Origin: a virus
Direction: 5' to 3' (one strand)
DNA: 64,000 nucleotides
Virus record (IMG/VR): IMGVR_UViG_3300005663_000028
Span: 64,001 to 128,000 of that record
In this document: positions 1-64,000 of the stretch, one piece after another
Numbering within the stretch: position 1 is the stretch's first letter
Layout of the letters: every line of letters starts with the position of its first letter
The notes under the pieces: generated by a model
Seen by the model: only the letters and a program-made list of their open reading frames with translations
Databases searched by the model: none
Told to the model about the DNA's origin: nothing
Program-made: the position numbers and the translations under genes

Positions 1-1
1 G

Positions 2-445
2 CCATACATTAAAGAAGAAGAACGAGAAAAGTACGATCACCTAATAGATAAGCTAGCCGTTATTTTCAACGGTCTAGATGGTAATGATGAATTAAGCGGT
101 GATCTCAACTATGTTATTTTTCGTCTAGCTTATCTTCTGACCCACACTCAAACGGGTGGAAAACGCAAGTACGCCAGAATGGCCGTGGTCCTATCAGCCC
201 TGAACGAAGCTGGGGAAGAATTTCGGCGGCGAATTATGGGTCCATATGAAGATGAGGCAATAACCAAAAACGGGGATGTGCAGTTGAAGCCGCAACATCA
301 GTTATTAAAGCCATCCAGCGTTCAGTGGTGTCCTAATTGTCCTGGGGGAAAGATCGTACAAGACCCTCACTGGCTAGGCCGTCTCCTTTGTTGGAAATGT
401 CGATCTAATTGGGGTAAAGAAGAAAAAATAGAAGGAATAAATTGA
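2..445 (+). CDS. Conserved phage protein, DUF6899-like (5' end cut by window edge)
   Basis: The frame of ORF 179..445 is open back to base 2 (PYIKEEEREKYDHLIDKL...GDLNYVIFRL...YEDEAITKNGDV). Base 1 is probably the G of the ATG. The MPYIK...G.LNY...YED.....NGDV pattern is typical of this small phage family. Confidence 0.65.
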   Translation, partial: PYIKEEEREKYDHLIDKLAVIFNGLDGNDELSGDLNYVIFRLAYLLTHTQTGGKRKYARMAVVLSALNEAGEEFRRRIMGPYEDEAITKNGDVQLKPQHQLLKPSSVQWCPNCPGGKIVQDPHWLGRLLCWKCRSNWGKEEKIEGIN

Positions 446-458
446 TAAGGAGAAAGTT

Positions 459-758
459 ATGTTGAGAGTAACAATTGGTGAAGATGAGTTTCAAGTTTGG
501 TTTTCACATCCAGTTCAAAAACCATTTGAAATTGAAGGGTTAACTGGACGTATAGTTGATGATGATCGTAGATGTACGATAGTACAAATCAGGCAAAACG
601 GAGCTTTTGGAAGTCAAGGGGTCGCTGTTTGTAATCCCAATGACAATTTTCGCAAGGCAACTGGAAGAAAAATAGCACTTGCTGACGCCATGTGGGATTT
701 TAATAAGGACGAACGAATAGCGATATGGAATGAATATCATAAACATTGTAGTCTCTAA
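459..758 (+). CDS. Hypothetical phage protein
   Basis: 99-aa ORF with AAGGAG RBS; G.A.C.P.D.F.K..GRKIAL motif common in phage hypotheticals. Confidence 0.7.
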   Translation: MLRVTIGEDEFQVWFSHPVQKPFEIEGLTGRIVDDDRRCTIVQIRQNGAFGSQGVAVCNPNDNFRKATGRKIALADAMWDFNKDERIAIWNEYHKHCSL

Positions 759-769
759 GGGGAAATAAG

Positions 770-1897
770 GTGGGATACAGATATTGTGTTTTTGGGGCCG
801 GTCGTCAGGGCACTGCCGTCATTTATGACTTGGTGAAATTCTGTGAAGCCGATTGGGTGGTTGTTTATGAACCGAGCGACAGGTCTCGTCGACTGGCACA
901 TGAAAAACTTAACAGCCTACTGGAAGATGACTACGACAAGGTTCTTTGGGTATCAACGCTAGATGATAGACGAACACCAAAAATAGACTGGAAATCGTTC
1001 GATGTCATGATCAGTTGTGCTCCATGGAAGGAAAATCTCGGTTTGACGGAATTTGCAGTTCGGTGGAATACACCATTTTGTGACCTGGGAGGACATCCTG
1101 AAACCGTAGCTAGACAAGAAAATGTTATCACGGACACAGCGATCGTTCCAGATTGTGGGTTGTCTCCTGGTATCTCGAATATTCTGGCAGTTCATCTGGC
1201 AAAGCTCGGGTACGATAACATACAGGTGAGGTGTGGAGGTATTCCCATGGGGAATACTTCTGTTGGTGAATTTAACCAGGGTCTATGTTATCGCTTAACT
1301 TTTGATCCGACGGGACTAATTAGTGAGTATAGTGGTCGTGTACCTATAATAATCAGTGGTGAATTAAAGTATATTGAGTCGTTGTCAACAATAGAGCTAT
1401 ACAAAGATGGAAGATATGAGTGTGCTCCTACCTCGAACAACTCTCCCCAGGTTGTTCAGACTCTTTTGGATTTGGGTGTAAAGTACTATAACTACATGAC
1501 TATTAGACATAAGGGGCACTGGAATTTGGTGAAGGGATGGAAGGCTGCTGGTTTTTTAAGTGGTAATAAGAAAGCAGATGCGTATTTGGTCGAAGTTTTG
1601 GGTGAAAACCCACTTTTGAAGTATGATCCTGAAAAACATGTTGATAAGGTGTTATTGAATATATCTGGTACACGGGGCGAAAATTCGCTTAAACAAACTG
1701 GGGGTTTTGATTTTCTTGTTCTCGCCGATCCAGAAACAAAGTTCTCAGCAATGGAACAAATGACGTCTTGGGGTATAACTATGGTAGCTCATTATATGGC
1801 TACTAGAAATGGTACACCCAATAAATTTGCAACACCAGAACGGTTTGTCTCAGGGGATTGGATTTTAGAAGGATTGAACAAACGATTGCCATCGTAG
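770..1897 (+). CDS. Saccharopine dehydrogenase / lysine 6-dehydrogenase family NAD(P)-dependent oxidoreductase
   Basis: N-terminal Rossmann motif VFGAGRQG, D..ISCAP, YCDLGG-like FCDLGG, DCGLSPGISN, RCGG.P and the Y.T.R..GH C-terminal motif. Confidence 0.85.
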   Translation: MGYRYCVFGAGRQGTAVIYDLVKFCEADWVVVYEPSDRSRRLAHEKLNSLLEDDYDKVLWVSTLDDRRTPKIDWKSFDVMISCAPWKENLGLTEFAVRWNTPFCDLGGHPETVARQENVITDTAIVPDCGLSPGISNILAVHLAKLGYDNIQVRCGGIPMGNTSVGEFNQGLCYRLTFDPTGLISEYSGRVPIIISGELKYIESLSTIELYKDGRYECAPTSNNSPQVVQTLLDLGVKYYNYMTIRHKGHWNLVKGWKAAGFLSGNKKADAYLVEVLGENPLLKYDPEKHVDKVLLNISGTRGENSLKQTGGFDFLVLADPETKFSAMEQMTSWGITMVAHYMATRNGTPNKFATPERFVSGDWILEGLNKRLPS

Positions 1898-1913
1898 AAA
1901 TTAAACAACTTGT

Positions 1914-1985
1914 GCCCGCTAAGCATAGATAGCGATGCGCTGGTTTTGTAAATCAGGGAGGTTGGTGCATGTCCGACAGTGGGCT
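1914..1985 (+). tRNA. tRNA-Thr(UGU)
   Basis: Cloverleaf: acceptor GCCCGCT/AGTGGGC, D stem GCAT/ATGC, anticodon stem CTGGT/ATCAG with loop TT-TGT-AA, T stem GTTGG/CCGAC. No encoded CCA. Confidence 0.85.
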
Positions 1986-2001
1986 TAGTGGAAAAGAGGC
2001 T

Positions 2002-2574
2002 ATGAGAGCCGCAGCTATTCGTGGCAACGAGACACGAAGAGTACGTAATAGAAATAATTATGCAATGAACCTAAAATTTTGTGCTCATTGTGATCGGCAA
2101 TTGGCTTACACCAAACGACACAATCGTTTCTGTAATCACTCGTGTGCCGCTTCTGCGAATAACTTAGGTGTGACACGACACAGTAAGTACATCAAAAGGC
2201 CGTGTGATCTATGTGGAGAAATAACTAGAAACCCAAAATTTTGTTCTACGAGGTGTTGTTGTGACTACATAAAGAAGTTGGCGAAACCGAATATTACAAT
2301 AAATGGGTGTTTTTTGACATCGCTTGCTGCTAAAAGGTATTTATTGAGAATTTATGGCAATACCTGTTCTGTGTGCGGCTTATCAGAGTGGAATAATAAA
2401 CCAATGTCGATATGTATTGATCATATAGATGGGAATTATCAGAACCACAGTATCGCAAATGTTAGGTTGATTTGTCCAAATTGTGACGCGCAAACGGATA
2501 CGTATAAGGGGAGGAATCGAGGCAATGGACGACATGCTCGTATGGAACGATATCACAAGGGGTTGAGTTACTGA
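2002..2574 (+). CDS. HNH endonuclease with N-terminal CxxC zinc-finger repeats (putative homing endonuclease)
   Basis: CSVCG...IDHIDGN..NH...NVRLICPNCDAQT HNH motif. Start moved from 1969 (inside the tRNA) to the ATG at 2002. Confidence 0.85.
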   Translation: MRAAAIRGNETRRVRNRNNYAMNLKFCAHCDRQLAYTKRHNRFCNHSCAASANNLGVTRHSKYIKRPCDLCGEITRNPKFCSTRCCCDYIKKLAKPNITINGCFLTSLAAKRYLLRIYGNTCSVCGLSEWNNKPMSICIDHIDGNYQNHSIANVRLICPNCDAQTDTYKGRNRGNGRHARMERYHKGLSY

Positions 2575-2590
2575 AAGTTGAGGTGAAAAA

Positions 2591-2764
2591 ATGTTTGTTT
2601 TATTGCTGTCTATATTTGGAGTTTGGATGTTTATGTCTTTATTGGCCCTGGCGTCAGACGTTAGAGATGGACTTGGAGACGGAAGATTTATCTGGTTGTT
2701 TGGTTATCCAGGGGATCGGTTATATGAATTATCTAAAAAACTCTTCATTGTTAGAAATAGATAA
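2591..2764 (+). CDS. Small membrane protein (57 aa; not in ORF track)
   Basis: MFVLLLSIFGVWMFMSLLALASDVRDG...; GAGGTG RBS; its TAA overlaps the next ATG (TAATG). Confidence 0.6.
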   Translation: MFVLLLSIFGVWMFMSLLALASDVRDGLGDGRFIWLFGYPGDRLYELSKKLFIVRNR

Positions 2765-3147
2765 TGCTTGTTTTTATTCTAGAAGATGATCCTGTACGCA
2801 TGGAGAAATTCATCAGAGAATTATCGTGTGATGAAATACATCATGTAGAAACAGTAGACGCTGGAAAAGAACTGTTATTAAAGAATAAATACGATCTTCT
2901 TTTACTAGATCATGATTTGGGTGGAGAACAAATGGTAGACTCGTGGAAACAGAATACTGGTTATCAACTTGCCAAGTTTATTCCAAAAACACAAAATAAA
3001 GATACACCATGTATTACACATACCTGTAATCCTGCTGGGGCAGACAATATTTTGAGTGTACTTCCACACGCAATTAAAGTACCATTTCCGTCACTCAATA
3101 TCGCCGCTATTGGTGAATTTGTAGAACAACACAAACAAGGGATGTAA
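2764..3147 (+). CDS. Stand-alone receiver-domain protein, cyclic-phosphate-processing Rec-like
   Basis: FILEDD, YDLLLLDHDLGG, TGY..A and ITHTCNPAGA motifs match this Rec subfamily. Confidence 0.75.
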   Translation: MLVFILEDDPVRMEKFIRELSCDEIHHVETVDAGKELLLKNKYDLLLLDHDLGGEQMVDSWKQNTGYQLAKFIPKTQNKDTPCITHTCNPAGADNILSVLPHAIKVPFPSLNIAAIGEFVEQHKQGM

Positions 3148-3150
3148 AAC

Positions 3151-3411
3151 ATGGGTCAAAGTCAAAAAAAGAAAAAACAAAAACGTAAAGAACAAAAGAG
3201 GGAAGTGGTGGAAATACCAGTTATTGGCCCTATTGATCAAGAAATATTAGATTCAATAGGTAATCCAAATGCTTGGACTCCAAAAATTGAAGATACTTGG
3301 ATCAGGGAACTTCGGAAATTGTCTGGGTATGAAATTTATAGCAGATTTCCGCCGATGCGAAAACCTCCGAATGTTCGTACAAGAGGTAATAGTTCTGGAT
3401 GGGGAGGATAG
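3151..3411 (+). CDS. Hypothetical basic protein
   Basis: 86-aa ORF, Lys-rich N-terminus, packed between neighbours. Confidence 0.55.
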   Translation: MGQSQKKKKQKRKEQKREVVEIPVIGPIDQEILDSIGNPNAWTPKIEDTWIRELRKLSGYEIYSRFPPMRKPPNVRTRGNSSGWGG

Positions 3412-3413
3412 TC

Positions 3414-3608
3414 ATGTATAGAGTTTTGTTGATTATTTGTTTGGTATTGGGTTGTTGTGGGTGTAATTTACTTGAAATCGCTACGAGTGATATCAATGGT
3501 TGGGACATGAGTGCATGTGTGTCCGGTTTCGATACATGTTGGGAACTCTGGAGTGATAATGCCGATAAATTCGAAGGAGGGTTCGTAGATGCTCTGGAAG
3601 GGCTCTAG
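3414..3608 (+). CDS. Small putative lipoprotein
   Basis: GGAGG RBS before ATG 3414; MYRVLLIICLVLGCCGC is a signal peptide with a lipobox-like Cys. Confidence 0.55.
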   Translation: MYRVLLIICLVLGCCGCNLLEIATSDINGWDMSACVSGFDTCWELWSDNADKFEGGFVDALEGL

Positions 3609-3637
3609 GAATCGTTGTCGTAGCCTGTGTTGCCTTT

Positions 3638-3925
3638 TTGTGTCTAGCTAAGGGTCGAGAGACCCCCGAATCCGTAAGGAGGCTTAAAATAGATACGTTA
3701 AAAGTAGAACTGGAATATTTCGAGCAACACCGAAAAGAGTGGTGTAAGCACCATTTAGGTAAAGTTGCTGTAATTAGCGGAACCATCTTGCATGGTTTTT
3801 ACGATACCTGTGAAGCGGCTTTAGAGGTGGGGTATGATAAGTGTGGTGTTGACCAACCCTTTCTCATTAAAGAGGTGCGTATTAAAGATAAAGTAGTACT
3901 TATTACTCGTCTTCTGGGGTTTTAA
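3638..3925 (+). CDS. DUF5678-like small protein (true start possibly ATA at 3689)
   Basis: ELEYFEQHRKEW...GKVAVISG...GFYDT.EAAL..G....G..PFLIKEV pattern; AAGGAGG at 3676-3682. Confidence 0.6.
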   Translation: MCLAKGRETPESVRRLKIDTLKVELEYFEQHRKEWCKHHLGKVAVISGTILHGFYDTCEAALEVGYDKCGVDQPFLIKEVRIKDKVVLITRLLGF

Positions 3926-4467
3926 TGAGTACAAAAAATACCCATAGACAAAAATACCCTCATTTTGGCAAGAAGGGTGATAGTCCACACAAACATTATT
4001 CAAATAGAGCAGAGATAATCAAAAAGAAGGGTGGAGATATGCCAAATGAGGTTTTCGAATCTGATGGGGGTCAAATACAAAAACACGCAGAAAATCCTAG
4101 TTGGGAATTTGACGACAGCGATTTAATAAAGATGTATTATTGGCGAGATCGATGTCGTCTAGCAGAAAAATTGATACAACACGTTTTAACTAGAAAAGAT
4201 GTTGGTAGGGCGTTACATATACACGGCCTTGAAGAAAAACTTAGGAAACTACAAGAGGAAATGACTCATCAAAGAATTGCCGCAGAGGTCCGAAATAAAC
4301 AGCTTAAAGCTGCCAATATGATTGTGTGTTGTACTGGAGGTTGTGAAGGTGGAATTATCGGGTCTTCAGATAAGGTAGAAGAGGAGTTAGTCGTCGAAGT
4401 CGAGCGCACAGCCAAGAGATTGAGGCAATGGTGGGAAAATCGTAAGCACCGATTGTCTCAAGAATAG
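3925..4467 (+). CDS. Hypothetical protein with coiled-coil segment
   Basis: 180-aa ORF coupled to the upstream stop (TAATG). Confidence 0.6.
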   Translation: MSTKNTHRQKYPHFGKKGDSPHKHYSNRAEIIKKKGGDMPNEVFESDGGQIQKHAENPSWEFDDSDLIKMYYWRDRCRLAEKLIQHVLTRKDVGRALHIHGLEEKLRKLQEEMTHQRIAAEVRNKQLKAANMIVCCTGGCEGGIIGSSDKVEEELVVEVERTAKRLRQWWENRKHRLSQE

Positions 4468-4495
4468 CTTGCCTGCCATGTGTAGGTGGAGTAAC

Positions 4496-4530
4496 AGTGT
4501 CGTTTTCGGACGACACTAGATTTTTTTATT
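4496..4530 (+). terminator. Rho-independent terminator
   Basis: AGTGTCGT-TTTCGG-ACGACACT 8-bp stem followed by a long T tract. Confidence 0.8.
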
Positions 4531-4554
4531 TTTTTGGGACAAAATGGTGAGTTA

Positions 4555-4564
4555 GGGGTATAAT
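4555..4564 (+). promoter_or_regulatory. Putative -10 element upstream of the tRNA-like gene
   Basis: GGGGTATAAT just after a terminator, ~40 nt upstream of the tRNA-like gene; no clear -35. Confidence 0.4.
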
Positions 4565-4605
4565 AAGGTATCGAGGTATCGGGGAGTACCACCGATCCCG
4601 ATTAT

Positions 4606-4677
4606 GGTTTTGGTAGCTCAGTTTGGTAGAGCAACGGGTCGCACCTGTGGTCGTTGGTTCAAATCCAACCCAAACCA
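4606..4677 (+). tRNA. Atypical/degenerate tRNA-like gene (shortened anticodon arm; identity unresolved)
   Basis: Canonical D arm (TAGCTCAGTTTGGTAGAGC) and T arm (GTTGG-TTCAAAT-CCAAC). Anticodon arm ACGGG-TCGCA-CCTGT has only a 5-nt loop; acceptor stem has a bulge. Confidence 0.55.
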
Positions 4678-4755
4678 TTTGTTGTCTGCCAGGGGCAGGG
4701 AATCCATAAAGGCTTGGCCACGGAGCCGTATCTGTGGTGATTTGGGGAATAATCA

Positions 4756-4896
4756 ATGAAAAGTTTGTGTACACAATTAAGTGACAAGGATGCTCAGATA
4801 TTTCTGGAGATGTTGCAGGATGATTCTGAACCCAACGAGGCACTTAAAGCCGCTGCGATACGGTACGTATCGCCATTTGGTGGTGATGCGGGCTAG
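4756..4896 (+). CDS. 46-aa orphan protein resembling the C-terminal part of DUF1778 (TacA/AtaR/KacA) antitoxins (not in ORF track)
   Basis: MKSLCTQLSDKDAQIFLEMLQDDSEPNEALKAAAIRY...; LS..D...F...L....EPNEALK.A..RY is the DUF1778 C-terminal pattern; GGGGA RBS; no RHH domain. Confidence 0.65.
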   Translation: MKSLCTQLSDKDAQIFLEMLQDDSEPNEALKAAAIRYVSPFGGDAG

Positions 4897-4970
4897 GGTT
4901 TATTCTTTTAATTAAGATTGGACTTTGGCTCGTGGGAGACTGCGGATCTTTTTTTGTTAGATATAGGACT

Positions 4971-5609
4971 ATGAAAACAACAACAGTTAATATTCGTCGT
5001 AGTGAATATGATGTATATATCGGCCGTGCTGGGCATGGCCACGATGGTATTTTCGGCAATCCATTCAGTGGTATCCGAGACGGTGGACGCGAGAAAGCAA
5101 TTGCGTTATACCGAAAATACTTTTTGGAACGATTAAAAAATGATCAAGAATTTGTTGCACAGGTAGAAAAATTAAAGGGTAAGCGGCTTGGTTGTTTCTG
5201 TAAACCAAAGGCTTGTCATGGGGATGTGATAGTTGAGTATTTGGAGAAACCAATGAAAGTGGTGATATGTGGAGATCGTAATTGGTCGGATGAATCTATT
5301 ATTTGTGAAAGATTACATAAACTTCCTTCCGATACTATCATTATCCAGGGGGAGTGTGACGGTGCAGATACTTTAGCCGGGGATCTTGCTAGGGAAATAG
5401 GACTTGATGTTGTCGGGTTCTATGCCAATTGGACTAGGCACGGTAAGGCTGCTGGGCCAATCAGAAATATTAGGATGTTGAATACGAAACCGTCTTTGGT
5501 AATTGCATTCCATAATGATTTGAGTAAGTCTAAGGGGACTAAGCACATAGTCAATGAAGCAAGGAAACGAGGAATTGAAGTGGAGGTTATTGAAGATAAT
5601 GTTGAATGA
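4971..5609 (+). CDS. DUF4326 + YspA-like SLOG (DUF2493-type) fusion protein
   Basis: N-domain VYIGR...FGNPF...GKRLGCFCKPKACHGDVI; C-domain KVVICGDRNW...GECDGAD.LA...HGKAAGPIRN..ML...VIAF...SKGT. Start placed at ATG 4971. Confidence 0.85.
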   Translation: MKTTTVNIRRSEYDVYIGRAGHGHDGIFGNPFSGIRDGGREKAIALYRKYFLERLKNDQEFVAQVEKLKGKRLGCFCKPKACHGDVIVEYLEKPMKVVICGDRNWSDESIICERLHKLPSDTIIIQGECDGADTLAGDLAREIGLDVVGFYANWTRHGKAAGPIRNIRMLNTKPSLVIAFHNDLSKSKGTKHIVNEARKRGIEVEVIEDNVE

Positions 5610-5874
5610 AATAATTGATTTTTTGAACGAAGCCGTAAAGCAAGATAGTGAATCTGTCGACAATGTGTTTCGAAAGATAAGTGTTCCCGCTACTCAAGAA
5701 ATGATTGAACACCCAACTATTGTAGTTACAATGGATGGTAAGTTAAGGTTAATTGGATTAATAAATGGTTTTATGGAGGAGGGTGGTAATCGCCTAGCTA
5801 TGACAATTGATGATGAAACGGGTAAGATCACTGGATTCTGCGCCGTAACATCACAAGAACTGGGATTAGGATAG
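5599..5874 (+). CDS. Hypothetical protein
   Basis: ATG 5599 overlaps the end of the upstream gene and is in frame with track ORF 5554..5874. Confidence 0.6.
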   Translation: MLNEIIDFLNEAVKQDSESVDNVFRKISVPATQEMIEHPTIVVTMDGKLRLIGLINGFMEEGGNRLAMTIDDETGKITGFCAVTSQELGLG

Positions 5875-5893
5875 ATCATGGAAAGAAAGGTGG

Positions 5894-6181
5894 TTGAATA
5901 AGATGTTGGAATGTTGTCTACCCAGTGATCAGATGGTTGAGGTATTGTTCAAGGGCGAAAAAGAAAAAGCTAAATTAGCTATTGCCGCAGCTTTTACAGA
6001 GACCGGAACTCACCTGATATTGATTCTCGCAGACGGTAAACAGCGTACTGTACCAATATCTATTTTTACGGACAATCCGGTTGCAGTGCCAAACTTTAAC
6101 ACTTTAGAGCTTTGTGACTATGGACGTACTGTTAAATTTGGCACATATGAAGCGGCAGTAGATTTTGCTTTGAAATACTGA
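5894..6181 (+). CDS. Hypothetical protein, weakly DUF2442-like
   Basis: LILILADGKQRTVPISIF...FNTLELCDYGRTVKFG pattern; the TGA stop lies inside the 5' end of tRNA-Pro. Confidence 0.55.
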   Translation: MNKMLECCLPSDQMVEVLFKGEKEKAKLAIAAAFTETGTHLILILADGKQRTVPISIFTDNPVAVPNFNTLELCDYGRTVKFGTYEAAVDFALKY

Positions 6182-6252
6182 CTGTAGCGTAGTCTGGCCA
6201 ACGCGCCGCGTTTGGGACGCGGAGATCGCAAGTTCGAGTCTTGCCAGTCAGA
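6178..6252 (+). tRNA. tRNA-Pro(UGG)
   Basis: Acceptor CTGACTG/CAGTCAG, anticodon stem CCGCG/CGCGG with loop TT-TGG-GA, T arm GCAAG-TTCGAGT-CTTGC. Confidence 0.92.
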
Positions 6253-6274
6253 ATCTTGAAGGGGAAAGGGGATT

Positions 6275-6439
6275 ATGAGAAAATTAATTCGTAAATTTGT
6301 TTGCTGGCTAATCGGCTGTAACTACATTTGTCTTCATCGTTTTGTGATCGAACGTGATTACAATCTCAGTTCCACTGTAAGTGGATGGCAATGTATCCGG
6401 TGCGACAATCGTAGACACGAACAGTGGGATGATGTGTGA
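6275..6439 (+). CDS. Small Cys/His protein (54 aa; not in ORF track)
   Basis: MRKLIRKFVCWLIGCNY...WQCIRCDNRR...; GGGGA RBS; TGATG coupling to the next gene. Confidence 0.6.
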   Translation: MRKLIRKFVCWLIGCNYICLHRFVIERDYNLSSTVSGWQCIRCDNRRHEQWDDV

Positions 6440-6759
6440 TGAATAAAATACCGAAACTAGGAAAAGACTGTGAACAACACCTGTACTCAGAATACTTTGG
6501 ATGTAGATGTACAAGTAATGAGCACCTTGTGTTGTTCACTCTTGATGCTTATGATCCTCAATATGTTGAGTTTTGCGTATCAGTTAAAATGAATCAATAT
6601 CATGGATTTTTTGCAAAACTCTGGGTTGCAGTGAAATATCTGTTTGGTCGTAAATGTAAGGATGCGGTTGATCATTGGGATACTGTTATGCTGAAAATTG
6701 AAGATGTTGATCGGTTAATTGAAATGCTACAAAAGTATAAAAGGCTATCTGAGGAGTAA
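6439..6759 (+). CDS. Hypothetical protein
   Basis: 106-aa ORF coupled to the upstream stop. Confidence 0.65.
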   Translation: MNKIPKLGKDCEQHLYSEYFGCRCTSNEHLVLFTLDAYDPQYVEFCVSVKMNQYHGFFAKLWVAVKYLFGRKCKDAVDHWDTVMLKIEDVDRLIEMLQKYKRLSEE

Positions 6760-6761
6760 GT

Positions 6762-7229
6762 ATGTCTTTGACGTCAAGCGACATTCATAAAGTAGTTCAT
6801 GAGCTTAGGTATAGCCAGGGTGGTAATGTTGCGGATAATGTGGAGGCATTTGTGATCAATACTGAAGACTTAAGAGATTTGTTAAGGCAAGATCAATTTT
6901 CTAATCAATTTCCCCTTTGGGGTACGGGTTGTGATCCTGGACAGTTGAAGATTTGTGGAATAAAGATTATAGATAGCCCATACATAGAGAAAGGTGTTGT
7001 TTTTAAGATGTTCAAAAATGACCCATTGTACAGAAATTTCACTGATTTCACACTCCCTCCCGAATGGCCGATAAAATATATACCTTCATCATCACCAACT
7101 GGTTCGGATAAGGATGAAATAGAAAAAATGAAATTGAAAATAAAAATCTTGGAGTTAGAAACTGGACCAGTAGTTAAGGAAAAATCTAAGAAGAAGTATA
7201 GCCAGACACGAAAGATTAAATTAGGTTAA
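6762..7229 (+). CDS. Hypothetical protein (N-half weakly resembles an HK97 capsid segment)
   Basis: GGAG RBS; ends one base before tRNA-Ala. Confidence 0.65.
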   Translation: MSLTSSDIHKVVHELRYSQGGNVADNVEAFVINTEDLRDLLRQDQFSNQFPLWGTGCDPGQLKICGIKIIDSPYIEKGVVFKMFKNDPLYRNFTDFTLPPEWPIKYIPSSSPTGSDKDEIEKMKLKIKILELETGPVVKEKSKKKYSQTRKIKLG

Positions 7230-7302
7230 GGGGGAGTAGCTCAGTTGGGAGAGCGTTGCCCTTGCAAGGCAAAGGCCGCCGGATCGTAGCCGGTCTCCTC
7301 CA
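7230..7302 (+). tRNA. tRNA-Ala(UGC)
   Basis: Acceptor GGGGGAG/CTCCTCC with the G3:U70 alanine identity pair; anticodon stem TTGCC/GGCAA with loop CT-TGC-AA; atypical T loop ATCGTAG. Confidence 0.9.
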
Positions 7303-7322
7303 GTTACTCGAAAGGATAGAAA

Positions 7323-7526
7323 ATGTTATCAACAGAAAGAGGTGTTGCACTACAACATTTGTGTGAGCATCGCATTAACGACGCGGATGAATATGGTGCC
7401 GCATTAGAAATGATTGACTTTATAGCGACAGAAGAAAAACTCACCGACGACCAGAAACTGTTTACAGAAACTCTAATATCTATTGTTGATGAGTATGAGG
7501 AAAAACATTATCCTTATGGAAATTAA
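7323..7526 (+). CDS. 67-aa orphan protein resembling the N-terminal domain of HigA antitoxins (no HTH)
   Basis: RINDADEYGAALEMID...FTETLISIVDEYEEKHYP matches the I...EEY..AL......L..L..LVE.YEE.HYP HigA N-terminal pattern; the ORF stops where the HTH would begin. Confidence 0.7.
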   Translation: MLSTERGVALQHLCEHRINDADEYGAALEMIDFIATEEKLTDDQKLFTETLISIVDEYEEKHYPYGN

Positions 7527-7586
7527 ATTGGGTCGATAGCTCAGTAGTGTATAAACATATGCACTTACCACAAAATGGTGATATAA

Positions 7587-7769
7587 ATGCACAAAAAAGA
7601 AACTGGAATTCCGTGTTTTGAGTGTGGCAAGCGATCTGGGATAGATTGTCCTGGACGTAGACCAGACGAGGCTACTCGCTGTACTGTGTGTATGGAAGAG
7701 TTTATGGGGCGAATACGTAGAATTTCAGAAAAATATAAAGACTCACTGAAAAGACTAGCTGATTCTTAG
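7587..7769 (+). CDS. Small zinc-finger protein
   Basis: CFECG...C...CTVC, 60 aa. Confidence 0.55.
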   Translation: MHKKETGIPCFECGKRSGIDCPGRRPDEATRCTVCMEEFMGRIRRISEKYKDSLKRLADS

Positions 7770-7779
7770 GAGAAAAAAA

Positions 7780-7851
7780 ATGAATAAACAACAGCAATCA
7801 TCCCAATCGAGTAGTCAGCGGCTCAAGAGCCGTCTGGGGTGGATTGTGTAA
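7780..7851 (+). CDS. Putative 23-aa Gln/Ser-rich leader peptide
   Basis: AGGAG 7 nt before ATG; MNKQQQSSQSSSQRLKSRLGWIV. Confidence 0.45.
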   Translation: MNKQQQSSQSSSQRLKSRLGWIV

Positions 7852-7875
7852 ATTCATATATGTGAAAACACACAG

Positions 7876-7913
7876 AACCGGATGGTCCGATAGGGCTGTC
7901 CGGTTTTTTATTT
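7876..7913 (+). terminator. Rho-independent terminator / possible attenuator upstream of tRNA-Gln
   Basis: AACCGGATGGTCC-GATA-GGGCTGTCCGGTT stem (with G:U pairs) followed by TTTTATTT. Confidence 0.7.
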
Positions 7914-7930
7914 GGAAAGCTTTCCGTTTT

Positions 7931-8002
7931 GGCCCTGTAGTGTAATGGAAACACAATAGTCTTTGAAACTAGAGATTCCTGGTTCGAGCCCAGGCAGGGC
8001 CG
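7931..8002 (+). tRNA. tRNA-Gln(UUG)
   Basis: Acceptor GGCCCTG/CAGGGCC, anticodon loop CT-TTG-AA, T arm CCTGG-TTCGAGC-CCAGG. Confidence 0.9.
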
Positions 8003-8013
8003 TTTTTCCTCCT

Positions 8014-8023
8014 TGGTGTATAA
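8014..8023 (+). promoter_or_regulatory. Phage promoter-like motif TGGTGTATAA (copy 1)
   Basis: Exact 10-mer also at 8729, 23548, 24211 and 25069, each upstream of a gene start. Confidence 0.7.
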
Positions 8024-8106
8024 AACAATAGAGATGAATCCATTAAGCCTTCAGTACGCGTGTGCTGGAATCTTTGTGGCCTTATTTGTAAAGAGGAGGT
8101 ATAGTT

Positions 8107-8658
8107 ATGGGTTTAGTAACTGACACATGGGGAGCAAATCGAAATCCAAGTCCAAAACCGTTCACAATGTACAAGACCCTTTCGGTTACGGCTGCATCTG
8201 GGTCGGCAAAAACAGACACGCAGAATTTTTTCAGTAAAAATTGTCCGTTTCCTGTGAAAATCACTAGTTTTGAGGTTCAATGCGTTTCTGTTTCTGGTGC
8301 TGGCTTCAGTGGTAGTGGATCAGCTATGACCGTTGCTTTGCAAAGAGATACGAACGTTGATGCATCTCCAACCGCTCCAGTTACGGCAACATTTAGCAAT
8401 ACTATTTGTACTGTAAACTGCTCTGGTATTGCATCAAGCACAGACAAGAGCTTGTTTAAGGCTCCTTCTAATGCTGGAGACCGGGTTGATGTAGGTCTGG
8501 ATCAGACTTACGTAGCGGTTCCGAAGGGTGGTTCCTTGAGGGCAACACTGTCGGCGCAGGCTAATGATGCAATTGGAGTATCAGGCTCTACCCCTGTTGA
8601 GCTTTTAGCTGTAATAGAATGTGTACCAACAGCAACTTGGGACCAGATATACTTCTAA
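8107..8658 (+). CDS. Putative virion structural protein (beta-rich, Ser/Thr/Ala-rich)
   Basis: GAGGAGG RBS, own promoter motif and terminator; composition typical of decoration/tail proteins. Confidence 0.6.
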   Translation: MGLVTDTWGANRNPSPKPFTMYKTLSVTAASGSAKTDTQNFFSKNCPFPVKITSFEVQCVSVSGAGFSGSGSAMTVALQRDTNVDASPTAPVTATFSNTICTVNCSGIASSTDKSLFKAPSNAGDRVDVGLDQTYVAVPKGGSLRATLSAQANDAIGVSGSTPVELLAVIECVPTATWDQIYF

Positions 8659-8688
8659 TATAGTAACAAAATACATCTTTATTAGACT

Positions 8689-8720
8689 AAGATCGAGGGT
8701 GAAAACTCTCGGTCTTTTTT
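8689..8720 (+). terminator. Rho-independent terminator
   Basis: AAGATCGAGGGT-GAAA-ACTCTCGGTCTT followed by TTTT. Confidence 0.85.
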
Positions 8721-8728
8721 ATTGGCGA

Positions 8729-8738
8729 TGGTGTATAA
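8729..8738 (+). promoter_or_regulatory. TGGTGTATAA motif (copy 2)
   Basis: Immediately after the terminator, upstream of the tail operon. Confidence 0.7.
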
Positions 8739-8810
8739 TATTAATAAGGACAGAATTTAGGTTTAGGACAGACAGTACCACTTACATTTTTGGGACTGGG
8801 AAGGTGTTAT

Positions 8811-9896
8811 ATGAACGTTTCTGAAAAAGAAATGCTGATTGATCAGATAATCTGCAAAGATATTTCAGCAACAATTCTTGATCGCAATGACGCACTTATT
8901 TCGTTTGTACTCCACTCTCCCACCCCCAAAGAACAAGCAAAGGCAGCAACGGTGTATTTGGTTGAATATCAACGAGCCATCATTTCGGGTCTATTCAATG
9001 AGGAGGATACTATAAAAAACATGATCATTCTTGGCGATTGGAGTGAACAAAAAGAAACAGAAATCGCTGGATTATACAAAGACATTCACACTATACGCAG
9101 TGAATTATTAGACCTTATATTTAACACAACCAAATTAGAACGAGCACGCTCCCTTTTGCGTCGTGCTGAAACAGCATTATTGGATCGATTATCACAAAGA
9201 CATACTATACTCAACAATAGTGCAGAGAGCCATGCAATTAATTGTCAACAGAGATATTTGATTAGTTGTATTACGGAAACAGAAGATGGACTATTATTTT
9301 GGGATACTATAAATGACTTTGAAAAATTCGAAGATATCAGCATAGTTACACAGTTATGTGAATTTTTTTTCACGAAGTCCCATCTTTCATCTAAGAAAAT
9401 CAGAGAATTGGCTCGATCTCAAAGATGGAGAATGTATTGGGAGGTAGCCAAAGCCACCAATGATTTGTTTGATGGTTCTGTATCTAGATGGTCTTGGAAT
9501 CAGATAGAATTATCTTATTGGTCCACTATTTATGATTCTGTTTATGAAGCTTATGAACGTCCTTCGAGAGATATTATTGTTGATGACGATTTGTTAGATT
9601 CATGGTTTATAAAACAGGGAGAGAAAAGTAACAATAAAACAACAGTAAACACACCATCGCATTCTGGTAAGTCTGGTGGCCGTAATGAAGAATTTATTAT
9701 GGCCGACAAAGAAGGTGCTAAGCGTGTTTATAATATAAACGATTCTAATTCTCGTGCCAAAATTCAGGCTCGTCAAAAGATATTGAATCGACAGGGTGTT
9801 GTTTCGGATCAAAATATGCCTGACAGTCAAATGGAGCTTAGACAACAAGCGGTGGAAAAGGAACGACAACACATCAAAAGTATTAGTAGTAAATAA
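8811..9896 (+). CDS. Conserved phage protein upstream of tape measure (possible tail assembly factor)
   Basis: Start moved to ATG 8811 (GGAAGG RBS); position in the tail operon. Confidence 0.55.
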   Translation: MNVSEKEMLIDQIICKDISATILDRNDALISFVLHSPTPKEQAKAATVYLVEYQRAIISGLFNEEDTIKNMIILGDWSEQKETEIAGLYKDIHTIRSELLDLIFNTTKLERARSLLRRAETALLDRLSQRHTILNNSAESHAINCQQRYLISCITETEDGLLFWDTINDFEKFEDISIVTQLCEFFFTKSHLSSKKIRELARSQRWRMYWEVAKATNDLFDGSVSRWSWNQIELSYWSTIYDSVYEAYERPSRDIIVDDDLLDSWFIKQGEKSNNKTTVNTPSHSGKSGGRNEEFIMADKEGAKRVYNINDSNSRAKIQARQKILNRQGVVSDQNMPDSQMELRQQAVEKERQHIKSISSK

Positions 9897-9906
9897 GGGG
9901 GTCGTA

Positions 9907-10275
9907 ATGTCTCAAAAAGAAGAAGAGTTAGCGTTGTTACGACAACAAAACAATGAGGTTAAGCGTGGACGCATAGCCAGGGATTCCCGCGACCGTCTAA
10001 AGAAAATAGCACACAAAAAATTTAGAACTTGTTTTATTTCTGCGTTAGTTGAATTTGAGAACACTTTTGGTCTTATTGTTTGGGGTCACAACTTGCCAGA
10101 AGATGGTATTACAATAGAACAAAAAGCAAATCGAGTACTGTGGGAACAGGTTCGAAAAAATATTTTAGACAAAGGAAACACCCAATCGCGTGCATTGGGT
10201 ATGGAAATAGACCTACACAGTGTAGAGTTTGAAGGATATAGGATAGAATTTGGAGGAATAAGAGATGAGCAGTAA
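9907..10275 (+). CDS. Hypothetical tail-operon protein
   Basis: ATG 9907 after GGGGG RBS, in frame with track ORF 9796..10275. Confidence 0.6.
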   Translation: MSQKEEELALLRQQNNEVKRGRIARDSRDRLKKIAHKKFRTCFISALVEFENTFGLIVWGHNLPEDGITIEQKANRVLWEQVRKNILDKGNTQSRALGMEIDLHSVEFEGYRIEFGGIRDEQ

Positions 10276-11137
10276 AAGTGAAAAAACAATCATCAATACT
10301 GTTGATGAAGATGGCAAAAAATTACACCTTACTATTAAAATGCCAGGACATAAGGTGTTGCAAGAAGCACAAATGGTTTACAATGTTGAGTTAACATCTC
10401 TTATCAAACAAAGTGTTTCTGGAAACAAACAACTTTTCTCCAAACAACAACTAGAAAGACATCTTAACGAACTTGGCGTGTGGACGGAGGTTGATGCAAA
10501 GAGGTTTCTTCAATTACAGATAGAATTACGAGAATCGGAACTTAAGTTAAAGCAGGGTGGTATTCCTGTCTCTGAAGCAAAAATCATTGCTTTGACGATG
10601 AAAGCTAAAAGGGCGGTTCTACTAGTTCTCTATGGTCAGCGATCTCAATTTGATGCTATTACAATGGAAGCCATTGCTGATAATCATAAATTCAAGTTCT
10701 TACTTACTAAATGCATTGTTGTCGAAGAAACCAATGTCCCACTCTTTACAAGTATCAACGATTATGAAACAAAACAGAATGAAAAATCTGCTATTGATGC
10801 CGCTACAACCCTTGCTGGGTTAATATATGGATACGACGAAAACACTGAAGCTAAGCTTGTTGAAAATCAGTGGTTAGAGCAATTTGAATTTGCCGACAAC
10901 AAGGGTAGACTCGTAGATGATAATAAACGTCTTATCGATTCAGAGGGCAAACTCATTAATGAGGATGGTCGTTTTGTCGATGAGAAGGGAAGTTTAGTTG
11001 ATAATATAGGTAGACCAATAGATGAAGATGGTAATTTTGTAGTCAAGAAAACCAAGCCGTTTACAGATGATAATGGTAATCCAATAACCAAGACTACTAA
11101 AAAGCGAAAAAGCGTGAAGAGTAAGGTTAAGAAATAG
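10265..11137 (+). CDS. Putative tail assembly chaperone with C-terminal 7-aa acidic Gly repeats
   Basis: Directly upstream of the tape measure gene; repeats G.L/F.V/I.D.. near the C-terminus. Confidence 0.5.
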   Translation: MSSKSEKTIINTVDEDGKKLHLTIKMPGHKVLQEAQMVYNVELTSLIKQSVSGNKQLFSKQQLERHLNELGVWTEVDAKRFLQLQIELRESELKLKQGGIPVSEAKIIALTMKAKRAVLLVLYGQRSQFDAITMEAIADNHKFKFLLTKCIVVEETNVPLFTSINDYETKQNEKSAIDAATTLAGLIYGYDENTEAKLVENQWLEQFEFADNKGRLVDDNKRLIDSEGKLINEDGRFVDEKGSLVDNIGRPIDEDGNFVVKKTKPFTDDNGNPITKTTKKRKSVKSKVKK

Positions 11138-11149
11138 AAGGTGGTTTGA

Positions 11150-14100
11150 ATGGCACAGCCCTTTATTCTAGATGTTATTTTACAAATTCAGAAACTGGAT
11201 GGTCTTGATGTAGTCAAGCAGCAACTGGCTGGTATACAAGTGGGTGGTATTGGTCAAACTGGTAAATTGGCCAAAGGTCTAAAGAACGTGGGTATCCAGG
11301 CGAGTACTGCTGCAATACATGTAGCTAGGGGTGCTAATGTCACTATTAAAATGGGTAATGCCGCCAAGAAAACAGGTAGTCAACTTAAGGGTGCTGGTAA
11401 GGCTGCTAAAGGTTTCGGTGACCAAATACTTTTGGCGGGCAAGAGATACGGTGCATTTCTTGGTGCCACAGTTGTTGCGTTTAAGGCTTTTCAACTAATC
11501 GGTTCTGGCACTAGGGCTGTAATTGAGTTTGATCAGGCCATAGTTTCATTATCTCAAATCCTTGACAAACCAATTGATCAACTACAAGAGTTGTCTAAGC
11601 AGTTTCTAGATTTGTCGGTTACTACTGGTACGAGTGCAAAAGAAATTGCTGAAGCTGCTAAGCTGCTGGCTCAAGCTGGTTTTAGAGGTAGTGAGCTAAC
11701 AGAGGCAATCAGTCAATTAGCCAAGGTACCTCTTACTCCTATTTTTGAGAATATGGATCAAGCAGTCGACGGCGCTATTGCTGCGTTGAGACAGTTCTCT
11801 GATGAGGGCTTAACGGTAGAGAGTGTCTTTGATAAGATAATCAACGTTTCTAACAAATATGCGGCATCTTTTCCTGACATCATCGAAGGTCTCAAGAGAG
11901 GTGGTTCTGCTTTCCAGGCTATTGGCGGAACACTAGACGAGTTCATAGCAGCCTTTACAACTATCAGGTCCGTTACCAGAGAAAGTGCCTCATCTGTTGG
12001 TACATCTCTGAAAACCCTCTCTTCTCGTCTTGCTGATCCTAAGATCATCAAATTCTTGGAGACCAAAAATATCAGGGTTCTTGAAGAAGGTCAATTCGTT
12101 GGTCCACTTGAAGCGATACGTCGTATCGGTGATGGTCTTGAAAGACAAACAACTATACAAGACAAGATTAACATTGCAACCAAGCTCGGTGGTCGACGAC
12201 AAATCAGTCGTTTCTTAGCGGTGGCACAGAATGCAGAGAAAACAGATAGGATTCTGGAAGATGCCAAAAATTCTTCTGGTGCATTTAGCAAAGTGGCGGA
12301 TCAAGGATTACAGGCTATAGGTAAGCAAATTGACATACTTGTAGCAAAAGCACAAAAATTAGCAATAGACCTCGGTGCAGATTTATTCATTCCATTTATT
12401 GAAGGATTAACAGGTGCCGCAGAAGGTGCAATTGCACTACTTGGTGCACTTAAACCGATACTCCCACTTATTTCTAAAATAGGCGCTGTCTTGGCTGGCG
12501 GGGCCATAATTAAGGGTCTAGGGTCATTCATTGGGCCAAGACTTGGCCAACTTGCTGGTCCTGCTGCTTTTGCTGCCGCAGGTGGGGGTCGAAAAGGTAT
12601 TTCGGCTGGTATTGGCGCTAGTCCTTTTGCACAAGCTGGTCTTTTGATCGCTGCTTCGGAAACTGCTGCTGCTTTGGTTCGTACTGCTGATGGTGCTGAT
12701 TCTTTTACTGCGAGCTTGATTTCATCCATTGGTGCCATCACAGCCGCTATAGCATTATTCAGAGGTCAAACCATAGCACAGTTTGCTACTGGTGGTGGTC
12801 TATTTAAGAACTTAGGCAAATTAGGAAAACTTGGTGCTCTTGCTGGAACAGCAGCTACTATTGGTACCATTGCCTTACCACTTATAATAGGAAAAGCACA
12901 AGATAGTGCTCAAGAATTAACAGACAGAATAATTGAAAGTGCGAGAAAAGCTATATCAAATATTTCTCTAGACGCTGAGGGTCCGAATCAGGTTTCTGAT
13001 ATTCTTGGTAACCTATACCAAGAAGTAGGAAAGGGTATACAAGAATTCATAAAAAGTGCCGATCCACTACAAGACCCAAGTTTGTCCAAATCACTTGCTG
13101 GAATAGGAAGGGCTCTTAGCGGTTTATTCGAAGGCGACTTTGAGGCAGTATTTGGGCCAGAAGGTAGTGCGAGTAGTCGTGGTGGATTATCCAGTAAACA
13201 GATTCAAAAGAAAATAGAAGAACTTATTGGTAGTCGTCCAAAATTAGTGGAAGGACTAATTGACAGTGTTGCTCAAACCCTTATTGACACAGGGAAAACA
13301 AAAAGAGTACGAGGTAATGCTAGGCAAAGTTTGATTACACAAACCATTGCGAGTGGCCGAACTCCTGAAGCTGCTAGTGTATTAGTAGATGCGATTATTA
13401 AAGCAGCGGGAGGTTTAGATAAGTTCAATGATGGAGTTCGTAATAATATCAACACTATTCAAACAGAAAATATTGCGAGAGAAAAAACAGTTGCTTTAAT
13501 GAGAAATTTTATTCCGACTAAAGTGGTTGGTCAACTACTTAGCTTTTCTAAAGCTGTTGATAAAACAACCAGAATAATCAACACATCTGCTAAACTGTTC
13601 CAATCACAAATAGCAGAAATTGCAGGAGGCATTAGGGCTCCTAAGCTTGATTTTGATTTTGGATCACAGCAGGTAGAAAATTTGATTAAAGGTGGCGGTC
13701 TGAAAGACCTGTTCGCATTCACTCCAGATATTCCAAGTTTTGTTGGTGCCTTCGATGATATTGATTCTTTATTAAGCCGTTTTATAACAAGCGTTAGTGA
13801 CTTGCCAACTGGACTCGATTTTAATGTTGAAGACATTGTGGATCAATTTTTTAAGTTAGAAAACATACCCGCTGTTTTGAAAGATAAGTTTGCCGATTTC
13901 TTTGATACTACGGCACAGGATATACGTAATGTTGCTGAGGGAAAATTCATTAGCGCAGACGAAATTAAGCAAAGATTTCAGAAAGAATTTGAAAATCTTG
14001 GTGTAGGTACTACTGATGCTGTTGTTGAATCTGTTGTTCAATTCATGAATAGTACATTTACGCAAATTGAGGATGAATTAAATAGGCTGGCAACAGTCCG

Positions 14101-15466
14101 TCAGTTTGAGCTAGACATAGCAGTGAGGCCAGGAACTCAGGCTAGATTCTTAGAGCAACAGCTTCAACGTGTAGGAGTTTCTACTGGAGGTAGGGGAGGA
14201 CCAGTTAGAGAAGCAAGGGGTAGTATTGCTGAATTAGACTTGATAAGACGAGAAAGGGAGACTAGAGGTGCCGTTGGGGTTCCAGGTTTGCTTCCGACCC
14301 CAGAAGAAGGATTTTTTCAAGGTCCGGGGCAAAGACTTGCGGACATTGTTGGGGATGAGAGAATTAGGGCTCAACTTAGAGATCAATTCAAAGAACTGAT
14401 TACAGAATCTTCTGTTCTCAAAAGAGAATTATCAAACCTTAAACCAGGGTCGATAGATTTTATAAAAGCGTCTGAAGATTTGAGAGAACTGTCTCGTTCT
14501 ACGATCGAATTGCAAACAGCTATGGAGGCTGCTAGCCAGGCAACGCAACAATCATTGGAGATAGAAAAAAGAACACTGACACTACAACAAGGGTTGGAGA
14601 CTGCTCAAGCACAGGCTCGCGGGGCAGAATTGGTGAGACAGGGTCGCATTACACCGTTACAGGCAGATAGAAGAGCTTTCGATCTAACTCAGAGACAAGC
14701 TGAGGAACAGCGGGCTTTGCAAGATAAGTTTGATGGTATTATTGAGAAAGATAATGCATTGCGTGCAGACTTAGCCAAAACCATCAGTATCAATACCAAA
14801 AGTCAAGCAGAAATTGTTGGTGAATTTAGTATGTCTACAAATATTTTCTCCGAAGCTACACGAATTCAATTTTCTGCTGCTGAACTTATGGCGAAAAACA
14901 TCAGTGACTTTGGTCAACGCATTACAAGTACAGCCGATCTTACCGCTGGGTCTCCACCTACAACGTTCGGTGGGTTCGGTCCTGCTGCTGCGTCAAGACC
15001 TGTTGAAGAAATATCACAACAATCGACTAGTAACACGAATGAGAAAATACAAGAAAATACAAATGCACAGCGACAATCATTGGAAGTTCTTAAAGCTATT
15101 TTCAGTAGACAACAAGAGCTTCTTTCAAGAGACTTACCTCCGGAGGATGTTCGGGCCGCTGGAAGAAAAGTGGGCGATATTGAATTCTCTCAGGAAGCTA
15201 TAGAAAATCTTGCGGAAAAAATTGAAAATCTTGAAACCGCGATCAGAGAACCAAGTGAAATCAAACTAGTATCCGATCAGCGTGTAGAAATAGACCTCTC
15301 TACTCTTCCATCGGATGTAGTAAATGAGGTACGACCAATATTCGAAGAAGCTGCCCTGAAAACTGCGTCTATAGTAACCAGAAAAGCTTTGGAAAGCCTA
15401 GCCGCTAACAGCCAGGACTCCGAGATATCAATAGCAGCGACCAATACCGCACAGGAGTTAGTTTAA
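11150..15466 (+). CDS. Tail tape measure protein (TP901-like core)
   Basis: 1438 aa, Ala/Gly/Leu-rich and helical; core EFDQAIVSL...TSAKEIAEAAKLLAQAG...DKI..VSNKYA.S...I..GL.R.GS...IAAFT..RSVTRESAS.VGTSLKT..SRL. Confidence 0.92.
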   Translation: MAQPFILDVILQIQKLDGLDVVKQQLAGIQVGGIGQTGKLAKGLKNVGIQASTAAIHVARGANVTIKMGNAAKKTGSQLKGAGKAAKGFGDQILLAGKRYGAFLGATVVAFKAFQLIGSGTRAVIEFDQAIVSLSQILDKPIDQLQELSKQFLDLSVTTGTSAKEIAEAAKLLAQAGFRGSELTEAISQLAKVPLTPIFENMDQAVDGAIAALRQFSDEGLTVESVFDKIINVSNKYAASFPDIIEGLKRGGSAFQAIGGTLDEFIAAFTTIRSVTRESASSVGTSLKTLSSRLADPKIIKFLETKNIRVLEEGQFVGPLEAIRRIGDGLERQTTIQDKINIATKLGGRRQISRFLAVAQNAEKTDRILEDAKNSSGAFSKVADQGLQAIGKQIDILVAKAQKLAIDLGADLFIPFIEGLTGAAEGAIALLGALKPILPLISKIGAVLAGGAIIKGLGSFIGPRLGQLAGPAAFAAAGGGRKGISAGIGASPFAQAGLLIAASETAAALVRTADGADSFTASLISSIGAITAAIALFRGQTIAQFATGGGLFKNLGKLGKLGALAGTAATIGTIALPLIIGKAQDSAQELTDRIIESARKAISNISLDAEGPNQVSDILGNLYQEVGKGIQEFIKSADPLQDPSLSKSLAGIGRALSGLFEGDFEAVFGPEGSASSRGGLSSKQIQKKIEELIGSRPKLVEGLIDSVAQTLIDTGKTKRVRGNARQSLITQTIASGRTPEAASVLVDAIIKAAGGLDKFNDGVRNNINTIQTENIAREKTVALMRNFIPTKVVGQLLSFSKAVDKTTRIINTSAKLFQSQIAEIAGGIRAPKLDFDFGSQQVENLIKGGGLKDLFAFTPDIPSFVGAFDDIDSLLSRFITSVSDLPTGLDFNVEDIVDQFFKLENIPAVLKDKFADFFDTTAQDIRNVAEGKFISADEIKQRFQKEFENLGVGTTDAVVESVVQFMNSTFTQIEDELNRLATVRQFELDIAVRPGTQARFLEQQLQRVGVSTGGRGGPVREARGSIAELDLIRRERETRGAVGVPGLLPTPEEGFFQGPGQRLADIVGDERIRAQLRDQFKELITESSVLKRELSNLKPGSIDFIKASEDLRELSRSTIELQTAMEAASQATQQSLEIEKRTLTLQQGLETAQAQARGAELVRQGRITPLQADRRAFDLTQRQAEEQRALQDKFDGIIEKDNALRADLAKTISINTKSQAEIVGEFSMSTNIFSEATRIQFSAAELMAKNISDFGQRITSTADLTAGSPPTTFGGFGPAAASRPVEEISQQSTSNTNEKIQENTNAQRQSLEVLKAIFSRQQELLSRDLPPEDVRAAGRKVGDIEFSQEAIENLAEKIENLETAIREPSEIKLVSDQRVEIDLSTLPSDVVNEVRPIFEEAALKTASIVTRKALESLAANSQDSEISIAATNTAQELV

Positions 15467-17301
15467 TGTCTCTTATAAGAAACAGTGATGTTTTATGGTA
15501 TCATCCCTTGGATGATTTCACTGAATACATTAAGGATCATGTTTGGGATTTTTCTACAGGAAACGTGTTGTTTTCTGGAGGCATTATTCTTAGCGGATAC
15601 ACTAGAGATTCTACCTCTTTAACTGAAACCTCTTTGCTGGAAGACCTTGCTGGTGCGGGTTATACTGATATAGATGGAGGAACTTCTCTGACAATTTGTT
15701 TTTGGGCTAGCGGTTTTTATGAGAATAACAGCTACACCAGGTCTATAACTCCAGGGTGGACAAGTGCGAATATTACAAAGAATGGTGTAGGTCTCTGGAA
15801 GTCTAATAGCAATGTTTTAAGCGTTAGGTTAAGAAGAAACAACTTTGAGGTTTCCAACTTAACCGTACCCATTAAGCCAACAGATAGTGGTTGGAATTTT
15901 GCGGTACTCAACGTAACAAAAGAAGGTGTTGATTGGAGAAGTCGTGTTAGTTTTAATGGTTCTGGGTGGCAAGACCTGGGGACCGGTGAGAGCAACGCAG
16001 CATTCAGTAGTAATTCAAGAATGAAACTAGAGATGAACGATACTTCGGATGAAAGATTTGTCATAGACGAAGTGGTGACATGGAAAGATACTGATCTTTT
16101 TACTAGTACCGAATTATCCAATCTATATGAATTGGCCAACACATATGATCTATCCATGGATCAATATACTAATACATTCGGAACTCCCATCAGTAGTGGT
16201 ATAAGTTGTTTCATACACGGCTCAGCACAAGTGGAGGGAAGTGCGACGTTATTTATATCTGCACAGACTGTAAATCAATCAGCTAATTTATCGATCGAAG
16301 GTCATGTGCATACTTCAGGAAATAGTAGTCTATACATCGAGGGTGGACTCAGGACTTCCAGTCAGTCATCGACTTTGTGGATCAAGGGTCGTGAACAGAT
16401 TTCAGGAAATAGTACCCTGTTCATCGAAGGGGCTGCCATCCCAGTGTCGGGTAGTGCCGATCTATTTATGCACGGCTTGACAATCACTTCGGGGTCTGCT
16501 AGTTTGTACATAACAGGCCCTGTTCTGTCTAGCGACAATGCCGATTGTTTTATTAATGGTTTTGCGATAGCTTCAGGTACTAGTACGCTGTATATAAAGG
16601 GACAATTCCCAAACATAGATGCCATCGTCTCTGTTGTTGCGAATACGCCTACAATTAACGCTAACTTATTCATATACGGTACTCCTTCTGGTGAAAGTCA
16701 GACATTTTTTACCAACAACAATGCTACTCTTTTTATTAAGGACGATGGGAGTGACACTACTGTTGATGTTTCTGTATCATCTTTTGTTAAAGTGGCAGAT
16801 GCCATTGCCGTTGAGATTAGTGGAACATGGTCATCTTTTGTAAAGGTTGGGAATATCTCTAGTCTCAGCACTGATTTTTACATTAATGCCCATGCTTCCG
16901 GAAGCAATCCACATGGCGTTCAAGTGTCAACTTCTGAGACTTTGTTTGTCGCAGGGTTTGGTAATACATTAGATGATGGTTATTTTGTTTCTATCTTAGA
17001 TGTTGATGTTTTTACCAGGGTACATTTGGGTTCGAATGGATCATTAGATATGTATGTTTCTGGAGTATTAGGAGTTGTTCAGACCTCTGCCGAATCAAAT
17101 TTGTATACGTTTGGTATTCAAGGTATTCAATCGGGGTCTAAATCGCTATATGTCATAGGAAATAACATCTATGACGACTCATTTAGTCTTTTTGTATTCG
17201 GTATTCAAGGTGTGTTTTCAGGAAGTGTGCCGTTATATCTTGAGGTAACTAATATAGGCTTATTCGATCAAGATACAACATTGTACGCCCATGGGTTCTA
17301 A
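15466..17301 (+). CDS. Minor tail protein: N-terminal LamG/ConA-like domain plus ~14-15-aa beta repeats
   Basis: T.CFW...GWNFAVL...IDEVVTW....S.ELSNLY LamG-like motifs; repeated S.[LC][FYW]I.G units. Confidence 0.65.
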   Translation: MSLIRNSDVLWYHPLDDFTEYIKDHVWDFSTGNVLFSGGIILSGYTRDSTSLTETSLLEDLAGAGYTDIDGGTSLTICFWASGFYENNSYTRSITPGWTSANITKNGVGLWKSNSNVLSVRLRRNNFEVSNLTVPIKPTDSGWNFAVLNVTKEGVDWRSRVSFNGSGWQDLGTGESNAAFSSNSRMKLEMNDTSDERFVIDEVVTWKDTDLFTSTELSNLYELANTYDLSMDQYTNTFGTPISSGISCFIHGSAQVEGSATLFISAQTVNQSANLSIEGHVHTSGNSSLYIEGGLRTSSQSSTLWIKGREQISGNSTLFIEGAAIPVSGSADLFMHGLTITSGSASLYITGPVLSSDNADCFINGFAIASGTSTLYIKGQFPNIDAIVSVVANTPTINANLFIYGTPSGESQTFFTNNNATLFIKDDGSDTTVDVSVSSFVKVADAIAVEISGTWSSFVKVGNISSLSTDFYINAHASGSNPHGVQVSTSETLFVAGFGNTLDDGYFVSILDVDVFTRVHLGSNGSLDMYVSGVLGVVQTSAESNLYTFGIQGIQSGSKSLYVIGNNIYDDSFSLFVFGIQGVFSGSVPLYLEVTNIGLFDQDTTLYAHGF

Positions 17302-17303
17302 AA

Positions 17304-18017
17304 ATGAAAAATAAACAATGTAAAAGATGGACTGATATGGAGATTCAAATATTAAAAATTCATTACCCTAATGGTGGGATAAAGGATTGTACTGAGAGGC
17401 TCAGCAGAACTGCTAATGCCATCAAAATTAAAGCTATGCAATTGGGAGTATCAACATATGGCATTCAGGGATGTAAAAAGAGATTGGTGATAGAGGAACT
17501 TGATAACAACAAAGTTATTGCTACTTGTCCTACACATGGGGATGTTTATCACTACAGCAAGAACCAAAGATTTAGATGTATTAAATGTGAGGCTGATAAT
17601 TTCAGTAAATGGTCTAAGAAGTCATCATCTAAAACAAAAATGAGAGCATCACGGAGAATAAGAATGCGAAAACCAATTAAAATGTACGAGAATAGATTGA
17701 GAAGCTCTTTGCATCATTGTTTTGTCGGCCATGTTAGCTTCACGAAACACCTACCATATTCAAGTCAGGAATTGCACAATCATTTAGAGTCCATAAAACT
17801 GAAACAGAACAATAAGTGTCCAATGTGTAGCGATGATTATAACAATACTGGATTCGATATTGATCATATTATCCCAACATCCTCTGCTACGAATGATTGG
17901 GATATGTTGGAATTGTTCAGTTTGAAAAATTTATCACTACTATGTCCCAGATGTAATAGATTTGTTAAGAGAGACAAGATGCCACTTGATCTGAAAGAGG
18001 TGAATAAATGTCAGTAA
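17304..18017 (+). CDS. HNH endonuclease inserted in the tail operon
   Basis: N-terminal WT..E..ILK..Y helix motif; CPMC...DIDHIIP...NL.LLCPRCN. Confidence 0.85.
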   Translation: MKNKQCKRWTDMEIQILKIHYPNGGIKDCTERLSRTANAIKIKAMQLGVSTYGIQGCKKRLVIEELDNNKVIATCPTHGDVYHYSKNQRFRCIKCEADNFSKWSKKSSSKTKMRASRRIRMRKPIKMYENRLRSSLHHCFVGHVSFTKHLPYSSQELHNHLESIKLKQNNKCPMCSDDYNNTGFDIDHIIPTSSATNDWDMLELFSLKNLSLLCPRCNRFVKRDKMPLDLKEVNKCQ

Positions 18018-19675
18018 TTTATACTAGATCAGATAGCATAGGTCGCAAGATTGTGCCTGCTCCATTAGTAACCATGAACAAAAGTTATGACACCGATGGG
18101 GATGGTACTAAGCGGGGTTCTGCCTACAAGATTACACTCACCGGTACCCTTATACCGTTTAGAGGCTCTCCAAGTGGATCATATTCATCATTAAATCAAG
18201 CCTTCTGGACTTTAAGTGGTGATCCGCCAGACGAAACATATGAGGAGAATAACGAAGATTTCAATCATATTCTTCGTAAACAAGAAGCTCTTAGGTGGTT
18301 ATTCAGTGAAGATGGTGGAGTGTTGGAGTGGCAACCATCTAATGGTCAACCGCCTATTAAATGTTACCCAAGAGTTGTGTCTATCAATTTCCCAGAAGGG
18401 CAGTGGGCAGATAGGGGTGAGTATACTGTTGAACTGGAAGCACCGTGGGTGTATATTAATGGTTCTGTTGAACTTGAAGATGATACGTCTACTGACTTGA
18501 TCTCTTCTTCTTCTGAAACATGGTCATTTGAAGATATTACTGGCAGAGAGAATAAACAATACAGAGTAACTCACGAAGTTTCCGCCGATGGGAAATTAGG
18601 TTATGATGGTGCTGGATCGCTGTATGAAAATAAAAATGCATGGGAACATGCCAAAGATTTTGTAGATACGAGAGTTAGTGGTTCTATTAATTCTGATACT
18701 ATGTTTGCCGCTCTCGGTGCTTCCGATAAGATTGCGGGTAGTTACAGCAATGTCGTTAATATAGATCAAGCTGGGGGTACATATGGAGTAACAGAAGAGT
18801 GGCTAGTATCAGACCTGAGTACCTATGAAGAACGACAGTTCACTGTTGATTATGACCAAAGCCAGGATGAATATAGCGTAACATATCAGGGCAAAATAGA
18901 AGGTGTTTCTTTAGATAGTCTTGCTGGGAATGTGTCTGATCTTAATCAGGCGAAAGCTGCTGTACCAAATGTTGAAACGGCACGTATAACGGCTATATCG
19001 TATGTTGGTTCTTTTATTGGCGATAAGACATTACCCATTTCTCCAGATAAGCGAACCTTCTCATTAAATCAACAGGATGGTACTGTAGACTTCACATATA
19101 TATGGAATACATCAGACAGTAGTATAGTATTTATCACAGATACCGCCCAACATTCTTACTCATTAGATAATTCTCTTAATACATTAACATTCTCACAGAA
19201 TATAGAGGGTAAAGGTGAAACCTCAACAGTAAGATTAGCTAATGCAAAAAGTGCGGTTTACAGCAGTAGCGAGGCTTTAGGTTTAGCTAAGACGCTTGCG
19301 GGTACTAGTCTGAGCTACAATTTAGTTTCTATTGTAAAAGCTTTTGATGAGCGACAAGGAACAGTAAGGTCTACTTGGACATGGACAGACAAGGATGCTC
19401 ATAGCACAGAGATCAGTATCCAGACACAGGAAGCGGTTGCGGTTGTTGTAACAATCCCTATTCCTGGTCGTGCTACTGGCCCTATTATTCAAAACATGGG
19501 AACAAAAAATTCAGAAATAATTACCGTAACAATAAGGTCTAAAAGAAATACTAGTCAACCAACCTTAGCAACAGAACCATACGGAGAAAGTGGTACCATT
19601 ATTGGTGATTCAAATACGTGGAATCCTCAAACTGGCGCAGCCGAAAGAACCACACGTTTTTTAAAGGAGACATAA
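18008..19675 (+). CDS. Tail protein (distal tail/hub-like)
   Basis: 555 aa, Ser/Thr-rich beta protein downstream of tape measure. Confidence 0.6.
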   Translation: MSVIYTRSDSIGRKIVPAPLVTMNKSYDTDGDGTKRGSAYKITLTGTLIPFRGSPSGSYSSLNQAFWTLSGDPPDETYEENNEDFNHILRKQEALRWLFSEDGGVLEWQPSNGQPPIKCYPRVVSINFPEGQWADRGEYTVELEAPWVYINGSVELEDDTSTDLISSSSETWSFEDITGRENKQYRVTHEVSADGKLGYDGAGSLYENKNAWEHAKDFVDTRVSGSINSDTMFAALGASDKIAGSYSNVVNIDQAGGTYGVTEEWLVSDLSTYEERQFTVDYDQSQDEYSVTYQGKIEGVSLDSLAGNVSDLNQAKAAVPNVETARITAISYVGSFIGDKTLPISPDKRTFSLNQQDGTVDFTYIWNTSDSSIVFITDTAQHSYSLDNSLNTLTFSQNIEGKGETSTVRLANAKSAVYSSSEALGLAKTLAGTSLSYNLVSIVKAFDERQGTVRSTWTWTDKDAHSTEISIQTQEAVAVVVTIPIPGRATGPIIQNMGTKNSEIITVTIRSKRNTSQPTLATEPYGESGTIIGDSNTWNPQTGAAERTTRFLKET

Positions 19676-22429
19676 ATGACTGCGACACCTGTTACACCTT
19701 ATTTATTATTCAATGGTTCGATTAGAACCATAAATACAGCATTGGGTATCAATCAGAATCCTACAGTTGTTACGACTACTGTCGTAGAAGATTCTACCCC
19801 CGTGTCTGTGACCAATAGACAGTTTGTTCACATATCCATTGGTAAATTTGATTTTCGTGGAATAGTTCAATCCTGGTCACAGGCTGTCACTGACATTGCT
19901 GGTACTGGAATCTATAATATTCGTATTACCGACACCAAACCTGTCCTTGACGCTGCTCAGGTGATAATCGGTTCTTCTTTCAACGAAGCTAGAACACAAG
20001 CCTATGCTTATGGAGATAATGTTATTCCTATAGTATTCCAAACAGCGTCTCAGAAAAATGATGGAATTCCATTCAGTGTCTTGCAAACCGCCATAGAAGG
20101 TGCGCAAATCAAGTATGGAAGCGAAGTATATACAGTTAATTTCAATTTCACTCTTCCCAATAGGGGTAGTAGTGTTGAGTATTCGCTTAAAAGCAGAGCT
20201 ATGTCTCTTCTTGAGTTGATATCCCAGGCAGCTAACGACAATGGACTCGATTGGTATGTAACGACATCTGCTAACAAGGTTATTTCTGTCAATATGTTCG
20301 GAAGAACCAATGTTACATCTATAACCATAGATCAACTAGCAGCATTGCACCAAGATGCAGTTATCCGCAGGCACCAAGGTCAAGAAAATAGAGATGCAAT
20401 TCAAAAAGTGGTTTTGACAGGTGGATACCGTACTTACTTACACAAGGTCGACGGTTCTTTATGGGAACAGTTTTGGGGTTTCGATGAATATGGACGTAAA
20501 AGAAGAGAACCTCTGTATTCAGAAACGGTTATGGAACAAGTCATTAACAACGATTTCACTAGCGAAGATTATAAAGAAGAGGATGTCCAGAAGATCTTGT
20601 CTTATGCTAATGAATTCTGGGGCAGAAAATTTATAGGTTTGATCACACCGCCTACTGTAATTGGTTCTGACGGACGTTCTTGGGTAACGCCAACGAGTGC
20701 TGCATGGTATGAATCCGATGATAGTCCCTTAGATTATGACGACACAGATTTGCTTGACAGAGATGGTCAATTAAAGTTCCAAACGGAAGATGGTCGATGG
20801 GTTACATTTGCTGCTTTGCCTTTGCCGGGGACAAGATACTCTACAAAGAATGTTAAATTGAATTATCAATGGGATGATGAACTATTCTCCAATCCGAATA
20901 GTCACATAGACAAGAATGGTAATATTTCCATTAAAGCGTCTTCAGAAATTATAGATGGATTTGATGAGATGGAATATTGGTTAGAACAATTTATCATCTA
21001 TCTGCTTAATCTAGATGATGATGAATTTATCAGTCTTGCATGGGCCTTGTCGCAATTCTTTTTGTTAAATCCTGAGATATCTATTGTTGTTCGCTTAGAT
21101 TTTCTACGACTAATCAATTCCAATGCAGATACGATTATTGCTATTGCTGAGGGAGATTTAATATATACAGATGCTGTCAAGAACAGCATTCAAGAAGGAT
21201 TTAGTGATCAATATTTTGTACTTACACTAGCAACCCCACTACGCGTTAGAACAATAACTAAAGAAACTATCATCAATGAAACCACAGGTTTCAATGAACA
21301 ATCAGATGTTATCACTAAAACAAGACTTACAAATATAGAAAATGCATTTTTGGCATTGCTAGACCAAAGAGAGACGTATGGACCATGGCAAAATCGACAG
21401 AATTCTCAAGGAAGAACAGAGGTAATAATAGATTCTTCTCTTACCCCATGGAGCTTTGGTTTTAGAGGTATTATTAATTCTACTGGTATAGATATAATGA
21501 ATGAAGTAGCCCTAGGCAGAATTAAAACTGTTTTGGATATATCTCTGGATGCAGCTACAGCAGAGCTTGAAGTAGCTGGGTTACCGGCGGTAAATATAGG
21601 AGATCAGCTACAAACTACAGGCACTATTACTGCGATTGGTATCGTTTTCGGTATCAACGGGATTAAAACAACCTATAGATCGCTGCAACATACTACTGAG
21701 TTGTCTAAATATTTGAGACAACAACAACGACTATTAGATAAGCTTCGTCGCCAAGCTGCTGAGTTCAATAATACTATGCAACCAATACAGGATATTTGGG
21801 AAACAGACAGAGTTATTAGAACGCTCAAAAAAGAATTGCCAGAACCTCCTGTCGATGTGAGTACTGAGGGAAATAGGAGACAGGCGGGAACTTTACTGGG
21901 CAGAATTGAGTCCAGAGTTAGTAACACAGAACCTAAATATAATATCACGCCTATGGTGTGGGTTGCAGATATTTTTGGAGAACTAACACTAGTCAGAGAC
22001 CCAAAGGTTTTTGGGATATATACAAGAGTAGTAAACATGAGTGAAAAGCAAACTTCGGCAGGCAGGCTTTTGGTTGGTACAGACGTACAGGTTAGAGAAT
22101 TTTTTACTACAGATGGTGGAATTACATCATATTACATGGAAGTATCTGCGCCACCTCCACCAAGTTTTTCAGCTACGATCAATCAGGTTGTAAGTAATTC
22201 CCAGCCAAGATATAAGGTAACACCGATATCTAATTCGGTGCAACAATTACACCTACTGGCAAGTGAATTAAATGCTCTTAACTCTGTGCTCAACATAGGA
22301 GAACCAGAAAATTTTACGGGGTACTTGAGTATCAATTCACAAGTAACCATTAATTGGAATGAAAACGATAATGGATCGTACACACCTTTTATTGAGCAAC
22401 AAGTGAACTTCTTTAAGCCACTTGATTAA
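19676..22429 (+). CDS. Large tail-tip/baseplate hub protein
   Basis: 917 aa, in the tail operon; N-terminal hub-like alternating beta pattern. Confidence 0.6.
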   Translation: MTATPVTPYLLFNGSIRTINTALGINQNPTVVTTTVVEDSTPVSVTNRQFVHISIGKFDFRGIVQSWSQAVTDIAGTGIYNIRITDTKPVLDAAQVIIGSSFNEARTQAYAYGDNVIPIVFQTASQKNDGIPFSVLQTAIEGAQIKYGSEVYTVNFNFTLPNRGSSVEYSLKSRAMSLLELISQAANDNGLDWYVTTSANKVISVNMFGRTNVTSITIDQLAALHQDAVIRRHQGQENRDAIQKVVLTGGYRTYLHKVDGSLWEQFWGFDEYGRKRREPLYSETVMEQVINNDFTSEDYKEEDVQKILSYANEFWGRKFIGLITPPTVIGSDGRSWVTPTSAAWYESDDSPLDYDDTDLLDRDGQLKFQTEDGRWVTFAALPLPGTRYSTKNVKLNYQWDDELFSNPNSHIDKNGNISIKASSEIIDGFDEMEYWLEQFIIYLLNLDDDEFISLAWALSQFFLLNPEISIVVRLDFLRLINSNADTIIAIAEGDLIYTDAVKNSIQEGFSDQYFVLTLATPLRVRTITKETIINETTGFNEQSDVITKTRLTNIENAFLALLDQRETYGPWQNRQNSQGRTEVIIDSSLTPWSFGFRGIINSTGIDIMNEVALGRIKTVLDISLDAATAELEVAGLPAVNIGDQLQTTGTITAIGIVFGINGIKTTYRSLQHTTELSKYLRQQQRLLDKLRRQAAEFNNTMQPIQDIWETDRVIRTLKKELPEPPVDVSTEGNRRQAGTLLGRIESRVSNTEPKYNITPMVWVADIFGELTLVRDPKVFGIYTRVVNMSEKQTSAGRLLVGTDVQVREFFTTDGGITSYYMEVSAPPPPSFSATINQVVSNSQPRYKVTPISNSVQQLHLLASELNALNSVLNIGEPENFTGYLSINSQVTINWNENDNGSYTPFIEQQVNFFKPLD

Positions 22430-22440
22430 AGGAATTTGAC

Positions 22441-23544
22441 ATGGCAAGAGTAGGACCAAATCAAGACATCAATGATCCGACAACCATAATAGATGTTGCC
22501 TATCAGTATCAACAACAGAGTAATGATTTTGGTGACTTGTTGGCACAATCATTGTCGCAAAATCCCAATGCAACTGGTGATCCTATAGTTGATATCGTTA
22601 TTCCACTTAGGATGGAAGATGGTTCTACACAATTTATTAGGGGGGTAGATATCAGTTTTTCTGATAATGTGCATTCATATGACACAACATTGGTTGCTAG
22701 TGCTAATATACTTACATATATTGATCTAGCTGAGCGATTCAGAGAGTACTGGAATACATTGAACAATGTCGTTGATCAGGTAAATGACTTTGATTATACG
22801 ATAGAAACAACCATAGACCCAATAGGTCCAACAGTCAGTCACCCAGGAACTGGACAAACAAGAACCCATGGTTCTCTTGGTGGTACGGAGTATAATGAGT
22901 ATTCTTATACATATTCTCCTTTAGTATCTTTATCAGAACCTACATGGCACGGTTTCGGACCTACGGATTATAATCAAATAACATATCCAGAACTTTTGAG
23001 TCAACTATCTATTATTAATTTAACTAGAAGTTTGTCTTCCCTGATAACGTGGGAAACAAATTATTGGTATGATAAATTTAGTGACTCGTCTGGTAGTTTA
23101 AGAAGTGGGAGTGCAAGGTTTACTAAACACGAACAATATGCACCTCCAATTTCTCAGCAATATATACAATTTTATAACTCTGGAGATATAACCATTACTA
23201 TTTCTATTTCCATGAGTATTGTTTCTACGTTCGATACTCGCTTTGCTGCTAGTATTGCTTCTTGGGCCGAAATAGATGATCTAAATGTTTATCCAAATCC
23301 ATTTGCAGGAACCAAATCTTTATTATCTTCATATATTATCCAGAGTCAAGAATTATTATCTCCTGGTGGTACGATATCTCTTAGCGATACAAGAGATGTA
23401 GATATTCCTCCTGGTAAATCCGCTTTTGTAGGGTGTTTCGGGAGTAGTGGTACTACTTTTGGAGGGGTAGCAACTGTTGGTACAATAAGCGTTTCACTGA
23501 CATTAGAGGATGAAACAATAACCCATGCAGTAAGCGTGGTCTAG
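22441..23544 (+). CDS. Putative tail/virion protein
   Basis: 367 aa, Ser/Thr-rich, end of the tail-tip cluster. Confidence 0.55.
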   Translation: MARVGPNQDINDPTTIIDVAYQYQQQSNDFGDLLAQSLSQNPNATGDPIVDIVIPLRMEDGSTQFIRGVDISFSDNVHSYDTTLVASANILTYIDLAERFREYWNTLNNVVDQVNDFDYTIETTIDPIGPTVSHPGTGQTRTHGSLGGTEYNEYSYTYSPLVSLSEPTWHGFGPTDYNQITYPELLSQLSIINLTRSLSSLITWETNYWYDKFSDSSGSLRSGSARFTKHEQYAPPISQQYIQFYNSGDITITISISMSIVSTFDTRFAASIASWAEIDDLNVYPNPFAGTKSLLSSYIIQSQELLSPGGTISLSDTRDVDIPPGKSAFVGCFGSSGTTFGGVATVGTISVSLTLEDETITHAVSVV

Positions 23545-23547
23545 AAA

Positions 23548-23557
23548 TGGTGTATAA
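23548..23557 (+). promoter_or_regulatory. TGGTGTATAA motif (copy 3)
   Basis: 25 nt upstream of ATG 23582. Confidence 0.7.
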
Positions 23558-23581
23558 ACAAGTGAATGGAAGGAGTGAACA

Positions 23582-24196
23582 ATGTCAACAATTAATGTAT
23601 ATGTAGCCGAGACCGATGTCAAAATAGATATAGGTGAAGCTCTGGGATTCTATGGGGGTGCAGGATTCGGTAGTCCCTTATCTCTGAATGAAGCCAACGG
23701 ACGCACTTTTATCACAGATGTTGCTGGCACTATTGCAAAAGAGGAGTGTGATAATTGCCGAAAAAACTCATCTTCAGGTGTTATTATAGGTCAGACGGGT
23801 GACGGAATCAGTTTATTGAATTTACCCAATTATTTAACAACAATAAATTTACGCTTTACACATCCAACTGCCGTTTTAATTCAAAATGCTCGCTTAATAG
23901 CCTTCGACGGGACTACCCTTACGGCTGCTCCGACAGGTCTGAACATATATGGCGCAGAAACTATCCACACCAGTAGGCTACAAACAAATACAGGTACTGG
24001 CGACTCCACATGGACTCTTATGGAAGGATCGAGTTCGTCTCTTAATCTGGTTGATTCTCCAGGTATCTCCGGTATTAGCCCTCTAGGACCAGCGAGCGCG
24101 GATACAAGACATGACTGGTACGTTGCCCTATCTGTTATTCCCACAATTCCTGGCGACCGAAATTTTAGCTTCCGTGCGGACCTCGAATATATTTAG
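23582..24196 (+). CDS. Virion structural protein, paralog A
   Basis: Shares N.RFT...AV..QN..L..FD and DTRHDWY..LS..P...G...LEY with 25150..25785. Confidence 0.65.
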   Translation: MSTINVYVAETDVKIDIGEALGFYGGAGFGSPLSLNEANGRTFITDVAGTIAKEECDNCRKNSSSGVIIGQTGDGISLLNLPNYLTTINLRFTHPTAVLIQNARLIAFDGTTLTAAPTGLNIYGAETIHTSRLQTNTGTGDSTWTLMEGSSSSLNLVDSPGISGISPLGPASADTRHDWYVALSVIPTIPGDRNFSFRADLEYI

Positions 24197-24210
24197 CAAT
24201 CAATTCTCTT

Positions 24211-24220
24211 TGGTGTATAA
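24211..24220 (+). promoter_or_regulatory. TGGTGTATAA motif (copy 4)
   Basis: Upstream of the HNH gene at 24281. Confidence 0.65.
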
Positions 24221-24280
24221 ACCATTAGAGGCGGTAATGAATTATCGTCCAAAGCGGTTTGACACCAAGGGATATTTGAG

Positions 24281-25078
24281 ATGGCTATAAGCAGGGAATT
24301 GTATCGGGAAAGAAGAAATAAAAATCTTTGTACCACTTGCGGGGAGCCTGCCCAAGCAAATAAAGCAATGTGTTTGAAACATGCCAAAAGAATTCTAGAA
24401 AAACAAAGAGCTACCACAAATAAAAGAATCAGTCAGGGATTATGTTCTATGTGTGGAAAAAACCCACCAGCACCAAGACGCGAAAGATGTCAACAATGTC
24501 TAGATGTTAAAAAGTTAGATTCTAAAATAAACAGGACACCACTAATACGACAAAGAATAAAAAATGGTCTTTGTACAAGTTGTGGTAAGTCAAAAACAAC
24601 ACCTAATAAGTTATGCGACGAATGCTCCCAAAAATATAACGCATCTGCAAGGCTGAAGGAGCAACAAAGAAAAATTGACAATCTTTGTACAAAATGCGGC
24701 GAAAATCCACCAAAAATCAATAGACGTAAGTGCTTGTCCTGTTTGGAGATTGATAGACAATGGAGGAATCAACCAGAAATTATCAACAAAACAAGGGGCA
24801 AGCGTCAAAAATTAAAGCAGGAGGTAATGAATAAATATGGTGGAAAATGCAATTGTTGTGGCATAAAAGAGCTTAGTTTTTTGAATATAGATCATGTGAA
24901 CGGCAATGGGAGGGCACACTTAAAAAGCATAGATAAAGAGGGCGGTCATCGATTTTATAGATGGCTATTAGCAAACGATTCCTCATCAGAATTTCAGGTT
25001 CTCTGTTTTAATTGCAATATGAGTAAACATTTGTCTGGAGGAACTTGTGCTCATAAATTAAACACTTTTGGTGTATAA
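24281..25078 (+). CDS. HNH-type endonuclease with tandem CxxC...CxxC zinc-finger repeats
   Basis: Four (G/N)LC..CG...C..C units, then YGGKCNCCG...LNIDHVNGNG...QVLCFNCN. Confidence 0.85.
   Translation: MAISRELYRERRNKNLCTTCGEPAQANKAMCLKHAKRILEKQRATTNKRISQGLCSMCGKNPPAPRRERCQQCLDVKKLDSKINRTPLIRQRIKNGLCTSCGKSKTTPNKLCDECSQKYNASARLKEQQRKIDNLCTKCGENPPKINRRKCLSCLEIDRQWRNQPEIINKTRGKRQKLKQEVMNKYGGKCNCCGIKELSFLNIDHVNGNGRAHLKSIDKEGGHRFYRWLLANDSSSEFQVLCFNCNMSKHLSGGTCAHKLNTFGV
25069..25078 (+). promoter_or_regulatory. TGGTGTATAA motif (copy 5), overlapping the HNH stop codon
   Basis: TTT GGT GTA TAA are the last codons of the HNH ORF; upstream of 25150. Confidence 0.65.
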
Positions 25079-25149
25079 TATAGTGGATAAGCTGGGTTTG
25101 AAAATCCAGACTAGGTTTGTTAGGTAAGAAATGAAAGGGGGTGTAAGGC

Positions 25150-25785
25150 ATGGCAGCAGCAATTACTTTTTATGCAGGACAAGGTGGTGGAACTTGGGTT
25201 AACCAAAACGCGTCTGGTCTGGGCTTTTTCGGTACAACTTTCGGAACTTCGGTTCAAGTCGGGCAGTATCAAGATACCAGCTATATTACTACTGGAAACG
25301 GTTCAGCAGAGGGGCCACAGGCAACCAATAACAAATTCATCACGTCGTCAGGTATTAGTGTTGATGGAGACGTGACAGTCGCACCTTCAGCAGTTGCAGT
25401 GAATTCTGGTACTATGAACATTCGTTTTACGTTTGACAGTGCCGTGAAAACTCAAAATTGTCAACTTCGTATTTTCGATCGTACTACCATCAACAATGGT
25501 GCTACGGGCGTAACTACTCAGGTTGTTCAATATGCTAATGGGGGTTCTGGAGTAACTTCTAGTGGTACCGCTGAAGCAGCGGCTAGTCACACTGGTTGGA
25601 TTGCTCCATCTGGTTCTGGAGTTACTATGGCGTTGCTCAGTAGCGCTGGTACTAGTGGTCTCAGTCCATCAGGTACGGACACCATAGATACGCGACACGA
25701 CTGGTATATCGGTCTTTCGTGTACTCCGCTGAGTATTGGGAGCAAGGAATTATTCGGTTTGTATACACAGCTGGAATATTTGTAA
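25150..25785 (+). CDS. Virion structural protein, paralog B
   Basis: Paralog of 23582..24196; Gly/Ser/Thr-rich. Confidence 0.65.
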   Translation: MAAAITFYAGQGGGTWVNQNASGLGFFGTTFGTSVQVGQYQDTSYITTGNGSAEGPQATNNKFITSSGISVDGDVTVAPSAVAVNSGTMNIRFTFDSAVKTQNCQLRIFDRTTINNGATGVTTQVVQYANGGSGVTSSGTAEAAASHTGWIAPSGSGVTMALLSSAGTSGLSPSGTDTIDTRHDWYIGLSCTPLSIGSKELFGLYTQLEYL

Positions 25786-25809
25786 AACTTTTCAGCAAAA
25801 AGGCACTTT

Positions 25810-25856
25810 GAGAGGGTGTTGATTGTCCCGACGATCATAGTTCTCTCTTTTTTTTC
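25810..25856 (+). terminator. Rho-independent terminator
   Basis: GAGAGGG...TGATTGT-CCCG-ACGATCA...TTCTCTC hairpin followed by a T tract. Confidence 0.65.
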
Positions 25857-25873
25857 TTTTTAAGGAATTTCAT

Positions 25874-26185
25874 ATGTGGCAAAAAGCCATAGGGTTAGAT
25901 GGGGAACTTTACGATTCTATTTCGGAAGCTAAGGTAGCTGATTGGCTTTTGGAAAACGACATAGACTATGAACCCCACAAGAAACTACCCAAAAGCCGTA
26001 GTGTAACAGATTTTTACTTACCACAACTTGACTTATGGGTTGAATATGATGGATTAATGGAAGTACGTGCCGACGATAAACTAGAGAGAAAGCGAAAATT
26101 CTACGAAAAGCACGGATTGAAATTTTTAATAATCACAAGAGATAATTGGCAGAGAGATATACTCGAACAGATAGAATTGGGGTAA
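25874..26185 (+). CDS. Small PD-(D/E)XK endonuclease-like protein
   Basis: S..EAKVADWL...I.Y...TDFYLP..DLWVEYDG. Confidence 0.7.
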   Translation: MWQKAIGLDGELYDSISEAKVADWLLENDIDYEPHKKLPKSRSVTDFYLPQLDLWVEYDGLMEVRADDKLERKRKFYEKHGLKFLIITRDNWQRDILEQIELG

Positions 26186-26188
26186 AAG

Positions 26189-26509
26189 ATGCCCAAAAAA
26201 CATCAAACGTTTTATGCTGCGATATGCTTGGTTTTAAGTGTTGTCAGTGGGATTGCTGGAGCATCTTATTATGTGGGAGCAGGACAACAAAAGATGAATG
26301 ATGCAATAAACACTAATAGCATCAAAGTTGCTACCATTAAAACAGAGATAAATCAAGAACTAGACCGTTTTACCGAATTAATAGTTTTACAAATAACCCA
26401 ACTCCAAAACGCCACAGCACAATTAAACAATTCAGCCACAAGCTTACATACCGAAGTTCAAGTTCTCAAAGTTTTAGTATCTGGCTTAGAAAAAGAACGT
26501 AGTAACTAA
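26189..26509 (+). CDS. Membrane protein with coiled coil (possible holin-like)
   Basis: N-terminal hydrophobic helix FYAAICLVLSVVSGIAGASYYVG, heptad C-terminus, end of the late block. Confidence 0.45.
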   Translation: MPKKHQTFYAAICLVLSVVSGIAGASYYVGAGQQKMNDAINTNSIKVATIKTEINQELDRFTELIVLQITQLQNATAQLNNSATSLHTEVQVLKVLVSGLEKERSN

Positions 26510-26982
26510 TCATTCCATCCATACATAACTTCGATAGCACGACACAAAAGGGTTCGTAATATACAGGCTTCCCCCTCACTTATTGCATGTCTTACTACGG
26601 TTTTCTGGTCATCTCTTTTGACGCTTAGGTGAATACGAAGCATCCTGTTTTTATCGTAACCAAAGTACAGAACAGCATTGCCTTTTGGATTAGAATGGAA
26701 AAGACCTTTATGCTTTTTCGACTCTTGGTCAATTGGTCCAACCCCATCTTTAATACCCATTAGAACAGTGAGAAGCTCACCAAGATCAGATTCCCCCAAC
26801 TTGAATGAAATTTTATTAGGCCAATCGAAATTTGCATTTCCATCTTTATCCTTGCCCTTCTGATTAGCCATTTCAAGAAAAACACAATCCTTTTTGGAAC
26901 CGAGACTCCACTGTGACGCCGCCCCATTACCATCGTTTTTTGCCTTATAGAGTATAAAGCTTTTACTGTATTTATCCGCCAT
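26506..26982 (-). CDS. Whirly-like ssDNA-binding protein
   Basis: NFDWPNKISFKLGESDLGELL resembles the Whirly YDW..K..F.L...E.G.L motif. Confidence 0.55.
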   Translation of the reverse strand: MADKYSKSFILYKAKNDGNGAASQWSLGSKKDCVFLEMANQKGKDKDGNANFDWPNKISFKLGESDLGELLTVLMGIKDGVGPIDQESKKHKGLFHSNPKGNAVLYFGYDKNRMLRIHLSVKRDDQKTVVRHAISEGEACILRTLLCRAIEVMYGWND

Positions 26983-28034
26983 TATTCCTTCTCCTTTGCT
27001 TCTTTCATTTCTCTCATTTTTGTAGATATCGCCAAAGCATCTTCATACGTTAATGATCTAAGATTAATATCTCCATCAGAACTGAGTTCGCATACAATGT
27101 TCAAGTCGCCCACAACCTTGTCTATAGAAAACCCTTGTCGTTCGGCTATCATGCGAATCATTGTAATTTGAGCCCCGTGGATGGCACCTCCAGGTTGAAC
27201 ATCAGCAGTAGCAGCAACAGTTTTACTGACTTCTTCTGCCGCAACAACACGTTTTAGACCCAAGGCGTTGCGATACACCCTACCCTTAGCCCTAGTATCT
27301 GCCATGGCAACCAAGTAAGTAGCGTAATCCTCGAAACAATTGGCGGCATTTGCATCAGCTAAAGCCTCAAACCTTTTTTCATAACCATTCTCGGTAAGGA
27401 ATACTACCCAAGCCTTTGCGCATGCCCTAAAATTGTTTTCTTCTGAAGGGGCTGCTATTAAATCGCATCCTTCCTCCATTATGACACCAACTAGTTCTCC
27501 AGCTATACGCCTCAACCCTTCTACCCTAGGATTCCCCTTATCCATTTCATCGTCATCAAATTTGCCCAAAACATATTGGGTCCATCTAGGATCACTGGGT
27601 GTGGGCGGAGCCGAATTGTATGTGTCAGCGGCGTCCTGTAGGGCTTCGTTCGGCTCCACGTCTTTGGTAACCACTTCTTTGAAAATATCTCGATCTCGAT
27701 TGGAAAGCTTCGTTTCTGGAACCTCATTTTTTACAACAACGTCCTGTATTGTCCCAACTACAGTCTCACTTTTTGTGTCTTGCTGAACAACAGCCTTAGC
27801 CTCAACCTTAATTCCCACATCATCGTCATCATCTTCTTCAACAACAACCTTCGTCAATTCTGAAAGTCCCTGTTCTCCACTTTGATGGGCCTTGAGTTTT
27901 GCGAGCAATTCCGGCCTCTTGAGCTTCTTCCCTTCGTCGTCAAGCAAATCCTTTTCACTATAACCACAAGAAAGCAACTTGACGGCTAATTGATTTTTAC
28001 TCATTTTTGTGGGCGATACTGTTTCGTCACTCAT
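26982..28034 (-). CDS. Putative Rad52/Sak-like single-strand annealing protein with acidic N-terminal extension
   Basis: PRVEGLRRIA...F.ALADA...VAMADTRAKGRVYRNALG core. Confidence 0.5.
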   Translation of the reverse strand: MSDETVSPTKMSKNQLAVKLLSCGYSEKDLLDDEGKKLKRPELLAKLKAHQSGEQGLSELTKVVVEEDDDDDVGIKVEAKAVVQQDTKSETVVGTIQDVVVKNEVPETKLSNRDRDIFKEVVTKDVEPNEALQDAADTYNSAPPTPSDPRWTQYVLGKFDDDEMDKGNPRVEGLRRIAGELVGVIMEEGCDLIAAPSEENNFRACAKAWVVFLTENGYEKRFEALADANAANCFEDYATYLVAMADTRAKGRVYRNALGLKRVVAAEEVSKTVAATADVQPGGAIHGAQITMIRMIAERQGFSIDKVVGDLNIVCELSSDGDINLRSLTYEDALAISTKMREMKEAKEKE

Positions 28035-28611
28035 TTTTTGTCTCCGTTAGTACTAACTTAACCAGTGCCTCTACATCACAATCTGGCACAATAGTATCAT
28101 GTACCTTAATATCAAATTCTGCTTCGATCAACTCTTTGTGGGATTCGTGCCTAACAATAACCACTGCCCGTGGATCACAATATGCAATCCTTAATTTTGA
28201 ACCATACTGTGGCTTGTTAATGAATTCTGGGTCAAAAGCATAATGGTAAATTGTTGATGCATTGCTTTCTAAAGCTTCGATTGTTGTGCCTATGCTTGTA
28301 GTTATCAAGGGGTAATTACCCCATCTCATCAAATCTGACGGAGCAAATATTGGACACAATGGTTGAATGCAAGGTGGAATGATATGTTGACTAAATATAC
28401 AAATATCTATTCCAGCATATGTTTTACATAAACGATTGATTGAACTAATCCCCAGATAATTTAAGTGAGATACACCCAGGTGGTTGAAGAAGAATCCAAC
28501 GATTTGTAAGTCGTCGTTGAGCCCCAATCCAATTTTGGCCATTTCTTTCGTTGCCTTTTCTTTTCGCCGTACTGCTTCTGTGTGCCCAGGATTTTTCTTC
28601 TTCTTACTCAT
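28027..28611 (-). CDS. Hypothetical protein of glycosyltransferase cluster
   Basis: Start placed at ATG 28611; last gene of GT cluster A. Confidence 0.55.
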   Translation of the reverse strand: MSKKKKNPGHTEAVRRKEKATKEMAKIGLGLNDDLQIVGFFFNHLGVSHLNYLGISSINRLCKTYAGIDICIFSQHIIPPCIQPLCPIFAPSDLMRWGNYPLITTSIGTTIEALESNASTIYHYAFDPEFINKPQYGSKLRIAYCDPRAVVIVRHESHKELIEAEFDIKVHDTIVPDCDVEALVKLVLTETKNE

Positions 28612-29374
28612 TCTGCTTACCTCGTCGCTGTACAGCACTTTTCCGAGCAGCATCCTCGCATTGATCTATTAATTGTCTAGCAGCGTCATCAATAGGAGTA
28701 ACAGTATTGTGATGAAGTGGGGCGGGTATGTGATATATTAATCCTATTTCAGATAACCTCAAGAGAAGATCGTAATCATCTCTAATTGGCATTTGTTCAT
28801 TGAACCCACTTTTGAGTTTAGGAAACACCTGGGGACGTATTAAAAAATTACGGTCATACGAATAATTAGCCAAAAATCTTTGCATATCAAACGATTGGTG
28901 GAAAATCCTCTCTGTTCTACCATCTGGATGATGATTATCACAATCACTTACTACACAAGCTATCGATGGATTAACCTGGAAAACCCCAATGGTTTGTGCA
29001 ATTTTATCTGGTGTATACCAACTTTCAGGGTCCATAAATCCAAACATAGTAACACCTTGCCACTCTGCCTGAAGTGCCGCATTGAGTGTGTGGCCGATTG
29101 TACTCAATCGCTTACGAAAAATTCTAACAGGAACACCGTTAAGTTCCCCACTAAATTCTGGGGGTAAACCGACTTTGTCGCCAATTGTAACTGGTTCTGC
29201 TTTAAGTAACTTACATAGAACATCGTATGTTCCATCCTGAGAATCATTGTCTCCAACCACCACTTGATTAGCTGGACGAATACCAATAGTTACTGAATTT
29301 AATGCCTTCGCTATGGTTTTGGCATTATTGTGAGTTGCAATGACTATGGCAACATTTTCTTTGTCTTGCATCAT
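28604..29374 (-). CDS. Glycosyltransferase family 2
   Basis: IVIATHNNAKTI..AL.SV...VVVGDNDSQDGT...EDYDL-like DDYDLLLRL. Confidence 0.85.
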   Translation of the reverse strand: MMQDKENVAIVIATHNNAKTIAKALNSVTIGIRPANQVVVGDNDSQDGTYDVLCKLLKAEPVTIGDKVGLPPEFSGELNGVPVRIFRKRLSTIGHTLNAALQAEWQGVTMFGFMDPESWYTPDKIAQTIGVFQVNPSIACVVSDCDNHHPDGRTERIFHQSFDMQRFLANYSYDRNFLIRPQVFPKLKSGFNEQMPIRDDYDLLLRLSEIGLIYHIPAPLHHNTVTPIDDAARQLIDQCEDAARKSAVQRRGKQNE

Positions 29375-30183
29375 AGTAATATATCCGTAGAAAACCATGA
29401 AAGTCCTATTTCAGTTTCGGCTTCTTCATCCCTGAGTCGTTCGGTAAATGACTTATCTGATTCAGTCAAATGTAAATATGGCTTGGTTATAAACAGTCCA
29501 TAAGTAAGATTATAAGGAGTAAATATTGTTGATCCCATCTTATAAGGGAAAGACCAATGAATCACCCTACTAGGGACACGCCTGACCATTGATGCAAATT
29601 GTCTAAATTTTTCTGGTGATATGGTGCTTCCTGCTGGAATGGCAAGAAAAAATGGGGATGTAATTAGTTTCGATATTCTTTTTATTGTTTTTTCACCATC
29701 TTGTATAGGCTCATGGCTTGAACTACTATTTGCTACAATGGGCGTATTTGGTATTGAACCTGCGTCCTCGCATACTAAATTGGAGAGCGTTAATGTTGAT
29801 TGTCTCTTGTTAATATACTGTAATGCTAAATTCTCCCGATGACTTCCAAAACCAGTAACATCCACTATGATAATTTTGTTTGCGTAGTGAAAGTACCAAT
29901 TGGGGTCGAGTGTATGATCTAAATCTTCAATACTATTAAGTGACTCATCAAAAAATATCAATAGATCAAATTTAAGGCCACATTCTTCTAATACTTCTCG
30001 TTGTAATTCTGAAAGTTCAGTTGTATTTTGTTTTTTAGCCCACTTAGAACTTCGACAGAGTCTACAATATCCAGGTGCGAACGCTTGTTCGTTTTTTAGT
30101 GCAAATACCTGTTTCAACACACATTTCTTGGCACAACCTCTTCGATCCAAAAAACAACATCTTTCACAATCAGTTGTTATCAT
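29371..30183 (-). CDS. Hypothetical protein, Cys-rich N-terminus, possibly degenerate GT-A
   Basis: CERC...C...C...CRLCR; inside the GT cluster. Confidence 0.5.
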   Translation of the reverse strand: MITTDCERCCFLDRRGCAKKCVLKQVFALKNEQAFAPGYCRLCRSSKWAKKQNTTELSELQREVLEECGLKFDLLIFFDESLNSIEDLDHTLDPNWYFHYANKIIIVDVTGFGSHRENLALQYINKRQSTLTLSNLVCEDAGSIPNTPIVANSSSSHEPIQDGEKTIKRISKLITSPFFLAIPAGSTISPEKFRQFASMVRRVPSRVIHWSFPYKMGSTIFTPYNLTYGLFITKPYLHLTESDKSFTERLRDEEAETEIGLSWFSTDILL

Positions 30184-30650
30184 TTCGAAGCCTCTACGTA
30201 AATAGCAACACCTTCGTATCTTTTTAAGATAAGGGTTAATCCAGTGTCAGATATGATCGCGAGCAACGTATTTACGTCTATCGCAGACAATCTATTGTCT
30301 CCATTTTCCTGTGTGCCAAACATGATCTTTAGGAATTCTGGTAGGTCTAATTGTCCCAGGTAGAATGCTTGCGAGACAACAAAGCAATCAGGTACTAAGA
30401 TTTTCAGGATACCGCCAGGAACCAATTTTTGAGCCCAGTTAGCAATTGCTGGCTGAACTTCATTTGACGGGAGATACTCCAAACAGTCTATTGCTATAAT
30501 TTCATCAACAGTGCCGTCTTCCGCTAGCCAATCTAGGGAACGAATATCTCCTTGACGATACACGTCTTGGGACATCTTTCCTTGTGGCAAGCGGTCGATA
30601 TTCACAAATCCAGATCGCACGTCACTTCCGCACCCTAGATTAATTTTCAT
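30180..30650 (-). CDS. Class I SAM-dependent methyltransferase (type 11-like)
   Basis: KINLGCG.....GFVNID...LVPGGILKILVPD. Confidence 0.85.
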   Translation of the reverse strand: MKINLGCGSDVRSGFVNIDRLPQGKMSQDVYRQGDIRSLDWLAEDGTVDEIIAIDCLEYLPSNEVQPAIANWAQKLVPGGILKILVPDCFVVSQAFYLGQLDLPEFLKIMFGTQENGDNRLSAIDVNTLLAIISDTGLTLILKRYEGVAIYVEASK

Positions 30651-30846
30651 TTTTGTTTACTCCTTTTATAGTTTCCTTGCATATAGCAACAGCCTGACGA
30701 AGAACAGCAAAACCAGCCTGTTCTGCCAAAGTATAGGGAGGTATCTCATACGATGAATCATAACATAAATCAAATTCATAGATACATTCCAAATCGATTC
30801 CCAATTTATCTTTCTTGTCCTTAATTACGATACTTAGTTTAACCAC
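30640..30846 (-). CDS. Hypothetical protein
   Basis: 68-aa ORF overlapping the next start. Confidence 0.55.
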   Translation of the reverse strand: MVKLSIVIKDKKDKLGIDLECIYEFDLCYDSSYEIPPYTLAEQAGFAVLRQAVAICKETIKGVNKNEN

Positions 30847-30860
30847 TTATTGCTCCAGTT

Positions 30861-31910
30861 CTATGCCAACCTACCCGTTGGACATTTTGCGGTTTTCCAA
30901 AGCACTTCATTCCAGGCATCAAGAAATTGTTGCTGCCCAAATTGTTTCAATACTGTTTCTCTGCCAGCAGCACCAATTTCGAGTGCCATATCCTTGTCTT
31001 CGATTAAATCTACGAGTCTTTCCCTCATTACCTTTGGATCATTTGTAATAAACCCATTCTCTCCATCTTTGATGAATTCGGGCATTGCAGTAGTAGCCGT
31101 TGTAACAATAGGACAGCCAACAGACATTGCTTCAAGTAGTCCAAATGGGGTTGTGGACCACAGGGTCGTATTGAGGAAAACTGAAGCATGACGATAAAGT
31201 TCACGTAAATGGTCTGTATTATCTGCCATTACCGAGAAGCCTGGACTATCACCCCATGCAGATGTTTGAAGACCTTTGGTTACCTCTTTGTATAGATCAA
31301 AACCACATATTGAATTTCTTTGTGGATAATTCCATACCGCTGTCATCACTTTAGAATCCCCTCCAACCCAGCCATTCCAATAGTCCGTATCCATGCCATG
31401 TCTGATTACTGTGACATTCGGATCATCTAGGTCGTGGAACCATGCTCCCACAGAAAAATTCGCCATAAACACATTATGATCGCACTTAAGGTGCCCAACT
31501 CTTTCTATTGTTTCGTCGTCCCACGAAGGCCAGGGCAATGTGTGTTGTGCTGCCAGTAGCGAACAATTTAATTGCTGGGCTAATTGGATTAGAATTGGGT
31601 AGTGATCTATCGAATTTTGTGTAAGCACCAAATCAAAAGCAATATCTGTTTTCAATTGCTGAGTAATATCGCCGCCCCCTAACGGGAAAATATTTGGAGG
31701 CATGGCGCGTTCTCTTTGGTCCCATTGATGTGCTTGAGGGTGATTTAACATGAAAAAGTTATGTCCAGTTTTTGCTAATGTGGCTTGGTATGATTCATGG
31801 TTTAACATAAAAAGAATATTTAACGGACGATTCCTGTCTCTGTTGATGCTTCTTAAAATTGAACTCAATGGCGCTGGCATTAGTCCCACCTCCTTGGTCG
31901 TCCACCACAA
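30861..31910 (-). CDS. Glycosyltransferase family 4 (GT-B)
   Basis: VIRHGMD...LYRHASVFLNTT...LLEAMSVGCPIVTT...EFIKDGENG. Confidence 0.9.
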   Translation of the reverse strand: MWWTTKEVGLMPAPLSSILRSINRDRNRPLNILFMLNHESYQATLAKTGHNFFMLNHPQAHQWDQRERAMPPNIFPLGGGDITQQLKTDIAFDLVLTQNSIDHYPILIQLAQQLNCSLLAAQHTLPWPSWDDETIERVGHLKCDHNVFMANFSVGAWFHDLDDPNVTVIRHGMDTDYWNGWVGGDSKVMTAVWNYPQRNSICGFDLYKEVTKGLQTSAWGDSPGFSVMADNTDHLRELYRHASVFLNTTLWSTTPFGLLEAMSVGCPIVTTATTAMPEFIKDGENGFITNDPKVMRERLVDLIEDKDMALEIGAAGRETVLKQFGQQQFLDAWNEVLWKTAKCPTGRLA

Positions 31911-32065
31911 ATATCACGGTTGCAATTACATCCAGCACAAACATCACGACCTTCTAGTGTTTCAGAATAAATCAATGGTCCAGCAATATCTATGTGTAAA
32001 ATACACGTTTCAGGAACATATCCCTGTTGAATCATCAATTCTTTACCCCGCTCACCTTCAAACAT
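31880..32065 (-). CDS. Small Cys-containing hypothetical protein
   Basis: 61 aa, fills the gap between two GT genes. Confidence 0.5.
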   Translation of the reverse strand: MFEGERGKELMIQQGYVPETCILHIDIAGPLIYSETLEGRDVCAGCNCNRDICGGRPRRWD

Positions 32066-33255
32066 TATGATACTCCAAGTAATTCCCTAGCTATGACCCC
32101 AACTTTATCGTAGCTAAACTCGGCCGCTCGTTGTTTCGCAGCTTCGCCCATAATCCCTAATTCTTTGTCTTGCCACATCTTATAAGCACTCTTCATACAC
32201 TCAATAAAATGACAAACATTCGGCTCGAACCAACTTTCTTCCCCCGTGTATAAATCCGGGAAGCTATCCGTATGTCCAAAGCATGGAGTCAATTGTCCAT
32301 CTATGAGCCATCCGGCTTCAGTTGTTCCTGATCCATCGCTCGAAAATATGTTGTCTCGCGAAAACCAGTATCTATCAACATACGTACTATCAACCAATTC
32401 CGGATAAGACCCCCAATTACTCAATATCACAGGATTTCCAAATCCCATAGCGTCATGCGCCGGAATTCCCCATGCTTCTCCGTGACTTGCCGAGACGAAT
32501 ACATCACACGCCATATGCAATCTATCCAATTGCTCATCCGGAAGGAAATCAGTGATACACACTACTGGGGGATAGTAAGGGTGTCGAGCATAAATGTGTA
32601 TCGATTTTTTAATGTCGTCGATAGTACTTTGAACAACGCTCCTTGCTTCTTCTGGTGTTTTACCAGGAACATTAGTCTTAATAACAAGAACAACATCGTC
32701 TCGTAAACTGAATGCTCCATAGAAAGCCCTCAAAATAGCTACGACATTTTTTCTACGACTCATTTCACCAATTGTGTAAAACACGCACTTGTTTTTTAGT
32801 CGTGGAATATTCAATGGCTCTGGGGGACTGTTGAACCTTTGAATATCACAGGCACATGGAAGTATTTTGGTTGGAGTGGTAACCTTGCTGTTTTTTATTG
32901 CCTGCACGTTCTGGGTAGATGGAACCCATAATTCGTCCATAAGGTTACAGCAGTGACCCCAGTTTGATTTATTAAAATGAGAAGTCTCCCAACAAAAAAT
33001 ACCAACGTTTTTAACACCCGCCTTGTATTCAAATTGATGAGGAAGAACGTGCTGGATAACTACATCGACACCATCGGTTGTTTTATTCTCTAGGTGTTCC
33101 ACCCTTTTCGCTAGTTCATTGTTTTGCGACGGAGAAAACTTAACCGCACGGGCGACAACATCAATTCCACCAGCCTCTAAAGCCAAAATGTTGTTCACGG
33201 CCTGGGCACTGTATCCAGTTCCATCTCTGTAAACACCTATGTAACATATTTTCAT
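32065..33255 (-). CDS. Glycosyltransferase family 4 (GT-B)
   Basis: GTGYS...RKNV..IL.AF...LHMACDVFVSASHGEAWGIPAHDAMGFGNPVI. Confidence 0.9.
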   Translation of the reverse strand: MKICYIGVYRDGTGYSAQAVNNILALEAGGIDVVARAVKFSPSQNNELAKRVEHLENKTTDGVDVVIQHVLPHQFEYKAGVKNVGIFCWETSHFNKSNWGHCCNLMDELWVPSTQNVQAIKNSKVTTPTKILPCACDIQRFNSPPEPLNIPRLKNKCVFYTIGEMSRRKNVVAILRAFYGAFSLRDDVVLVIKTNVPGKTPEEARSVVQSTIDDIKKSIHIYARHPYYPPVVCITDFLPDEQLDRLHMACDVFVSASHGEAWGIPAHDAMGFGNPVILSNWGSYPELVDSTYVDRYWFSRDNIFSSDGSGTTEAGWLIDGQLTPCFGHTDSFPDLYTGEESWFEPNVCHFIECMKSAYKMWQDKELGIMGEAAKQRAAEFSYDKVGVIARELLGVS

Positions 33256-35012
33256 TACATCACCACCGCATCAAATTGTTCTTCAGTCTTACCGCTCAAA
33301 CTCTTCAATCTTCGTTCTTCAACAACATTCGCTTCTTGTACCATCTTTATGAAGTGTTCCACAAGCACTTGACGGTTAAATGGTATTCGATTCTCCCCAA
33401 CTGTTTTCGATCCACTGTTTAGGCATTGAAGCCACTCTCCAGCAAAGTGTTTATTCTCATCACCTTTGGAACCCATTCTTGTGTTAGAACGACGAACTAA
33501 CTCTGGATGACCCCAAACATCTCCGATAACCCAGTCAACAAACTCGTTGTTACTCATATCATTGCTTGGCGGAACTAGAACTGGCTTTCTGATGCGAGAA
33601 GTTGGGCAGAGCCAAGTATCTTTCTGGTCTTTAATTTCAGTCTCACGAAGAACTTGTCCCCAAATTGCCGCTGTTCTATCCCATCCTCTACGACACATTT
33701 TGATGTCTTGCCCATAAGTATCAACTAATTCTTCGGCATATGCTCTAGTTTGTTTGGATTTATCGTCACGTACAGACTCACTCTGTTTAAGGAATTTGTC
33801 CAGTTTATTTGCGAAATCTTGATTATCTGGAAGTGCTCGTTTTTGTTCCGTTTCTATAATGGATTCCCAGAAAAAGCGGCCAACATCAATGGGAATACTG
33901 GTGGGGCATTGAAAATAATCTTCCATTGCAGAATATCTTGGTGCTGCAACCGGAACACCACAAGCCATTGCTTCCCATGCTGGCATGCCGGCGCCCTCAC
34001 AGATCGAGTATTGGACATACAAATCAAATGACTTCATAATATCCGCGAGTACGTCTCTCGGACATGAGTGACCTGCATTTGGTGGACGAGAGGCAAGTTT
34101 TCCACATTTACGACAAATTACCAATTCCCCAGCAAAAAATGATGGATAAGCTACGTGACAATTGGCACATAAATATGTCATAATTACTTTATTGCCTATC
34201 TTGAAATCTCTAATGGCTTTGCCCATATCGTACCCAACGTCAGGGTAACTAGTGTGTAAGTAAAGAAATGTCCGTTTAGCTAATTCTACATGACCTTTGG
34301 ATTTAGATTTGTAAAGCCACATAGAAAATGCTTCTATTAGATCGTAAAACAATTTTCTCTTTTGATTTCGAGCCGTCATACCTATAATCAAAGAGTTTGG
34401 ATCAATTCCAAGTTTAACCTTATGATCTCTTTTGTTTTTTGGTGGCTTAAATATTTCTAAGTCAACACCCGGTGATGCTAGAGTTACAAGTTCTGTTCCC
34501 CTCCTACCAGTTCTCTTAAGTAAATCCATCCCATATTCAGAATATGTAAGAATACGGTCACACTGACGATATGAATCCAACCACAGTTCTCTTTGAGGTT
34601 CTCCGTCAATCGTAGGCATCCATATAAATTTGAAATTTTTACGGAACGGAGACCTCAAAATAAATTCATCCATCCAAAAATCCCTAATTCCCACTACGAT
34701 GTCTGGTTTGAAGTCCAGGCACACATCATCAAATACTAACTCACCAAAATGACTGCGAGGTTGATCGGCCATATATTTCTGCATCGCCTGTTTATCACTT
34801 CTCGCAGGTGCTGCCGGATAGAACTTCCACGGAACTTGTTGACAACGAGGATCGTCCGCATGACCGTAACTTCCAATTTCTAAAATTTCGAATTCTCCCG
34901 TAGCGTGTAATCGACCAAGAACCTCGTTGTAATAAGTGCTGAAACCCGTAGCAAGGAAACTTGCTTCACCAGTAAATAAAACTCGCCGCTTTCTTTTAGT
35001 CTCCATAACCAC
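33255..35012 (-). CDS. Glycosyltransferase family 4 with inserted zinc ribbon
   Basis: TGFSTY...ARNQKRK...DLYVQYSICEGAGMPAWEAMACGVPV; internal CANC...CRKC. Confidence 0.88.
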   Translation of the reverse strand: MVMETKRKRRVLFTGEASFLATGFSTYYNEVLGRLHATGEFEILEIGSYGHADDPRCQQVPWKFYPAAPARSDKQAMQKYMADQPRSHFGELVFDDVCLDFKPDIVVGIRDFWMDEFILRSPFRKNFKFIWMPTIDGEPQRELWLDSYRQCDRILTYSEYGMDLLKRTGRRGTELVTLASPGVDLEIFKPPKNKRDHKVKLGIDPNSLIIGMTARNQKRKLFYDLIEAFSMWLYKSKSKGHVELAKRTFLYLHTSYPDVGYDMGKAIRDFKIGNKVIMTYLCANCHVAYPSFFAGELVICRKCGKLASRPPNAGHSCPRDVLADIMKSFDLYVQYSICEGAGMPAWEAMACGVPVAAPRYSAMEDYFQCPTSIPIDVGRFFWESIIETEQKRALPDNQDFANKLDKFLKQSESVRDDKSKQTRAYAEELVDTYGQDIKMCRRGWDRTAAIWGQVLRETEIKDQKDTWLCPTSRIRKPVLVPPSNDMSNNEFVDWVIGDVWGHPELVRRSNTRMGSKGDENKHFAGEWLQCLNSGSKTVGENRIPFNRQVLVEHFIKMVQEANVVEERRLKSLSGKTEEQFDAVVM

Positions 35013-35583
35013 TCCGGATCAATTTCGGTTTCAAACTCTTAGTCTTCAACCATTGTTGTTTTCTATTAACACCAAGCCGCTCAACAGTTTCGTCAATACA
35101 TGCTCTAATAAAAATTCTGTCTTCTTCGGTCAATTGATTTGATGACAAAATATCGTTGAGCACATTAAATGACTCCAATTCCACTGACGGTTCGTTAAGA
35201 AGTTTATCCAAAAAACTGAGATCAATCAATGACTGTAAGTCCATAAATCTTTTCTGTGAAATTTGGAGTTCGTCGCAAATCTCCAATTCTGTTTTCCCCA
35301 TAGCCAAAAGCATCTCAATCTTAAGTGCTAACCTTTTAGTCCCATGTGGAGCAGAAGCGGCAAACATGGCATCCATAGCAGTATCTCTCATGGTACGAGC
35401 CACCGCAGCAATAGCATACGAAATAAAGTCACGATGTTCGTATTGACCCCCACTGATTTCCGCCAACTTAAGATGCCCTGCTTGAATGTAGTCATCCTTG
35501 TCAGCACAACAACTAGGATAGAGATAGGCAATTTTTGTCGCAAATCTCTCCATAAATACATCAAGAGTCCGCCGACGTTCCAC
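34996..35583 (-). CDS. Phage RNA polymerase sigma-70-family factor
   Basis: Region 2 DKDDYIQAGHLKL...FISYAI..V; region 3 ELEICDELQIS...LSFLD; region 4-like LTEEDR...LGV.RK. Confidence 0.7.
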   Translation of the reverse strand: MERRRTLDVFMERFATKIAYLYPSCCADKDDYIQAGHLKLAEISGGQYEHRDFISYAIAAVARTMRDTAMDAMFAASAPHGTKRLALKIEMLLAMGKTELEICDELQISQKRFMDLQSLIDLSFLDKLLNEPSVELESFNVLNDILSSNQLTEEDRIFIRACIDETVERLGVNRKQQWLKTKSLKPKLIRSGYGD

Positions 35584-36029
35584 TAGAAAGGGATCTCGCT
35601 ATCATCAACATCTGGCACCGGCACGGACTCTGGCTTTGGCTCTGACTCTGGTTTTGGCTGTGATGTTTCCGACTTTGTCGGAACATCACTCTTCTTGTGT
35701 CCATTTTTTTCCACCAATTGGAAATCACGAATGTTCATCGAATGTGCAGTACGCTTTTGACCATCCTTTTCCCACTTATCCTGCTTCATGTAACCTGTTA
35801 CATAGACGGGCTGACCAGACTTAACTATTTCAGCCATTTTTTCCGCACGAGTCCCCCATATTTGACCCCTCAGAAAACAAACCTCTTTTTCGTAATCTCC
35901 ATCCTGTTTCTTGTAGCTACGATTGAAAGCCAAGTTAATAGTACAGACCGGAGTATTTTTACTACCAACATACCTCAATTCCGGGTCTCCCGCCGCCACA
36001 CCAACACCAACAACCATTAATTCTGCCAT
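35583..36029 (-). CDS. ssb: Single-stranded DNA-binding protein
   Basis: DPELRY...LAFNRSY...WG..AE......G..VYV.G...Q..WE.DGQKR; acidic tail ending DDSEIPF. Confidence 0.95.
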   Translation of the reverse strand: MAELMVVGVGVAAGDPELRYVGSKNTPVCTINLAFNRSYKKQDGDYEKEVCFLRGQIWGTRAEKMAEIVKSGQPVYVTGYMKQDKWEKDGQKRTAHSMNIRDFQLVEKNGHKKSDVPTKSETSQPKPESEPKPESVPVPDVDDSEIPF

Positions 36030-36041
36030 TTCATTTACTCC

Positions 36042-36566
36042 TTACTTTGTTTTTTCTTTACCCCAATCTTCCTTTGATACCAACTCTGATTTTGTCGCTG
36101 GTACAACAACAGCAATACCGAATTCAACTAGTGCGTACTTCCCACTTTCTTCCGGACACCTCGCCTTTAGTTTGTAGTCATCAAAAATCTGACATGACTT
36201 AATTTGCACCAATATGTTCTTTAAACTCACATCAGAATCACTTTCATCTATGGTTTTCTTGAGCCTTGCTAAAACATCTAATTCAATCATACCAAGAAGA
36301 TGGTCGGTGCCATACTTACTACACCTTCCAATCATAAAGGTTGGAATTTCGAACATTCCGCGAGACAATAATTCCGCCACTTTCTTAGCTTCGAAATCAC
36401 GCAACCCATGTCGAATTACACACTCCCCATTGGTGTGATCCGGAGATTTACAGAAAAATACATTTGCATTTGGATCAATTGAACGATTTTTCCTCTCGGG
36501 AGAATAATCCACACACTGATTAAACCGCCCTAAAAATAATTTGTATTGCTTACCTTTGTCACTCAT
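36042..36566 (-). CDS. Hypothetical protein
   Basis: 174-aa ORF between dnaE-C and ssb. Confidence 0.6.
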   Translation of the reverse strand: MSDKGKQYKLFLGRFNQCVDYSPERKNRSIDPNANVFFCKSPDHTNGECVIRHGLRDFEAKKVAELLSRGMFEIPTFMIGRCSKYGTDHLLGMIELDVLARLKKTIDESDSDVSLKNILVQIKSCQIFDDYKLKARCPEESGKYALVEFGIAVVVPATKSELVSKEDWGKEKTK

Positions 36567-36657
36567 AGTCCTATTTTTCCTAAAAACACAATCTTACGGG
36601 ATTGGGTACTCCCAATACCTTATGATACGCCCAACTCTATTTTTTGTCCCATAAAAA

Positions 36658-38508
36658 TCAGATTAACTTCTGAATATCTGAAATTATGAAGCTACCATTT
36701 TTCTTCTCACCATGAATCAGACCAATAATGTCTTCCTTACAGCATGCCTTTATTCGACTAAACGGGCCTGGGAACACAACCGCACGATCAATCGAATACG
36801 TAGAATCCGACACTGTAAGAATACACATTGACTGACCCGGATTCTTTCCTTTTTTGGTTGTCGTATGTTTGACACTATCGATAATGGCACATATAGCAAT
36901 TGATTCATTATTGGGTGCCTGTGCTACTTCTAGACAAGTATGGGTGGCAAAAGTACTATCGACGTCATCCGCCTGGGAGCAAGACAGAGAAATACCAAGG
37001 AAATGCTTCTCAGCAATCGCCTTAGCCCCATTAGTGTCCGAAATAGGTTCCTCTAGGAGTTCTGCTTTTTCTTCTACTCTTGTACGTCTTGCATCGCTTG
37101 AACAAGGAGGCTTAACCACAATATCCTTGTAACCATTTTGCACCATCAAATCGGCAATACCCTTTTTGGTTCGACCCCCAATACTATTTAACCACAAATC
37201 TTTTTCTTCTGGAGACGTGTATACAAATTTACCATCTCCGTCCATAATTTCGTCAAAAGCTGCGCATACCTGATCCAAATACCCAATCGCTGCACTCACC
37301 AACTCTGGTTTACTCATCTGCCCTATTTTCTTGATTTTGTTCCCTGGGGGTTGGGCCATTTGCAGCAAGATTTCTTGTGTAGTCATTATTCCTTCGGAAA
37401 GCTGATTAAAGAAGTAGACCTTTTCTTTTGCGGTCAACCCTTTAATTTCGACCTTTTTACCTTCAGAATTGTACGCGGCACCCCCAAGAACTATTTCAAG
37501 CTCCCTTACCATCTCACTGCGGCCCATATCAAAGCAGTCACATGCACCAGATTTAATCAACGCTATCCCTACATTCCTGTGGAGCCTTGGAACTGCCGAG
37601 AGGAAGTTGGCCCAGGTGTCTAGAGAGCCTGTTCCTGACGTTTTCCCCGCCGCTGAGATGATTTCCTTGATAGCCGAGGGTCCGACACCCCTAACGTGCG
37701 CCAGGCCGAAGGCAACGCATTTCTGTGGCTTTTCGACAATCTGAAAGTTCACATTTCCACGACGAATATCTGGCGGCAGCACCTTGATATCAAATAATCT
37801 GGCATCCTGTACCAATCTATATATTTCTTCCTTCGGATCACTCTTATAATTGGCAAAAGTGAGGTAACTGGCAAAAAATTCATATGGGAAGTGAGACTTT
37901 AACCACGCTGTGGGATAACTTATTCCTAGTCCATAACTTAAAGCGTGACTTTTATTAAATTGGTACTTTTGGCACTTTTCGATCCATCCGAAAATTTCTT
38001 CAGCCACATCTTTATCAATACCACTATGTTCTTGACATCCCTCGATAAATTTAGTTTTTAGTTTAGCCATCTTTTCTGGTAATTTTTTTCCAATGGCCGA
38101 CCGAAGTGTATCTCCATCGATTGGGTCAAAGCCCGCCAAATCCGTGGCAATGCGCAGCGATTGCTCTTGGAAAACCATCTGAGCGTTGGTAGATTCTAAT
38201 ATGGGCTTCAAAGATGGGTGTAAATAAGATGGCTCTTTGCGTCCAAATTTAACGTCAACATATAGCTCGCTGAGCCCACCTTCGAGGGGTCCAGGTCTCA
38301 AAATACTAACCAACGCAGCAAGTTCTTCTATATTGTCCGGTCTTACTTTTTTTGACCAATCTTGACCTAGACTTTTTTCAAGCTGAAATACCCCGACCGT
38401 GTGGCCTCCGGATATGAGCTTCCAGGTAGCAGGACAATCAAGGCGAACGTCGTTTATGTTGAATTTGCCCCTCTCAACTTGACATTTACAGTTTGTGAAT
38501 GTGATCAT
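36658..38508 (-). CDS. dnaE: DNA polymerase III alpha subunit, C-terminal half (split gene)
   Basis: GVFQLE...LRPGP...VFQEQ...LR.AIGKK...FNKSHA.SY...WLK.HFP.EF...LPPDI..G...FGL..VRGVG; C-terminal OB fold. Confidence 0.93.
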   Translation of the reverse strand: MITFTNCKCQVERGKFNINDVRLDCPATWKLISGGHTVGVFQLEKSLGQDWSKKVRPDNIEELAALVSILRPGPLEGGLSELYVDVKFGRKEPSYLHPSLKPILESTNAQMVFQEQSLRIATDLAGFDPIDGDTLRSAIGKKLPEKMAKLKTKFIEGCQEHSGIDKDVAEEIFGWIEKCQKYQFNKSHALSYGLGISYPTAWLKSHFPYEFFASYLTFANYKSDPKEEIYRLVQDARLFDIKVLPPDIRRGNVNFQIVEKPQKCVAFGLAHVRGVGPSAIKEIISAAGKTSGTGSLDTWANFLSAVPRLHRNVGIALIKSGACDCFDMGRSEMVRELEIVLGGAAYNSEGKKVEIKGLTAKEKVYFFNQLSEGIMTTQEILLQMAQPPGNKIKKIGQMSKPELVSAAIGYLDQVCAAFDEIMDGDGKFVYTSPEEKDLWLNSIGGRTKKGIADLMVQNGYKDIVVKPPCSSDARRTRVEEKAELLEEPISDTNGAKAIAEKHFLGISLSCSQADDVDSTFATHTCLEVAQAPNNESIAICAIIDSVKHTTTKKGKNPGQSMCILTVSDSTYSIDRAVVFPGPFSRIKACCKEDIIGLIHGEKKNGSFIISDIQKLI

Positions 38509-38513
38509 ACTCT

Positions 38514-38575
38514 ATTATACCTCCAAGTTGAATATTTGTTCCACAAAATCAACATTTTTTTGATGAATAATGTTG
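38514..38575 (-). promoter_or_regulatory. Intergenic regulatory region of dnaE-C
   Basis: On the minus strand: TTGACA, a CAACATT/AATGTTG inverted repeat, and GGAGG-TATAAT ending 5 nt before the ATG. Confidence 0.45.
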
Positions 38576-39130
38576 TCAATCGTCTACTCCTGGTTTTGGG
38601 ATTACCACTAGCATGAAGTGTTCATCTGGGGACAGTTTCGTGTATACATTCTGGTATTTATCAAACGAGTGGCGGTCGAAAGTGGAGACATGTATTGAGT
38701 TAATACTACCTTTATACGGTACGGTGAGGATAACTGCTTTTTCAGCAGCTTGGTACATTTTCTCTAAGATGACCATAGGGTTGCTGAAGTGCTCTAATGT
38801 CTCTGCTGAAATAATATAGTCATACACTCCAGGGAGATGGTCCGTAATTATATTTATACAATGTGTTTGTACTACTGCTTCTTCACATGCTTTTGTGCTG
38901 AAATCTAATCCTTCAACAATCCAATCTTTGCAAATACTAACCATGTGTGTTGGGCCGAATCCGAATCCACTGCCAATATCTAATATCGTTGCAGTGCATC
39001 TTGGGATTACCGTTGTTATCATATCGTAAAATCGCAATCGTTTCTTAGATGACCAAATTTCTTGAACATCGGCGATAGAATATCTATCGTTCCACCACTT
39101 AAGCGTGTTGTCGTTTTTTTTCTGCGACAT
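38576..39130 (-). CDS. Class I SAM-dependent methyltransferase
   Basis: ILDIGSGFG...GLDFS...YDYIISAETLEHFSNP; start placed at ATG 39130 (AAGGAG RBS). Confidence 0.88.
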   Translation of the reverse strand: MSQKKNDNTLKWWNDRYSIADVQEIWSSKKRLRFYDMITTVIPRCTATILDIGSGFGFGPTHMVSICKDWIVEGLDFSTKACEEAVVQTHCINIITDHLPGVYDYIISAETLEHFSNPMVILEKMYQAAEKAVILTVPYKGSINSIHVSTFDRHSFDKYQNVYTKLSPDEHFMLVVIPKPGVDD

Positions 39131-39143
39131 ATTAACTCCTTTT

Positions 39144-39743
39144 TTACTGCTTTTCACATACCCAACGATAACACCATCTTGGTGGCTGATATTCCGTAAT
39201 AGCATCGTGTGGTATGTCGTCATCCTTTGTGAGTTGTTCATAACCAAAACCAGCTTTGTCTAGTTCTTGAGCAGACCATGAAGGTGTCTTTCCTGGATAT
39301 ACCGAACCAGTATTCTGGGTTATAATGAATAATCCACCCGTTTTCAATACCCTAGCAGCTTCTGTAAAAAATTGTTTTACCACTTCGTCCTCACAGTGTT
39401 CTATTACAGAGACACTGAACACTATATCTATGGAATTTTTTTTCAAAGGCATGTTTGTCATAGAACCTTGATGATACTGAAGACCAGGGGTTATTTCTCC
39501 AATGGACCACGCAGCCTGATCTATGGCAACAACTAATCCCGGTGAGACATCGGCTAAATGGTGGCAAAACGGATGTGTTCCACCGCCAGACGCTGCGTCT
39601 ACCATACGAAGCCCTGGCTTTACCCATCTCATAGCAAATTCATATTCGTAAGGACGACTCCATCTGGATTTGAGTGGAAGATCGTGCCGACCAACAGAGT
39701 CTATTGTCGGATCACCACTTACAATATATCGTGATTTAATCAT
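39144..39743 (-). CDS. Class I SAM-dependent methyltransferase (type 11-like)
   Basis: MVDAASGGG...DIVFSVSVIEH...ARVLKTGGLFIIT. Confidence 0.88.
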   Translation of the reverse strand: MIKSRYIVSGDPTIDSVGRHDLPLKSRWSRPYEYEFAMRWVKPGLRMVDAASGGGTHPFCHHLADVSPGLVVAIDQAAWSIGEITPGLQYHQGSMTNMPLKKNSIDIVFSVSVIEHCEDEVVKQFFTEAARVLKTGGLFIITQNTGSVYPGKTPSWSAQELDKAGFGYEQLTKDDDIPHDAITEYQPPRWCYRWVCEKQ

Positions 39744-39757
39744 TTTTCATTTCCTTT

Positions 39758-40402
39758 TCAGATTATGTTTTTGTTGACAAAAAGATGACAAGGCCAATCG
39801 TTGGTTTCTGTGGTCATTAAGAAAAATTCAGACATTCTTTTAATAGCGTCTGTTGTTTGTGCTTCTGGATAAATTCTTCCTCCATGAAAAGAGACGCAAA
39901 GCTGCCCTATTTTATTTCGTAAATCAGGTTTTCTCATAATTTCATTTATTATTTCAAGTTCAGCACCTTCACAGTTACAAAAGAGAACATCTATGCGAGG
40001 TATATCGTTTGTTTTCAATATAGACTCCACACTTGTTGATTTCACCTTAGTCCTTTGTGTCAACCTCATACTTGTCTCTTTCTTGTGTCTTGGATAGATA
40101 CTATGAGAACACCCTCCTGGGAATTCAAAAAAATCAATTTCACCATCTTCTCCTGTCACGGCTAATTGACGAGTAATAATTTTTGATCCAAATACTGCCT
40201 GATTTAACAAATGACAATTCTCTTCATTTGCTTCATAAACAATAGTCGTACCACTGAATTTTTGATCAAGAGCAATCGCATGAATTCCAGTTCTCGATCC
40301 AATATCTATAAAGATTGGCTCTGGTGGCAAAATTCCTTTTGCAAAAAATAAATAACGACTACACCTGTCTAGCTGTAATCGTGTTTTAATGTGTTCATCC
40401 AT
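39758..40402 (-). CDS. FkbM-family methyltransferase
   Basis: FIDIGSRTG...YEAN...IDVLFCNCEGAELEII. Confidence 0.85.
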   Translation of the reverse strand: MDEHIKTRLQLDRCSRYLFFAKGILPPEPIFIDIGSRTGIHAIALDQKFSGTTIVYEANEENCHLLNQAVFGSKIITRQLAVTGEDGEIDFFEFPGGCSHSIYPRHKKETSMRLTQRTKVKSTSVESILKTNDIPRIDVLFCNCEGAELEIINEIMRKPDLRNKIGQLCVSFHGGRIYPEAQTTDAIKRMSEFFLMTTETNDWPCHLFVNKNII

Positions 40403-40417
40403 TTCATCACCCTTTCT

Positions 40418-41125
40418 TTATTCGGACCATTCGGTTTGATTATGATCATCTGGTTTGTACTTTCTTATGAGAGGCAGACCGGAAACCTTATAGTCGCCAA
40501 ATGCGTGTAGAATAATATGTCCATCTCTATTGTCCCATCCTGGAGGCAAAATCCCGAGACTTAAGTCTTTAGCCTTTGTCGTTGCAGGGAATAGTGCTGG
40601 CATATCTCGCCCACAACCAAGCAACCTCCAATAGTATTCCCATTTCGTGAACAGCTTTGTGGTATTTTCTGTTTTACGAAAAAAGAAAACACCTTCCTTA
40701 TAAATCGTTGCGGGATAATCTTCCTGATTCATGAATTTGCCATATAACCATGCCATAGGTAATCTCTGTCTGTCTATCCCTATTCGTTCGAAGACTGAGA
40801 ACATCACATCATAGTTCTTCGCTGTTGTAAATCCACCTAAAAACTCCGCTGATTGAACAGCGGTATCTGTATCGCAGAATAATGTAATATCAAACGGTGA
40901 AAACAAATCTGTTCGAATTTTGTAATATCGATTATCTTTCTGTTCAACACCAACTACTTCAAATGATACGTTCGGTAAGTCATCCCATTCTTTACATCTT
41001 TGATCTTTTATTAAATTTGTAATCACCCTAACTGGAATGTCGCTATATTTTCTTATCAAAATTACCGAGTGAGCACACTGATAGTCATACTGTTTGCCAA
41101 AAGCAACATATAGTACTCCATTCAT
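40418..41125 (-). CDS. Putative GT-A glycosyltransferase (GT8-like)
   Basis: GVLYVAFG...YKI...SPFD.TLFCDTDT (DxD)...GVFFFRK...DMPAL. Confidence 0.75.
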   Translation of the reverse strand: MNGVLYVAFGKQYDYQCAHSVILIRKYSDIPVRVITNLIKDQRCKEWDDLPNVSFEVVGVEQKDNRYYKIRTDLFSPFDITLFCDTDTAVQSAEFLGGFTTAKNYDVMFSVFERIGIDRQRLPMAWLYGKFMNQEDYPATIYKEGVFFFRKTENTTKLFTKWEYYWRLLGCGRDMPALFPATTKAKDLSLGILPPGWDNRDGHIILHAFGDYKVSGLPLIRKYKPDDHNQTEWSE

Positions 41126-41151
41126 CTCTAGTCCCCTTTTCTCAAATTCTA

Positions 41152-41985
41152 TTAAGCGCCATAACTTTTCATTACTTGACGCAATATAGAGCCAATTTTT
41201 GGTGACTTTATTACTAATTCGTCAAATAGTGAACTTTGACATGCGGCAAGAAATTCTGATTTTCTGAAAGAATATCCTCTGGATTTTTTAAGATTATCGA
41301 TTCCCAATTCTGCCAAGCGAATATGAACTCCATGATGGGCGGATGTTGTCAAAAAAGACCAGTAGGTATCTGAAAGATTTTTCGGTATTTCACCCAAATC
41401 AGACTCCAGAATCATTTGTAAAAGAAACCGTTCATTAAAACCTGCCCCTATTTTTGGTACTCTACGTCCAAGTTCGCCAGCAATAAGTTCTGAACGATAT
41501 TTGTCAATTACTGGCATCATTATCTTAAACCATTCCTTTGGTTTTACGACATGAATACCACCCATTCTATTCGGACCAGAACTTGCTCGAATACAGTTGC
41601 TATATGGTATGTCAAGTAATTCACAATGAGATAAGTGTTGTTGCATATAAGACGGAAACTCTTTACAAATAGCCATATCTACGTCTCCGATAGAAAGACA
41701 ATCAAATAGTTCGAATACTGGATCGAACATTAGCCACCTCAAACACTTTATGGTCTCGCCATCCACCCTACCGTATTCATCAAAAGCATTCTCTTTGACA
41801 ACAAAGCTGAATGGCAAAATACTTAATATCTCTTCAATGTTTTCCTCTATGTGTCTATCCAAAAATATCATTTTATGTGATTCGGGGTAAGCCTGATCTA
41901 AAAAATATAACCACCAAGGAATATATTGTTGATACGATCCATTAGCTACTGTAGTAAAACACATTTTATTTGCATCTAATATCAT
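41152..41985 (-). CDS. Putative GT-A glycosyltransferase
   Basis: Y..YIPW.LY...LRW...LSIGDVDM (DxD)...NE..L. Confidence 0.6.
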   Translation of the reverse strand: MILDANKMCFTTVANGSYQQYIPWWLYFLDQAYPESHKMIFLDRHIEENIEEILSILPFSFVVKENAFDEYGRVDGETIKCLRWLMFDPVFELFDCLSIGDVDMAICKEFPSYMQQHLSHCELLDIPYSNCIRASSGPNRMGGIHVVKPKEWFKIMMPVIDKYRSELIAGELGRRVPKIGAGFNERFLLQMILESDLGEIPKNLSDTYWSFLTTSAHHGVHIRLAELGIDNLKKSRGYSFRKSEFLAACQSSLFDELVIKSPKIGSILRQVMKSYGA

Positions 41986-42740
41986 GTTTGTATTCCCATA
42001 GCTTTTCTAAACATTTGTCCGAGTAGGGTGGAAGATTCTAGAAGCTGTTCGCGATTCATTGTTAAGGATTGGGAATTACCCTGCTTGAACATTTGATGGA
42101 AAAGCATTGTACCCAAAGAATCCTCGGAACAGTATTTATCAATTGATTCTTTCCCATCAAATCGGAAGGCTTCCCAAGAAGGAATTTGCATCAAGAGACG
42201 ATAATCCAAATGGTGATATTTCTTTCCCTTAACCGCCTGTCTGATAGTGGCTGGACCTAGTGATCCCCATGTGAATATGTGTTTTGGTGAATGAAGATTC
42301 AATTGATACTCAATGACCGAGACGGCTTTCGAGATCACCTCACCGCGCTGCGTAGAGAGTAGGAACCCGCATTCCGGTTCTCCGTAGTTAAGGCCGGGAG
42401 ATGCTGTTGCTACTAGATCGATTCCATCTTTCAGAAAATCATACAATGGCTTTAGGCTTTTAAACAGTATTAGGTCCGAGTCAAGCCAAATTCCTCCGTG
42501 TTCTCTCAACAACATATATCGAAGATAGTTCGATCGATTATTTATTTGCGATATTTGGAAGAAGGTGTCTGATATATTTGGTAGAAACTGTCTGACATTT
42601 TCAGTAGTCACCATGTGGATATCAAAATCTCCTTGGCAGTGTCTCCTGATTGTCTCTAGACACAACTGGATATAAGCAGGTGATTCTGTTGCTGGTGGAA
42701 TATTATCCCAATATAGCCAAATTTTAGGTTTTTCCATCAT
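41982..42740 (-). CDS. Capsular polysaccharide synthesis / GT32-like DxD glycosyltransferase
   Basis: KIWLYWD...IQLCLETI...SNYLRY.LL..HGGIWLDSD...LGP. Confidence 0.88.
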   Translation of the reverse strand: MMEKPKIWLYWDNIPPATESPAYIQLCLETIRRHCQGDFDIHMVTTENVRQFLPNISDTFFQISQINNRSNYLRYMLLREHGGIWLDSDLILFKSLKPLYDFLKDGIDLVATASPGLNYGEPECGFLLSTQRGEVISKAVSVIEYQLNLHSPKHIFTWGSLGPATIRQAVKGKKYHHLDYRLLMQIPSWEAFRFDGKESIDKYCSEDSLGTMLFHQMFKQGNSQSLTMNREQLLESSTLLGQMFRKAMGIQT

Positions 42741-43312
42741 CTCATCACCGACTGAAGGAGAACGTTGCGATGATCACCCATGTAAATATTCATATTCTTG
42801 ATTCCCATCGACTTCATCTTCTCCCTCAGTTCACCTTCTTGGTGTTTAGCACTAGGTGATTTCCGGACATCAAAGTCTATCAATAGCGACTTAACCATAT
42901 TATACTCGCCGGACTCAAGCAAATTCATAACAATCTCGCATTCACTTCCCTCTGCATTAATTTTCAGGAAAACCTCATCTCCCACAAAAATGTTTTCTCT
43001 GAACCATTCAGACGCATTAATAAATTGACATTTAGTAATACGTGGTTCTGGGTTACAGGTGGTTTCATAGTCTAGATGAACGCTAGCTCCCTGCGACCCC
43101 TCGTTGTGTAAATCCATTTTGCACGTCTCTGACCACAATCCAGCTTTGACGATTGTCACTCTTGGATTATTCTCAAACTTGCGATCCAAAATGTCGTGAC
43201 ATATTGGAGAAGGATCAAATCCAACAATCTTGTCGACCTTGAATCTCGGACTCAATAACAACTCTATCGTCTGCCCAATATTACTGCCTACATCTAGAAA
43301 TACTCTTGCCAT
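42737..43312 (-). CDS. FkbM-family methyltransferase
   Basis: FLDVGSNIG...FDPSP...FLKINAEGSECEIV. Confidence 0.88.
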   Translation of the reverse strand: MARVFLDVGSNIGQTIELLLSPRFKVDKIVGFDPSPICHDILDRKFENNPRVTIVKAGLWSETCKMDLHNEGSQGASVHLDYETTCNPEPRITKCQFINASEWFRENIFVGDEVFLKINAEGSECEIVMNLLESGEYNMVKSLLIDFDVRKSPSAKHQEGELREKMKSMGIKNMNIYMGDHRNVLLQSVMR

Positions 43313-44155
43313 CTACTTTCTCCAATCAAAATATACAAAGCGAGCCAGAAATACGTCATTGTGAATATGAAATGCGAACTTGAGTTTCGACAGCAGTCCC
43401 GCTACTTGCAATTGACGAAAAGCAAATTCATGATTAGACGGAACACCCTCCCTTAAAAACTTACCTATATTATCATACAGATTACCAAATTGGTCCATAA
43501 TCTCTGAACCACCAAAAAACCAATAATCCGCCAATGCTGGATAGTGTGGAGTGTGAGGATAGCCAGTATGTGTATGTCGAAGTTCTTTGTTTTCTTTCTT
43601 GTCCCACCCGTGAAAAAACCAGTCTGCATGACGTATTCCTTGTCCGTCGGGCATTTTCATTACACACCAATTACTAGCGTAGAAATGATTCTGGTCAAAC
43701 TGATCAAAATGGACATCCACCATCCACGCAACATCAAATCTACCAATCATAACCATATCATATTTGAATTCATGCTCCATTTCATACTGCTTCTTAAGTT
43801 GCACACACCTCTGTATGCCATACCATCTGGCAATCGTAATCTGGCTTTTGGAATCTATTTTGTCTGAATAATTATTACCAACCTTGGCTCCGATAGTGTT
43901 GAATCTTGGATCAGATTCAAATATCGTTGCTTTTGGATTGTAAGCAGCAACTAGGTCTTGTTCTGCATCGACACTGGGTGTATGTATGAAGACATCAACG
44001 TCATTATGAGCTAGTATGTGTTTTCGATAATGCTCTAGTCCTTTTCTCCATTCGACAGGTGTACGTTTACCAGATTTGCCATCCCACATCTGACCATTAA
44101 CTGTTTTTTTGCCCGGATGCAAAGCCATTCCTGTTAAACACAAGGCTATTTTCAT
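43313..44155 (-). CDS. Putative glycosyltransferase-like protein (KIALC.SG...YD.V...RFD type)
   Basis: MKIALCLTG...DVFIHT...YDMVMIGRFDV...D.WFFG; a family common in viral glycan loci. Confidence 0.6.
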   Translation of the reverse strand: MKIALCLTGMALHPGKKTVNGQMWDGKSGKRTPVEWRKGLEHYRKHILAHNDVDVFIHTPSVDAEQDLVAAYNPKATIFESDPRFNTIGAKVGNNYSDKIDSKSQITIARWYGIQRCVQLKKQYEMEHEFKYDMVMIGRFDVAWMVDVHFDQFDQNHFYASNWCVMKMPDGQGIRHADWFFHGWDKKENKELRHTHTGYPHTPHYPALADYWFFGGSEIMDQFGNLYDNIGKFLREGVPSNHEFAFRQLQVAGLLSKLKFAFHIHNDVFLARFVYFDWRK

Positions 44156-44165
44156 TGCTTCACTC

Positions 44166-44945
44166 CTATTTTTTCTTTAATTTTCCAAGATTAGTTTTGT
44201 CGACAATAATTGATGAAGTATCAACTTGTTCTGCAACATTTTTTTGTATTTCTAATCTCATCCATTCTTTTTCTCTTTTTATTATGTCTGCTGGGGTAGA
44301 AGGACTACCACACCTCTCGTCTAAAGGTAAGTTGATAGCTATAAATTGTCTTTTTGAGAGTATCGTTAATCCAGCACGTCTATTACCCATTCCCCATGGG
44401 AAGTCGATAATATCATAACTACCGTCATAGTATTTAGTTCGTAGGTCAAGAACAAATTCGCGACAGCCATCTATACGAAGCGTGTCGTGGAATGCAATCA
44501 TACCTGTTGGCGAAAGCAATGGATAGATAGTGTCAAAATCATTCTTAAGTCCAGGATATGAATGACACCCATCTATAAAAGCGAAATCTATTACGGGGCA
44601 TTCTGACAATAATATTTCTTTGAATTTTTGCGTTGTGGTGTCAACTTTATGGAGAGTAAAGTTATTATGCCCTTCTTCCACAAGTATTTTTTCAACAGAT
44701 TGTTGAGAATATTGCATTTGGAATTGTTTGTTTAATCCATGAGTACCCCAAAGATCAAACCCATACACATGTCCGCTGGTTTCTTTGGCCGCTTCGCATA
44801 GGTATTTAGTTGTTCCACCCCTAAAAACACCTATTTCTACACAAACCTTATATCTGTTAAATATTATGAGTTGCTTAATGAACACACTTTCACTTCTAGC
44901 ATGTTCTTTCATGACAACCTTCCTTGTTCGTTCAGAAGATTCCAC
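44166..44945 (-). CDS. Class I SAM-dependent methyltransferase (Methyltransf_24-like)
   Basis: VEIGVFRG...YGFD...IDFAFIDGCHSY......F...L...G.IAFHD. Confidence 0.9.
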   Translation of the reverse strand: MESSERTRKVVMKEHARSESVFIKQLIIFNRYKVCVEIGVFRGGTTKYLCEAAKETSGHVYGFDLWGTHGLNKQFQMQYSQQSVEKILVEEGHNNFTLHKVDTTTQKFKEILLSECPVIDFAFIDGCHSYPGLKNDFDTIYPLLSPTGMIAFHDTLRIDGCREFVLDLRTKYYDGSYDIIDFPWGMGNRRAGLTILSKRQFIAINLPLDERCGSPSTPADIIKREKEWMRLEIQKNVAEQVDTSSIIVDKTNLGKLKKK

Positions 44946-46483
44946 AACATAAGCTTCCCAAGATGAAACAACATTTCAGCATATGGTTGGTGATGCAATG
45001 ATGCTATGTTAAGATAAATCAATGCCGTCAATACTTTGACCTTATGGTGGTCATAATGATTGCGAATCAAATATTGTTTTAGCCATGTTTCACAGTCAAT
45101 AAGTGTCTGTCTCCTAAGTAGGTCAAAGTTAACCGTCGTACCATAAATGTCTATTTCATACAATCCTTGGTGAATGATTCCATGAGATACTATTAGTCCA
45201 TGCCATAGCTTTGCTAGGTCATAGTAAATGTCACCATAGTCCTTTAATCCACCAAAGTTCTGTCTCCAATCCAGTAGGCAAAAACCTTCTCCTGTGTCTA
45301 TGGTATTCTCAAAATGCAGATCGCCATGGAATCGTACCGGTATGCCAGTAGACATCCACGACCAATCTATCCGACCTAGTAATTCTGCAACGGAAGGAAC
45401 ATCCACACCATTAATACATTGTCTAGAATCATGATAGCCAAATCGTTCAAAATAATCATGTATTCGTTGAGTGGTTTTATCCTTATAAAATTCTAGATAT
45501 ACTTTCTGGATTTCTTTTGTCAACAGTTTTTGTTCGCCCCAAAGACCCTCTAACCACGTTAGAAAATCCTTGAATCGTGATGTAGTAATAGTGTTGGACA
45601 AAACCCGTCCATCTACCATTGGATAGCAATACATACTAGCAGTACTTCCCTCAAGCTTTGGAACATACCCTTCTAAAGTATTGGCTCTTACCACTCTTTC
45701 TGCTGTGAAGTCTTGGTCTGTAGAGAATTTTATTACCCTACCATTGCAAAACCAAATATGTTCCTGTTCTTTCGGGAGAATATTTGGATCACCATCCCTG
45801 CTAAAAGTATCATTCGCATAAGCAAGAGCTTCTACTGTTCCTGTATCATACCAAGTAAACTTTTTACCTCGAACTGTCTGTTCTTTTACCATTCTTGAAA
45901 GGGCACCCGCTTCACCCTGACCTGTTCCACCAACAGTTTTTATAATTTTCATGTTTCCCCAAAAGGCTTTGTAATCATAAATACCACAAATACCAATATA
46001 GGCTTTAGCTTCAGTGTGTATACCCTTTTCCCCAACATCTTTCACTACAGTATCATCCCATGAATCTACCACAATGGAACGATAATCTTGACCAGCACGA
46101 ATATCGGCGTATCCCATCCAATCATGATCCGGTACTGGAACATCCTCGGTTACTATCGCATCATTCGTGAAGAAAATGAACGGACATTGCAATATTTCTT
46201 CGTAGTCACATAAATCAGATGTAAGACCCTTTCTATTAGCCCAAATAAATGTGAACTTGCGATCCGGATAAGCCAAAGTTAAAAACTCTTTCACCAATTC
46301 ACCCTTGTGTCCAAGATCAATGATCAATTCTATGTCTGGCGGAAACTTCTCTATGATGTACGATATAATAGGACGGTTAGCTACGGGGACCAGGGTCTTA
46401 TTAACATGATCACAATGATTCCCTAAGCGAGAACCAACACCGGCAGTTGGTATCAGCACCTTGTACTTCTTATTCTCTTCCAT
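44909..46483 (-). CDS. Bifunctional sugar-phosphate nucleotidyltransferase + APH/choline-kinase-like phosphotransferase
   Basis: N: IPTAGVGSRL...NKTLVPVANRPII...WYDTG. C: HGDLHFEN...LLDWRQ.FGG...GDIYYDLAK. Confidence 0.88.
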   Translation of the reverse strand: MEENKKYKVLIPTAGVGSRLGNHCDHVNKTLVPVANRPIISYIIEKFPPDIELIIDLGHKGELVKEFLTLAYPDRKFTFIWANRKGLTSDLCDYEEILQCPFIFFTNDAIVTEDVPVPDHDWMGYADIRAGQDYRSIVVDSWDDTVVKDVGEKGIHTEAKAYIGICGIYDYKAFWGNMKIIKTVGGTGQGEAGALSRMVKEQTVRGKKFTWYDTGTVEALAYANDTFSRDGDPNILPKEQEHIWFCNGRVIKFSTDQDFTAERVVRANTLEGYVPKLEGSTASMYCYPMVDGRVLSNTITTSRFKDFLTWLEGLWGEQKLLTKEIQKVYLEFYKDKTTQRIHDYFERFGYHDSRQCINGVDVPSVAELLGRIDWSWMSTGIPVRFHGDLHFENTIDTGEGFCLLDWRQNFGGLKDYGDIYYDLAKLWHGLIVSHGIIHQGLYEIDIYGTTVNFDLLRRQTLIDCETWLKQYLIRNHYDHHKVKVLTALIYLNIASLHHQPYAEMLFHLGKLMLWNLLNEQGRLS

Positions 46484-46817
46484 AATCATCCTCCAACCTC
46501 ACAACATCATCTAGTTCTGTTGTAGAACATTCAAGATAGACGGCAGGATGATCAGGGAAACTAAATGTGAGCCCACCTTTCATGCGATGATTGACTCCTG
46601 GAAGAATAGTTATATGATCTCCCTTGGTTAGCGTAAGTATTTCATGATCAAAATAGATCAATAGCACACCACTCAACACATATATCGTCTCGGTCTTATG
46701 TTTATGGTATTGCTTGCTACAGCGTTTACCTGGATTCATACACAATCTCTTGACAACGTACTTATCTCCAACAAAAAGTATCTCTTCTTTCCCCCATGGC
46801 TTTTCTATCGTTTTCAT
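46470..46817 (-). CDS. Cupin, mannose-6-phosphate isomerase type II C-terminal-like
   Basis: EKPWG.E...S.QYH.HK.ET.YVLSG...I.PG..HR; start placed at ATG 46817. Confidence 0.85.
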   Translation of the reverse strand: MKTIEKPWGKEEILFVGDKYVVKRLCMNPGKRCSKQYHKHKTETIYVLSGVLLIYFDHEILTLTKGDHITILPGVNHRMKGGLTFSFPDHPAVYLECSTTELDDVVRLEDDYGRE

Positions 46818-46818
46818 T

Positions 46819-47811
46819 TCAACACCCCAAAGATTCCAAGTAATGATCAATCACTCTCGTTATCTCACAAAGAATACCTTCTCTCACATCGCATTCTTCT
46901 GCAAGTTCACTTATCAATCGTTCATATAAAGGTTCATGGTAATGATAATGACCGGCTACCAAGGCACATAAGTATTGACCTTCCCAACTGTCAATCCATT
47001 TTTTCCAATTGTCATGATGAACTACACGACACACGAATCCCCTAGTGTCTATACCATAAATAAGAGCTTGAGACAAAACATAGTTTGTTTGTACGACACC
47101 CAACTGTGGTGCGATATTAACTGCATCTACTATTCCACGACGCCGCACTATCTGTTCTCTGGTTAAATAGTCGGCATTGTGCTCTTTCAGTTTTGTACCA
47201 CAACTTTTGAGAATTTCGTGCATCTTGCCTACGCTGTCTGTATTAAATGCACCAGTATTACGTGTTTCACGAACCAAACTCCCAGTCTGCACGACGTAAA
47301 AGACAGGGTTGGCCACTTGCTGGCACGCCTGTACGTCTTCTCTGATCTTGTTTACATCTAATTCTGCTATACCAACATTGTCGTCGGTACCTATTTCAAA
47401 CATAACGTCAGACCTAATATTCTTGGCAAATTTCATAAGTTCAACAGTTCGGTTAATTTTTTCTTGATGAGACATTTTAGCATGACACAGATCAATATGA
47501 ATTAGATCAAATCCGTTTTCTAGATCACACCTAATTGTATCCCTAACGGATTGTATCGTATCATCTTTTGGTCCGAATCCGGGTCCACAGTGATCGCGAC
47601 AAATGGTTACGTTAGATTTCGGGTACTTTCTTTCTATCTCGGCAATATAGTTCATATACTGTTGTGTGGTGAATACATATCCGCTATTTTTATCTACTTG
47701 ATTTCTAGAGCATATCAGCATCAATGGCTTACACCGAGTTTGTGAGCAATAGAAAACTGCCTCAATGATTTCCTTACTCATGGGTCCGCAGGCTAGCTTA
47801 GATATCGACAT
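46819..47811 (-). CDS. GatZ/KbaZ-like TIM-barrel (tagatose-bisphosphate aldolase non-catalytic subunit / hexose-6-P epimerase family)
   Basis: GPMS...LICSRNQVD...GY...CRDHCGP...GFDLIHID...EIGT...KEHNADY...NIAPQLG. Confidence 0.8.
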   Translation of the reverse strand: MSISKLACGPMSKEIIEAVFYCSQTRCKPLMLICSRNQVDKNSGYVFTTQQYMNYIAEIERKYPKSNVTICRDHCGPGFGPKDDTIQSVRDTIRCDLENGFDLIHIDLCHAKMSHQEKINRTVELMKFAKNIRSDVMFEIGTDDNVGIAELDVNKIREDVQACQQVANPVFYVVQTGSLVRETRNTGAFNTDSVGKMHEILKSCGTKLKEHNADYLTREQIVRRRGIVDAVNIAPQLGVVQTNYVLSQALIYGIDTRGFVCRVVHHDNWKKWIDSWEGQYLCALVAGHYHYHEPLYERLISELAEECDVREGILCEITRVIDHYLESLGC

Positions 47812-48212
47812 TTTAGAAATTCATCCCCTTCCATTCCTTTGTTTCTTTCTAAATTAACACAAAGTGCCGTGTCAACACCTTTTCTTTCTGGTTTAACGTC
47901 GTTTATAACCATTCTCGGTCCTCGTGGCAAATCCATGATTAAATGATTCCACCACAATCCTGCCTTGCGCATCTGATCTTCTGTTGTCTTACGCATGCTT
48001 CCTGGCCTTCCAGTGGTTATGACAAGGGTATATCCTTTATGGCCCCATTGTTTGAACGCCTCTTTTACTCCGGGCAGCAATTCGCACGAATTAGACATAA
48101 TTGCACCTATGTCACCTTGATGCTTAAACACACAACCGTCTAAATCACAGAAAATTGTTTTAATATGTATCGCGTGATCAATCTGTGTCACTTTAATCCT
48201 CCCCGTCACCAT
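47793..48212 (-). CDS. HAD-family phosphatase
   Basis: IFCDLDG...LLPGV...ITTGRP...VINDVKP. Confidence 0.85.
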   Translation of the reverse strand: MVTGRIKVTQIDHAIHIKTIFCDLDGCVFKHQGDIGAIMSNSCELLPGVKEAFKQWGHKGYTLVITTGRPGSMRKTTEDQMRKAGLWWNHLIMDLPRGPRMVINDVKPERKGVDTALCVNLERNKGMEGDEFLKCRYLS

Positions 48213-50511
48213 CCGGATTATTAACCAGATTCATAGCCATCCACATCTTGTCTAGCGCGACGACCCCGAGGAAATCAAATTTAACAGCACCCATCTTCTC
48301 TGCATCTGCCATTTCCAAACCAACAACACGATCCTGGGTTTTCGCATCATAAACTAACGGAACCAGTTCTTCGATTGGTCTATCCGCAATAACTACACCT
48401 GCTGCGTGTCTAGATTGTGATTTTTTAGTACCTTCAATTCTCATAGCTTGGTCAAAAAGAGGCTTATACCATTCATAAGCTTCCTTAACGTATTCAACAT
48501 TGTGAACGGCCCATTGCAAGATACCATAATCATCACCGAACTCTTTGCGGGCTTCTTTTAATTCATCGGCAATTGACGCATCATCTGGCATATGTTTAGT
48601 AATGTCATTACATAGGTCGTGTGGAGATATGCTAATGTCTTTTTCATCGTTACCCTCTTTTACAGCCCTTACCTTCATCAAATGCTTAACCGTATCCGGA
48701 TTCGCACGGAATACTTCTTTTAGGGCGGCTTTTCCCTGAAGTCGTCCAAAGGTGATCATCTGAGCAACATATTCGTCACCCCATCGCCCTTTAAGGTATT
48801 CAATAACCCTGCCACGAAAAACAACTCCGATATCTGTATCGATGTCAGGGAGACTAATGTGACCATCGTGAGTCTTCACTTTTTTCGCAACATCCAGTTC
48901 TTCTGGCCCACATATTGTTATTCCAAGACCGTATGCTAGATGTGAATTTGACGGATTGACTGCTGGCTCAAGCTTGATCATATCGTACAAATACATCCAC
49001 ATCCTAGAATTATTCTTATCTATCCATTCAACCTCTTCCCTCATCGTGTCGGTAAACTTGACAGAATCACGATCCCTTATGTGTCTTGCTAAATGCTTCG
49101 ATACCGACTTCCTTTCTTCGTCTATATCCCTGGTGTGGAATAATTCGAAATTCTCCGACATCCAGGATACGAAGTCGGTTTGCCCGACATCGAAGTGGGG
49201 TGGAATGTTGCGACTTATATTATAAAACCGCTCAAAGTATAGTCCGTATTCGATTGGATCAATGCCAGTGATGCCCGTTAGATAGTTTACCAACGACCCA
49301 GCCCCAGAACCACGCCCCTTGCCACGGGGTCCATTATTTTTATCGATGAACTGACAAGCGTCCCAAACGATAAGAAAATAGTCTGCCAACCCAGCTTCCC
49401 TGACAACAATTAATTCTCTTTGCAGTCTTTCCCAGTATATCTTTTTCTGTGCAGGGTCCAGGTGAGTCAATTTAACCCCAGCGCCTTGAATACAAAGATG
49501 TTTGAGATATTCATTTGAGTCGAGTCCCAACTTTTCTGATTCATCATTTGTAAAAACTGGTAGATATGGACTATGCCCCATTGGGGAGTACTCTATTTGA
49601 GCGGCAATGTCTAGTGTGGTTTGCAGTTCTTTCTCTGTAAAGTGTTCTCTCATTTCTGCATAAGACGGAATATAGTAGTTGTCAGAGAGAAAGAAGTCCA
49701 TGACATCTTGACCTGTAGATATTTTGTAATCCTGAGCTTCTTTTGTCGTATGTAAAAATGCATAAAGCAAAAGTCTCTGGTCCTCAGCATCTTCTTTTCT
49801 ACAATAATGAGCATCAATAGATGCAACTGTCGGTACTCCAGTTTCTTCACTAAGCTCTCTTAAGCAGTCTAACACAACTGCTTGGATTCCCATGCCGGAA
49901 TTCTGAAGTTCAAGAAAATAGTTGCCTTTTCCAAAAACAGCGATATGTTTATGGATAATTGCTTTACCAACTTCTTTCCAATTGGGTTTTAGGTGTTGTC
50001 TAGACCCAGCAGCGTTTCCGTTTCTACCAGCCATGATCGCTTCTTTGAAGTCTGTGAACAATGCCATAGGCAATGCCCCGGCGATGCACGCTGATAGGAA
50101 TATCAGATTACCTCGTTTTGCAAATGGGGCTATCCCAGCTAAATCAATGCGCGGCTTGCGATAGAAATGATGGGGCTGATTAGATTCACTAACTAAACCC
50201 ATTAGGTCTTCGATTCCCCGGTCGTTCTTTGCCAGAACTATTAAGTGGTTCCGTTTGTTGTTGTCGTTGTTTTTGATTGTTGGGTCTTGTTCACAAACGT
50301 ACATTTCGATGCCTAAAATGGGTTGGATTTTCTGTTTTTTGCATTCGTCATAGAATGTTTTCATGCCTCCAATTCCACCATGGTCGGTAATCGATGCTGC
50401 TGGTAAACCTAGTTCTACACAACGATTCACAATGTCCTTGGGAGAACTGAGTCCATCCAGAAGGCTAAAAAACGAATGGATATGGAGTGGCGCATATGTT
50501 TTCTTTGACAT
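48193..50511 (-). CDS. dnaE: DNA polymerase III alpha subunit, N-terminal half (PHP + palm/thumb; split gene)
   Basis: LH.HS.FSLLDG...ITDHG PHP domain; GRGSGAGSL.NY..GIT.IDP..YGL.FERF; catalytic PDIDTD; S.HAAGVVI; KFDFLG. Confidence 0.95.
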   Translation of the reverse strand: MSKKTYAPLHIHSFFSLLDGLSSPKDIVNRCVELGLPAASITDHGGIGGMKTFYDECKKQKIQPILGIEMYVCEQDPTIKNNDNNKRNHLIVLAKNDRGIEDLMGLVSESNQPHHFYRKPRIDLAGIAPFAKRGNLIFLSACIAGALPMALFTDFKEAIMAGRNGNAAGSRQHLKPNWKEVGKAIIHKHIAVFGKGNYFLELQNSGMGIQAVVLDCLRELSEETGVPTVASIDAHYCRKEDAEDQRLLLYAFLHTTKEAQDYKISTGQDVMDFFLSDNYYIPSYAEMREHFTEKELQTTLDIAAQIEYSPMGHSPYLPVFTNDESEKLGLDSNEYLKHLCIQGAGVKLTHLDPAQKKIYWERLQRELIVVREAGLADYFLIVWDACQFIDKNNGPRGKGRGSGAGSLVNYLTGITGIDPIEYGLYFERFYNISRNIPPHFDVGQTDFVSWMSENFELFHTRDIDEERKSVSKHLARHIRDRDSVKFTDTMREEVEWIDKNNSRMWMYLYDMIKLEPAVNPSNSHLAYGLGITICGPEELDVAKKVKTHDGHISLPDIDTDIGVVFRGRVIEYLKGRWGDEYVAQMITFGRLQGKAALKEVFRANPDTVKHLMKVRAVKEGNDEKDISISPHDLCNDITKHMPDDASIADELKEARKEFGDDYGILQWAVHNVEYVKEAYEWYKPLFDQAMRIEGTKKSQSRHAAGVVIADRPIEELVPLVYDAKTQDRVVGLEMADAEKMGAVKFDFLGVVALDKMWMAMNLVNNPDGDGED

Positions 50512-50512
50512 C

Positions 50513-51460
50513 TTATTTCTCCTCAGGTTTTCCTATTGCAAGCTGACCTTCATAAGTCAAATTAGTGTAACGATCTTCTATGTATTCACTTCCCATTGTG
50601 TTTAAGTCCGACCAAACCCTATTGCAAATGCCGTTGTTGTTGAATGAACACATCTTGCAAGTCCAATGTCTATTTCTCAAAAGCAATGTGTCCTGCTTTA
50701 CCGTTGTGAAAAATCTATGTAATACCGCTACAGTCCTAGCCAAATCATCTTGAGAAAATGCTACTGTTACTGGCCCACCGTCGTTTGCATAGTAGAATGT
50801 AACGATTATGTTTTTGTATTGAGGATACAGAAAATACGCCGCCAAGTGATATAGTCGAGGCTGCACTTCTTTTGTAAGAACTTCTTCATCTATGTCTTCT
50901 TGTGTGTGAAAGTTTTTTCGATTACCAGTTTTCCAGTCCACAATTTCAATCGTTTCTTTGTCGATTTCTTTAACTAGGTCAATAAAGCCTCTCGCAGCAA
51001 ACTGATGTTTATTTCCATCTTTGTCAGTACATTCCCATTCTTCTCCTGGCATCTCCATTGCAAACCATTGTTCGATACCTATTGATTCGTTATCATATGG
51101 ATTGTAGTGTTTATCAGCTAATATTGTTTCTAAGGCAACCCTACACTTTTTGTGGTCAGCGGCTTCCTTAAGGTCTCCAGTTTCTTTATCTATACGAGTA
51201 GTCACCCGTCTAATCGCAATTTCAGGAGATTCTGCTGTCAACTCATCCCAGGCCCGATCCAACAACCACATTGGGTCAACATTAGTCTTGCCTCGCCTTT
51301 TCAGTTGACACATCCACTCAAGGGTTTTATGAACAATGCTTCCTTGCAGAGCCGCCAACCCAGTTTTAGTTTCCATCCCCAATATATAATGAAGAAAATA
51401 AGCAAATGAACAATGATAGTACATCCCAATTGCGCTGGCGCTGCATTTTGTTATTTTCAC
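50513..51460 (-). CDS. Cas4-like PD-(D/E)XK exonuclease with 4-Cys cluster
   Basis: YHCSF...G..VH..LE...GFIDL...IVDWKTG...Q..LY...CKMCSF....C. Confidence 0.88.
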   Translation of the reverse strand: MKITKCSASAIGMYYHCSFAYFLHYILGMETKTGLAALQGSIVHKTLEWMCQLKRRGKTNVDPMWLLDRAWDELTAESPEIAIRRVTTRIDKETGDLKEAADHKKCRVALETILADKHYNPYDNESIGIEQWFAMEMPGEEWECTDKDGNKHQFAARGFIDLVKEIDKETIEIVDWKTGNRKNFHTQEDIDEEVLTKEVQPRLYHLAAYFLYPQYKNIIVTFYYANDGGPVTVAFSQDDLARTVAVLHRFFTTVKQDTLLLRNRHWTCKMCSFNNNGICNRVWSDLNTMGSEYIEDRYTNLTYEGQLAIGKPEEK

Positions 51461-51894
51461 GATTTGTCTTCTTTGTCCTGCTCTGTGTATCGAGCGGGTC
51501 CATCCTGAAACAAGTGCTGGAGATGAATTACTTTATTCTCCATGTCATTTAGTAAGGCTGCCATCTCACATTTTGGTGGACGATCGTCATTTAATTTCTT
51601 ACATTCTATCGCATCAATAAGTACTCCGATACATGCTAAAGCACTTGCCAGATGAGGAACTTCGGTTTTTTGATCAGCCCATTCCCCATTAAACCACTTA
51701 TCTAGATGACGATTTACTGCTGCAAAATAAACAGAAGCCTTAACACCAGAGACTCTGTAGTTATAGCCCCCATACTTCAGATCACCTTCAGTCATAGCTA
51801 GAGCACCATACGCCCTTGCTGTAGTAGGAAATAGGCTCAAATCTAGTCTAGCTGTTGCCATTCTATCTTTAGGATTTGTATCTTTTTTCTTCAT
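51457..51894 (-). CDS. dATP/dGTP diphosphohydrolase-like protein (DUF5664)
   Basis: RLDLSL.P.......A.AM.EG..KYG.YN.R......S.Y..A..RHL..W..GE..D......HLA.A.A...L.D. Confidence 0.82.
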   Translation of the reverse strand: MKKKDTNPKDRMATARLDLSLFPTTARAYGALAMTEGDLKYGGYNYRVSGVKASVYFAAVNRHLDKWFNGEWADQKTEVPHLASALACIGVLIDAIECKKLNDDRPPKCEMAALLNDMENKVIHLQHLFQDGPARYTEQDKEDKS

Positions 51895-53054
51895 TAAACC
51901 TTTTCCTCCACCAAATAACCATCAGAAAACAACTCTGCCCGAGAAGCCTTCTGTATGATAGGATTAATTTTCTTTACAATATCATCTGCAAACATCTCGC
52001 CAATATCTTTTCCAGTCTCAGGTGTTACGCAAAATACTCGAAAGTAATGAATCAAATCTTGTTCTAACTTCTTCATAGCTTTGAGACCGGCTTCGTCATT
52101 ATCAAGCATACACACAATGGTTAACGCCCCTGCGTTCTGTAGCATCAACCGCTGCTGACGAGACATGCTAACCCCTAGTAGTGCTACGCTATTTCTAATC
52201 CCTGCCGCCTCACATGCCCAAACATCTCCAGGGCCTTCAACCAAAACAGCATAGCCCGTTTTGTTAATAAATGGTTTCGCATACCAAATATTGTAAAGAC
52301 TCAATTCCCCACGGAAGTCTTTGGAATGCTTCCATTTCGTGTACACTCCACCGTACTGCTTATCTGGACACGATTGTCGTTCAGGATGGTGATGCATTCC
52401 ACACTTAGAGCATTTGTCATAAATACTACGACCGGACCATCCAATCACATTTCTCCCTGTCACATCCAGAATAGGGAAAAACGCTCTTTTGTACATAGGT
52501 TTACCCTTAACGTTGCAGAATGAAATATAGTATCTAGCAATAATCTCCGGAGAAACACCTCGGTTAGGATAATAAACCTGATCTGATTGTAGCTGAGAAA
52601 CTATATCTCTCAGTGGTGTCCCCTTCCTATTGATAGTCGCTTGTTTTTTCTTATGCTGCTTGACAAATTTAGCTATCTCAATATCCTGAGCCGTACTTGC
52701 ATCAACACTACACTTATCCAACCCCAATGCCTGAGACACGAATCTGACCGCTTGCTGAAACCCCCATACTTTTTCTGTCTTGCTGCTCATCGCCCCACGG
52801 ACCAACCCAAACACGCTTGTCGATGGACCAGTTATCGGTTCAAGATGACAACCCCTGGTTTTACACTGCCAATGATTAGATCGAATAGCCCAAAACATAC
52901 CTCTTTGATTATCTCCCTCATGAACAGGACAGGCACATTGAAGATAATCGTGACGTTCAACAAATTCTAATCCTAGCGCATCGAACACCTCTGCTATGCG
53001 GTCATTAGCTCGATCTTGGATAAATGCCACTTTGTCACTGCTAATGTGTTTCAT
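51894..53054 (-). CDS. dnaG: DNA primase (zinc-binding + TOPRIM)
   Basis: CACPVH...W.C...GC; LYN...A...LVEG.GDV...G..N.VA.LG...LDNDEAG. Confidence 0.9.
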   Translation of the reverse strand: MKHISSDKVAFIQDRANDRIAEVFDALGLEFVERHDYLQCACPVHEGDNQRGMFWAIRSNHWQCKTRGCHLEPITGPSTSVFGLVRGAMSSKTEKVWGFQQAVRFVSQALGLDKCSVDASTAQDIEIAKFVKQHKKKQATINRKGTPLRDIVSQLQSDQVYYPNRGVSPEIIARYYISFCNVKGKPMYKRAFFPILDVTGRNVIGWSGRSIYDKCSKCGMHHHPERQSCPDKQYGGVYTKWKHSKDFRGELSLYNIWYAKPFINKTGYAVLVEGPGDVWACEAAGIRNSVALLGVSMSRQQRLMLQNAGALTIVCMLDNDEAGLKAMKKLEQDLIHYFRVFCVTPETGKDIGEMFADDIVKKINPIIQKASRAELFSDGYLVEEKV

Positions 53055-54483
53055 GAGCCTCGTTATCCGGCACAGATTGCGCAACTTGTGAAAACTGCTT
53101 ACCTTCTATAAACGCCCCTACTGATAACCTGCTTAAGATATTGATATAATTACCGCTTTCCATTCCCGGTCCGTTTCTAGTGTCTGTTACTACCAATTTT
53201 TTAGTTCCATTTACTGGGGGGTCTTCGTTCAATTCTGTTGGTGTTTTATCTTTTAGGATGGTAAAGTTAGAGCATAGCCATCCAATTCTATCTGACCCAG
53301 AAATTACATGAGCACCTTCTTTTTCAACACCATCTCGGTTTAATTGAACAGTAGCAAGAATGGGTAATCCAAATTTAACGGCAAAGTTATGCAACGCAGT
53401 AATGAGAAACCCGAGTAATTGATGTTCTTGTAGATTATTTTTAAACCCACCATCATCCATCAGTTTCAAATAGTCGTAAATAATTAAACATGGCTTAGTT
53501 GCCCCACTATCAGTAAATCCAACAGTTTTAGATAACCATCGTCTTGCAATCGACATAATTGCTTGCGGAGATAAGCCTGCTACGGAAAAATGATCAATGG
53601 GAAGTTGTTCAATCTTTTTCTGACAACCCCAGAGAGCTTCTGACTCATGTTCATTACTTTCGAATTGACCAGTTTCAACATGATTCAATTCCACGCCAGA
53701 TACCAAAGAAGTTAACCTATACAATTGCATATCACTGGTAAGTTCTGTATCTAAATACAGTACCGGTATTCCGTTCCCTGCTACGTTACGAGCTATATTT
53801 ATACAGAGAAAACTTTTTCCTTGCTTCTGACGAGCCCCAATAACATTAACCGTAGCGGGACGAAAACCTCCTCCAATCATAGCATCCCATATAGGAAATC
53901 CCGTTGGTATACCTACAATGTCCTGTGGATTTTCTGATAAAGCATCCATGGTGCTCTTGAACTTATCTCCTAAAGTTACAACCCCAACACCCTGGCTCGT
54001 TATTTGACCAGTAAACTCAAACACCGGCTCTTCAATTAAGCTGATGATTTCATCAACACCTTCTACTCCAGTAACCTTTTTAAGACTGGATTGTATCGTT
54101 GCTGCTATCATATACGCACGACGAGCTAAGGATAGTTTATATACCGCAGCTACTAATGACCGAACATTATCTTGAGACGACCCTGTTTCACCAATAATAT
54201 CCTCAAGATATTCTGAGTATTTTCCTCCCGTAATGAAATTGCTGTACCCAAGAATTTTTGCCACTGCCTGTATACTCGGAATATCGAATGTTTTAGTATC
54301 TTCGTTATGAACCAGATGGGAGATGATTTTGAAAAGTTTTTGGTTGTGGGTCCAATAGAAGTCTCTTACACTAATAATCTCTTCAACTTCAAAGAAACAA
54401 TCTGCTCCGTACGTAGTTATTCCGGCAAGGATAGCTCGTTCCATACCAGAGTCTTGAAGAATAGCGTTGGTCTTGTTACCCAT
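53041..54483 (-). CDS. dnaB: Replicative DNA helicase
   Basis: GIPTGF..WD...GG...VIGARQKQGKS...LDTE...IIYDYLKL...QLNR...GSDRI. Confidence 0.92.
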   Translation of the reverse strand: MGNKTNAILQDSGMERAILAGITTYGADCFFEVEEIISVRDFYWTHNQKLFKIISHLVHNEDTKTFDIPSIQAVAKILGYSNFITGGKYSEYLEDIIGETGSSQDNVRSLVAAVYKLSLARRAYMIAATIQSSLKKVTGVEGVDEIISLIEEPVFEFTGQITSQGVGVVTLGDKFKSTMDALSENPQDIVGIPTGFPIWDAMIGGGFRPATVNVIGARQKQGKSFLCINIARNVAGNGIPVLYLDTELTSDMQLYRLTSLVSGVELNHVETGQFESNEHESEALWGCQKKIEQLPIDHFSVAGLSPQAIMSIARRWLSKTVGFTDSGATKPCLIIYDYLKLMDDGGFKNNLQEHQLLGFLITALHNFAVKFGLPILATVQLNRDGVEKEGAHVISGSDRIGWLCSNFTILKDKTPTELNEDPPVNGTKKLVVTDTRNGPGMESGNYINILSRLSVGAFIEGKQFSQVAQSVPDNEAHETH

Positions 54484-54997
54484 TAAGTCTACCCTTAGTT
54501 CCTTTGAGACATTTTGGACACTTTTGTCCTATCTCTCCGTTGGGCCTATCAGAATTAAAAAATTCAGTACATTCGCTGCACGTTGCTTTGTAAATTGTCG
54601 CAGGTGGTCTTTTTACCCTTGTTTTGTTATTCCTTGTTTTCATCGCCTTTTGTTTATTTTTTTCTATTTCTTCAGGATCAGGGGAGTTGGTAATAAAGTG
54701 AGTATTATCATCTGTTAAGATAGAATCGTCTTCTACCTCCTTGGTTTTTTTCTTCTTTTTCCCACTTCCCTTTGGGCGTCCAGACTTTTTCTTTTCTGGA
54801 TTTGTGGTTTTCCGTATTGAGGTATTGGATACTATAGCACCAATGTTAGCCAATGCTTCTTCTGCCGAAAAAGTCCCAATAAATTCCTCTATTTGTGGTA
54901 CCGGCAATGAAATCCCCGTTAACAATGAGTATCCCTGACAAACATCTTCCCAACTACCTTTTGTAATACCTTGTTTTATATAATCTATTGGACTCAT
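54476..54997 (-). CDS. Hypothetical protein with C-terminal zinc ribbon
   Basis: CSEC...CPKC. Confidence 0.6.
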   Translation of the reverse strand: MSPIDYIKQGITKGSWEDVCQGYSLLTGISLPVPQIEEFIGTFSAEEALANIGAIVSNTSIRKTTNPEKKKSGRPKGSGKKKKKTKEVEDDSILTDDNTHFITNSPDPEEIEKNKQKAMKTRNNKTRVKRPPATIYKATCSECTEFFNSDRPNGEIGQKCPKCLKGTKGRLNG

Positions 54998-55413
54998 CTA
55001 TTCACCCCTTCGTTATACCTAGCTCTAACTAACCCACTAATACTTTGTCCAATCATTTCAATTCTACGGGTAAGATATGCAATCCGTTCCACTCTTAACT
55101 CTGCCAACCTTACCCATTCGTTCAGTTTTGGTTTGTCGTCTCCGAATAAACGATTGACTACTTGGCCAGACCATCTGAGAAAGGTCTTACATTCATTCGT
55201 CTTCTGTTGGAGGAATAGGGCGTATTGCGATAAAATGACTGCGTCTTCGGATAATTCTGTTGACGACCTTTCTCTTAGAGACTCCCTTGTAAACCCAAGA
55301 ATATCTTCTACCTCAGTGTTGGATGGTTGATAGTAAGGAAGCCCAAGAGATTCTATCCATCGATCAAGCTCGTTCCTATAAACAGTTTTTTCATCTTGCA
55401 AGCTACTCATCAT
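54994..55413 (-). CDS. Hypothetical helical protein
   Basis: 139 aa, coupled to both neighbours. Confidence 0.6.
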   Translation of the reverse strand: MMSSLQDEKTVYRNELDRWIESLGLPYYQPSNTEVEDILGFTRESLRERSSTELSEDAVILSQYALFLQQKTNECKTFLRWSGQVVNRLFGDDKPKLNEWVRLAELRVERIAYLTRRIEMIGQSISGLVRARYNEGVNR

Positions 55414-55762
55414 AAATCTCTAAAAGTCGAAATCCGTTCAGGTTACACCAATCTCTCTTATTCTGATCCGTAGTCTGCTGTTTGTGAAACGCTCTTTTCG
55501 TTTTATGAAAATGCTTTATGTGCTCTGTGTGTTGACGTCCATGCGCCTCTACCACCAAGTCTAATGATGGTATGAAAAAATCTAAAATAAAACCTTCCCC
55601 TGGAACTATAACCTCCTCAAAAATAACATCATGAGGGTATTGTTGGACTAGTTGCTGTCCTATTTCGTACTGAAATTGTGACTTAGATTTACCTCTAGTT
55701 CGAAGTCTTTTATTACTCAAGCGAAGATTGGTAGTTCCACCACTAAGTAGTTTAACTTCCAT
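55403..55762 (-). CDS. DUF559/Vsr-like PD-(D/E)XK endonuclease
   Basis: ILDFFIP.LDLVVEAHGRQH...D..K..WC..NG..LLEI. Confidence 0.8.
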   Translation of the reverse strand: MEVKLLSGGTTNLRLSNKRLRTRGKSKSQFQYEIGQQLVQQYPHDVIFEEVIVPGEGFILDFFIPSLDLVVEAHGRQHTEHIKHFHKTKRAFHKQQTTDQNKRDWCNLNGFRLLEIYDE

Positions 55763-55763
55763 G

Positions 55764-56288
55764 TTAAACTACCGTCACCACTAATTTTCTAATTGTCTCA
55801 AGTTCTTTCGTTATCAACAGTCGATTGTTGGGCTCCCACCTAACAACTTCTATATCCTGATTTTCTAACATGTCTCTAACAACCGAATTAAGATTATCAA
55901 CCCGAGCATTAGAATACGCTCCTTTTGATGATGTTGTAATCGGTCCATATACTACTCGTTTAATTCCCTTTTGAATGATATGAGCCCAGCAGTGGGTACA
56001 CGGCGGTCCTGTTACATACACAGTAGCCCCATCTAGGTCACCAATAGCATTTAGTATTGCATTTTCTTCTGAGTGTAAAATTGGTGGGTATTTTTCAGGT
56101 CTAGTTTGAGGCATTTTGTCATCATCAACACCCCTTGGGTATCCATTATAACCTTGACCAACAGGACGACCACGTTTATCAACTATTACACATCCACATT
56201 GCGTACTCTCATCTGGACTTCGAACCTTAGCCCAAAGAGCCTGAATCATGAAATAGTCATCAAAACACAATCTACTTCTTAACATCAC
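55764..56288 (-). CDS. dCMP deaminase (ComEB-like)
   Basis: S.D.STQCGCVIV...GYNG.P...HSEENAI...PCTHC. Confidence 0.92.
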   Translation of the reverse strand: MMLRSRLCFDDYFMIQALWAKVRSPDESTQCGCVIVDKRGRPVGQGYNGYPRGVDDDKMPQTRPEKYPPILHSEENAILNAIGDLDGATVYVTGPPCTHCWAHIIQKGIKRVVYGPITTSSKGAYSNARVDNLNSVVRDMLENQDIEVVRWEPNNRLLITKELETIRKLVVTVV

Positions 56289-57327
56289 CTGTCTCCTGTG
56301 GGAGAACTATATCTCTCACTTCGTCTTCTAATTTCTTCAGTTTATCTGGATTCTCAGTCAAAAAATTCGATAACCTAGCAAGCCCCTGAAATTTCGGTGG
56401 ATCGCCGCCATCTGCAAACATCGGAATTGCATACCATGATCCGGCCTTCTCGATTAGTCCAAGGTTCTCTGCTGTCGTAACTATATCCCTGGTAGTGTCT
56501 ATGCCAATTCCATACCTAAGAGGTAATACGCAAGGCAACAGTGGCCTTCCCATCGCAGATGATTGTATTGTTATGTGCATGTCGTGGCCGTCTGGGGCAT
56601 TAGTCTCTGGGTTTTTCTCCCATTGCTTGGTCCAAGTGACCTTTAGCCAAACAGAACAGGCATATTGTATCGCCAACCCACCTTTCTCCATCCACTTTGG
56701 ACCCATGGGTTCCCTGTTGGTCATCATCTGAGATATGAAAATTAAAATTACATCATTAGTATCAACAACTTGCTGAGCCCTTCTGAAAAACGCCGACAAC
56801 AACTTTGCTGGTCCTGCCATATCCTTATTAGAACCAATATCTTCTTCATGTTCTGTCATTGTCGAGAGTGCTGCAATGCTGTCTATTACAACCACGGCCT
56901 TTTTTTGTGTTTTAGCGATGCGTTCTATGATGTTCAAATAGTCTTCTGCCATGAGCGGTTTATCTAGTTGGCTTGGAATTACCTTAAGTTTGGTCGGGTC
57001 AAGTTCCCTAATTGTAGCCAATAGAGATGGGGTACATCGTTTTTCTATATTGATGTAAAATGTGGGACGATTAACCAATTGTGCATTTTTAAGCAATTCA
57101 AGACATAGGGATGTTTTTCCGGACTTTGGCTTGCCTGTTATTAGACAAATTGTTCCATCAGGAATCCCCCCGCTTAATGCCATGTCAAGAGACAATGGGG
57201 TGTGAAGAACATCTCTAGATCGTGGAGCCAGAGCGTCACTCGCTGGAGCAATTATTCCTTCACCATGTATTCTAATAAGAAAAGCATCTAGCGATTCATT
57301 TTCGATCTTCGACTTCTTTTTAGCCAC
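56272..57327 (-). CDS. recA: RecA/UvsX recombinase
   Basis: LDMALSGGIP.G...GKPKSGKT (Walker A)...VVIDSIAAL...GG.A..Y..SV.L...GSWY. Confidence 0.92.
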   Translation of the reverse strand: MAKKKSKIENESLDAFLIRIHGEGIIAPASDALAPRSRDVLHTPLSLDMALSGGIPDGTICLITGKPKSGKTSLCLELLKNAQLVNRPTFYINIEKRCTPSLLATIRELDPTKLKVIPSQLDKPLMAEDYLNIIERIAKTQKKAVVVIDSIAALSTMTEHEEDIGSNKDMAGPAKLLSAFFRRAQQVVDTNDVILIFISQMMTNREPMGPKWMEKGGLAIQYACSVWLKVTWTKQWEKNPETNAPDGHDMHITIQSSAMGRPLLPCVLPLRYGIGIDTTRDIVTTAENLGLIEKAGSWYAIPMFADGGDPPKFQGLARLSNFLTENPDKLKKLEDEVRDIVLPQETGDVKK

Positions 57328-57790
57328 CCTCTATTTCCCTTATCTTTGCCAGTACACCCTTTTTACCCGTATCAACAAATGTTGAATTCCTTTTGGAATC
57401 AATTTCTTTTACGGAGGGTTTTGCACTAAGTTCAGTTCTTTTCTTTTGCAATTCAGCTTTTCTAGCAACAATACACCTAGTTACTTTTTGCACAGTAGTT
57501 TTGTATGATAGTGATTTTATGTTATGCTCTTTAATTATTTGAGTAAAAGCTGTTTGAGTAAGCGGGTCTTTATTTCCAACACTCTTAAGAACATTAGACA
57601 CACCCTTAACTTCGCGTCCGAATTTTGGACCCCAGTATTTTTTGTCACTCCAGAATCTTGGACCTATCTTACTGTTTACATTTAGACAAATCAACTCTAT
57701 AATATAAGCTTGAAAGGTGACATATAACCCAGGTGTTGTCGGTGACTTAAATGGAAACTTTTCACTCTGTGGTTGATGTCGTATTGCCAT
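57320..57790 (-). CDS. Hypothetical protein
   Basis: 156 aa, coupled to recA. Confidence 0.65.
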   Translation of the reverse strand: MAIRHQPQSEKFPFKSPTTPGLYVTFQAYIIELICLNVNSKIGPRFWSDKKYWGPKFGREVKGVSNVLKSVGNKDPLTQTAFTQIIKEHNIKSLSYKTTVQKVTRCIVARKAELQKKRTELSAKPSVKEIDSKRNSTFVDTGKKGVLAKIREIEGG

Positions 57791-58227
57791 TATGTATTCT
57801 TTATTAAAAAGAAACCAGCTTCTATCACAGTCTTTTCTTCTGCAAACGCCTGATCGAATTTTGGTTGTCTATACCACGATACATTAACCTTTTGTCCGTC
57901 ATAATAGCCAATACCACAATCATTGTATTGAGGACCGTTCCAAACACCACGGTGCTTGTTTCCAAAGAAATACCCCTTTTGGTTCGGAGGCATTTTTATA
58001 TCCACACCATTCGGTCCCTGAAGTCTCATTTCAGTTATCGAAATACCTGGATTAACCTTTAGCCAATCGGCAAGTCTTGCCCATGCATGTCGAATATTTT
58101 CCTTTCTATCATCCTGAATAACAGTTCTTCCATCAGACAGTGATGCCAAAAATCTCACCACCGGTGTTTTTTTTGTTACTTCAAACGCTAATGTCTGGTC
58201 ATTGACTGTTTCTGTTTTATTCTCCAT
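57790..58227 (-). CDS. Hypothetical protein
   Basis: Start placed at ATG 58227 (MENKTE), overlapping the upstream stop. Confidence 0.6.
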   Translation of the reverse strand: MENKTETVNDQTLAFEVTKKTPVVRFLASLSDGRTVIQDDRKENIRHAWARLADWLKVNPGISITEMRLQGPNGVDIKMPPNQKGYFFGNKHRGVWNGPQYNDCGIGYYDGQKVNVSWYRQPKFDQAFAEEKTVIEAGFFLIKNT

Positions 58228-58579
58228 CTTGATCCTTTCCACTAAAAGGAGAGCGACCCAACTGCTCATCCGCCCTTTGAGATTCACTCGGAGTCATAGC
58301 ATGAACACCTTTACCGGCATTCAGTGCAATTGCTTTGTTCTTAGGTTTAAGGCAAACGAGACGGTCATCCATATGATTAGGCTTTGATTTCTTTTTCTTA
58401 TCCTTTTTGGGTTTTTCTGTTTGTTCGGACATATCTTCTTGGCTAGATAAAAAACTATCAAGAATAGCAGATATATCGCTCAGAAAAACCTGTCGTGTTT
58501 TCGTCGTTTTCCGACCTAGATTCACCGTCGAATCTTCTAGAAACCTTAAAAGCTTTGCCTTAAATTTACTTGCTGTCAT
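58217..58579 (-). CDS. Hypothetical basic protein
   Basis: AAGGAGG RBS. Confidence 0.6.
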   Translation of the reverse strand: MTASKFKAKLLRFLEDSTVNLGRKTTKTRQVFLSDISAILDSFLSSQEDMSEQTEKPKKDKKKKSKPNHMDDRLVCLKPKNKAIALNAGKGVHAMTPSESQRADEQLGRSPFSGKDQDGE

Positions 58580-58874
58580 TACGAAACCTCCTTTGTGCTA
58601 CAATATACGATGTTCTATTTTTACTTCGCAAAAATGTCGTATACTGCTGATAACACTCCTGACTACACGCTATTAATTTCCAAAACATACCACCACGTTC
58701 TTTGTCTTTCTTGTGTACATTGTTGCTAGAGTTCAGTGGGTCAAACAAGTCCCCCTCACCAGACGCTAACACAAAAAATCTATTATCCAACCACTTAGCA
58801 AAAACCTTAAAATCCACAACCACTCCATCGGTTTTGTGGGGTGTTCCATTTATGTCAACAGTAATTAAATTCAT
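58566..58874 (-). CDS. Hypothetical protein
   Basis: 102 aa, coupled. Confidence 0.6.
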   Translation of the reverse strand: MNLITVDINGTPHKTDGVVVDFKVFAKWLDNRFFVLASGEGDLFDPLNSSNNVHKKDKERGGMFWKLIACSQECYQQYTTFLRSKNRTSYIVAQRRFRNDSK

Positions 58875-59209
58875 TTTTTAACCCACGTCTTAAAAAGAAA
58901 GTCTGCTTCTGGAGCCCCGGTGGTATCGTTCTCAATATCGAATCCAATCTGATCGTTGGGAGCACCAGGATAAAACTGTCCAGCAACTTGTTCCACATAA
59001 GAATATCCAGAACAAAATCCACACTTAGCAACCACTCTTGTAAGCACTTGTGATTGAGGTTGAGGTTCTTTACTAATACTGGTTAGCTGTAAACACAATA
59101 GTTTTTCCCCACAGTCTGCACAACAAAGAGTGACAATACCTCTGTCTACCAAACCCTTGAGTTGGCGTTCTTGCTGTTTTCCAATTTCGAGTTTCTTTTT
59201 TTCCATCAA
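58871..59209 (-). CDS. Zinc-finger hypothetical protein
   Basis: CADC...CGFC. Confidence 0.6.
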   Translation of the reverse strand: MMEKKKLEIGKQQERQLKGLVDRGIVTLCCADCGEKLLCLQLTSISKEPQPQSQVLTRVVAKCGFCSGYSYVEQVAGQFYPGAPNDQIGFDIENDTTGAPEADFLFKTWVKK

Positions 59210-59517
59210 TCTATCGTTCCTTCCCTAATGTATTTTTCCGGATTCTTGAGTATTCTTTTGTCTACTTTACCATCTCGCCACCACGGTTGCTCTGCCTTAA
59301 ACTTACCCTCTCCAAGCTTATCCTTCTTAGGCAAAACTCGCCCCCCAGTACACTTATTCTTTGTTCCTTCAATGATTGGCGACAAACCCATACCAATCAG
59401 TTTAATCAACTTTGGTCGACCACACCTAGGGCAATCAACAAGAGGCTCTGAAGACATCGAATGAAACGCCTCAAATCCATGATCACACTCACCGCATTCA
59501 TACTCATATGTCGGCAT
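59206..59517 (-). CDS. FmdB-family zinc-ribbon protein
   Basis: MPTYEYECGECDHGFE..HSMS..P...CPRCG. Confidence 0.9.
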   Translation of the reverse strand: MPTYEYECGECDHGFEAFHSMSSEPLVDCPRCGRPKLIKLIGMGLSPIIEGTKNKCTGGRVLPKKDKLGEGKFKAEQPWWRDGKVDKRILKNPEKYIREGTID

Positions 59518-59819
59518 TAATCATTCCTAGTTGTTGATAATACTTTCACCGAATCCGGAGGAATTTCTTTAATGTTCTCCATGGGATCAGGCTCTTGACT
59601 TAGGGTGTCAAAATGTGCAAGAACTTTTTCTCTATCACATTCATCAACACCAAACAATAATTGTTCTTTTAATCTTTGCGCCTTTTGCTCTTCTGTCGGT
59701 TTCAAGTTTAGAAGATCACCCAGTCCTTGCGCATCTTCCTTCAAATCCCAAACACAGAAGTTCTGAAAAGTTCTACGAATCCACCTACAAAAACGTGCTA
59801 CTAATCTTTTTAATACCAT
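59517..59819 (-). CDS. Hypothetical protein
   Basis: 100 aa, coupled. Confidence 0.55.
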   Translation of the reverse strand: MVLKRLVARFCRWIRRTFQNFCVWDLKEDAQGLGDLLNLKPTEEQKAQRLKEQLLFGVDECDREKVLAHFDTLSQEPDPMENIKEIPPDSVKVLSTTRND

Positions 59820-59825
59820 AATTTC

Positions 59826-60041
59826 TTATCCCATGTTGATATTAACCTGAATCATATCTTTAACCTGTTCGGCATCACCGTTCATACTGAATTCTTTTAG
59901 AAAAAGAACTATATCCCCAAGAGTCGCTTTATCAAGATAAACATTGTGAAGACGCTGCATATTGGTTGATCTTATTTTTTTCTCAACTTCCCGTTGAGTT
60001 TCTGATTGTTCACAAACAGACATTGTATTGGTTACTGTCAT
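59826..60041 (-). CDS. Hypothetical protein
   Basis: 71 aa, GGGGA RBS. Confidence 0.55.
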   Translation of the reverse strand: MTVTNTMSVCEQSETQREVEKKIRSTNMQRLHNVYLDKATLGDIVLFLKEFSMNGDAEQVKDMIQVNINMG

Positions 60042-60094
60042 TCTGTTCCCCTTTTTTGTTTTTCTTACGATAACGGGTATACCCCGTTATCTTA

Positions 60095-60664
60095 CTATAC
60101 CTCTAACTCCTTTTTTTGCCCCACAAATGTCCCTCTTTTTCTTGCAAAATGTCCTAAATTTTTCCGATCCTTCTCACAATAATCACCCAGAGCAACACAT
60201 TTTTTCAATTCCCCCTTGATTTTCGACACAGTGTCCGGAGAATCTTTTCCCACATCTTTAATCGCACCGGTCAGCATTGACAACATGTTACCCCGTTTCA
60301 TAAACGCCCGGACCAACAAAAGACCCGCTCCAAGAAAAATTACAGCCATGATAGATGTTCCTATGACTACGGCTCCAGCACCACTATAATTGATAGTCTC
60401 CGCCTGTATGCTTTTCCTCCAGACGGATAATTCTTCGGCGATTTGAGTCGTTTGTTCTATTCGATTGTTGACCTCCCCTATCTGATCTGCAACGACGGTA
60501 TTATCGGCCTTTTGGTCAACGATTTTTTCAAGGACACCCATATCATTACGAATCCCCTGTATATCTGTCTTGACTGCCTCTGGAGAGACGCAGGATAGCA
60601 AGACACAAAATAGAATAGTAAAGACTACAGCACCGACGCTTACTTTTTTCGTTTCTTTGGACAT
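60095..60664 (-). CDS. Membrane/lipoprotein with coiled coil and second hydrophobic helix
   Basis: Start placed at ATG 60664; VLLSC lipobox-like motif; AGAVVIGTSIMAVIFLGAGLLLV transmembrane helix. Confidence 0.6.
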   Translation of the reverse strand: MSKETKKVSVGAVVFTILFCVLLSCVSPEAVKTDIQGIRNDMGVLEKIVDQKADNTVVADQIGEVNNRIEQTTQIAEELSVWRKSIQAETINYSGAGAVVIGTSIMAVIFLGAGLLLVRAFMKRGNMLSMLTGAIKDVGKDSPDTVSKIKGELKKCVALGDYCEKDRKNLGHFARKRGTFVGQKKELEV

Positions 60665-61089
60665 TTTTGTTTCCTCTTTTCGAATACTGCATTGACTAGA
60701 GCATCCGCACGCTTGTTCTGGTTTCGTGGCACCCACTTAATTGTGTAATCTTCAAAGTGATCCAATAGTTTCAACACGTGATCTCTATGATCTATTAATT
60801 CTTGTTTCTTGGCCTTAAACGCTCCAGTAACTTGCTTAATGATTAACTGCGAGTCACCGATTATATAGATGATATCTACTCCAGCTTTGAGAGCACCTTG
60901 TAGGCCAGCAATCAAGGCTCTATACTCAGCCAAATTTGATGTACCTGTCCCACAGGTTCTACTTCCAGATGCAAAAACTTCGGTTTCATCTTCTGGATTG
61001 CAGATATACCAACCATATGCCATCTGACCCTGTCGAATACCCCCATCGAAATAGAGTGTGGCACAGAATTCATTCATAAAGTTCCCCAT
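60640..61089 (-). CDS. Ribonuclease HI family protein
   Basis: LYFDGG...SNLAEYRALIAGL...IGDSQLII.QV.G...WVPR.QN..ADAL.N. Confidence 0.92.
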   Translation of the reverse strand: MGNFMNEFCATLYFDGGIRQGQMAYGWYICNPEDETEVFASGSRTCGTGTSNLAEYRALIAGLQGALKAGVDIIYIIGDSQLIIKQVTGAFKAKKQELIDHRDHVLKLLDHFEDYTIKWVPRNQNKRADALVNAVFEKRKQKCPKKRKK

Positions 61090-61292
61090 CTAATAACTTC
61101 CCCAGTAGAGTGATCAATAGGTTTTCCGAGAACGTGTGCTGCCCATTCCCGCTCCTCCCTGGTATATTGTTGACGTTCGCACTTTGTCCCTCTTCCCGCA
61201 CAAATTTTTTCAGCCATATCCAAAATAAATGTTCGTCCAAAAACAGGACAGTTCATCAACCCAAGATTAAATGTGTCGTCAGTGACTTTCAA
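61074..61292 (-). CDS. Hypothetical protein
   Basis: 72 aa, coupled on both sides. Confidence 0.55.
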   Translation of the reverse strand: MKVTDDTFNLGLMNCPVFGRTFILDMAEKICAGRGTKCERQQYTREEREWAAHVLGKPIDHSTGEVIRWGTL

Positions 61293-62245
61293 AACGGTGT
61301 CTCCCCATCTTCAATTTCAGTTATCGGACCTGAGCACATATCGCGCATAAAGCATTTTTTACACGCATATTCATTATCCGTCTTGGGGAAAAAGTCGGGG
61401 TTGTCTCTATTTTCGAAAGCCTTCTTAAGCATTGGGGATTCATTCCGAATTATACCAGCCTGTCGCTTCATGTGCTGCATCGTTACTTCTAGATGTGGAG
61501 CGGCCTGTTCTCCCAATTCTGCAAACGCTGCGAGATACACTGGGATAATCACAATATCTTCTGGCTTCTTGGCCCATTTCTGCTTTAAAGCATAAATCCC
61601 ATAAGTAACCAACTGGTCTATCACTGAGTCAGACACTTTACCAGTCTTCCAGTCCAGGAGATAAACTTTACCTTTATACCTAAATCCACAGTCGATCTTA
61701 AGCGTTACCTCCTCTCCCGTGTCTAGCTGAAACTTCTGGAAATCCTCTAATGTCAACCAATCTTCGTTTTTCAGACCCTTAAGAACCTCGAATAGAGGCA
61801 TCTCATAAAAAGCCTTGAGTGATTTTAAAACCTTCTGCTTACATCGATCGGTAGTATCCTTATCGATATCCTCTTGATAAAAATGTTCTGAGAGGTTAAT
61901 ATTTCCCTTTGGCCTCCCCTGCCACCTCTTATCGATGCTTTGCTTCCAGCCCTTTCTGAGAGCTTGAATGCCACCCTTTTGTGCTTGCTCTAAATTTATC
62001 CACTCTCCAGTGGCCCGACCAGTTGTGATGATTTCTTCTATGATATTATGCACCACTGAGCCCGTCCACATCGCAAAATTCGTCATCTGTTTGAGCATAT
62101 AGGCGCGCCTTTTTTCTTGAGGAGCTTGTGATTCCCAACCTTTCCAGGCAGTATTATACATTAAATTATACTTCCACATACACTCTCGCATACACTGAAC
62201 ACGAGAATTCGACCACGCATAAGATTGCTCGAATATTTTACCCAT
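61289..62245 (-). CDS. Second Cas4-like PD-(D/E)XK nuclease
   Basis: WS.SR...EC..KY...G..VH...KIDCG...LDWKTG...QL..Y...CKKC...C. Confidence 0.88.
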   Translation of the reverse strand: MGKIFEQSYAWSNSRVQCMRECMWKYNLMYNTAWKGWESQAPQEKRRAYMLKQMTNFAMWTGSVVHNIIEEIITTGRATGEWINLEQAQKGGIQALRKGWKQSIDKRWQGRPKGNINLSEHFYQEDIDKDTTDRCKQKVLKSLKAFYEMPLFEVLKGLKNEDWLTLEDFQKFQLDTGEEVTLKIDCGFRYKGKVYLLDWKTGKVSDSVIDQLVTYGIYALKQKWAKKPEDIVIIPVYLAAFAELGEQAAPHLEVTMQHMKRQAGIIRNESPMLKKAFENRDNPDFFPKTDNEYACKKCFMRDMCSGPITEIEDGETPF

Positions 62246-62888
62246 TGATTTTTCCTTTCCTTGTTCTTACCGGTGTCGTTAAAGCTTTTTCTATTGTCCA
62301 TTTACGTCTTAATCTCGTAAAAAGTGTACTAGGTTTAATATCAACTTCTTCGGCCCAAGCTGCAATGCATTGTGTTTTCCCAAAACAAGTAATTAAACGA
62401 TTGTTTCGCTTATTTCTCATTTGTTCTTTTTTAGTTGCCCATCGACAGTTGGATTTATAGTATCCTTTATCATTATTAATTCTGTCAATCTGAAGCCCCT
62501 TTGGGGCTTCACCCATATCTTTGAGAAAATTTTCAAATTTTCTCCATCGCTTGCAGACTGTAATTCCTCGACCACCGTAATCTTTCCATTGTTTATTATT
62601 CGGATTATTACATCTTTGAATCATATCCTGCCATATTTGAAAAATACGAGTTACTTTATTTTTTCTTGCGTGTCCGTGTTGAGTAAATCTTTTTATAGAT
62701 TCTTCTTTTCGCCAACATCCACAACTTTGAGTATGACAATTCTTAAGACTCCCAGCCCGTGCAGTAATCTTATTTCCACAATCACATATACATAGCCACT
62801 GAATATTATTGTGTTTATCCTTGCCGTCCACACGAATAATAATCAATCTCCCGAACCTCTTCCCAGTTAAATCAATAAACTTACCCAC
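62238..62888 (-). CDS. HNH homing endonuclease
   Basis: IDLTGKRFGRL...W.C.CDCG...SCGC...YGGRGI.VC..W..FENF..DMG..P.G..IDRINND.GY...NCRWAT; GTG start at 62888. Confidence 0.92.
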   Translation of the reverse strand: MGKFIDLTGKRFGRLIIIRVDGKDKHNNIQWLCICDCGNKITARAGSLKNCHTQSCGCWRKEESIKRFTQHGHARKNKVTRIFQIWQDMIQRCNNPNNKQWKDYGGRGITVCKRWRKFENFLKDMGEAPKGLQIDRINNDKGYYKSNCRWATKKEQMRNKRNNRLITCFGKTQCIAAWAEEVDIKPSTLFTRLRRKWTIEKALTTPVRTRKGKING

Positions 62889-63435
62889 TTTTCCACTCTT
62901 CTCCTTCATCATCCTCATCGTCACAATCATTCTCATTCTCATCCTCATCCTCACCATATTTATCCAACCACATCCCGACTCCTTCCAGGACTCCTTCTCC
63001 TATTATGGAAATACCCATCGCTTGCATGAATAGATTCTCAGAATCATAAATCAGTTTCAGGATAGGTTCGTCGTCAATTACAATGGATGTCAAAGAAAAC
63101 TCGAAAATAAAGTAGATAATTTTTAACACTTCAGATGACAATGATTGTCGAGCAGCCATTTCGTCTAATAGATGGCGTAACGATTTTTGGCAATTATCTT
63201 TGAATTCGATGTCTTGTTGATCGATTTCCAAAAATTCTTCTGCAACAGCCTCAATTACCTTGACAACCTTTCTGGATTCCCAGCGAAGGACATAAACAGT
63301 TGTCATTGCAGACTTCATTTTGATTTTTTCAAATCCCTCAATAATGTCTTTATGTTCCTGATCATTTTCAGGTGCGAGCATTTTGACATTATGTTCTTCA
63401 ACAACCTTCACTTTTCTTCTCCTTAATAATCTCAT
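62881..63435 (-). CDS. Hypothetical protein with acidic C-terminus
   Basis: 184 aa, starts MRLL inside repeat copy 1. Confidence 0.6.
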   Translation of the reverse strand: MRLLRRRKVKVVEEHNVKMLAPENDQEHKDIIEGFEKIKMKSAMTTVYVLRWESRKVVKVIEAVAEEFLEIDQQDIEFKDNCQKSLRHLLDEMAARQSLSSEVLKIIYFIFEFSLTSIVIDDEPILKLIYDSENLFMQAMGISIIGEGVLEGVGMWLDKYGEDEDENENDCDDEDDEGEEWKSG

Positions 63436-63465
63436 TACCGTCCACTAACAACGATCACAATCAAT
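63423..63465. repeat. 43-bp direct repeat, copy 1 (copy 2 at 63823..63865)
   Basis: TTAATAATCTCATTACCG[T/C]CC[A/C]CTAACAACGATC[A/G]CAATC[A/G]AT; 4 mismatches; copies 400 bp apart. Confidence 0.9.
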
Positions 63466-63835
63466 CTTTCACACAATCACAATCAATATCCCGATTTAGC
63501 ATAGGAACTCGTCCTGTTCCATGACAGTCCAGACACCTTGTGTTTGGCAATTGACTAAACCAATCGATAAATGACTTAATAGTACCTTGATCCACAATAA
63601 AAAGATACCCACTTAAAAATACCTCAAAATAATCTCTATTATCTTTTAGTGCGGACTGTAATTCATCACAAAAGACCTTGTGTTGTTTAATTGGACGAGT
63701 AAGTGAGTGTATGGGTTCGATATTGGGAGGGTGTGTGATTTCTGTAAGAATACCTTGATCACAATATGTATAAGTTATTGTAGTTTGTCCTGTACTGATC
63801 AACATTGAGTTATTAGAATCTTTTAATAATCTCAT
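63461..63835 (-). CDS. Hypothetical protein with C-terminal DnaJ-type CxxCxGxG finger
   Basis: CLDCHGTG...IDCDC; starts MRLL inside repeat copy 2. Confidence 0.6.
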   Translation of the reverse strand: MRLLKDSNNSMLISTGQTTITYTYCDQGILTEITHPPNIEPIHSLTRPIKQHKVFCDELQSALKDNRDYFEVFLSGYLFIVDQGTIKSFIDWFSQLPNTRCLDCHGTGRVPMLNRDIDCDCVKD

Positions 63836-63865
63836 TACCGCCCCCTAACAACGATCGCAATCGAT
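63823..63865. repeat. 43-bp direct repeat, copy 2
   Basis: See copy 1 at 63423. Confidence 0.9.
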
Positions 63866-64000
63866 AGTTTTGGAAACACGTCTATTTTCACCACAAGTAG
63901 CTTGAGCACATGAAGCATCGTTATCTCGAACCCTAACTTTCCCTGTTCCATTACACTTTAAGCAAGTAGCCATTCGGACCATTGCGACACAATTACCACA
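63845..64000 (-). CDS. DnaJ-type zinc-finger protein, possibly truncated by window edge (not in ORF track)
   Basis: ...MVRMATCFKCNGTGKVRV...TIDCDRC*. Confidence 0.55.
   Translation of the reverse strand, partial: CGNCVAMVRMATCLKCNGTGKVRVRDNDASCAQATCGENRRVSKTIDCDRC

Follow-up and report, generated by a model that had tools for sequence, protein, structure and literature searches.

Phages are known to counter toxin-antitoxin (TA) systems by a type IV enzyme (the DarG-like AdfN), by type III RNA mimics and by several other inhibitors. The use of orphan DarG-like antitoxins by phages is documented (PMC11825919), and orphan antitoxins of type II escape easy recognition, given that the parts which neutralise the toxin are short and have no distinctive fold; in addition, an antitoxin of this type is as a rule highly specific to its cognate toxin (PMC11825919). 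Among the type II systems closest to the locus described here, the toxin KacT is wrapped by the C-terminal beta-B/alpha-C/alpha-D region of KacA (PMC6698736), and the toxin-interaction domain of the Escherichia coli antitoxin HigA is N-terminal (PMC7160566). Antitoxin homodimerisation has also been attributed to this HigA N-domain, which allows for other targets (PMC7160566). Furthermore, HigB2 is inhibited by a 20-residue N-terminal peptide of VcHigA2 alone (PMC5416850), and HigBAC is an antiphage system (bioRxiv 10.1101/2024.02.24.581848).

The phage under study is an uncultivated phage of about 180 kb from marine sediment, whose 179.5-kb genome is complete according to CheckV. In the window, that is, the whole 64,000-nucleotide stretch of its DNA that was analysed, three small ORFs lie among four tRNA genes (Table 1). 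Gene calling on independent assemblies of the phage also yielded all three, and the first-pass annotation had placed them and the neighbouring tRNA genes correctly. It had regarded them as a panel of three toxin-sequestering peptides, of which ORF1 (TacA C-terminus) and ORF3 (HigA N-domain) stand; the panel of three falls because a DUF2442 likeness of ORF2 is not supported. There is about an even chance that ORF1 and ORF3 each represent the toxin-neutralising domain of a type II antitoxin, the two antitoxins being unrelated, and that these stand-alone domains serve as orphan antitoxins. Homology, domain boundaries, the absence of toxin genes, conservation of the short genes and a modelled ORF1-GNAT interface were all demonstrated.

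Table 1. Features of the locus and of the second TacA-like motif, with positions in the window
Feature	Position	Strand	Remarks
Terminator-like hairpin, then promoter-like site	4496-4517, then 4536-4564	+	Consensus scan; just upstream of tRNA-Ala(cgc)
tRNA-Ala(cgc)	4607-4677	+	ARAGORN; Rfam RF00005, 46.2 bits; 78 nt upstream of ORF1
ORF1, 46 aa	4756-4896	+	Stand-alone homologue of the TacA/DUF1778 C-terminal toxin-wrapping segment, without RHH domain
ORF2, 92 aa from ATG 5903 (95 aa from TTG 5894)	5903-6181 (5894-6181 from TTG)	+	Orphan ORF
tRNA-Pro(tgg)	6178-6252	+	ARAGORN, Rfam; its start overlaps the ORF2 stop codon
tRNA-Ala(tgc)	7230-7302	+	ARAGORN, Rfam; 20 nt upstream of ORF3
ORF3, 67 aa	7323-7526	+	Stand-alone homologue of the E. 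coli-type HigA N-terminal (toxin-interaction) domain
Apparent tRNA remnant (acceptor stem and D-arm only)	7530-7552	+	Sequence reading; directly after the ORF3 stop
Terminator-like hairpin, 15-bp stem	7874-7907	+	Possible end of a mixed tRNA/small-ORF unit
tRNA-Gln(ttg)	7930-8003	+	ARAGORN, Rfam; final tRNA of the group; preceded by a strong terminator-like hairpin
350-aa ORF hosting the second TacA motif	26982-28034	-	ORF listing
Second TacA C-terminal-like motif (LSNRDRDIF...EPNEAL...Y)	27618-27707	-	tblastn with L014 TacA

ORF1 and a second TacA-type motif

ORF1 is laid out as a helix, an SEPN linker and a helix. Its resemblance to the TacA/DUF1778 C-terminus, noticed in the first pass, is borne out by Pfam PF08681 (TacA1/DUF1778), which matches above the cut-off (E 1.1e-4; 22.5 bits against 21) and covers only profile positions 48-78 of 80, and by a bona fide TacA from an Acidobacteria MAG (L014), to whose residues 61-90 residues 8-37 of ORF1 are 67% identical over 30 residues (E 1e-12). 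The L014 TacA is full-length (PF08681, E 9e-19) and its gene overlaps a GNAT gene by 4 nt; no PADLOC model matches this pair. The best PDB matches of ORF1 are likewise TacA-type peptides (7ak9_C and 7zg5_C). The ORF begins 7 residues before the aligned C-terminal segment, and tblastn with full-length TacA found no RHH part near it. A relative with 82% identity is likewise 46 aa long; of the codon changes between the two, 8 are synonymous and 9 are mostly conservative, and residues 24-43 are invariant, a pattern which fits purifying selection. This relative adjoins a DUF1353 gene, and no tRNA lies on its contig.

When ORF1 was co-folded with the L014 GNAT, ipSAE was 0.79 in three runs, with 0.00 for the best of 3 controls, contact agreement of at least 87% and partner pLDDT of at least 76; of 80 solved complexes, 58 reached this mark, as did 2 of 110 mismatched pairs. 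ORF1 is modelled on this natural GNAT in an antitoxin-type wrapping pose, and co-folding with a GNAT toxin, which had been proposed as a check, gave a confident modelled interface. The predicted complex shows likeness rather than proven binding, because similar complexes have already been solved, and the high score may arise because the predictor had memorised the TacAT, KacAT and AtaRT structures.

The second TacA-type motif, new in this analysis, is 53% identical to the L014 TacA over 30 aa (E about 1e-5 in tblastn). It sits in an insertion of about 45 aa in the acidic linker of a conserved 350-aa protein, and this insertion is missing from five homologues of that protein (L015-L019). The TacA1 profile applied to the segment alone falls into the same register at E 0.11, below threshold. 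The two TacA motifs have 53% of their residues in common, and since identity at third codon positions is 17%, which is the chance level, the second motif is not a recent duplication of ORF1. It appears to be an anciently diverged copy that entered another protein as a lineage-specific insertion. Such grafting suggests repeated selection for GNAT-toxin binding and hints that neutralisation motifs may be movable as modules into other phage proteins. The 350-aa protein itself is of the HeH type and adjoins a Whirly-like gene.

ORF3, ORF2 and the search for toxin genes

Single-sequence matches of ORF3 to HigA are weak. The first-pass resemblance to the HigA N-terminus was confirmed by profile-profile comparison, since hhalign of the ORF3 family against four HigAs gave 97.1% probability (E 6.6e-11) over 55 columns; three of these references follow PF09907 HigB genes and the fourth is E. 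coli K-12 higA, beside higB. Moreover, the top PDB match of the family profile is the HigA N-terminus, its only match in the six-frame translated E. coli K-12 chromosome lies in higA, and the N-domains of three HigA references each map onto ORF3 by tblastn. The model of ORF3 is a three-helix bundle (pLDDT 86.8), a generic fold for which VIA-align gave Z 5.0-5.5 with HigA against 7.2 with GAT domains.

The C-terminus of ORF3, YEEKHYPYGN, lies where the linker to the HTH domain would start. The family, restricted to a single phage clade, consists of phage proteins of 54-77 aa; every one of the 10 significant cluster representatives that an exhaustive search gave, counting the query's own cluster, falls in this length range, and both length and the YEEKHYPYGN motif are kept at 34-48% identity over at least 10 clusters. 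No HTH fusion occurs among the family members, no HTH part was found near ORF3 by tblastn with the four HigAs, and no HigB gene (PF09907/PF05015) is present at the loci of ORF3-bearing relatives. It had been asked whether homologues are also devoid of HTH or RHH domains and linked to tRNA genes: they are short and free of HTH, and the tRNA linkage applies to the homologues of ORF3 but not to the relative of ORF1.

The start of ORF2 at ATG 5903 is favoured by the spacing of the ribosome-binding site and is also called in independent assemblies. ORF2 has no match in Pfam (at E<=1), NCBIfam, PHROG or PADLOC, and no homologue in viral contigs or the Atlas. For the weak DUF2442-like fold ascribed to it there is no supportable signal: PF10387 (DUF2442) has no match in the phage genome at E<=10, a custom profile of 20 real DUF2442 domains gave 3.6 bits with 1 of 500 shuffles scoring higher, and hhalign gave 2-3% probability over 16-18 columns. 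ORF2 as a DUF2442-like antitoxin is not supported by these results. Its single-sequence model has a pLDDT of 46.9. On present evidence, ORF2 lies outside the set of antitoxin fragments.

Across the whole 179.5-kb genome, the GNAT profiles PF13508, PF00583 and PF13673, the HigB profiles PF05015 and PF09907, and PF13711 have no match; no DUF4160 gene was found in this CheckV-complete genome, and tblastn with real GNAT (L014) and HigB proteins found nothing. The statement that the ORFs have no DNA-binding domain and no adjacent toxin gene therefore extends, as to toxins, to the entire genome, and these searches found no cognate toxin encoded elsewhere in it. ORF1 and ORF3 are each a phage-encoded antitoxin homologue without its toxin.

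Proposed counter-defence and other explanations

The most likely role of ORF1 and ORF3, as read from their sequences, is that they disarm host toxin-antitoxin defences. Expressed in infection, ORF1 would bind host GNAT toxins which acetylate aminoacyl-tRNA, and ORF3 would bind host HigB ribosome-dependent mRNases. Decay of labile host antitoxins would free the GNAT and HigB toxins, and the two small proteins would keep translation running, which would be counter-defence by orphan antitoxins. Because type II antitoxins are usually highly specific, neutralisation by ORF1 and ORF3 would depend on a closely matching host toxin.

It is unlikely, on the other hand, that the domains have been co-opted, with ORF1 and the grafted motif binding a non-toxin host GNAT and ORF3 heterodimerising with a host HigA-type repressor, so that host physiology or transcription would be modulated without toxin sequestration. 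The GNAT fold family is very large, homodimerisation as well as toxin interaction is reported for the N-terminal region of HigA/SehB (PMC7160566), and an HeH-type protein beside a Whirly-like gene is no obvious anti-toxin setting for a TacA motif. However, ORF1 has as its closest relative the neutralising part of a canonical TacA whose partner is a toxin-type GNAT, ORF1 is predicted to co-fold specifically with that GNAT, and binding to host antitoxins would tend to free toxin and harm the phage.

The genes around ORF1 and ORF3 bear on the model of the first-pass annotation, in which tRNAs and three toxin sponges form one coordinated anti-defence system and which we consider improbable. It is known that phages use tRNAs of their own against defences that target tRNA (PMC13728456). 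ORF3 homologues are tRNA-flanked (L008, L009, L010/L012 and L013) and, wherever a relative offers sufficient context, their distance to a tRNA gene is about 20 nt or less; the relatives' cluster also holds an RNA ligase (PF09511), and an RNA ligase (PF09414) lies a few kb upstream here. In addition, a mixed tRNA and small-ORF transcription unit at about 4570-7907 is possible; its promoter-like site is the best of the region, but the count of such sites is no better than in shuffles. Against the model, ORF2 is not antitoxin-like, the tRNAs adjoining ORF3 vary between Ala and Leu, and extra Ala, Pro and Gln tRNAs would offer no obvious bypass of charged-tRNA acetylation or of ribosome-dependent mRNA cleavage. 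As the relatives form one syntenic clade, the adjacency of ORF3 and tRNA genes reflects shared ancestry and is not independent evidence. The proposed coupling to replacement tRNAs was not sustained, given that the relative of ORF1 has no adjoining tRNA and that two sister phages (96-97% complete, with the same genome architecture) have neither ORF1 nor ORF3. Both modules are variable accessory genes, and their absence from the sister phages is as expected for accessory counter-defence genes. That they lie among tRNA genes is most likely explained by a hypervariable accessory region and not by mechanistic coupling. The apparent tRNA remnant is called by neither ARAGORN nor Rfam; at its position the relatives have an intact tRNA-Leu.

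That the ORFs are functionless, being either what is left of captured TA loci in decay or small neutral ORFs, is likewise improbable: they are very small, ORF2 has no relatives, the tRNA remnant beside ORF3 points to ongoing gene decay in the region and the sister phages lack both modules, but ORF1 has retained its exact length and, in spite of silent changes, an invariant core of 20 residues, length and terminal motif persist in the ORF3 family over its divergent clusters, no RHH or HTH remnant flanks either ORF, plausible ribosome-binding sites lie upstream of both, and the two TacA motifs retain common residues with third codon positions at chance level.

Beyond the orphan-antitoxin reading of ORF1 and ORF3, a wider proposal can be put forward only tentatively. 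The phage lineage may deploy minimal type II antitoxin domains as modular anti-TA parts, namely the 46-aa TacA C-terminus, the 67-aa HigA N-domain and the grafted TacA module, which sits in the disordered linker of a conserved phage protein. If this is true, GNAT/RHH TA pairs, so far tied mainly to persistence, would act as antiphage defences in the host, and type II orphan antitoxins would be a widespread, overlooked counter-defence class. The findings suggest a possible role in phage defence for GNAT TA modules that acetylate tRNA; the literature yielded no report of GNAT/RHH TA pairs in this role. Two type II neutralising segments are recognisable by sequence here with clean boundaries, and they provide a search rule, that is, partial matches to antitoxin profiles without the DNA-binding half and without a toxin gene. 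Furthermore, the nearest relative of ORF1 belongs to a natural bacterial TA pair, which gives directly testable pairs of toxin and peptide.

Comparison with known systems

Like TacA, AtaR and KacA (DUF1778, PF08681), ORF1 aligns to the toxin-wrapping C-terminal helix, PxPN-type linker and helix. Unlike these antitoxins of about 90-97 aa, it has only 46 aa, is phage-encoded, has neither the RHH DNA-binding/dimerisation domain nor an adjacent toxin gene, and has a second copy grafted into an unrelated phage protein. The ORF3 family shares its ancestry with the helical domain at the N-terminus of E. coli-type HigA (partner of PF09907 HigB; PDB 5ifg, 6kml) and carries the conserved (A/D)(Y/W/F)EEKH motif at the domain end, whereas ORF3 has 67 aa against 123-138 aa, is without the C-terminal XRE-type HTH domain and a higB gene, and is found in one phage clade only. 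VcHigA2 offers a precedent, since its short N-terminal segment is by itself enough to inhibit a HigB-type toxin (PMC5416850), although that segment is intrinsically disordered and comes from another lineage of HigA, while for ORF3 a folded bundle of three helices is predicted.

AdfN (a DarG-like NADAR protein), ICP1 Gp145, T4 Dmd, TifA and pseudo-ToxI share with the present candidates the concept of a toxin-less, antitoxin-like phage factor directed against host TA systems, and AdfN, compared with DarG, is likewise short of an N-terminal domain (PMC13728456). The known factors comprise enzymes (type IV), RNA (type III) and inhibitors for which no homology to the cognate antitoxin was described, whereas ORF1 and ORF3 are truncated homologues of type II protein antitoxins. 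ORF1 and ORF3 are best read as stand-alone type II neutralisation domains, a variant of the known phage orphan-antitoxin concept.

ORF1 and the TacA C-terminal module

Sequence comparison gives good support for homology of ORF1 and ORF3, two small ORFs interleaved with tRNA genes, to the neutralisation domains of antitoxins. ORF1 exceeds the gathering score of Pfam TacA1/DUF1778, the match being limited to profile positions 48-78 of 80, and in the PDB it is matched best by a 36-residue peptide (7ak9_C) and by a DUF1778 protein (7zg5_C) at its residues 59-87. When prokaryotic genomes were scanned, with one genome for each species, one close relative came up, in the Acidobacteria MAG contig L014, whose antitoxin of 97 aa matches the entire TacA1 profile (E 9e-19); over its residues 8-37, ORF1 shares 67% identity with this TacA (residues 61-90, E 1e-12). 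The partial Pfam match and this identity uphold the first-pass annotation of ORF1 as a TacA C-terminus. Since ORF1 aligns to the C-terminal segment of TacA, it starts just before the toxin-wrapping part and the RHH domain is wholly absent; in KacA the corresponding, toxin-wrapping region is beta-B/alpha-C/linker/alpha-D (PMC6698736). No RHH remnant was found upstream of ORF1 by tblastn with the L014 TacA, and no longer relatives of ORF1 by a word-indexed search. A relative of equal length (46 aa) on the metagenomic contig L002 shares 82% identity with ORF1; 8 of the codon changes between them are synonymous and 9 mostly conservative, residues 24-43 are invariant, and by this pattern ORF1 behaves like a real gene.

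In L014 (MWZA01000073.1, positions 1-3346) the tacA gene overlaps a gene for a 163-aa GNAT acetyltransferase by 4 nt, the pair adjoins an N6/N4 DNA methylase gene, and on the other flank there is presumably a long helicase/nuclease-like ORF. This setting resembles a defence island; PADLOC gave no match for the toxin-antitoxin pair. Assigning a host to the phage from this Acidobacteria match was considered and dropped, one 30-residue similarity being too weak.

Co-folding ORF1 and the L014 GNAT gave an ipSAE of 0.79 in three runs and of 0.00 in the best control; 58 of 80 solved complexes and 2 of 110 mismatched pairs come up to that mark. Contact agreement between runs was at least 87% and partner pLDDT at least 76, and the modelled interface places ORF1 residues 3-38 on GNAT residues 63-70, 97-108, 120-123 and 137-163. 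The models thus show ORF1 in a predicted TacA-type binding mode on GNAT, but because the TacAT, KacAT and AtaRT complexes have already been solved, this is a fit to a known binding mode and no proof of binding.

The phage contains a second tblastn match to the L014 TacA, which spans the same 30 residues at 53% identity (E ~1e-5). It corresponds to residues 110-139 of a conserved 350-aa protein that belongs to no Pfam or PHROG family; the N-terminus of this protein is HeH-like, its linker acidic and its C-terminal domain, of ~200 aa, conserved. The motif lies inside a lineage-specific insertion of ~45 aa, absent from all five aligned homologues of related phages. Pfam places the isolated motif in TacA1 in the same register, below threshold (E 0.11). 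Recent duplication as the source of the two phage motifs is ruled out, since they have 53% of residues in common and only 17% of third codon positions. The second motif may rather be read as an independent second deployment of the same putative toxin-binding module.

ORF3 and the HigA N-terminal domain

With ORF3 as query, phmmer was run exhaustively against 1.84 billion cluster representatives and gave 10 significant ones, including the query's own cluster, and all ten are 54-77 aa long, align end to end and carry the C-terminal motif YEEKHYPYGN. The expectation that homologues would be HTH-less is borne out for ORF3, as every representative is short and no family member is fused to an HTH domain. 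The sole longer relative, P0013 (150 aa, on a 913-bp Logan contig), is also without HTH; its sequence departs from the family immediately ahead of the YEEKHYP motif, so that it is probably a frameshift or read-through artefact. Its ORF3-family part is apparently joined to a downstream Cys-rich, zinc-ribbon-like segment.

Single-sequence phmmer with ORF3 gave no relevant match in the PDB, and NCBIfam gave no match. For the family profile, the E. coli HigA N-terminal helix ranks first in the PDB, though at E 0.2; in the E. coli K-12 chromosome, searched in six frames, this profile has a single match, inside higA. By hhalign, the family matched E. coli HigA alone with 74.6% probability and an alignment of four HigAs with 97.1% probability (E 6.6e-11, 55 columns), ORF3 residues 11-66 aligning with HigA positions 16-70 of 138; the proposed resemblance of ORF3 to the HigA N-terminus stands on this last comparison. 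The same motif as in the ORF3 family (e.g. LIEAYEEKH, LIEDFEEKHY) stands immediately ahead of the linker to the HTH domain in three Acidobacteria proteins homologous to E. coli HigA, whose genes each follow directly on a PF09907 HigB gene. In tblastn with the HigA references, the N-domain of each maps onto ORF3 and the HTH part is found nowhere in the phage.

The model of ORF3 is a bundle of three helices (pLDDT 86.8). The top Foldseek match is HigA 6kml_B (TMq 0.63, but E 0.94), and VIA-align ranks HigA (Z 5.0-5.5) under generic three-helix bundles (Z 7.2); the fold is generic and was therefore discounted as evidence of HigA membership. The toxin-interaction region of E. coli HigA is reported to be N-terminal (PMC7160566), and in another HigA a short peptide from the N-terminus suffices for toxin inhibition (PMC5416850).

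Genomic setting, ORF2 and the tRNA genes

Coordinates of features in the window or, where named, in other contigs
Feature	Contig	Coordinates (strand)	Length	Remarks
HNH homing-endonuclease-like gene		1969-2574 (+)		few kb upstream of tRNA region; PHROG matches down to E 3e-22
Neighbouring ORF		3638-3925	95 aa	no relevant match in PDB search
Possible single transcription unit		~4570-7907		
ORF1		4756-4896 (+)	46 aa	
DUF4326 (E 5.7e-23) + YAcAr/SLOG (E 3.4e-14) fusion		4932-5609 (+)	225 aa	directly downstream of ORF1
ORF2		5903-6181 (+)	92 aa	start at preferred ATG
ORF3		7323-7526 (+)	67 aa	
tRNA-like sequence		7530-7552 (+)		directly past ORF3 stop codon
ORF beside 350-aa protein		26506-26982 (-)	158 aa	weak Whirly (ssDNA-binding) match, E 2.7e-4, just under Pfam cut-off
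350-aa protein		26982-28034 (-)	350 aa	
Second TacA-like motif		27618-27707 (-)		
RNA ligase gene	L008 (related phage)	4396-5496		
RNA ligase gene (PF09511)	L010 (related phage)	5220-6302		
RNA ligase gene (PF09414)	L003 (present phage)	70-1038		just upstream of window start

The window covers bases 64001-128000 of the source record (179,553 bp, IMG/VR), which is complete according to CheckV; several assemblies of the phage exist in marine-sediment metagenomes (PRJNA259156), and megablast of the region gave no close relatives among GenBank phages. The reported lack of a toxin gene extends to the complete genome, in which the profiles of GNAT (PF13508, PF00583, PF13673), HigB (PF09907, PF05015) and DUF4160 (PF13711) and tblastn with real toxin proteins found no match. 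Among 50,697 phage records searched by tblastn with TacA and ORF3, the single match was an unrelated fragment of a full-length TacA; relatives of ORF3 were absent.

The first-pass positions of the ORFs and tRNAs are correct; the "tRNA array", however, is not tandem, 4 tRNAs being spread over 3.4 kb with ~10 small ORFs among them. The genome has 8 tRNA genes, the other four near 167-177 kb. ORF1 follows tRNA-Ala(cgc) after 78 nt, the ORF2 stop codon and the 5' end of tRNA-Pro overlap, and ORF3 starts 20 nt after tRNA-Ala(tgc). All three ORFs are predicted as genes by independent gene callers, and ORF1 and ORF3 have Shine-Dalgarno-like sequences with sensible spacing. Terminator- and promoter-like sites, which are consensus matches only, are compatible with a single transcription unit. 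In relatives the YAcAr domain is stand-alone (109-115 aa), and HNH genes interrupt the tRNA clusters of L010.

The DUF2442-like resemblance of ORF2 is rejected: against a profile of 20 real DUF2442 domains it scored 3.6 bits, with 1 of 500 shuffles higher, and hhalign gave 2-3%, limited to one strand-turn. As DUF2442 proteins are single-domain proteins, a "lost DNA-binding domain" is inapplicable here in any case. ORF2 matched no family in the libraries searched (Pfam, NCBIfam, PHROG and PADLOC, the last matching none of the ORFs) and had no relative in viral contigs and no usable Atlas match; its single-sequence AlphaFold model (pLDDT 46.9) was too poor for a fold search.

Linkage of homologues to tRNA genes holds for ORF3, whose homologues in all contigs examined (L008, L009, L010/L012, L013) abut tRNA-Ala or tRNA-Leu genes; this adjacency is inherited, all of these contigs being members of a single syntenic clade. 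It fails for ORF1, whose relative comes after a DUF1353 gene on a contig without tRNA, and both modules are missing from two 96-97% complete sister phages. A coordinated tRNA-plus-peptide system is unsupported, and no mechanism suggests itself through which tRNAs for Ala, Pro or Gln could compensate for charged-tRNA acetylation or mRNA cleavage. The region is most readily understood as an accessory island that evolves fast and has a translation-related theme. The sequence past ORF3 starts like a tRNA (acceptor stem and D-arm) and then degenerates; relatives keep an intact tRNA-Leu there, so it looks like a tRNA remnant.

Comparison with known systems

Across the clade RNA ligase genes lie within or near the tRNA cluster, an arrangement reminiscent of the tRNA-repair functions of T4-like phages. 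For ORF1 and ORF3, a putative orphan-antitoxin role would be the most likely function, and we put its chance of being right at about half. In the literature no report was found of truncated type II antitoxin homologues as phage orphan antitoxins, or of GNAT/RHH pairs in phage defence. HigB-containing systems act in antiphage defence (bioRxiv 10.1101/2024.02.24.581848), and a DUF1778-like protein of T4-like Klebsiella phages is listed in an annotation paper without follow-up (PMC10100988). Orphan antitoxins and antitoxin mimics of phages are established, namely DarG-like enzymes, Gp145, TifA and toxI mimics (PMC11825919, PMC13728456).

Follow-up and report, generated by a model that had tools for sequence, protein, structure and literature searches.

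A phage gene for a 46-residue homologue of the C-terminal module of DUF1778/TacA antitoxins

The locus and its transcription unit

The DNA analysed here (the window, 64,000 nucleotides) corresponds to the bases 64001–128000 of a 179,553-bp IMG/VR virus record, for which a completeness of 100% is given by CheckV. Contigs identical to the phage record come from marine-sediment metagenomes (PRJNA259156). A tape-measure gene is located in the window, confirming that the virus is a tailed phage. In a DNA-level comparison, no deposited phage resembles the region. As an unusual phage cargo, a 375-aa protein encoded at 770–1897 of the window matches the saccharopine dehydrogenase C-terminal domain with 49.7 bits.

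The gene of interest encodes a peptide of 46 residues, and the features around it are listed in Table 1. An in-frame TAA is present two codons 5' of the ATG. Thus, the N-terminus is fixed, and an upstream extension of the ORF is impossible. The initial annotation had proposed a ribosome-binding site, and a Shine-Dalgarno-like sequence is indeed located ahead of the ATG. The homologue in the contig L002 of a related phage has GGAGGA before its own ATG. The other two forward frames across the ORF contain stops, and no toxin-sized ORF overlapping or abutting it was found. The gene had been described as missed by the ORF track; the exact 46-aa protein is already present in public gene calls. A perfect 19-nt palindrome (8-bp arms and a 3-nt centre) is located at 4855–4873, with no second copy in the genome. 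Its position is within the 3' part of the ORF, in a stretch (codons 32–43) that is identical in DNA to L002.

Table 1. Features of the 46-aa gene and its surroundings (window numbering unless stated otherwise)
Feature	Position	Strand	Basis or details
cREC_REC	2764..3147		
Left border of the unit: intrinsic terminator at the end of the 180-aa gene upstream	4496..4527	+	9-bp stem, then T run
Sigma-70-like promoter	4536..4564	+	GGGACA, 17 nt, TATAAT; 10/12 consensus positions
tRNA-Ala(CGC) ahead of the ORF	4607..4677	+	ARAGORN; Rfam tRNA, 46.2 bits
Shine-Dalgarno-like GGGGA	4744..4748	+	7 nt ahead of the ATG; from sequence
46-aa gene, stand-alone C-terminal module (toxin-binding by homology) of DUF1778/TacA antitoxin	4756..4896	+	Pfam, hhalign, homologues, dN/dS
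Predicted helix 1, residues 10–21, equivalent to KacA helix alpha-C	4783..4818	+	AlphaFold2 model
Linker D-D-S-E-P, residues 22–26, corresponding to the linker PPAP / NPPEP in the canonical antitoxins	4819..4833	+	Alignment; AlphaFold2 break between helices
Predicted helix 2, residues 27–38, equivalent to KacA helix alpha-D	4834..4869	+	AlphaFold2; N27, L30, A33 and Y37 family-conserved
Gly-rich acidic tail S-P-F-G-G-D-A-G	4870..4893	+	Alignments; typical of phage mini-forms
Right border of the unit: long hairpin across the stop codon, followed by a terminator-like stem with a T run	4890..4955	+	Folding
DUF4326 + YAcAr (SLOG) fusion protein, downstream neighbour	4932..5609	+	Pfam DUF4326, 81.8 bits; YAcAr, 52.8 bits
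Tape-measure gene	11150..15466		
RNA ligase, about 5 kb upstream of the ORF	genome 63269–63763		

The 46-aa ORF probably shares a transcript with the tRNA-Ala gene. The left terminator is conserved almost base for base in L002, and the promoter region is also conserved there. The promoter is the only promoter-like site in the segment 4400–5100. Shuffled sequences yield 1.2 such sites on average, and therefore the promoter by itself counts for little. An Rfam search of the same segment detected nothing besides the tRNA. At the right border, the segment 4890–4965 folds at -23.1 kcal/mol (z = -4.07), and a terminator-like site is located at 4930–4945, followed by T7. The terminator of L002 at the same place is clearer.

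The terminator, the promoter and the leader are common to 4440–4760 of the window and 150–720 of L002, and the cargo differs. In L002, a 155-aa DUF1353 gene is found instead of tRNA-Ala, and no tRNA is present there. This exchange of cargo between two related phages within one cassette suggests that the place in front of the small ORF is a swap-in site. As the tRNA gene is replaced and the small ORF stays, pairing with the tRNA is not required.

Homology and conservation of the peptide

The sole Pfam family detected for the 46-aa peptide is PF08681 (TacA1/DUF1778), with an E-value of 1.1e-4 and 22.5 bits against a curated cut-off of 21. The match places the residues 7–37 of the peptide on the profile positions 48–78 of 80 only. 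About 900 small ORFs are present in the 64-kb window, and this E-value for one hand-picked ORF is borderline alone. The identity becomes firm by the same-family matches of the homologues, by hhalign and by profile matches to solved structures. Using hhalign, a profile of five phage peptides was matched to seven canonical antitoxins with 98.4% probability and an E-value of 4.6e-15. The residues 1–39 of the peptide are aligned on the residues 54–92 of the 97-aa antitoxins, that is, on all of the part after the ribbon-helix-helix (RHH) domain. The initial annotation had recognized a DUF1778 C-terminal pattern and had placed the ORF start at the end of the RHH domain. Both proposals are borne out by these searches, as residue 1 of the peptide corresponds to antitoxin residue 54. 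The profile comparisons confirm the 46-aa peptide as a homologue of the post-RHH, C-terminal part of a DUF1778 antitoxin; the product has no N-terminal RHH DNA-binding domain.

According to the alignment, the phage peptide keeps the invariant or near-invariant module residues L8, S9, D12, I15, F16, L20, P26, N27, L30, A33 and Y37, and the module pattern L-S-x-x-D-x-x-I-F ... P-N-x-x-L ... Y is present. Among the solved structures, the best profile matches are chain C of 7ak9 and chain C of 7zg5, and 1y9b and KacA are also matched. Chain C of 7ak9 consists of 36 residues and covers just the toxin-binding module, and chain C of 7zg5 is deposited as a DUF1778 protein. We take 7AK9 to be the complex of TacT with a TacA peptide. 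At the position of the Gly-rich acidic tail of the phage mini-forms, the canonical antitoxins have a basic tail.

In the KacA–KacT complex, the region of beta-B, alpha-C and alpha-D wraps the toxin and provides the high-affinity contact (PMC6698736). The KacA helix alpha-C (residues 57–70) contacts KacT, and the PPAP linker is formed by the residues 71–74 (PMC6698736). In KacAT, the dimeric RHH scaffold and a second conformation of the antitoxin also contribute to the neutralisation (PMC6698736). The AlphaFold2 model of the 46-aa peptide has a mean pLDDT of 67.6, and the residues 44–46 are below 50. The modest value is expected of a segment that folds upon binding. In a Foldseek search of the model against the PDB no match was found, as is also expected for a short peptide of this kind.

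Small homologues were gathered with HMMER, searching exhaustively, and with a word index. Four are located in syntenic phage contigs, with 59–82% identity. These have 46 residues (P0002, 82% identity to the peptide), 47 residues (P0003, 71%), 75 residues (P0004, 63%) and 76 residues (P0007, 62%), and in the two longer forms an internal Met corresponds to the start of the peptide. Two further homologues have 60 residues (P0006, 61%) and 72 residues (P0008, 50%). For every scanned homologue, TacA1 is the only Pfam family within the E-value limit, and the matched profile positions are identical. The word-indexed search for longer homologues gave none. A 5070-aa protein with 12 matched stretches (P0005) was rejected, as it contains D-S-D-P-D-x-N-D-T-L repeats and the match is compositional. 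A tblastn search of 50,697 phage records with the 46-aa peptide and a 118-aa module protein of the viral contig L006 gave nothing credible. With a canonical antitoxin as the query, only full-length copies were detected, all in E. coli phage records.

The homologue of L002 is the only one for which DNA could be compared. The two ORFs differ at 21 of 141 nt (15%) with no indel; eight codons are changed synonymously and nine conservatively, and dN/dS is 0.24. Among random mutation sets, 1.6% have so few amino-acid changes, and 0.1% (1/1000) have so high a BLOSUM score. These results support that the ORF is a real gene, kept under purifying selection.

Cellular relatives, neighbourhood and spread of the module

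Species genomes and metagenomes were scanned with sequence patterns for cellular relatives. The nearest are ordinary DUF1778 antitoxins of 95–113 residues, and those compared with Pfam reach 67.7–86.4 bits over the full profile. Their sources are Acidobacteria, Pyrinomonadales, Pirellulaceae, Gemmataceae and Oscillatoria. The best relatives show 67–70% identity to the peptide over 30 residues, and the unusual linker-helix string D-D-S-E-P-N-E-A-L-K is common to them and the peptide. In five genome loci, the antitoxin stop overlaps by 4 nt the start of a GNAT gene encoding 163–178 residues. In a Gemmataceae antitoxin (L013, locus 1330–2107), TacA1 is matched in the C-terminal module only, and a GNAT-like gene follows directly. 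We take its N-terminal 51 residues, judged by eye, to be AbrB-like. The combination of a non-TacA N-terminus with the module beside a GNAT gene points to module autonomy.

No second PF08681 match was detected in the phage genome, which is rated 100% complete, and thus the phage is without the RHH half. A search of the same genome with PF00583, PF13508, PF13673 and a profile of the partner toxins gave no GNAT protein, and no GNAT gene was found in the related phage contigs. No cognate GNAT toxin gene adjoins the ORF; the downstream gene encodes the DUF4326-SLOG protein, and a comparison of this protein with GNAT toxins showed no similarity. The 46-aa gene is virus-encoded, homologous to a bacterial antitoxin, and without a toxin partner.

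In the contigs of P0002, P0003, P0004 and P0007, a DUF4326 and/or YAcAr gene follows closely after the small ORF, and in the P0007 contig cREC and RNA ligase genes are present farther upstream. A DUF4326-SLOG protein is predicted to be a nucleotide- or ADP-ribose-processing counter-defence enzyme (PMC9503650). A stretch of about 6 kb contains the genes of cREC_REC, the DUF4326 and YAcAr fusion and the RNA ligase, and four tRNA genes as well. By its predicted gene functions, the region looks like an RNA-repair/counter-defence island of the type described in PMC9503650. The ORF had been described as lying inside a tRNA cluster. This description is loose: four of the eight tRNA genes of the phage are located within 3.4 kb here. 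The link to the tRNA is not conserved. No tRNA was found in the other module-bearing loci checked. The link between the ORF and the tRNA is circumstantial and at best thematic, in that both relate to translation under attack. Three other small ORFs, at 5894–6181 (DUF2442-like), 7323–7526 (HigA-like) and 7587–7769 (Doc-partner-like), gave no Pfam match even at E-values of up to 1–10. As antitoxin fragments they are unsupported, and only the TacA-like ORF has support.

By Pfam, the module was also detected within unrelated proteins, encoded on viral contigs or on large metagenome contigs. The 118-aa protein of L006 (TacA1, 28.9 bits) is encoded beside a DUF4406 gene and a YAcAr-like gene. A 247-aa protein that ends in the module (L024, locus 688–3132; 15.5 bits) is encoded two genes after an RNA ligase (PF09414 + PHA02142), and this ligase family is also found upstream of the small ORF of our phage (Table 1) and in the P0007 contig. 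In proteins of 443–477 residues (L007, 3116–4492; L008; L009; L021), the module is located mid-protein (19.4 bits), together with N-terminal transmembrane segments and a coiled coil. D-x-D-G-D-G calcium-binding-like repeats follow the module, and a UvdE endonuclease gene adjoins in the viral contigs L007–L009. Proteins of about 580–620 residues where complete (L026, 2488–4344; L020; L022; L028; L030; L033; L036) contain the module at the residues 169–201 (24.4 bits), followed by a coiled coil. They come from lake-metagenome contigs of up to 215 kb and have no PHROG matches, and nearby genes encode an ABC-type ATPase/permease, a protein with a weak match to ABC-3C CTD4 and a DUF2201 metallopeptidase. 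In the ESM Atlas, the nearest neighbours are clusters of 37–47-aa TacA1-like proteins with 71–156 members (score 0.85), which serve as a lead only.

Candidate functions and comparison with known systems

The best reading, which we hold with somewhat better than even confidence, is that the peptide is an orphan minimal antitoxin and would act as a decoy against a host GNAT toxin. During infection, the small unit between promoter and terminator would be expressed and yield the peptide. It would fold onto a host TacT/AtaT/KacT-like acetyltransferase, which would be freed as infection depletes the labile host antitoxin, and it would cover the acetyl-CoA and dimer surface of the toxin. Aminoacyl-tRNAs would thereby stay unacetylated, and translation would continue for the phage. 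The decoy function is suggested by a homology that is specific to the binding module, by the genuine GNAT partners of the nearest relatives, by the module autonomy, and by the setting among predicted RNA-repair and counter-defence genes. In this proposal we infer the toxin binding (from homology only), the target, the timing of expression and the benefit to the phage.

Several features speak against a decoy. As KacAT uses a dimeric RHH scaffold, a monomeric fragment may bind more weakly. Pairing between antitoxin and toxin in the DUF1778/GNAT family is usually specific, so that one peptide would cover few toxins. The Gly-rich acidic tail is conserved in the phage forms only, and this hints at some functional difference. 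In a 137-kb cellular contig (L027, 2962–3875), a 51-aa ORF with a C-terminal-only TacA1 match (27.6 bits) overlaps by 4 nt a gene for a 253-aa non-GNAT protein. The 253-aa protein has no Pfam family and belongs to phrog_20483 (unknown function). A Schlafen/AlbA_2 gene follows, and the contig also contains a ZIP transporter and an IS200-like transposase. This pair may be toxin–antitoxin-like with a non-GNAT partner, and the module may thus have other partners.

In an alternative that we consider unlikely, the module is re-used and binds a partner other than a toxin of a toxin–antitoxin (TA) system, for which it would be a small subunit with a regulatory or adaptor role. Candidate partners would be the adjacent DUF4326-SLOG enzyme, a different phage protein, or a GNAT acetyltransferase of the host that does not belong to a TA system. 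The small ORF is directly upstream of DUF4326 and/or YAcAr in all five contigs of the phage lineage, and the unrelated L006 repeats the neighbourhood with a YAcAr-like gene. The five contigs are syntenic and represent one lineage, however, and the adjacency counts roughly once. Moreover, a terminator separates the ORF from the DUF4326/YAcAr gene, clearly in L002 and more weakly in the window, and the enzyme does not resemble GNAT toxins. The grafting of the module into unrelated large proteins, the mini-form of L027 and the conserved phage-specific tail are likewise consistent with re-use. Against them stand the toxin-facing invariant residues, which are all retained, and the nearest relatives, which at about 70% identity have bona fide GNAT partners.

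It is improbable that the peptide serves as antitoxin to a toxin from elsewhere in the phage genome, either in a TA or addiction module that is split across the genome or with a toxin that has diverged beyond recognition. P1-like plasmid-prophages do contain full-length DUF1778 genes, and many ORFs of large phage genomes are unannotated. The profile searches of the phage genome for GNAT proteins were negative, though; no ORF of toxin size overlaps or abuts the gene, and the related contigs are also without a GNAT gene. Still less credence is given to a functionless ORF, which would have arisen by chance or by decay of an antitoxin gene captured from a host. Its very short length would fit this reading, as would the Pfam E-value of 1e-4, which is modest for a single sequence picked by hand. 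These points are outweighed by the hhalign result and by the length, start and frame, which are conserved in diverged relatives. The low dN/dS, the conservative substitutions (P = 0.001), the ribosome-binding site, promoter and terminators, and the retention of the ORF while the upstream cargo was swapped also argue against a functionless sequence.

The role of the GNAT/DUF1778 modules (TacAT, AtaRT and KacAT) is unsettled; most discussion of them concerns persistence and plasmid maintenance. Our search of the literature turned up no demonstration of an anti-phage defence by these modules, which also speaks against the decoy reading. The PADLOC models, which do not include these modules, matched neither the peptide nor the canonical antitoxin nor the toxins. 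A phage gene that keeps only the toxin-binding part under purifying selection is indirect natural evidence that GNAT toxins threaten phages. In a wider form of the proposal, to which we give a little less than an even chance, the DUF1778 tail would be a portable 'toxin trap' in many unrelated phages, either bare (46–54 residues) or grafted. GNAT/DUF1778 modules would then be a widespread anti-phage barrier acting on charged tRNA, and phages would bundle the trap with tRNA and RNA-repair genes. If this is true, phages assemble a translation-protection island of the trap, tRNA genes and RNA-repair enzymes. The spread of the module into other phage proteins suggests a general strategy and not a single case. 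The concept of an orphan phage antitoxin is already known, and the value of the finding is the implied anti-phage role of GNAT toxins, together with the evidence of module portability. The 46-residue peptide is also a ready reagent, as a putative natural inhibitor for GNAT toxins.

The peptide resembles the DUF1778 antitoxins TacA, AtaR and KacA (PF08681, GNAT-RHH type II) in the homologous module of strand, helix, linker and helix. Unlike these antitoxins, it is encoded by a phage, lacks the RHH domain for DNA binding and dimerisation, and has no toxin gene either adjacent or distant; its tail is Gly-rich and acidic instead of basic. T4 Dmd and pseudo-ToxI are phage inhibitors of RnlA/LsoA and ToxN, and both are small products that stand in for a labile antitoxin of the infected host. 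In contrast to the 46-aa peptide, which is plainly homologous to a part of the protein antitoxin, Dmd has no sequence relationship to the host antitoxin, and pseudo-ToxI is not a protein but an RNA.

The ORF106 of the lytic cyanophage S-CREM1 is annotated as TacA and has no TacT, and its authors propose that it counters a host TA system (PMC9964418). The assignment is an annotation only, and TacAT is not reported in the host (PMC9964418). Its similarity to the 46-aa peptide is too low for tblastn. Orphan antitoxin-like counter-defence proteins of phages are experimentally established against DarTG (PMC11825919, PMC11481870). As in the case of the DarG-like AdfA/AdfB, the gene described here is a phage gene related to a host antitoxin, the toxin is absent, and the role, established for AdfA/AdfB and proposed for the peptide, is the neutralisation of a TA defence of the host. 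AdfA/AdfB are tested enzymes that reverse the DNA modification by the toxin, whereas the 46-aa peptide would be a stoichiometric binder that consists of the binding module alone.

Follow-up and report, generated by a model that had tools for sequence, protein, structure and literature searches.

A DnaE-Type Replicative Polymerase Probably Assembled From Two Polypeptides in a Marine-Sediment Phage

The genome of an uncultured marine-sediment phage (~180 kb) encodes DnaE as two open reading frames (ORFs) that are separated by a cluster of sugar and methyl-transfer genes. Pol III alpha is the textbook single-chain replicase and, to our knowledge, the only well-known natural split of this protein is healed by a split intein. 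We infer, with high confidence, that this phage builds its only replicative polymerase from two polypeptides, joined non-covalently and active as a DnaE-like enzyme. An earlier note on this DNA made the same proposal, which is retained here as the best explanation, with physical assembly of the halves presumed. In the proposed enzyme, one subunit would supply the PHP domain with its complete metal site, the palm with the three catalytic Asp, and the thumb, while the other would supply the fingers, the HhH domain, and the OB fold.

Genomic Context of the Split Polymerase

The window examined here is a stretch of 64,000 nucleotides (positions 64,001 to 128,000 of IMG/VR record IMGVR_UViG_3300005663_000028), and both previously described DnaE ORFs are present in it (Table 1). 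The genome as a whole (179,553 bp; 100% complete according to CheckV) encodes one DnaE N-half and one DnaE C-half, and PolA, PolB, and DnaQ were not identified anywhere in it. The split DnaE is the sole DNA polymerase of this phage genome. All genes between positions 26506 and 63435 share one orientation, and the N-half ATG lies 1 nt past the stop of the nuclease gene, the last in a series of upstream replication genes. A phage-encoded beta clamp or clamp loader was not found, suggesting that host replisome parts are probably used.

Table 1. Coordinates of the DnaE halves, their sequence features, and neighboring genes within the window.
Feature	Position	Strand	Remarks
DnaB helicase	53041-54483	-	Upstream replication gene
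Toprim primase	51894-53084	-	Upstream replication gene
MazZ-like dATP/dGTP diphosphohydrolase	51457-51894	-	Upstream replication gene
PD-(D/E)XK nuclease	50513-51460	-	Upstream replication gene
DnaE N-half (772 aa)	48193-50511	-	PHP exonuclease-type domain, palm, thumb, first helix past third catalytic Asp
Helical insert in palm (~115 aa), directly before catalytic DID motif	48862-49209	-	Not in Taq or E. coli DnaE
Acidic C-terminal tail of N-half (NPDGDGED)	48196-48219	-	AF2: pLDDT ~42, no helix or strand
Island of 13 co-oriented genes between the halves	38576-48212	-	~9.7-kb nucleotide-sugar/glycosyl-/methyl-transfer cluster
Phage-type promoter, TTGTGGAACA-N15-GGTATAAT	38514-38546	-	5 nt before C-half ATG
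DnaE C-half (616 aa)	36658-38508	-	Fingers, HhH (beta-binding) domain, linker, C-terminal OB fold
N-terminal extension of C-half with C7, C9, and C25 (M-I-x-F-x-N-C-x-C ... P-L-D-C)	38434-38490	-	pLDDT 91
174-aa protein	36042-36566	-	No assigned function; downstream of C-half
SSB	35583-36029	-	Downstream of C-half

Composition of the Two Halves

The N-half matches the Pfam families PHP (PF02811; E = 1.7e-37) and DNA_pol3_alpha (PF07733; E = 8.9e-63) and aligns with residues 3-636 of Taq DnaE. All nine PHP metal ligands are retained (H10, H12, D19, H44, E69, H89, C142, D233, and H235), and the PHP site is probably the proofreader, since no DnaQ is encoded. The catalytic Asp trio of the Pol-beta-like palm also resides in the N-half (D556 and D558 in PDIDTD, D746 in KFDFLG) and is invariant in relatives. 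In the AF2 model of this half (pLDDT 90.9, pTM 0.87), the last helix comprises residues 751-764 and only 8 residues lie beyond it; the C-terminus reads ...KFDFLGVVALDKMWMAMNLVNNPDGDGED followed by the stop codon.

The C-half matches the families DNA_pol3_finger (PF17657) and HHH_6 (PF14579) and aligns with residues 646-980 of Taq DnaE and 585-915 of E. coli alpha. It opens with MITFTNCKCQVERGKFNINDVRLDC, which is followed by ...GVFQLE, and the fingers motifs are conserved among aligned C-halves. Its AF2 model (pLDDT 86.8) includes a beta-barrel at residues 536-614, and Foldseek matched this model to the DnaEs of M. tuberculosis, Taq, and E. coli over ~615 columns. Each half is thus predicted to fold confidently alone. 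The earlier description of both halves as open and in possession of their motifs is borne out by the retention of the PHP ligands, the catalytic Asp, and the fingers; of the features that define a C-family DnaE, the PHP, palm, fingers, HhH, and OB domains are all present, and only the single polypeptide is lacking. Because the incoming dNTP is bound by the fingers in known DnaE structures, neither half alone would be expected to have a complete active site.

Distribution and Evolutionary History of the Split

At least 120 relatives of the N-half, with 51-79% identity (~110 of them full-length and a few truncated), stop 0-22 aa past ...DLING, and the C-halves of these relatives, among those listed, all begin with M-I-x-F-x-x-C-x-C. 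The closest contiguous DnaE, in comparison, shares at most 39% identity. The same break point was identified in a more distant clade with 36-48% identity. Among the best 150 representatives of 50%-identity clusters, 106 were N-half-only proteins, and in the phylogenetic tree these formed a 110-row clade that comprised 104 split and 6 fused homologs. The nesting of six contiguous DnaEs within the split clade suggests that the split state has changed several times. The phage collection held no close cultured relatives, the best matches having 34-39% identity. Collectively, these comparisons indicate that the split is ancient, is probably the ancestral condition of the very large group of phage DnaEs that share it, and is not special to the present genome.

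The genes of the two halves remain linked, with their order unchanged, across all genomes seen, and they co-diverge (Mantel r = 0.95, with none of 999 permutations as high). Since synonymous sites are saturated between the window and its relatives, dN/dS was calculated for a closer pair of relatives (L010 and L011), yielding 0.045 for the N-half and 0.051 for the C-half, compared to 0.03 for DnaB, 0.044 for the primase, and 0.035 for the nuclease. Relaxed selection on one half, which the earlier note had named as a result that would speak against its proposal, was not seen; strong purifying selection acts on the N-half and the C-half alike (dN/dS of ~0.05), much as on DnaB and the primase.

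These observations bear on the possibility that the halves no longer cooperate and that one or both serve separately, for instance as a PHP exonuclease or as a decoy for clamp/tau binding, while a host polymerase replicates the phage. The apparent reliance on host replisome parts, in the absence of a phage clamp or clamp loader, is compatible with such a scenario. However, the polymerase catalytic residues are all conserved over a very deep clade, as are the fingers motifs, and the halves remain linked, co-diverge, and experience the same selection as DnaB and the primase. We therefore consider separate roles to be very unlikely.

Position of the Break and Absence of an Intein or Intron

The earlier placement of the break in the linker between two adjacent DnaE motifs is upheld by alignment to Taq and E. 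coli DnaE. The alignment of the N-half ends at Taq residue 636 and that of the C-half begins at Taq residue 646 (E. coli residue 585), which implies that ~9 loop residues are missing. The loop in question corresponds to residues ~576-584 of E. coli alpha, a loop on the protein surface immediately beyond the boundary of palm and fingers. The cyanobacterial split-intein site, previously described as unbroken, is indeed intact (YQFNKSH, C-half residues 182-188). The claim that no intein is involved likewise stands, as there were zero matches to Intein_splicing (PF14890, HINT) in the 179,553-bp genome. An N-intein (~100 aa with a Cys start) is absent from the N-half end, where the chain continues for only 8 residues past the last DnaE helix, and a C-intein (~35 aa or more with an Asn end) is absent from the C-half start, where the six residues MITFTN precede C7.

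An unrecognized, minimal trans-splicing element might nonetheless ligate the halves, with ...F-x-N/C-x-C (junction at the slash) as a vestigial or core portion of a C-intein. Many C-halves have x-N-C at residues 6-7, reminiscent of the terminal Asn of an intein followed by the +1 Cys, and canonical inteins heavily colonize the same DnaE family at other sites. However, the 6 residues before the Cys and the at most 22 variable residues after the last N-half helix contrast with the ~130 aa of a HINT fold, and numerous members have K, S, Q, G, A, D, or H in place of the Asn. Moreover, one subclade is still split though entirely without the Cys motif. Together with the absence of a HINT match from the genome, this renders trans-splicing highly improbable.

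We give even less credence to excision of the island from DNA, or to its cis- or trans-splicing from RNA as a giant intron, either of which would restore a single dnaE frame. Precedents exist in the form of developmentally excised elements that interrupt essential bacterial genes (skin/sigK and nifD) and of group I introns, which are frequent in phage replication genes. Against this, Rfam searches of the window at the gathering threshold identified only 4 tRNAs, without any intron family, and no direct repeats were found at the island edges. The Pfam matches of the 13 island ORFs included no integrase or recombinase domain, and no HNH, GIY-YIG, LAGLIDADG, or Vsr homing endonuclease was matched among the 13 island proteins. 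Joints that skip the island were absent from three public runs, possibly of the source sample. Furthermore, the stop and tail of the N-half and the Met start and promoter of the C-half are conserved as such in relatives. The first island gene abuts the stop of the N-half, and the last one ends only 67 nt ahead of the C-half.

Mis-assembly or a recently broken pseudogene, suggested by nothing other than the metagenomic origin of the contig, is effectively rejected by the comparative data: the chimeric assembly against which the earlier note had cautioned was not seen, since long contigs from public runs span both island edges and the same layout recurs in dozens of assemblies made independently from different samples, and strong purifying selection is at odds with a pseudogene.

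Variable Cargo Between the Half-Genes

The island encodes enzymes of nucleotide-sugar synthesis (a HAD phosphatase, a class-II aldolase/GatZ-like protein, a PMI-type cupin, and a nucleotidyltransferase+APH-kinase fusion) along with 5-6 methyltransferases, a GT32-like glycosyltransferase, and 3 proteins without an assigned function. Its genes are partly shared, in a mosaic pattern and at 55-79% identity, with five relatives (L003, L006, L008, L010, and L011). The first island gene was earlier said to overlap the N-half stop (48193-48195). This holds if translation starts at the ATG at 48212; with the alternative GTG at 48191, which has GGAGG ahead of it, the stop lies 1 nt before the gene.

A 13-gene sugar cluster does occupy the split point, as previously noted, but it did not create the split, given that relatives carry other cargo. 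Relatives with the same break have a 1-kb macro+UDG segment, a kinase-like gene, a DnaQ-like exonuclease, or other subsets of sugar genes in the gap, and in the clade with 36-48% identity a DnaQ-like exonuclease gene is the usual occupant, with macro+UDG or kinase genes as the alternatives. This distribution indicates that the gap between the half-genes is a tolerated insertion site with cargo that varies by lineage. It also indicates that the split predates the present island and that, in the present lineage, the sugar cluster filled an old gap. The variable cargo (exonuclease, UDG, macro domain, and glycan/methylation cluster) appears to mark a hotspot of repeated insertion within the replication module.

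Expression of the C-Half

The phage-type promoter motif preceding the C-half was derived from an alignment of relatives and is kept in 8 of 10 of them despite a differing upstream gene. It occurs at 7 sites in the genome, only one of which is in the window. Matches in a scan with the sigma-70 consensus, by comparison, were no commoner than in shuffled sequence. The C-half was earlier credited with its own RBS and TATAAT. GGAGG and TATAAT are both upstream of its ATG, with TATAAT invariant and GGAGG variable among relatives, and a dedicated expression signal is thereby supported. However, the -10 element lies only 5 nt from the ATG, which implies a leaderless start, and thus the two elements cannot both serve the same transcript. 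These data suggest that the C-half is transcribed separately from its own conserved promoter, probably as a leaderless mRNA, while the N-half is probably read off the upstream replication transcript. The earlier note also raised a possible coupling of island expression to replication; although the whole 26506-63435 block is co-oriented, the separate promoter of the C-half argues against obligatory co-transcription.

Candidate Docking Elements

The acidic tail of the N-half and the three-Cys N-terminus of the C-half are candidate elements for docking of the subunits, although these roles are conjecture. The tail is variable in relatives (0-22 aa, often ..VLDEEFVE..). The C7/C9/C25 extension is invariant across 64 aligned C-halves, and over 42 loci the three Cys come and go as a trio. 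Contiguous DnaEs that we examined are without the trio, one of them retaining the third Cys only, and a fourth Cys or His that co-varies with C7/C9/C25 was found in neither half.

More speculatively, the split may be a designed-in property of a large family of phage replicases instead of being a passive scar. The Cys trio, perhaps with the acidic tail, could form a metal- or redox-dependent clasp; the C-half promoter could set the timing of assembly, or the state of the cell could gate it; and the gap could be a protected, well-expressed 'cargo bay' that individual lineages fill with proofreading, DNA-repair, or glycan/DNA-modification genes. We regard this extension of the two-subunit polymerase as possible but less likely than not.

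Comparison to Known Systems

Our literature search yielded split-intein DnaE and T4-type split genes and no published account of an intein-free split DnaE. Cyanobacterial split DnaE (dnaE-n/dnaE-c) is similar in that the same polymerase family is produced from two genes. However, its split-intein halves ligate the exteins and its cut lies before CFNKSH, whereas the phage protein has no intein and an intact FNKSH. Metagenomic 'fractured' dnaE genes have other genes between the pieces, with an intervening homing endonuclease and split-intein halves (Dassa et al., 2009; PMC2677866); these are cut at other sites, while the phage gene is cut in the loop after KFDFLG and its cargo is metabolic.

The closest studied analogs are the 'genes in pieces' of T4-like phages, in which two cistrons, free of inteins and introns, likewise encode one essential phage enzyme. 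Non-covalent reassembly has been demonstrated for the split PolB of Aeromonas phage 25 (gp43A/43B), whose pieces co-purify and show activity, and for the split NrdA of phage Aeh1, which is likewise active; further examples are gp43A/gp43B of Aeromonas phage 44RR and the T4 topoisomerase gp60/gp39 (PMC2988022). The phage DnaE conforms to this class: the enzyme is essential, it forms a single chain in relatives, and here two cistrons encode it without an intein or intron. T4-like splits affect other enzyme families, are young and restricted to few phages, and involve either a homing endonuclease or a short spacer that is not translated, whereas the split of DnaE is of ancient origin, extends over a very large clade, and accommodates cargo that can exceed 10 kb.

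A cultured counterpart may exist in Rossellomorea phage phiT1 (gp20/gp19/gp18; PV767480.1), in which the break between two genes annotated as 'DNA polymerase III subunit alpha' (573 and 469 aa) falls in the same loop and a small gene sits in the gap. This system differs in its 39% identity over the fingers and in its gap of 150 nt (a 49-aa ORF), and it is known from annotation only, with no paper found that describes its split DnaE.

If the phage polymerase does function as two subunits, nature has found a viable cut point at the junction of palm and fingers, which would be useful for engineering split or conditionally assembled C-family polymerases, and these phages lend themselves to studies of how an essential enzyme is rebuilt from its pieces. 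Surveys and gene finders that expect a DnaE of ~1,100 aa would also undercount or mis-annotate such phages.

Contiguous DnaEs (Taq, 2HPI/4IQJ; E. coli, 2HNH/5FKU; M. tuberculosis, 7PU7; Bacteroides phage DAC20, gp249; and Pbunavirus LS1, gp76) have the same domain order and the same catalytic and PHP residues as the split enzyme, but consist of one polypeptide and have no acidic tail, 115-aa palm insert, or C-x-C...C start. The two phage proteins in this set had been suspected splits based on match coordinates but are actually contiguous. The palm insert, for which AF2 predicts four confident helices at residues 447-512, is present in the ~770-aa clade and missing in the ~630-aa clade.

A DnaE Polymerase Encoded by Two Separate Genes

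The two DnaE open reading frames (ORFs) described in the earlier note are present, and comprise a 772-aa product with a PHP domain and the DNA_pol3_alpha palm/thumb module (N-half) and a 616-aa product with DNA_pol3_finger and HHH_6 domains (C-half). When aligned to solved structures, the N-half spans residues 3–636 of Taq DnaE and the C-half spans residues 646–980 of Taq DnaE and 585–915 of E. coli alpha. Since the N-half ends at Taq 636 and the C-half begins at Taq 646 (E. coli 585), the cut lies within a single short loop, which comes after the helix trailing the third catalytic aspartate (KFDFLG). By the E. coli domain limits of Lamers et al., this site is just inside the fingers, beside the palm boundary. 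The PHP domain is likely a proofreader, because all nine of its metal ligands are present and conserved.

Stand-alone AF2 models were predicted with confidence for both the N-half (pLDDT 90.9, pTM 0.87) and the C-half (pLDDT 86.8, pTM 0.74), and the latter superimposes on the stretch from fingers to OB fold in the DnaEs of M. tuberculosis, Taq, and E. coli. A four-helix insert of ~115 aa is located in the palm, directly before the catalytic DID motif; it was detected only in the clade with ~770-aa N-halves and is missing from the DnaEs of Taq and E. coli as well as from a second clade with ~630-aa N-halves.

Absence of Splicing or Excision

No Intein_splicing match was identified in the whole genome and no Rfam intron was identified within the window, consistent with the earlier claim of an intein-free split. 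The cyanobacterial intein site, also claimed to be intact, is unbroken (YQFNKSH, C-half residues 182–188). At the cut, only 8 residues come after the last N-half helix, and only ~16 precede the point where the C-half starts to align with DnaE. Canonical in-frame inteins (C...HN/C or S) interrupt DnaE of relatives at four other sites, including PIIG/C...HN/CEMY in the N-half and RPGPLE/C...HN/SGMS in the C-half of locus L010, and one in locus L006 at the cyanobacterial FNKSH site or next to it. None of these inteins is located at the split, and the copy in the window has none.

A chimeric assembly would place a coverage break at the edges of the gene island between the halves. Instead, public contigs span both edges with zero mismatches, none skips the island, and no direct repeats flank it; these public runs are possibly the source sample and are therefore not independent evidence. 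Within the island, Logan contigs from two runs break at one site and those from a third run carry 25 other letters in place of a short segment, the latter indicating strain-level variation.

Coordinates of features in the window, the source genome, and related loci
Feature	Sequence	Coordinates (strand)
N-half	window	48193–50511(-)
C-half	window	36658–38508(-)
Island, 13 co-oriented ORFs	window	38576–48212
Palm insert	window	48862–49209(-)
Contig break, two Logan runs	window	40113–40142
Swapped segment, third Logan run	window	47353–47701
Promoter-like motif	window	38514–38546(-), 4532–4564(+), 60094–60126(-)
Promoter-like motif	genome	28060, 60663, 133453, 154067
MazZ-like enzyme (PF18909)	window	51457–51894(-)
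GT4 glycosyltransferase, 585 aa	window	33255–35012(-)
4 tRNA genes among small ORFs	window	4607–8002(+)
Mom-like+HNH protein	genome	40617–42071
Inteins	L006	10192–11327, 21006–22174, 22341–23164
Inteins	L010	8165–9294, 18396–19381
Intein	L003	17699–18495
DnaQ-like RNase_T gene in gap (~630-aa clade, L048–L095)	L078	12161–12844
DnaQ-like RNase_T gene in gap (~630-aa clade, L048–L095)	L059	12158–12823
Macro + UDG genes in gap	L033, L037	
phiT1 split DnaE (gp20, 573 aa; gp19, 49 aa; gp18, 469 aa)	L096 (PV767480.1)	3158–6440

The Split Is Widespread and Predates the Island

The earlier note took the arrangement to be peculiar to this genome. However, the same break was identified in all 10 viral contigs at 72–79% identity, with 5.1 kb to >10 kb between the halves, and viral loci at 36–48% identity, recovered in a profile-driven scan, are split at the same loop. 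In a collection of 5.8 billion proteins, the best 120 relatives of the N-half (51–79% identity, a few being truncated entries) comprised only PHP and palm, a matching family was identified for the C-half, and the closest contiguous DnaE of >1,351 aa was at most 39% identical. Full-length N-half relatives are ~736–809 aa (~1,150 aa with an intein), and all stop 0–22 residues past ...LDKLWKAQDLING with acidic, variable tails; C-half relatives all start with M-I-x-F-x-x-C-x-C-x-V-x-x-G-x-F...PLDC.

The best 150 representatives of 50%-identity clusters included 106 N-half-only proteins, 33 contiguous forms, 8 fragments, and 4 with other C-terminal extras. FastTree reconstruction with 143 usable N regions separated a 110-row clade (104 split and six contiguous, the latter in three small groups) from a 33-row, mostly contiguous clade with 100% local support. 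The split or contiguous state requires at least six changes on this tree, versus ~33 with shuffled labels. The six nested contiguous forms, whose linkers are short and plain and lack the C-x-C motif, are either re-fusions or retained ancestors. On these comparisons, the break is both ancient and common. Three proteins of the mostly contiguous sister clade (P0383, P0384, and P0404) join an N-half to 120–170 unrelated C-terminal residues without fingers and may be truncated or split in another way.

Comparison of relatives, as the note had proposed, revealed other inserts at the same split point. Among compact loci (36–48% identity; N-half ~630 aa), a DnaQ-like RNase_T exonuclease gene (~227 aa) fills the gap in 20 of 23 examined, and an ~80-aa ORF often precedes it. 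Where the gap is short in the ~770-aa clade, it contains macro and UDG genes or a kinase-like gene.

The island itself encodes a HAD phosphatase, a class-II-aldolase/GatZ-like protein, a PMI-type cupin, a sugar-1-phosphate nucleotidyltransferase fused to an APH-type kinase, five or six methyltransferases, a GT32-like glycosyltransferase, and three proteins without matches. Its genes are partly common to relatives at 55–79% identity, similar to that of the polymerase. The first six or seven are missing from locus L003 (six have no homolog there), and a four-gene precursor module is common to L006, L008, and L011. Because these genes occur in relatives as mosaic subsets, the island is a lineage-specific elaboration of a far older gap and not the cause of the split, contrary to the link drawn in the note.

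Partnership and Expression of the Halves

In a moderately diverged pair of loci (L010/L011), the N-half had a dN/dS of 0.045 at a dS of 1.45 and the C-half one of 0.051 at a dS of 1.34, comparable to the values for DnaB (0.03), primase (0.044), and the neighboring nuclease (0.035); thus, neither half exhibits the relaxed selection that would have counted against a two-subunit enzyme. Pairwise identities of the halves were correlated across 41 genomes (r = 0.95), with none of 999 permutations as high. These observations suggest that the halves are functional partners, and the core reading of the note, that this DnaE is an intein-free and probably non-covalent two-subunit enzyme, stands.

Three cysteines near the new N-terminus of the C-half (C7, C9, and C25) are invariant among 64 aligned sequences and are present or absent together in 42 loci. 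The motif is missing in the contiguous forms examined, one of which retains the third cysteine only, and no co-varying fourth Cys or His was found in either half. This region is modeled with a pLDDT of 91. We conjecture that it forms a small knuckle, metal-binding or structural, which steadies the new N-terminus or docks it on the N-half.

The N-half ATG is 1 nt past the end of the upstream nuclease gene, and the N-half stop either overlaps or adjoins the first gene of the island, whose GGAGG lies inside the tail codons. Upstream of the C-half, TTGTGGAACA-N15-GGTATAAT-N5-ATG is kept in 8 of 10 relatives despite differences in the gene that precedes it; TATAAT is invariant and GGAGG is not. This motif belongs to a promoter-like family (TTGTGGRACA-N15-17-(G)GTATAAT) with seven sites in the genome. 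Because the motif is both conserved and recurrent, the C-half very probably has its own phage promoter, supporting the TATAAT assignment in the note and weakening the case for obligatory coupling of island and polymerase expression. The C-half ATG follows the -10 by 5 nt, suggesting that the mRNA starts at or beside the AUG and would be leaderless.

Relation to Known Split Polymerases

DnaE split by split inteins is known from cyanobacteria and metagenomic 'fractured genes' whose pieces are separated by a homing endonuclease (PMC2677866). Intein-free 'genes in pieces' of other phage enzymes include gp43A/43B of Aeromonas phages 25 and 44RR, NrdA of Aeh1, and T4 gp60/gp39, with co-purification and activity demonstrated for gp43A/43B and Aeh1 NrdA (PMC2988022). 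Intein-free split DnaE is unmentioned in the accessible surveys of C-family and phage polymerases. The split described here extends the phage genes-in-pieces arrangement to the C-family replicase, across a whole family. Rossellomorea phage phiT1, a cultured phage on which a literature search found no paper, has two genes annotated as 'DNA polymerase III subunit alpha' and cut at the same loop. The annotated start of its gp18 may be wrong, because an in-frame 'CNC', without an obvious start codon, stands upstream of the annotated ATG.

The Source Phage

The 179,553-bp IMG/VR virus record that contains the window (bases 64001–128000) is rated complete by CheckV, and its DNA is from, or common to, marine-sediment metagenomes. 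Its terminase and portal match PHROGs only weakly, and a comparison of DnaE with 50,697 deposited phage records gave best matches of 34–39% identity. The source is a tailed phage that is uncultured and deeply divergent. The genome encodes one palm module and one fingers module, and no PolA, PolB, DnaQ-type exonuclease, beta clamp, or clamp loader was found in it; the split DnaE is its sole polymerase.

A MazZ-like dATP/dGTP diphosphohydrolase is encoded between primase and nuclease, adjoining the polymerase. Along with a Mom-like+HNH protein and the many sugar genes, this enzyme suggests that the DNA may be modified. A GT4 glycosyltransferase with a weak zinc-ribbon match, just downstream of SSB, belongs to a further glycosylation cluster within the replication block, and the window also encodes tRNAs.
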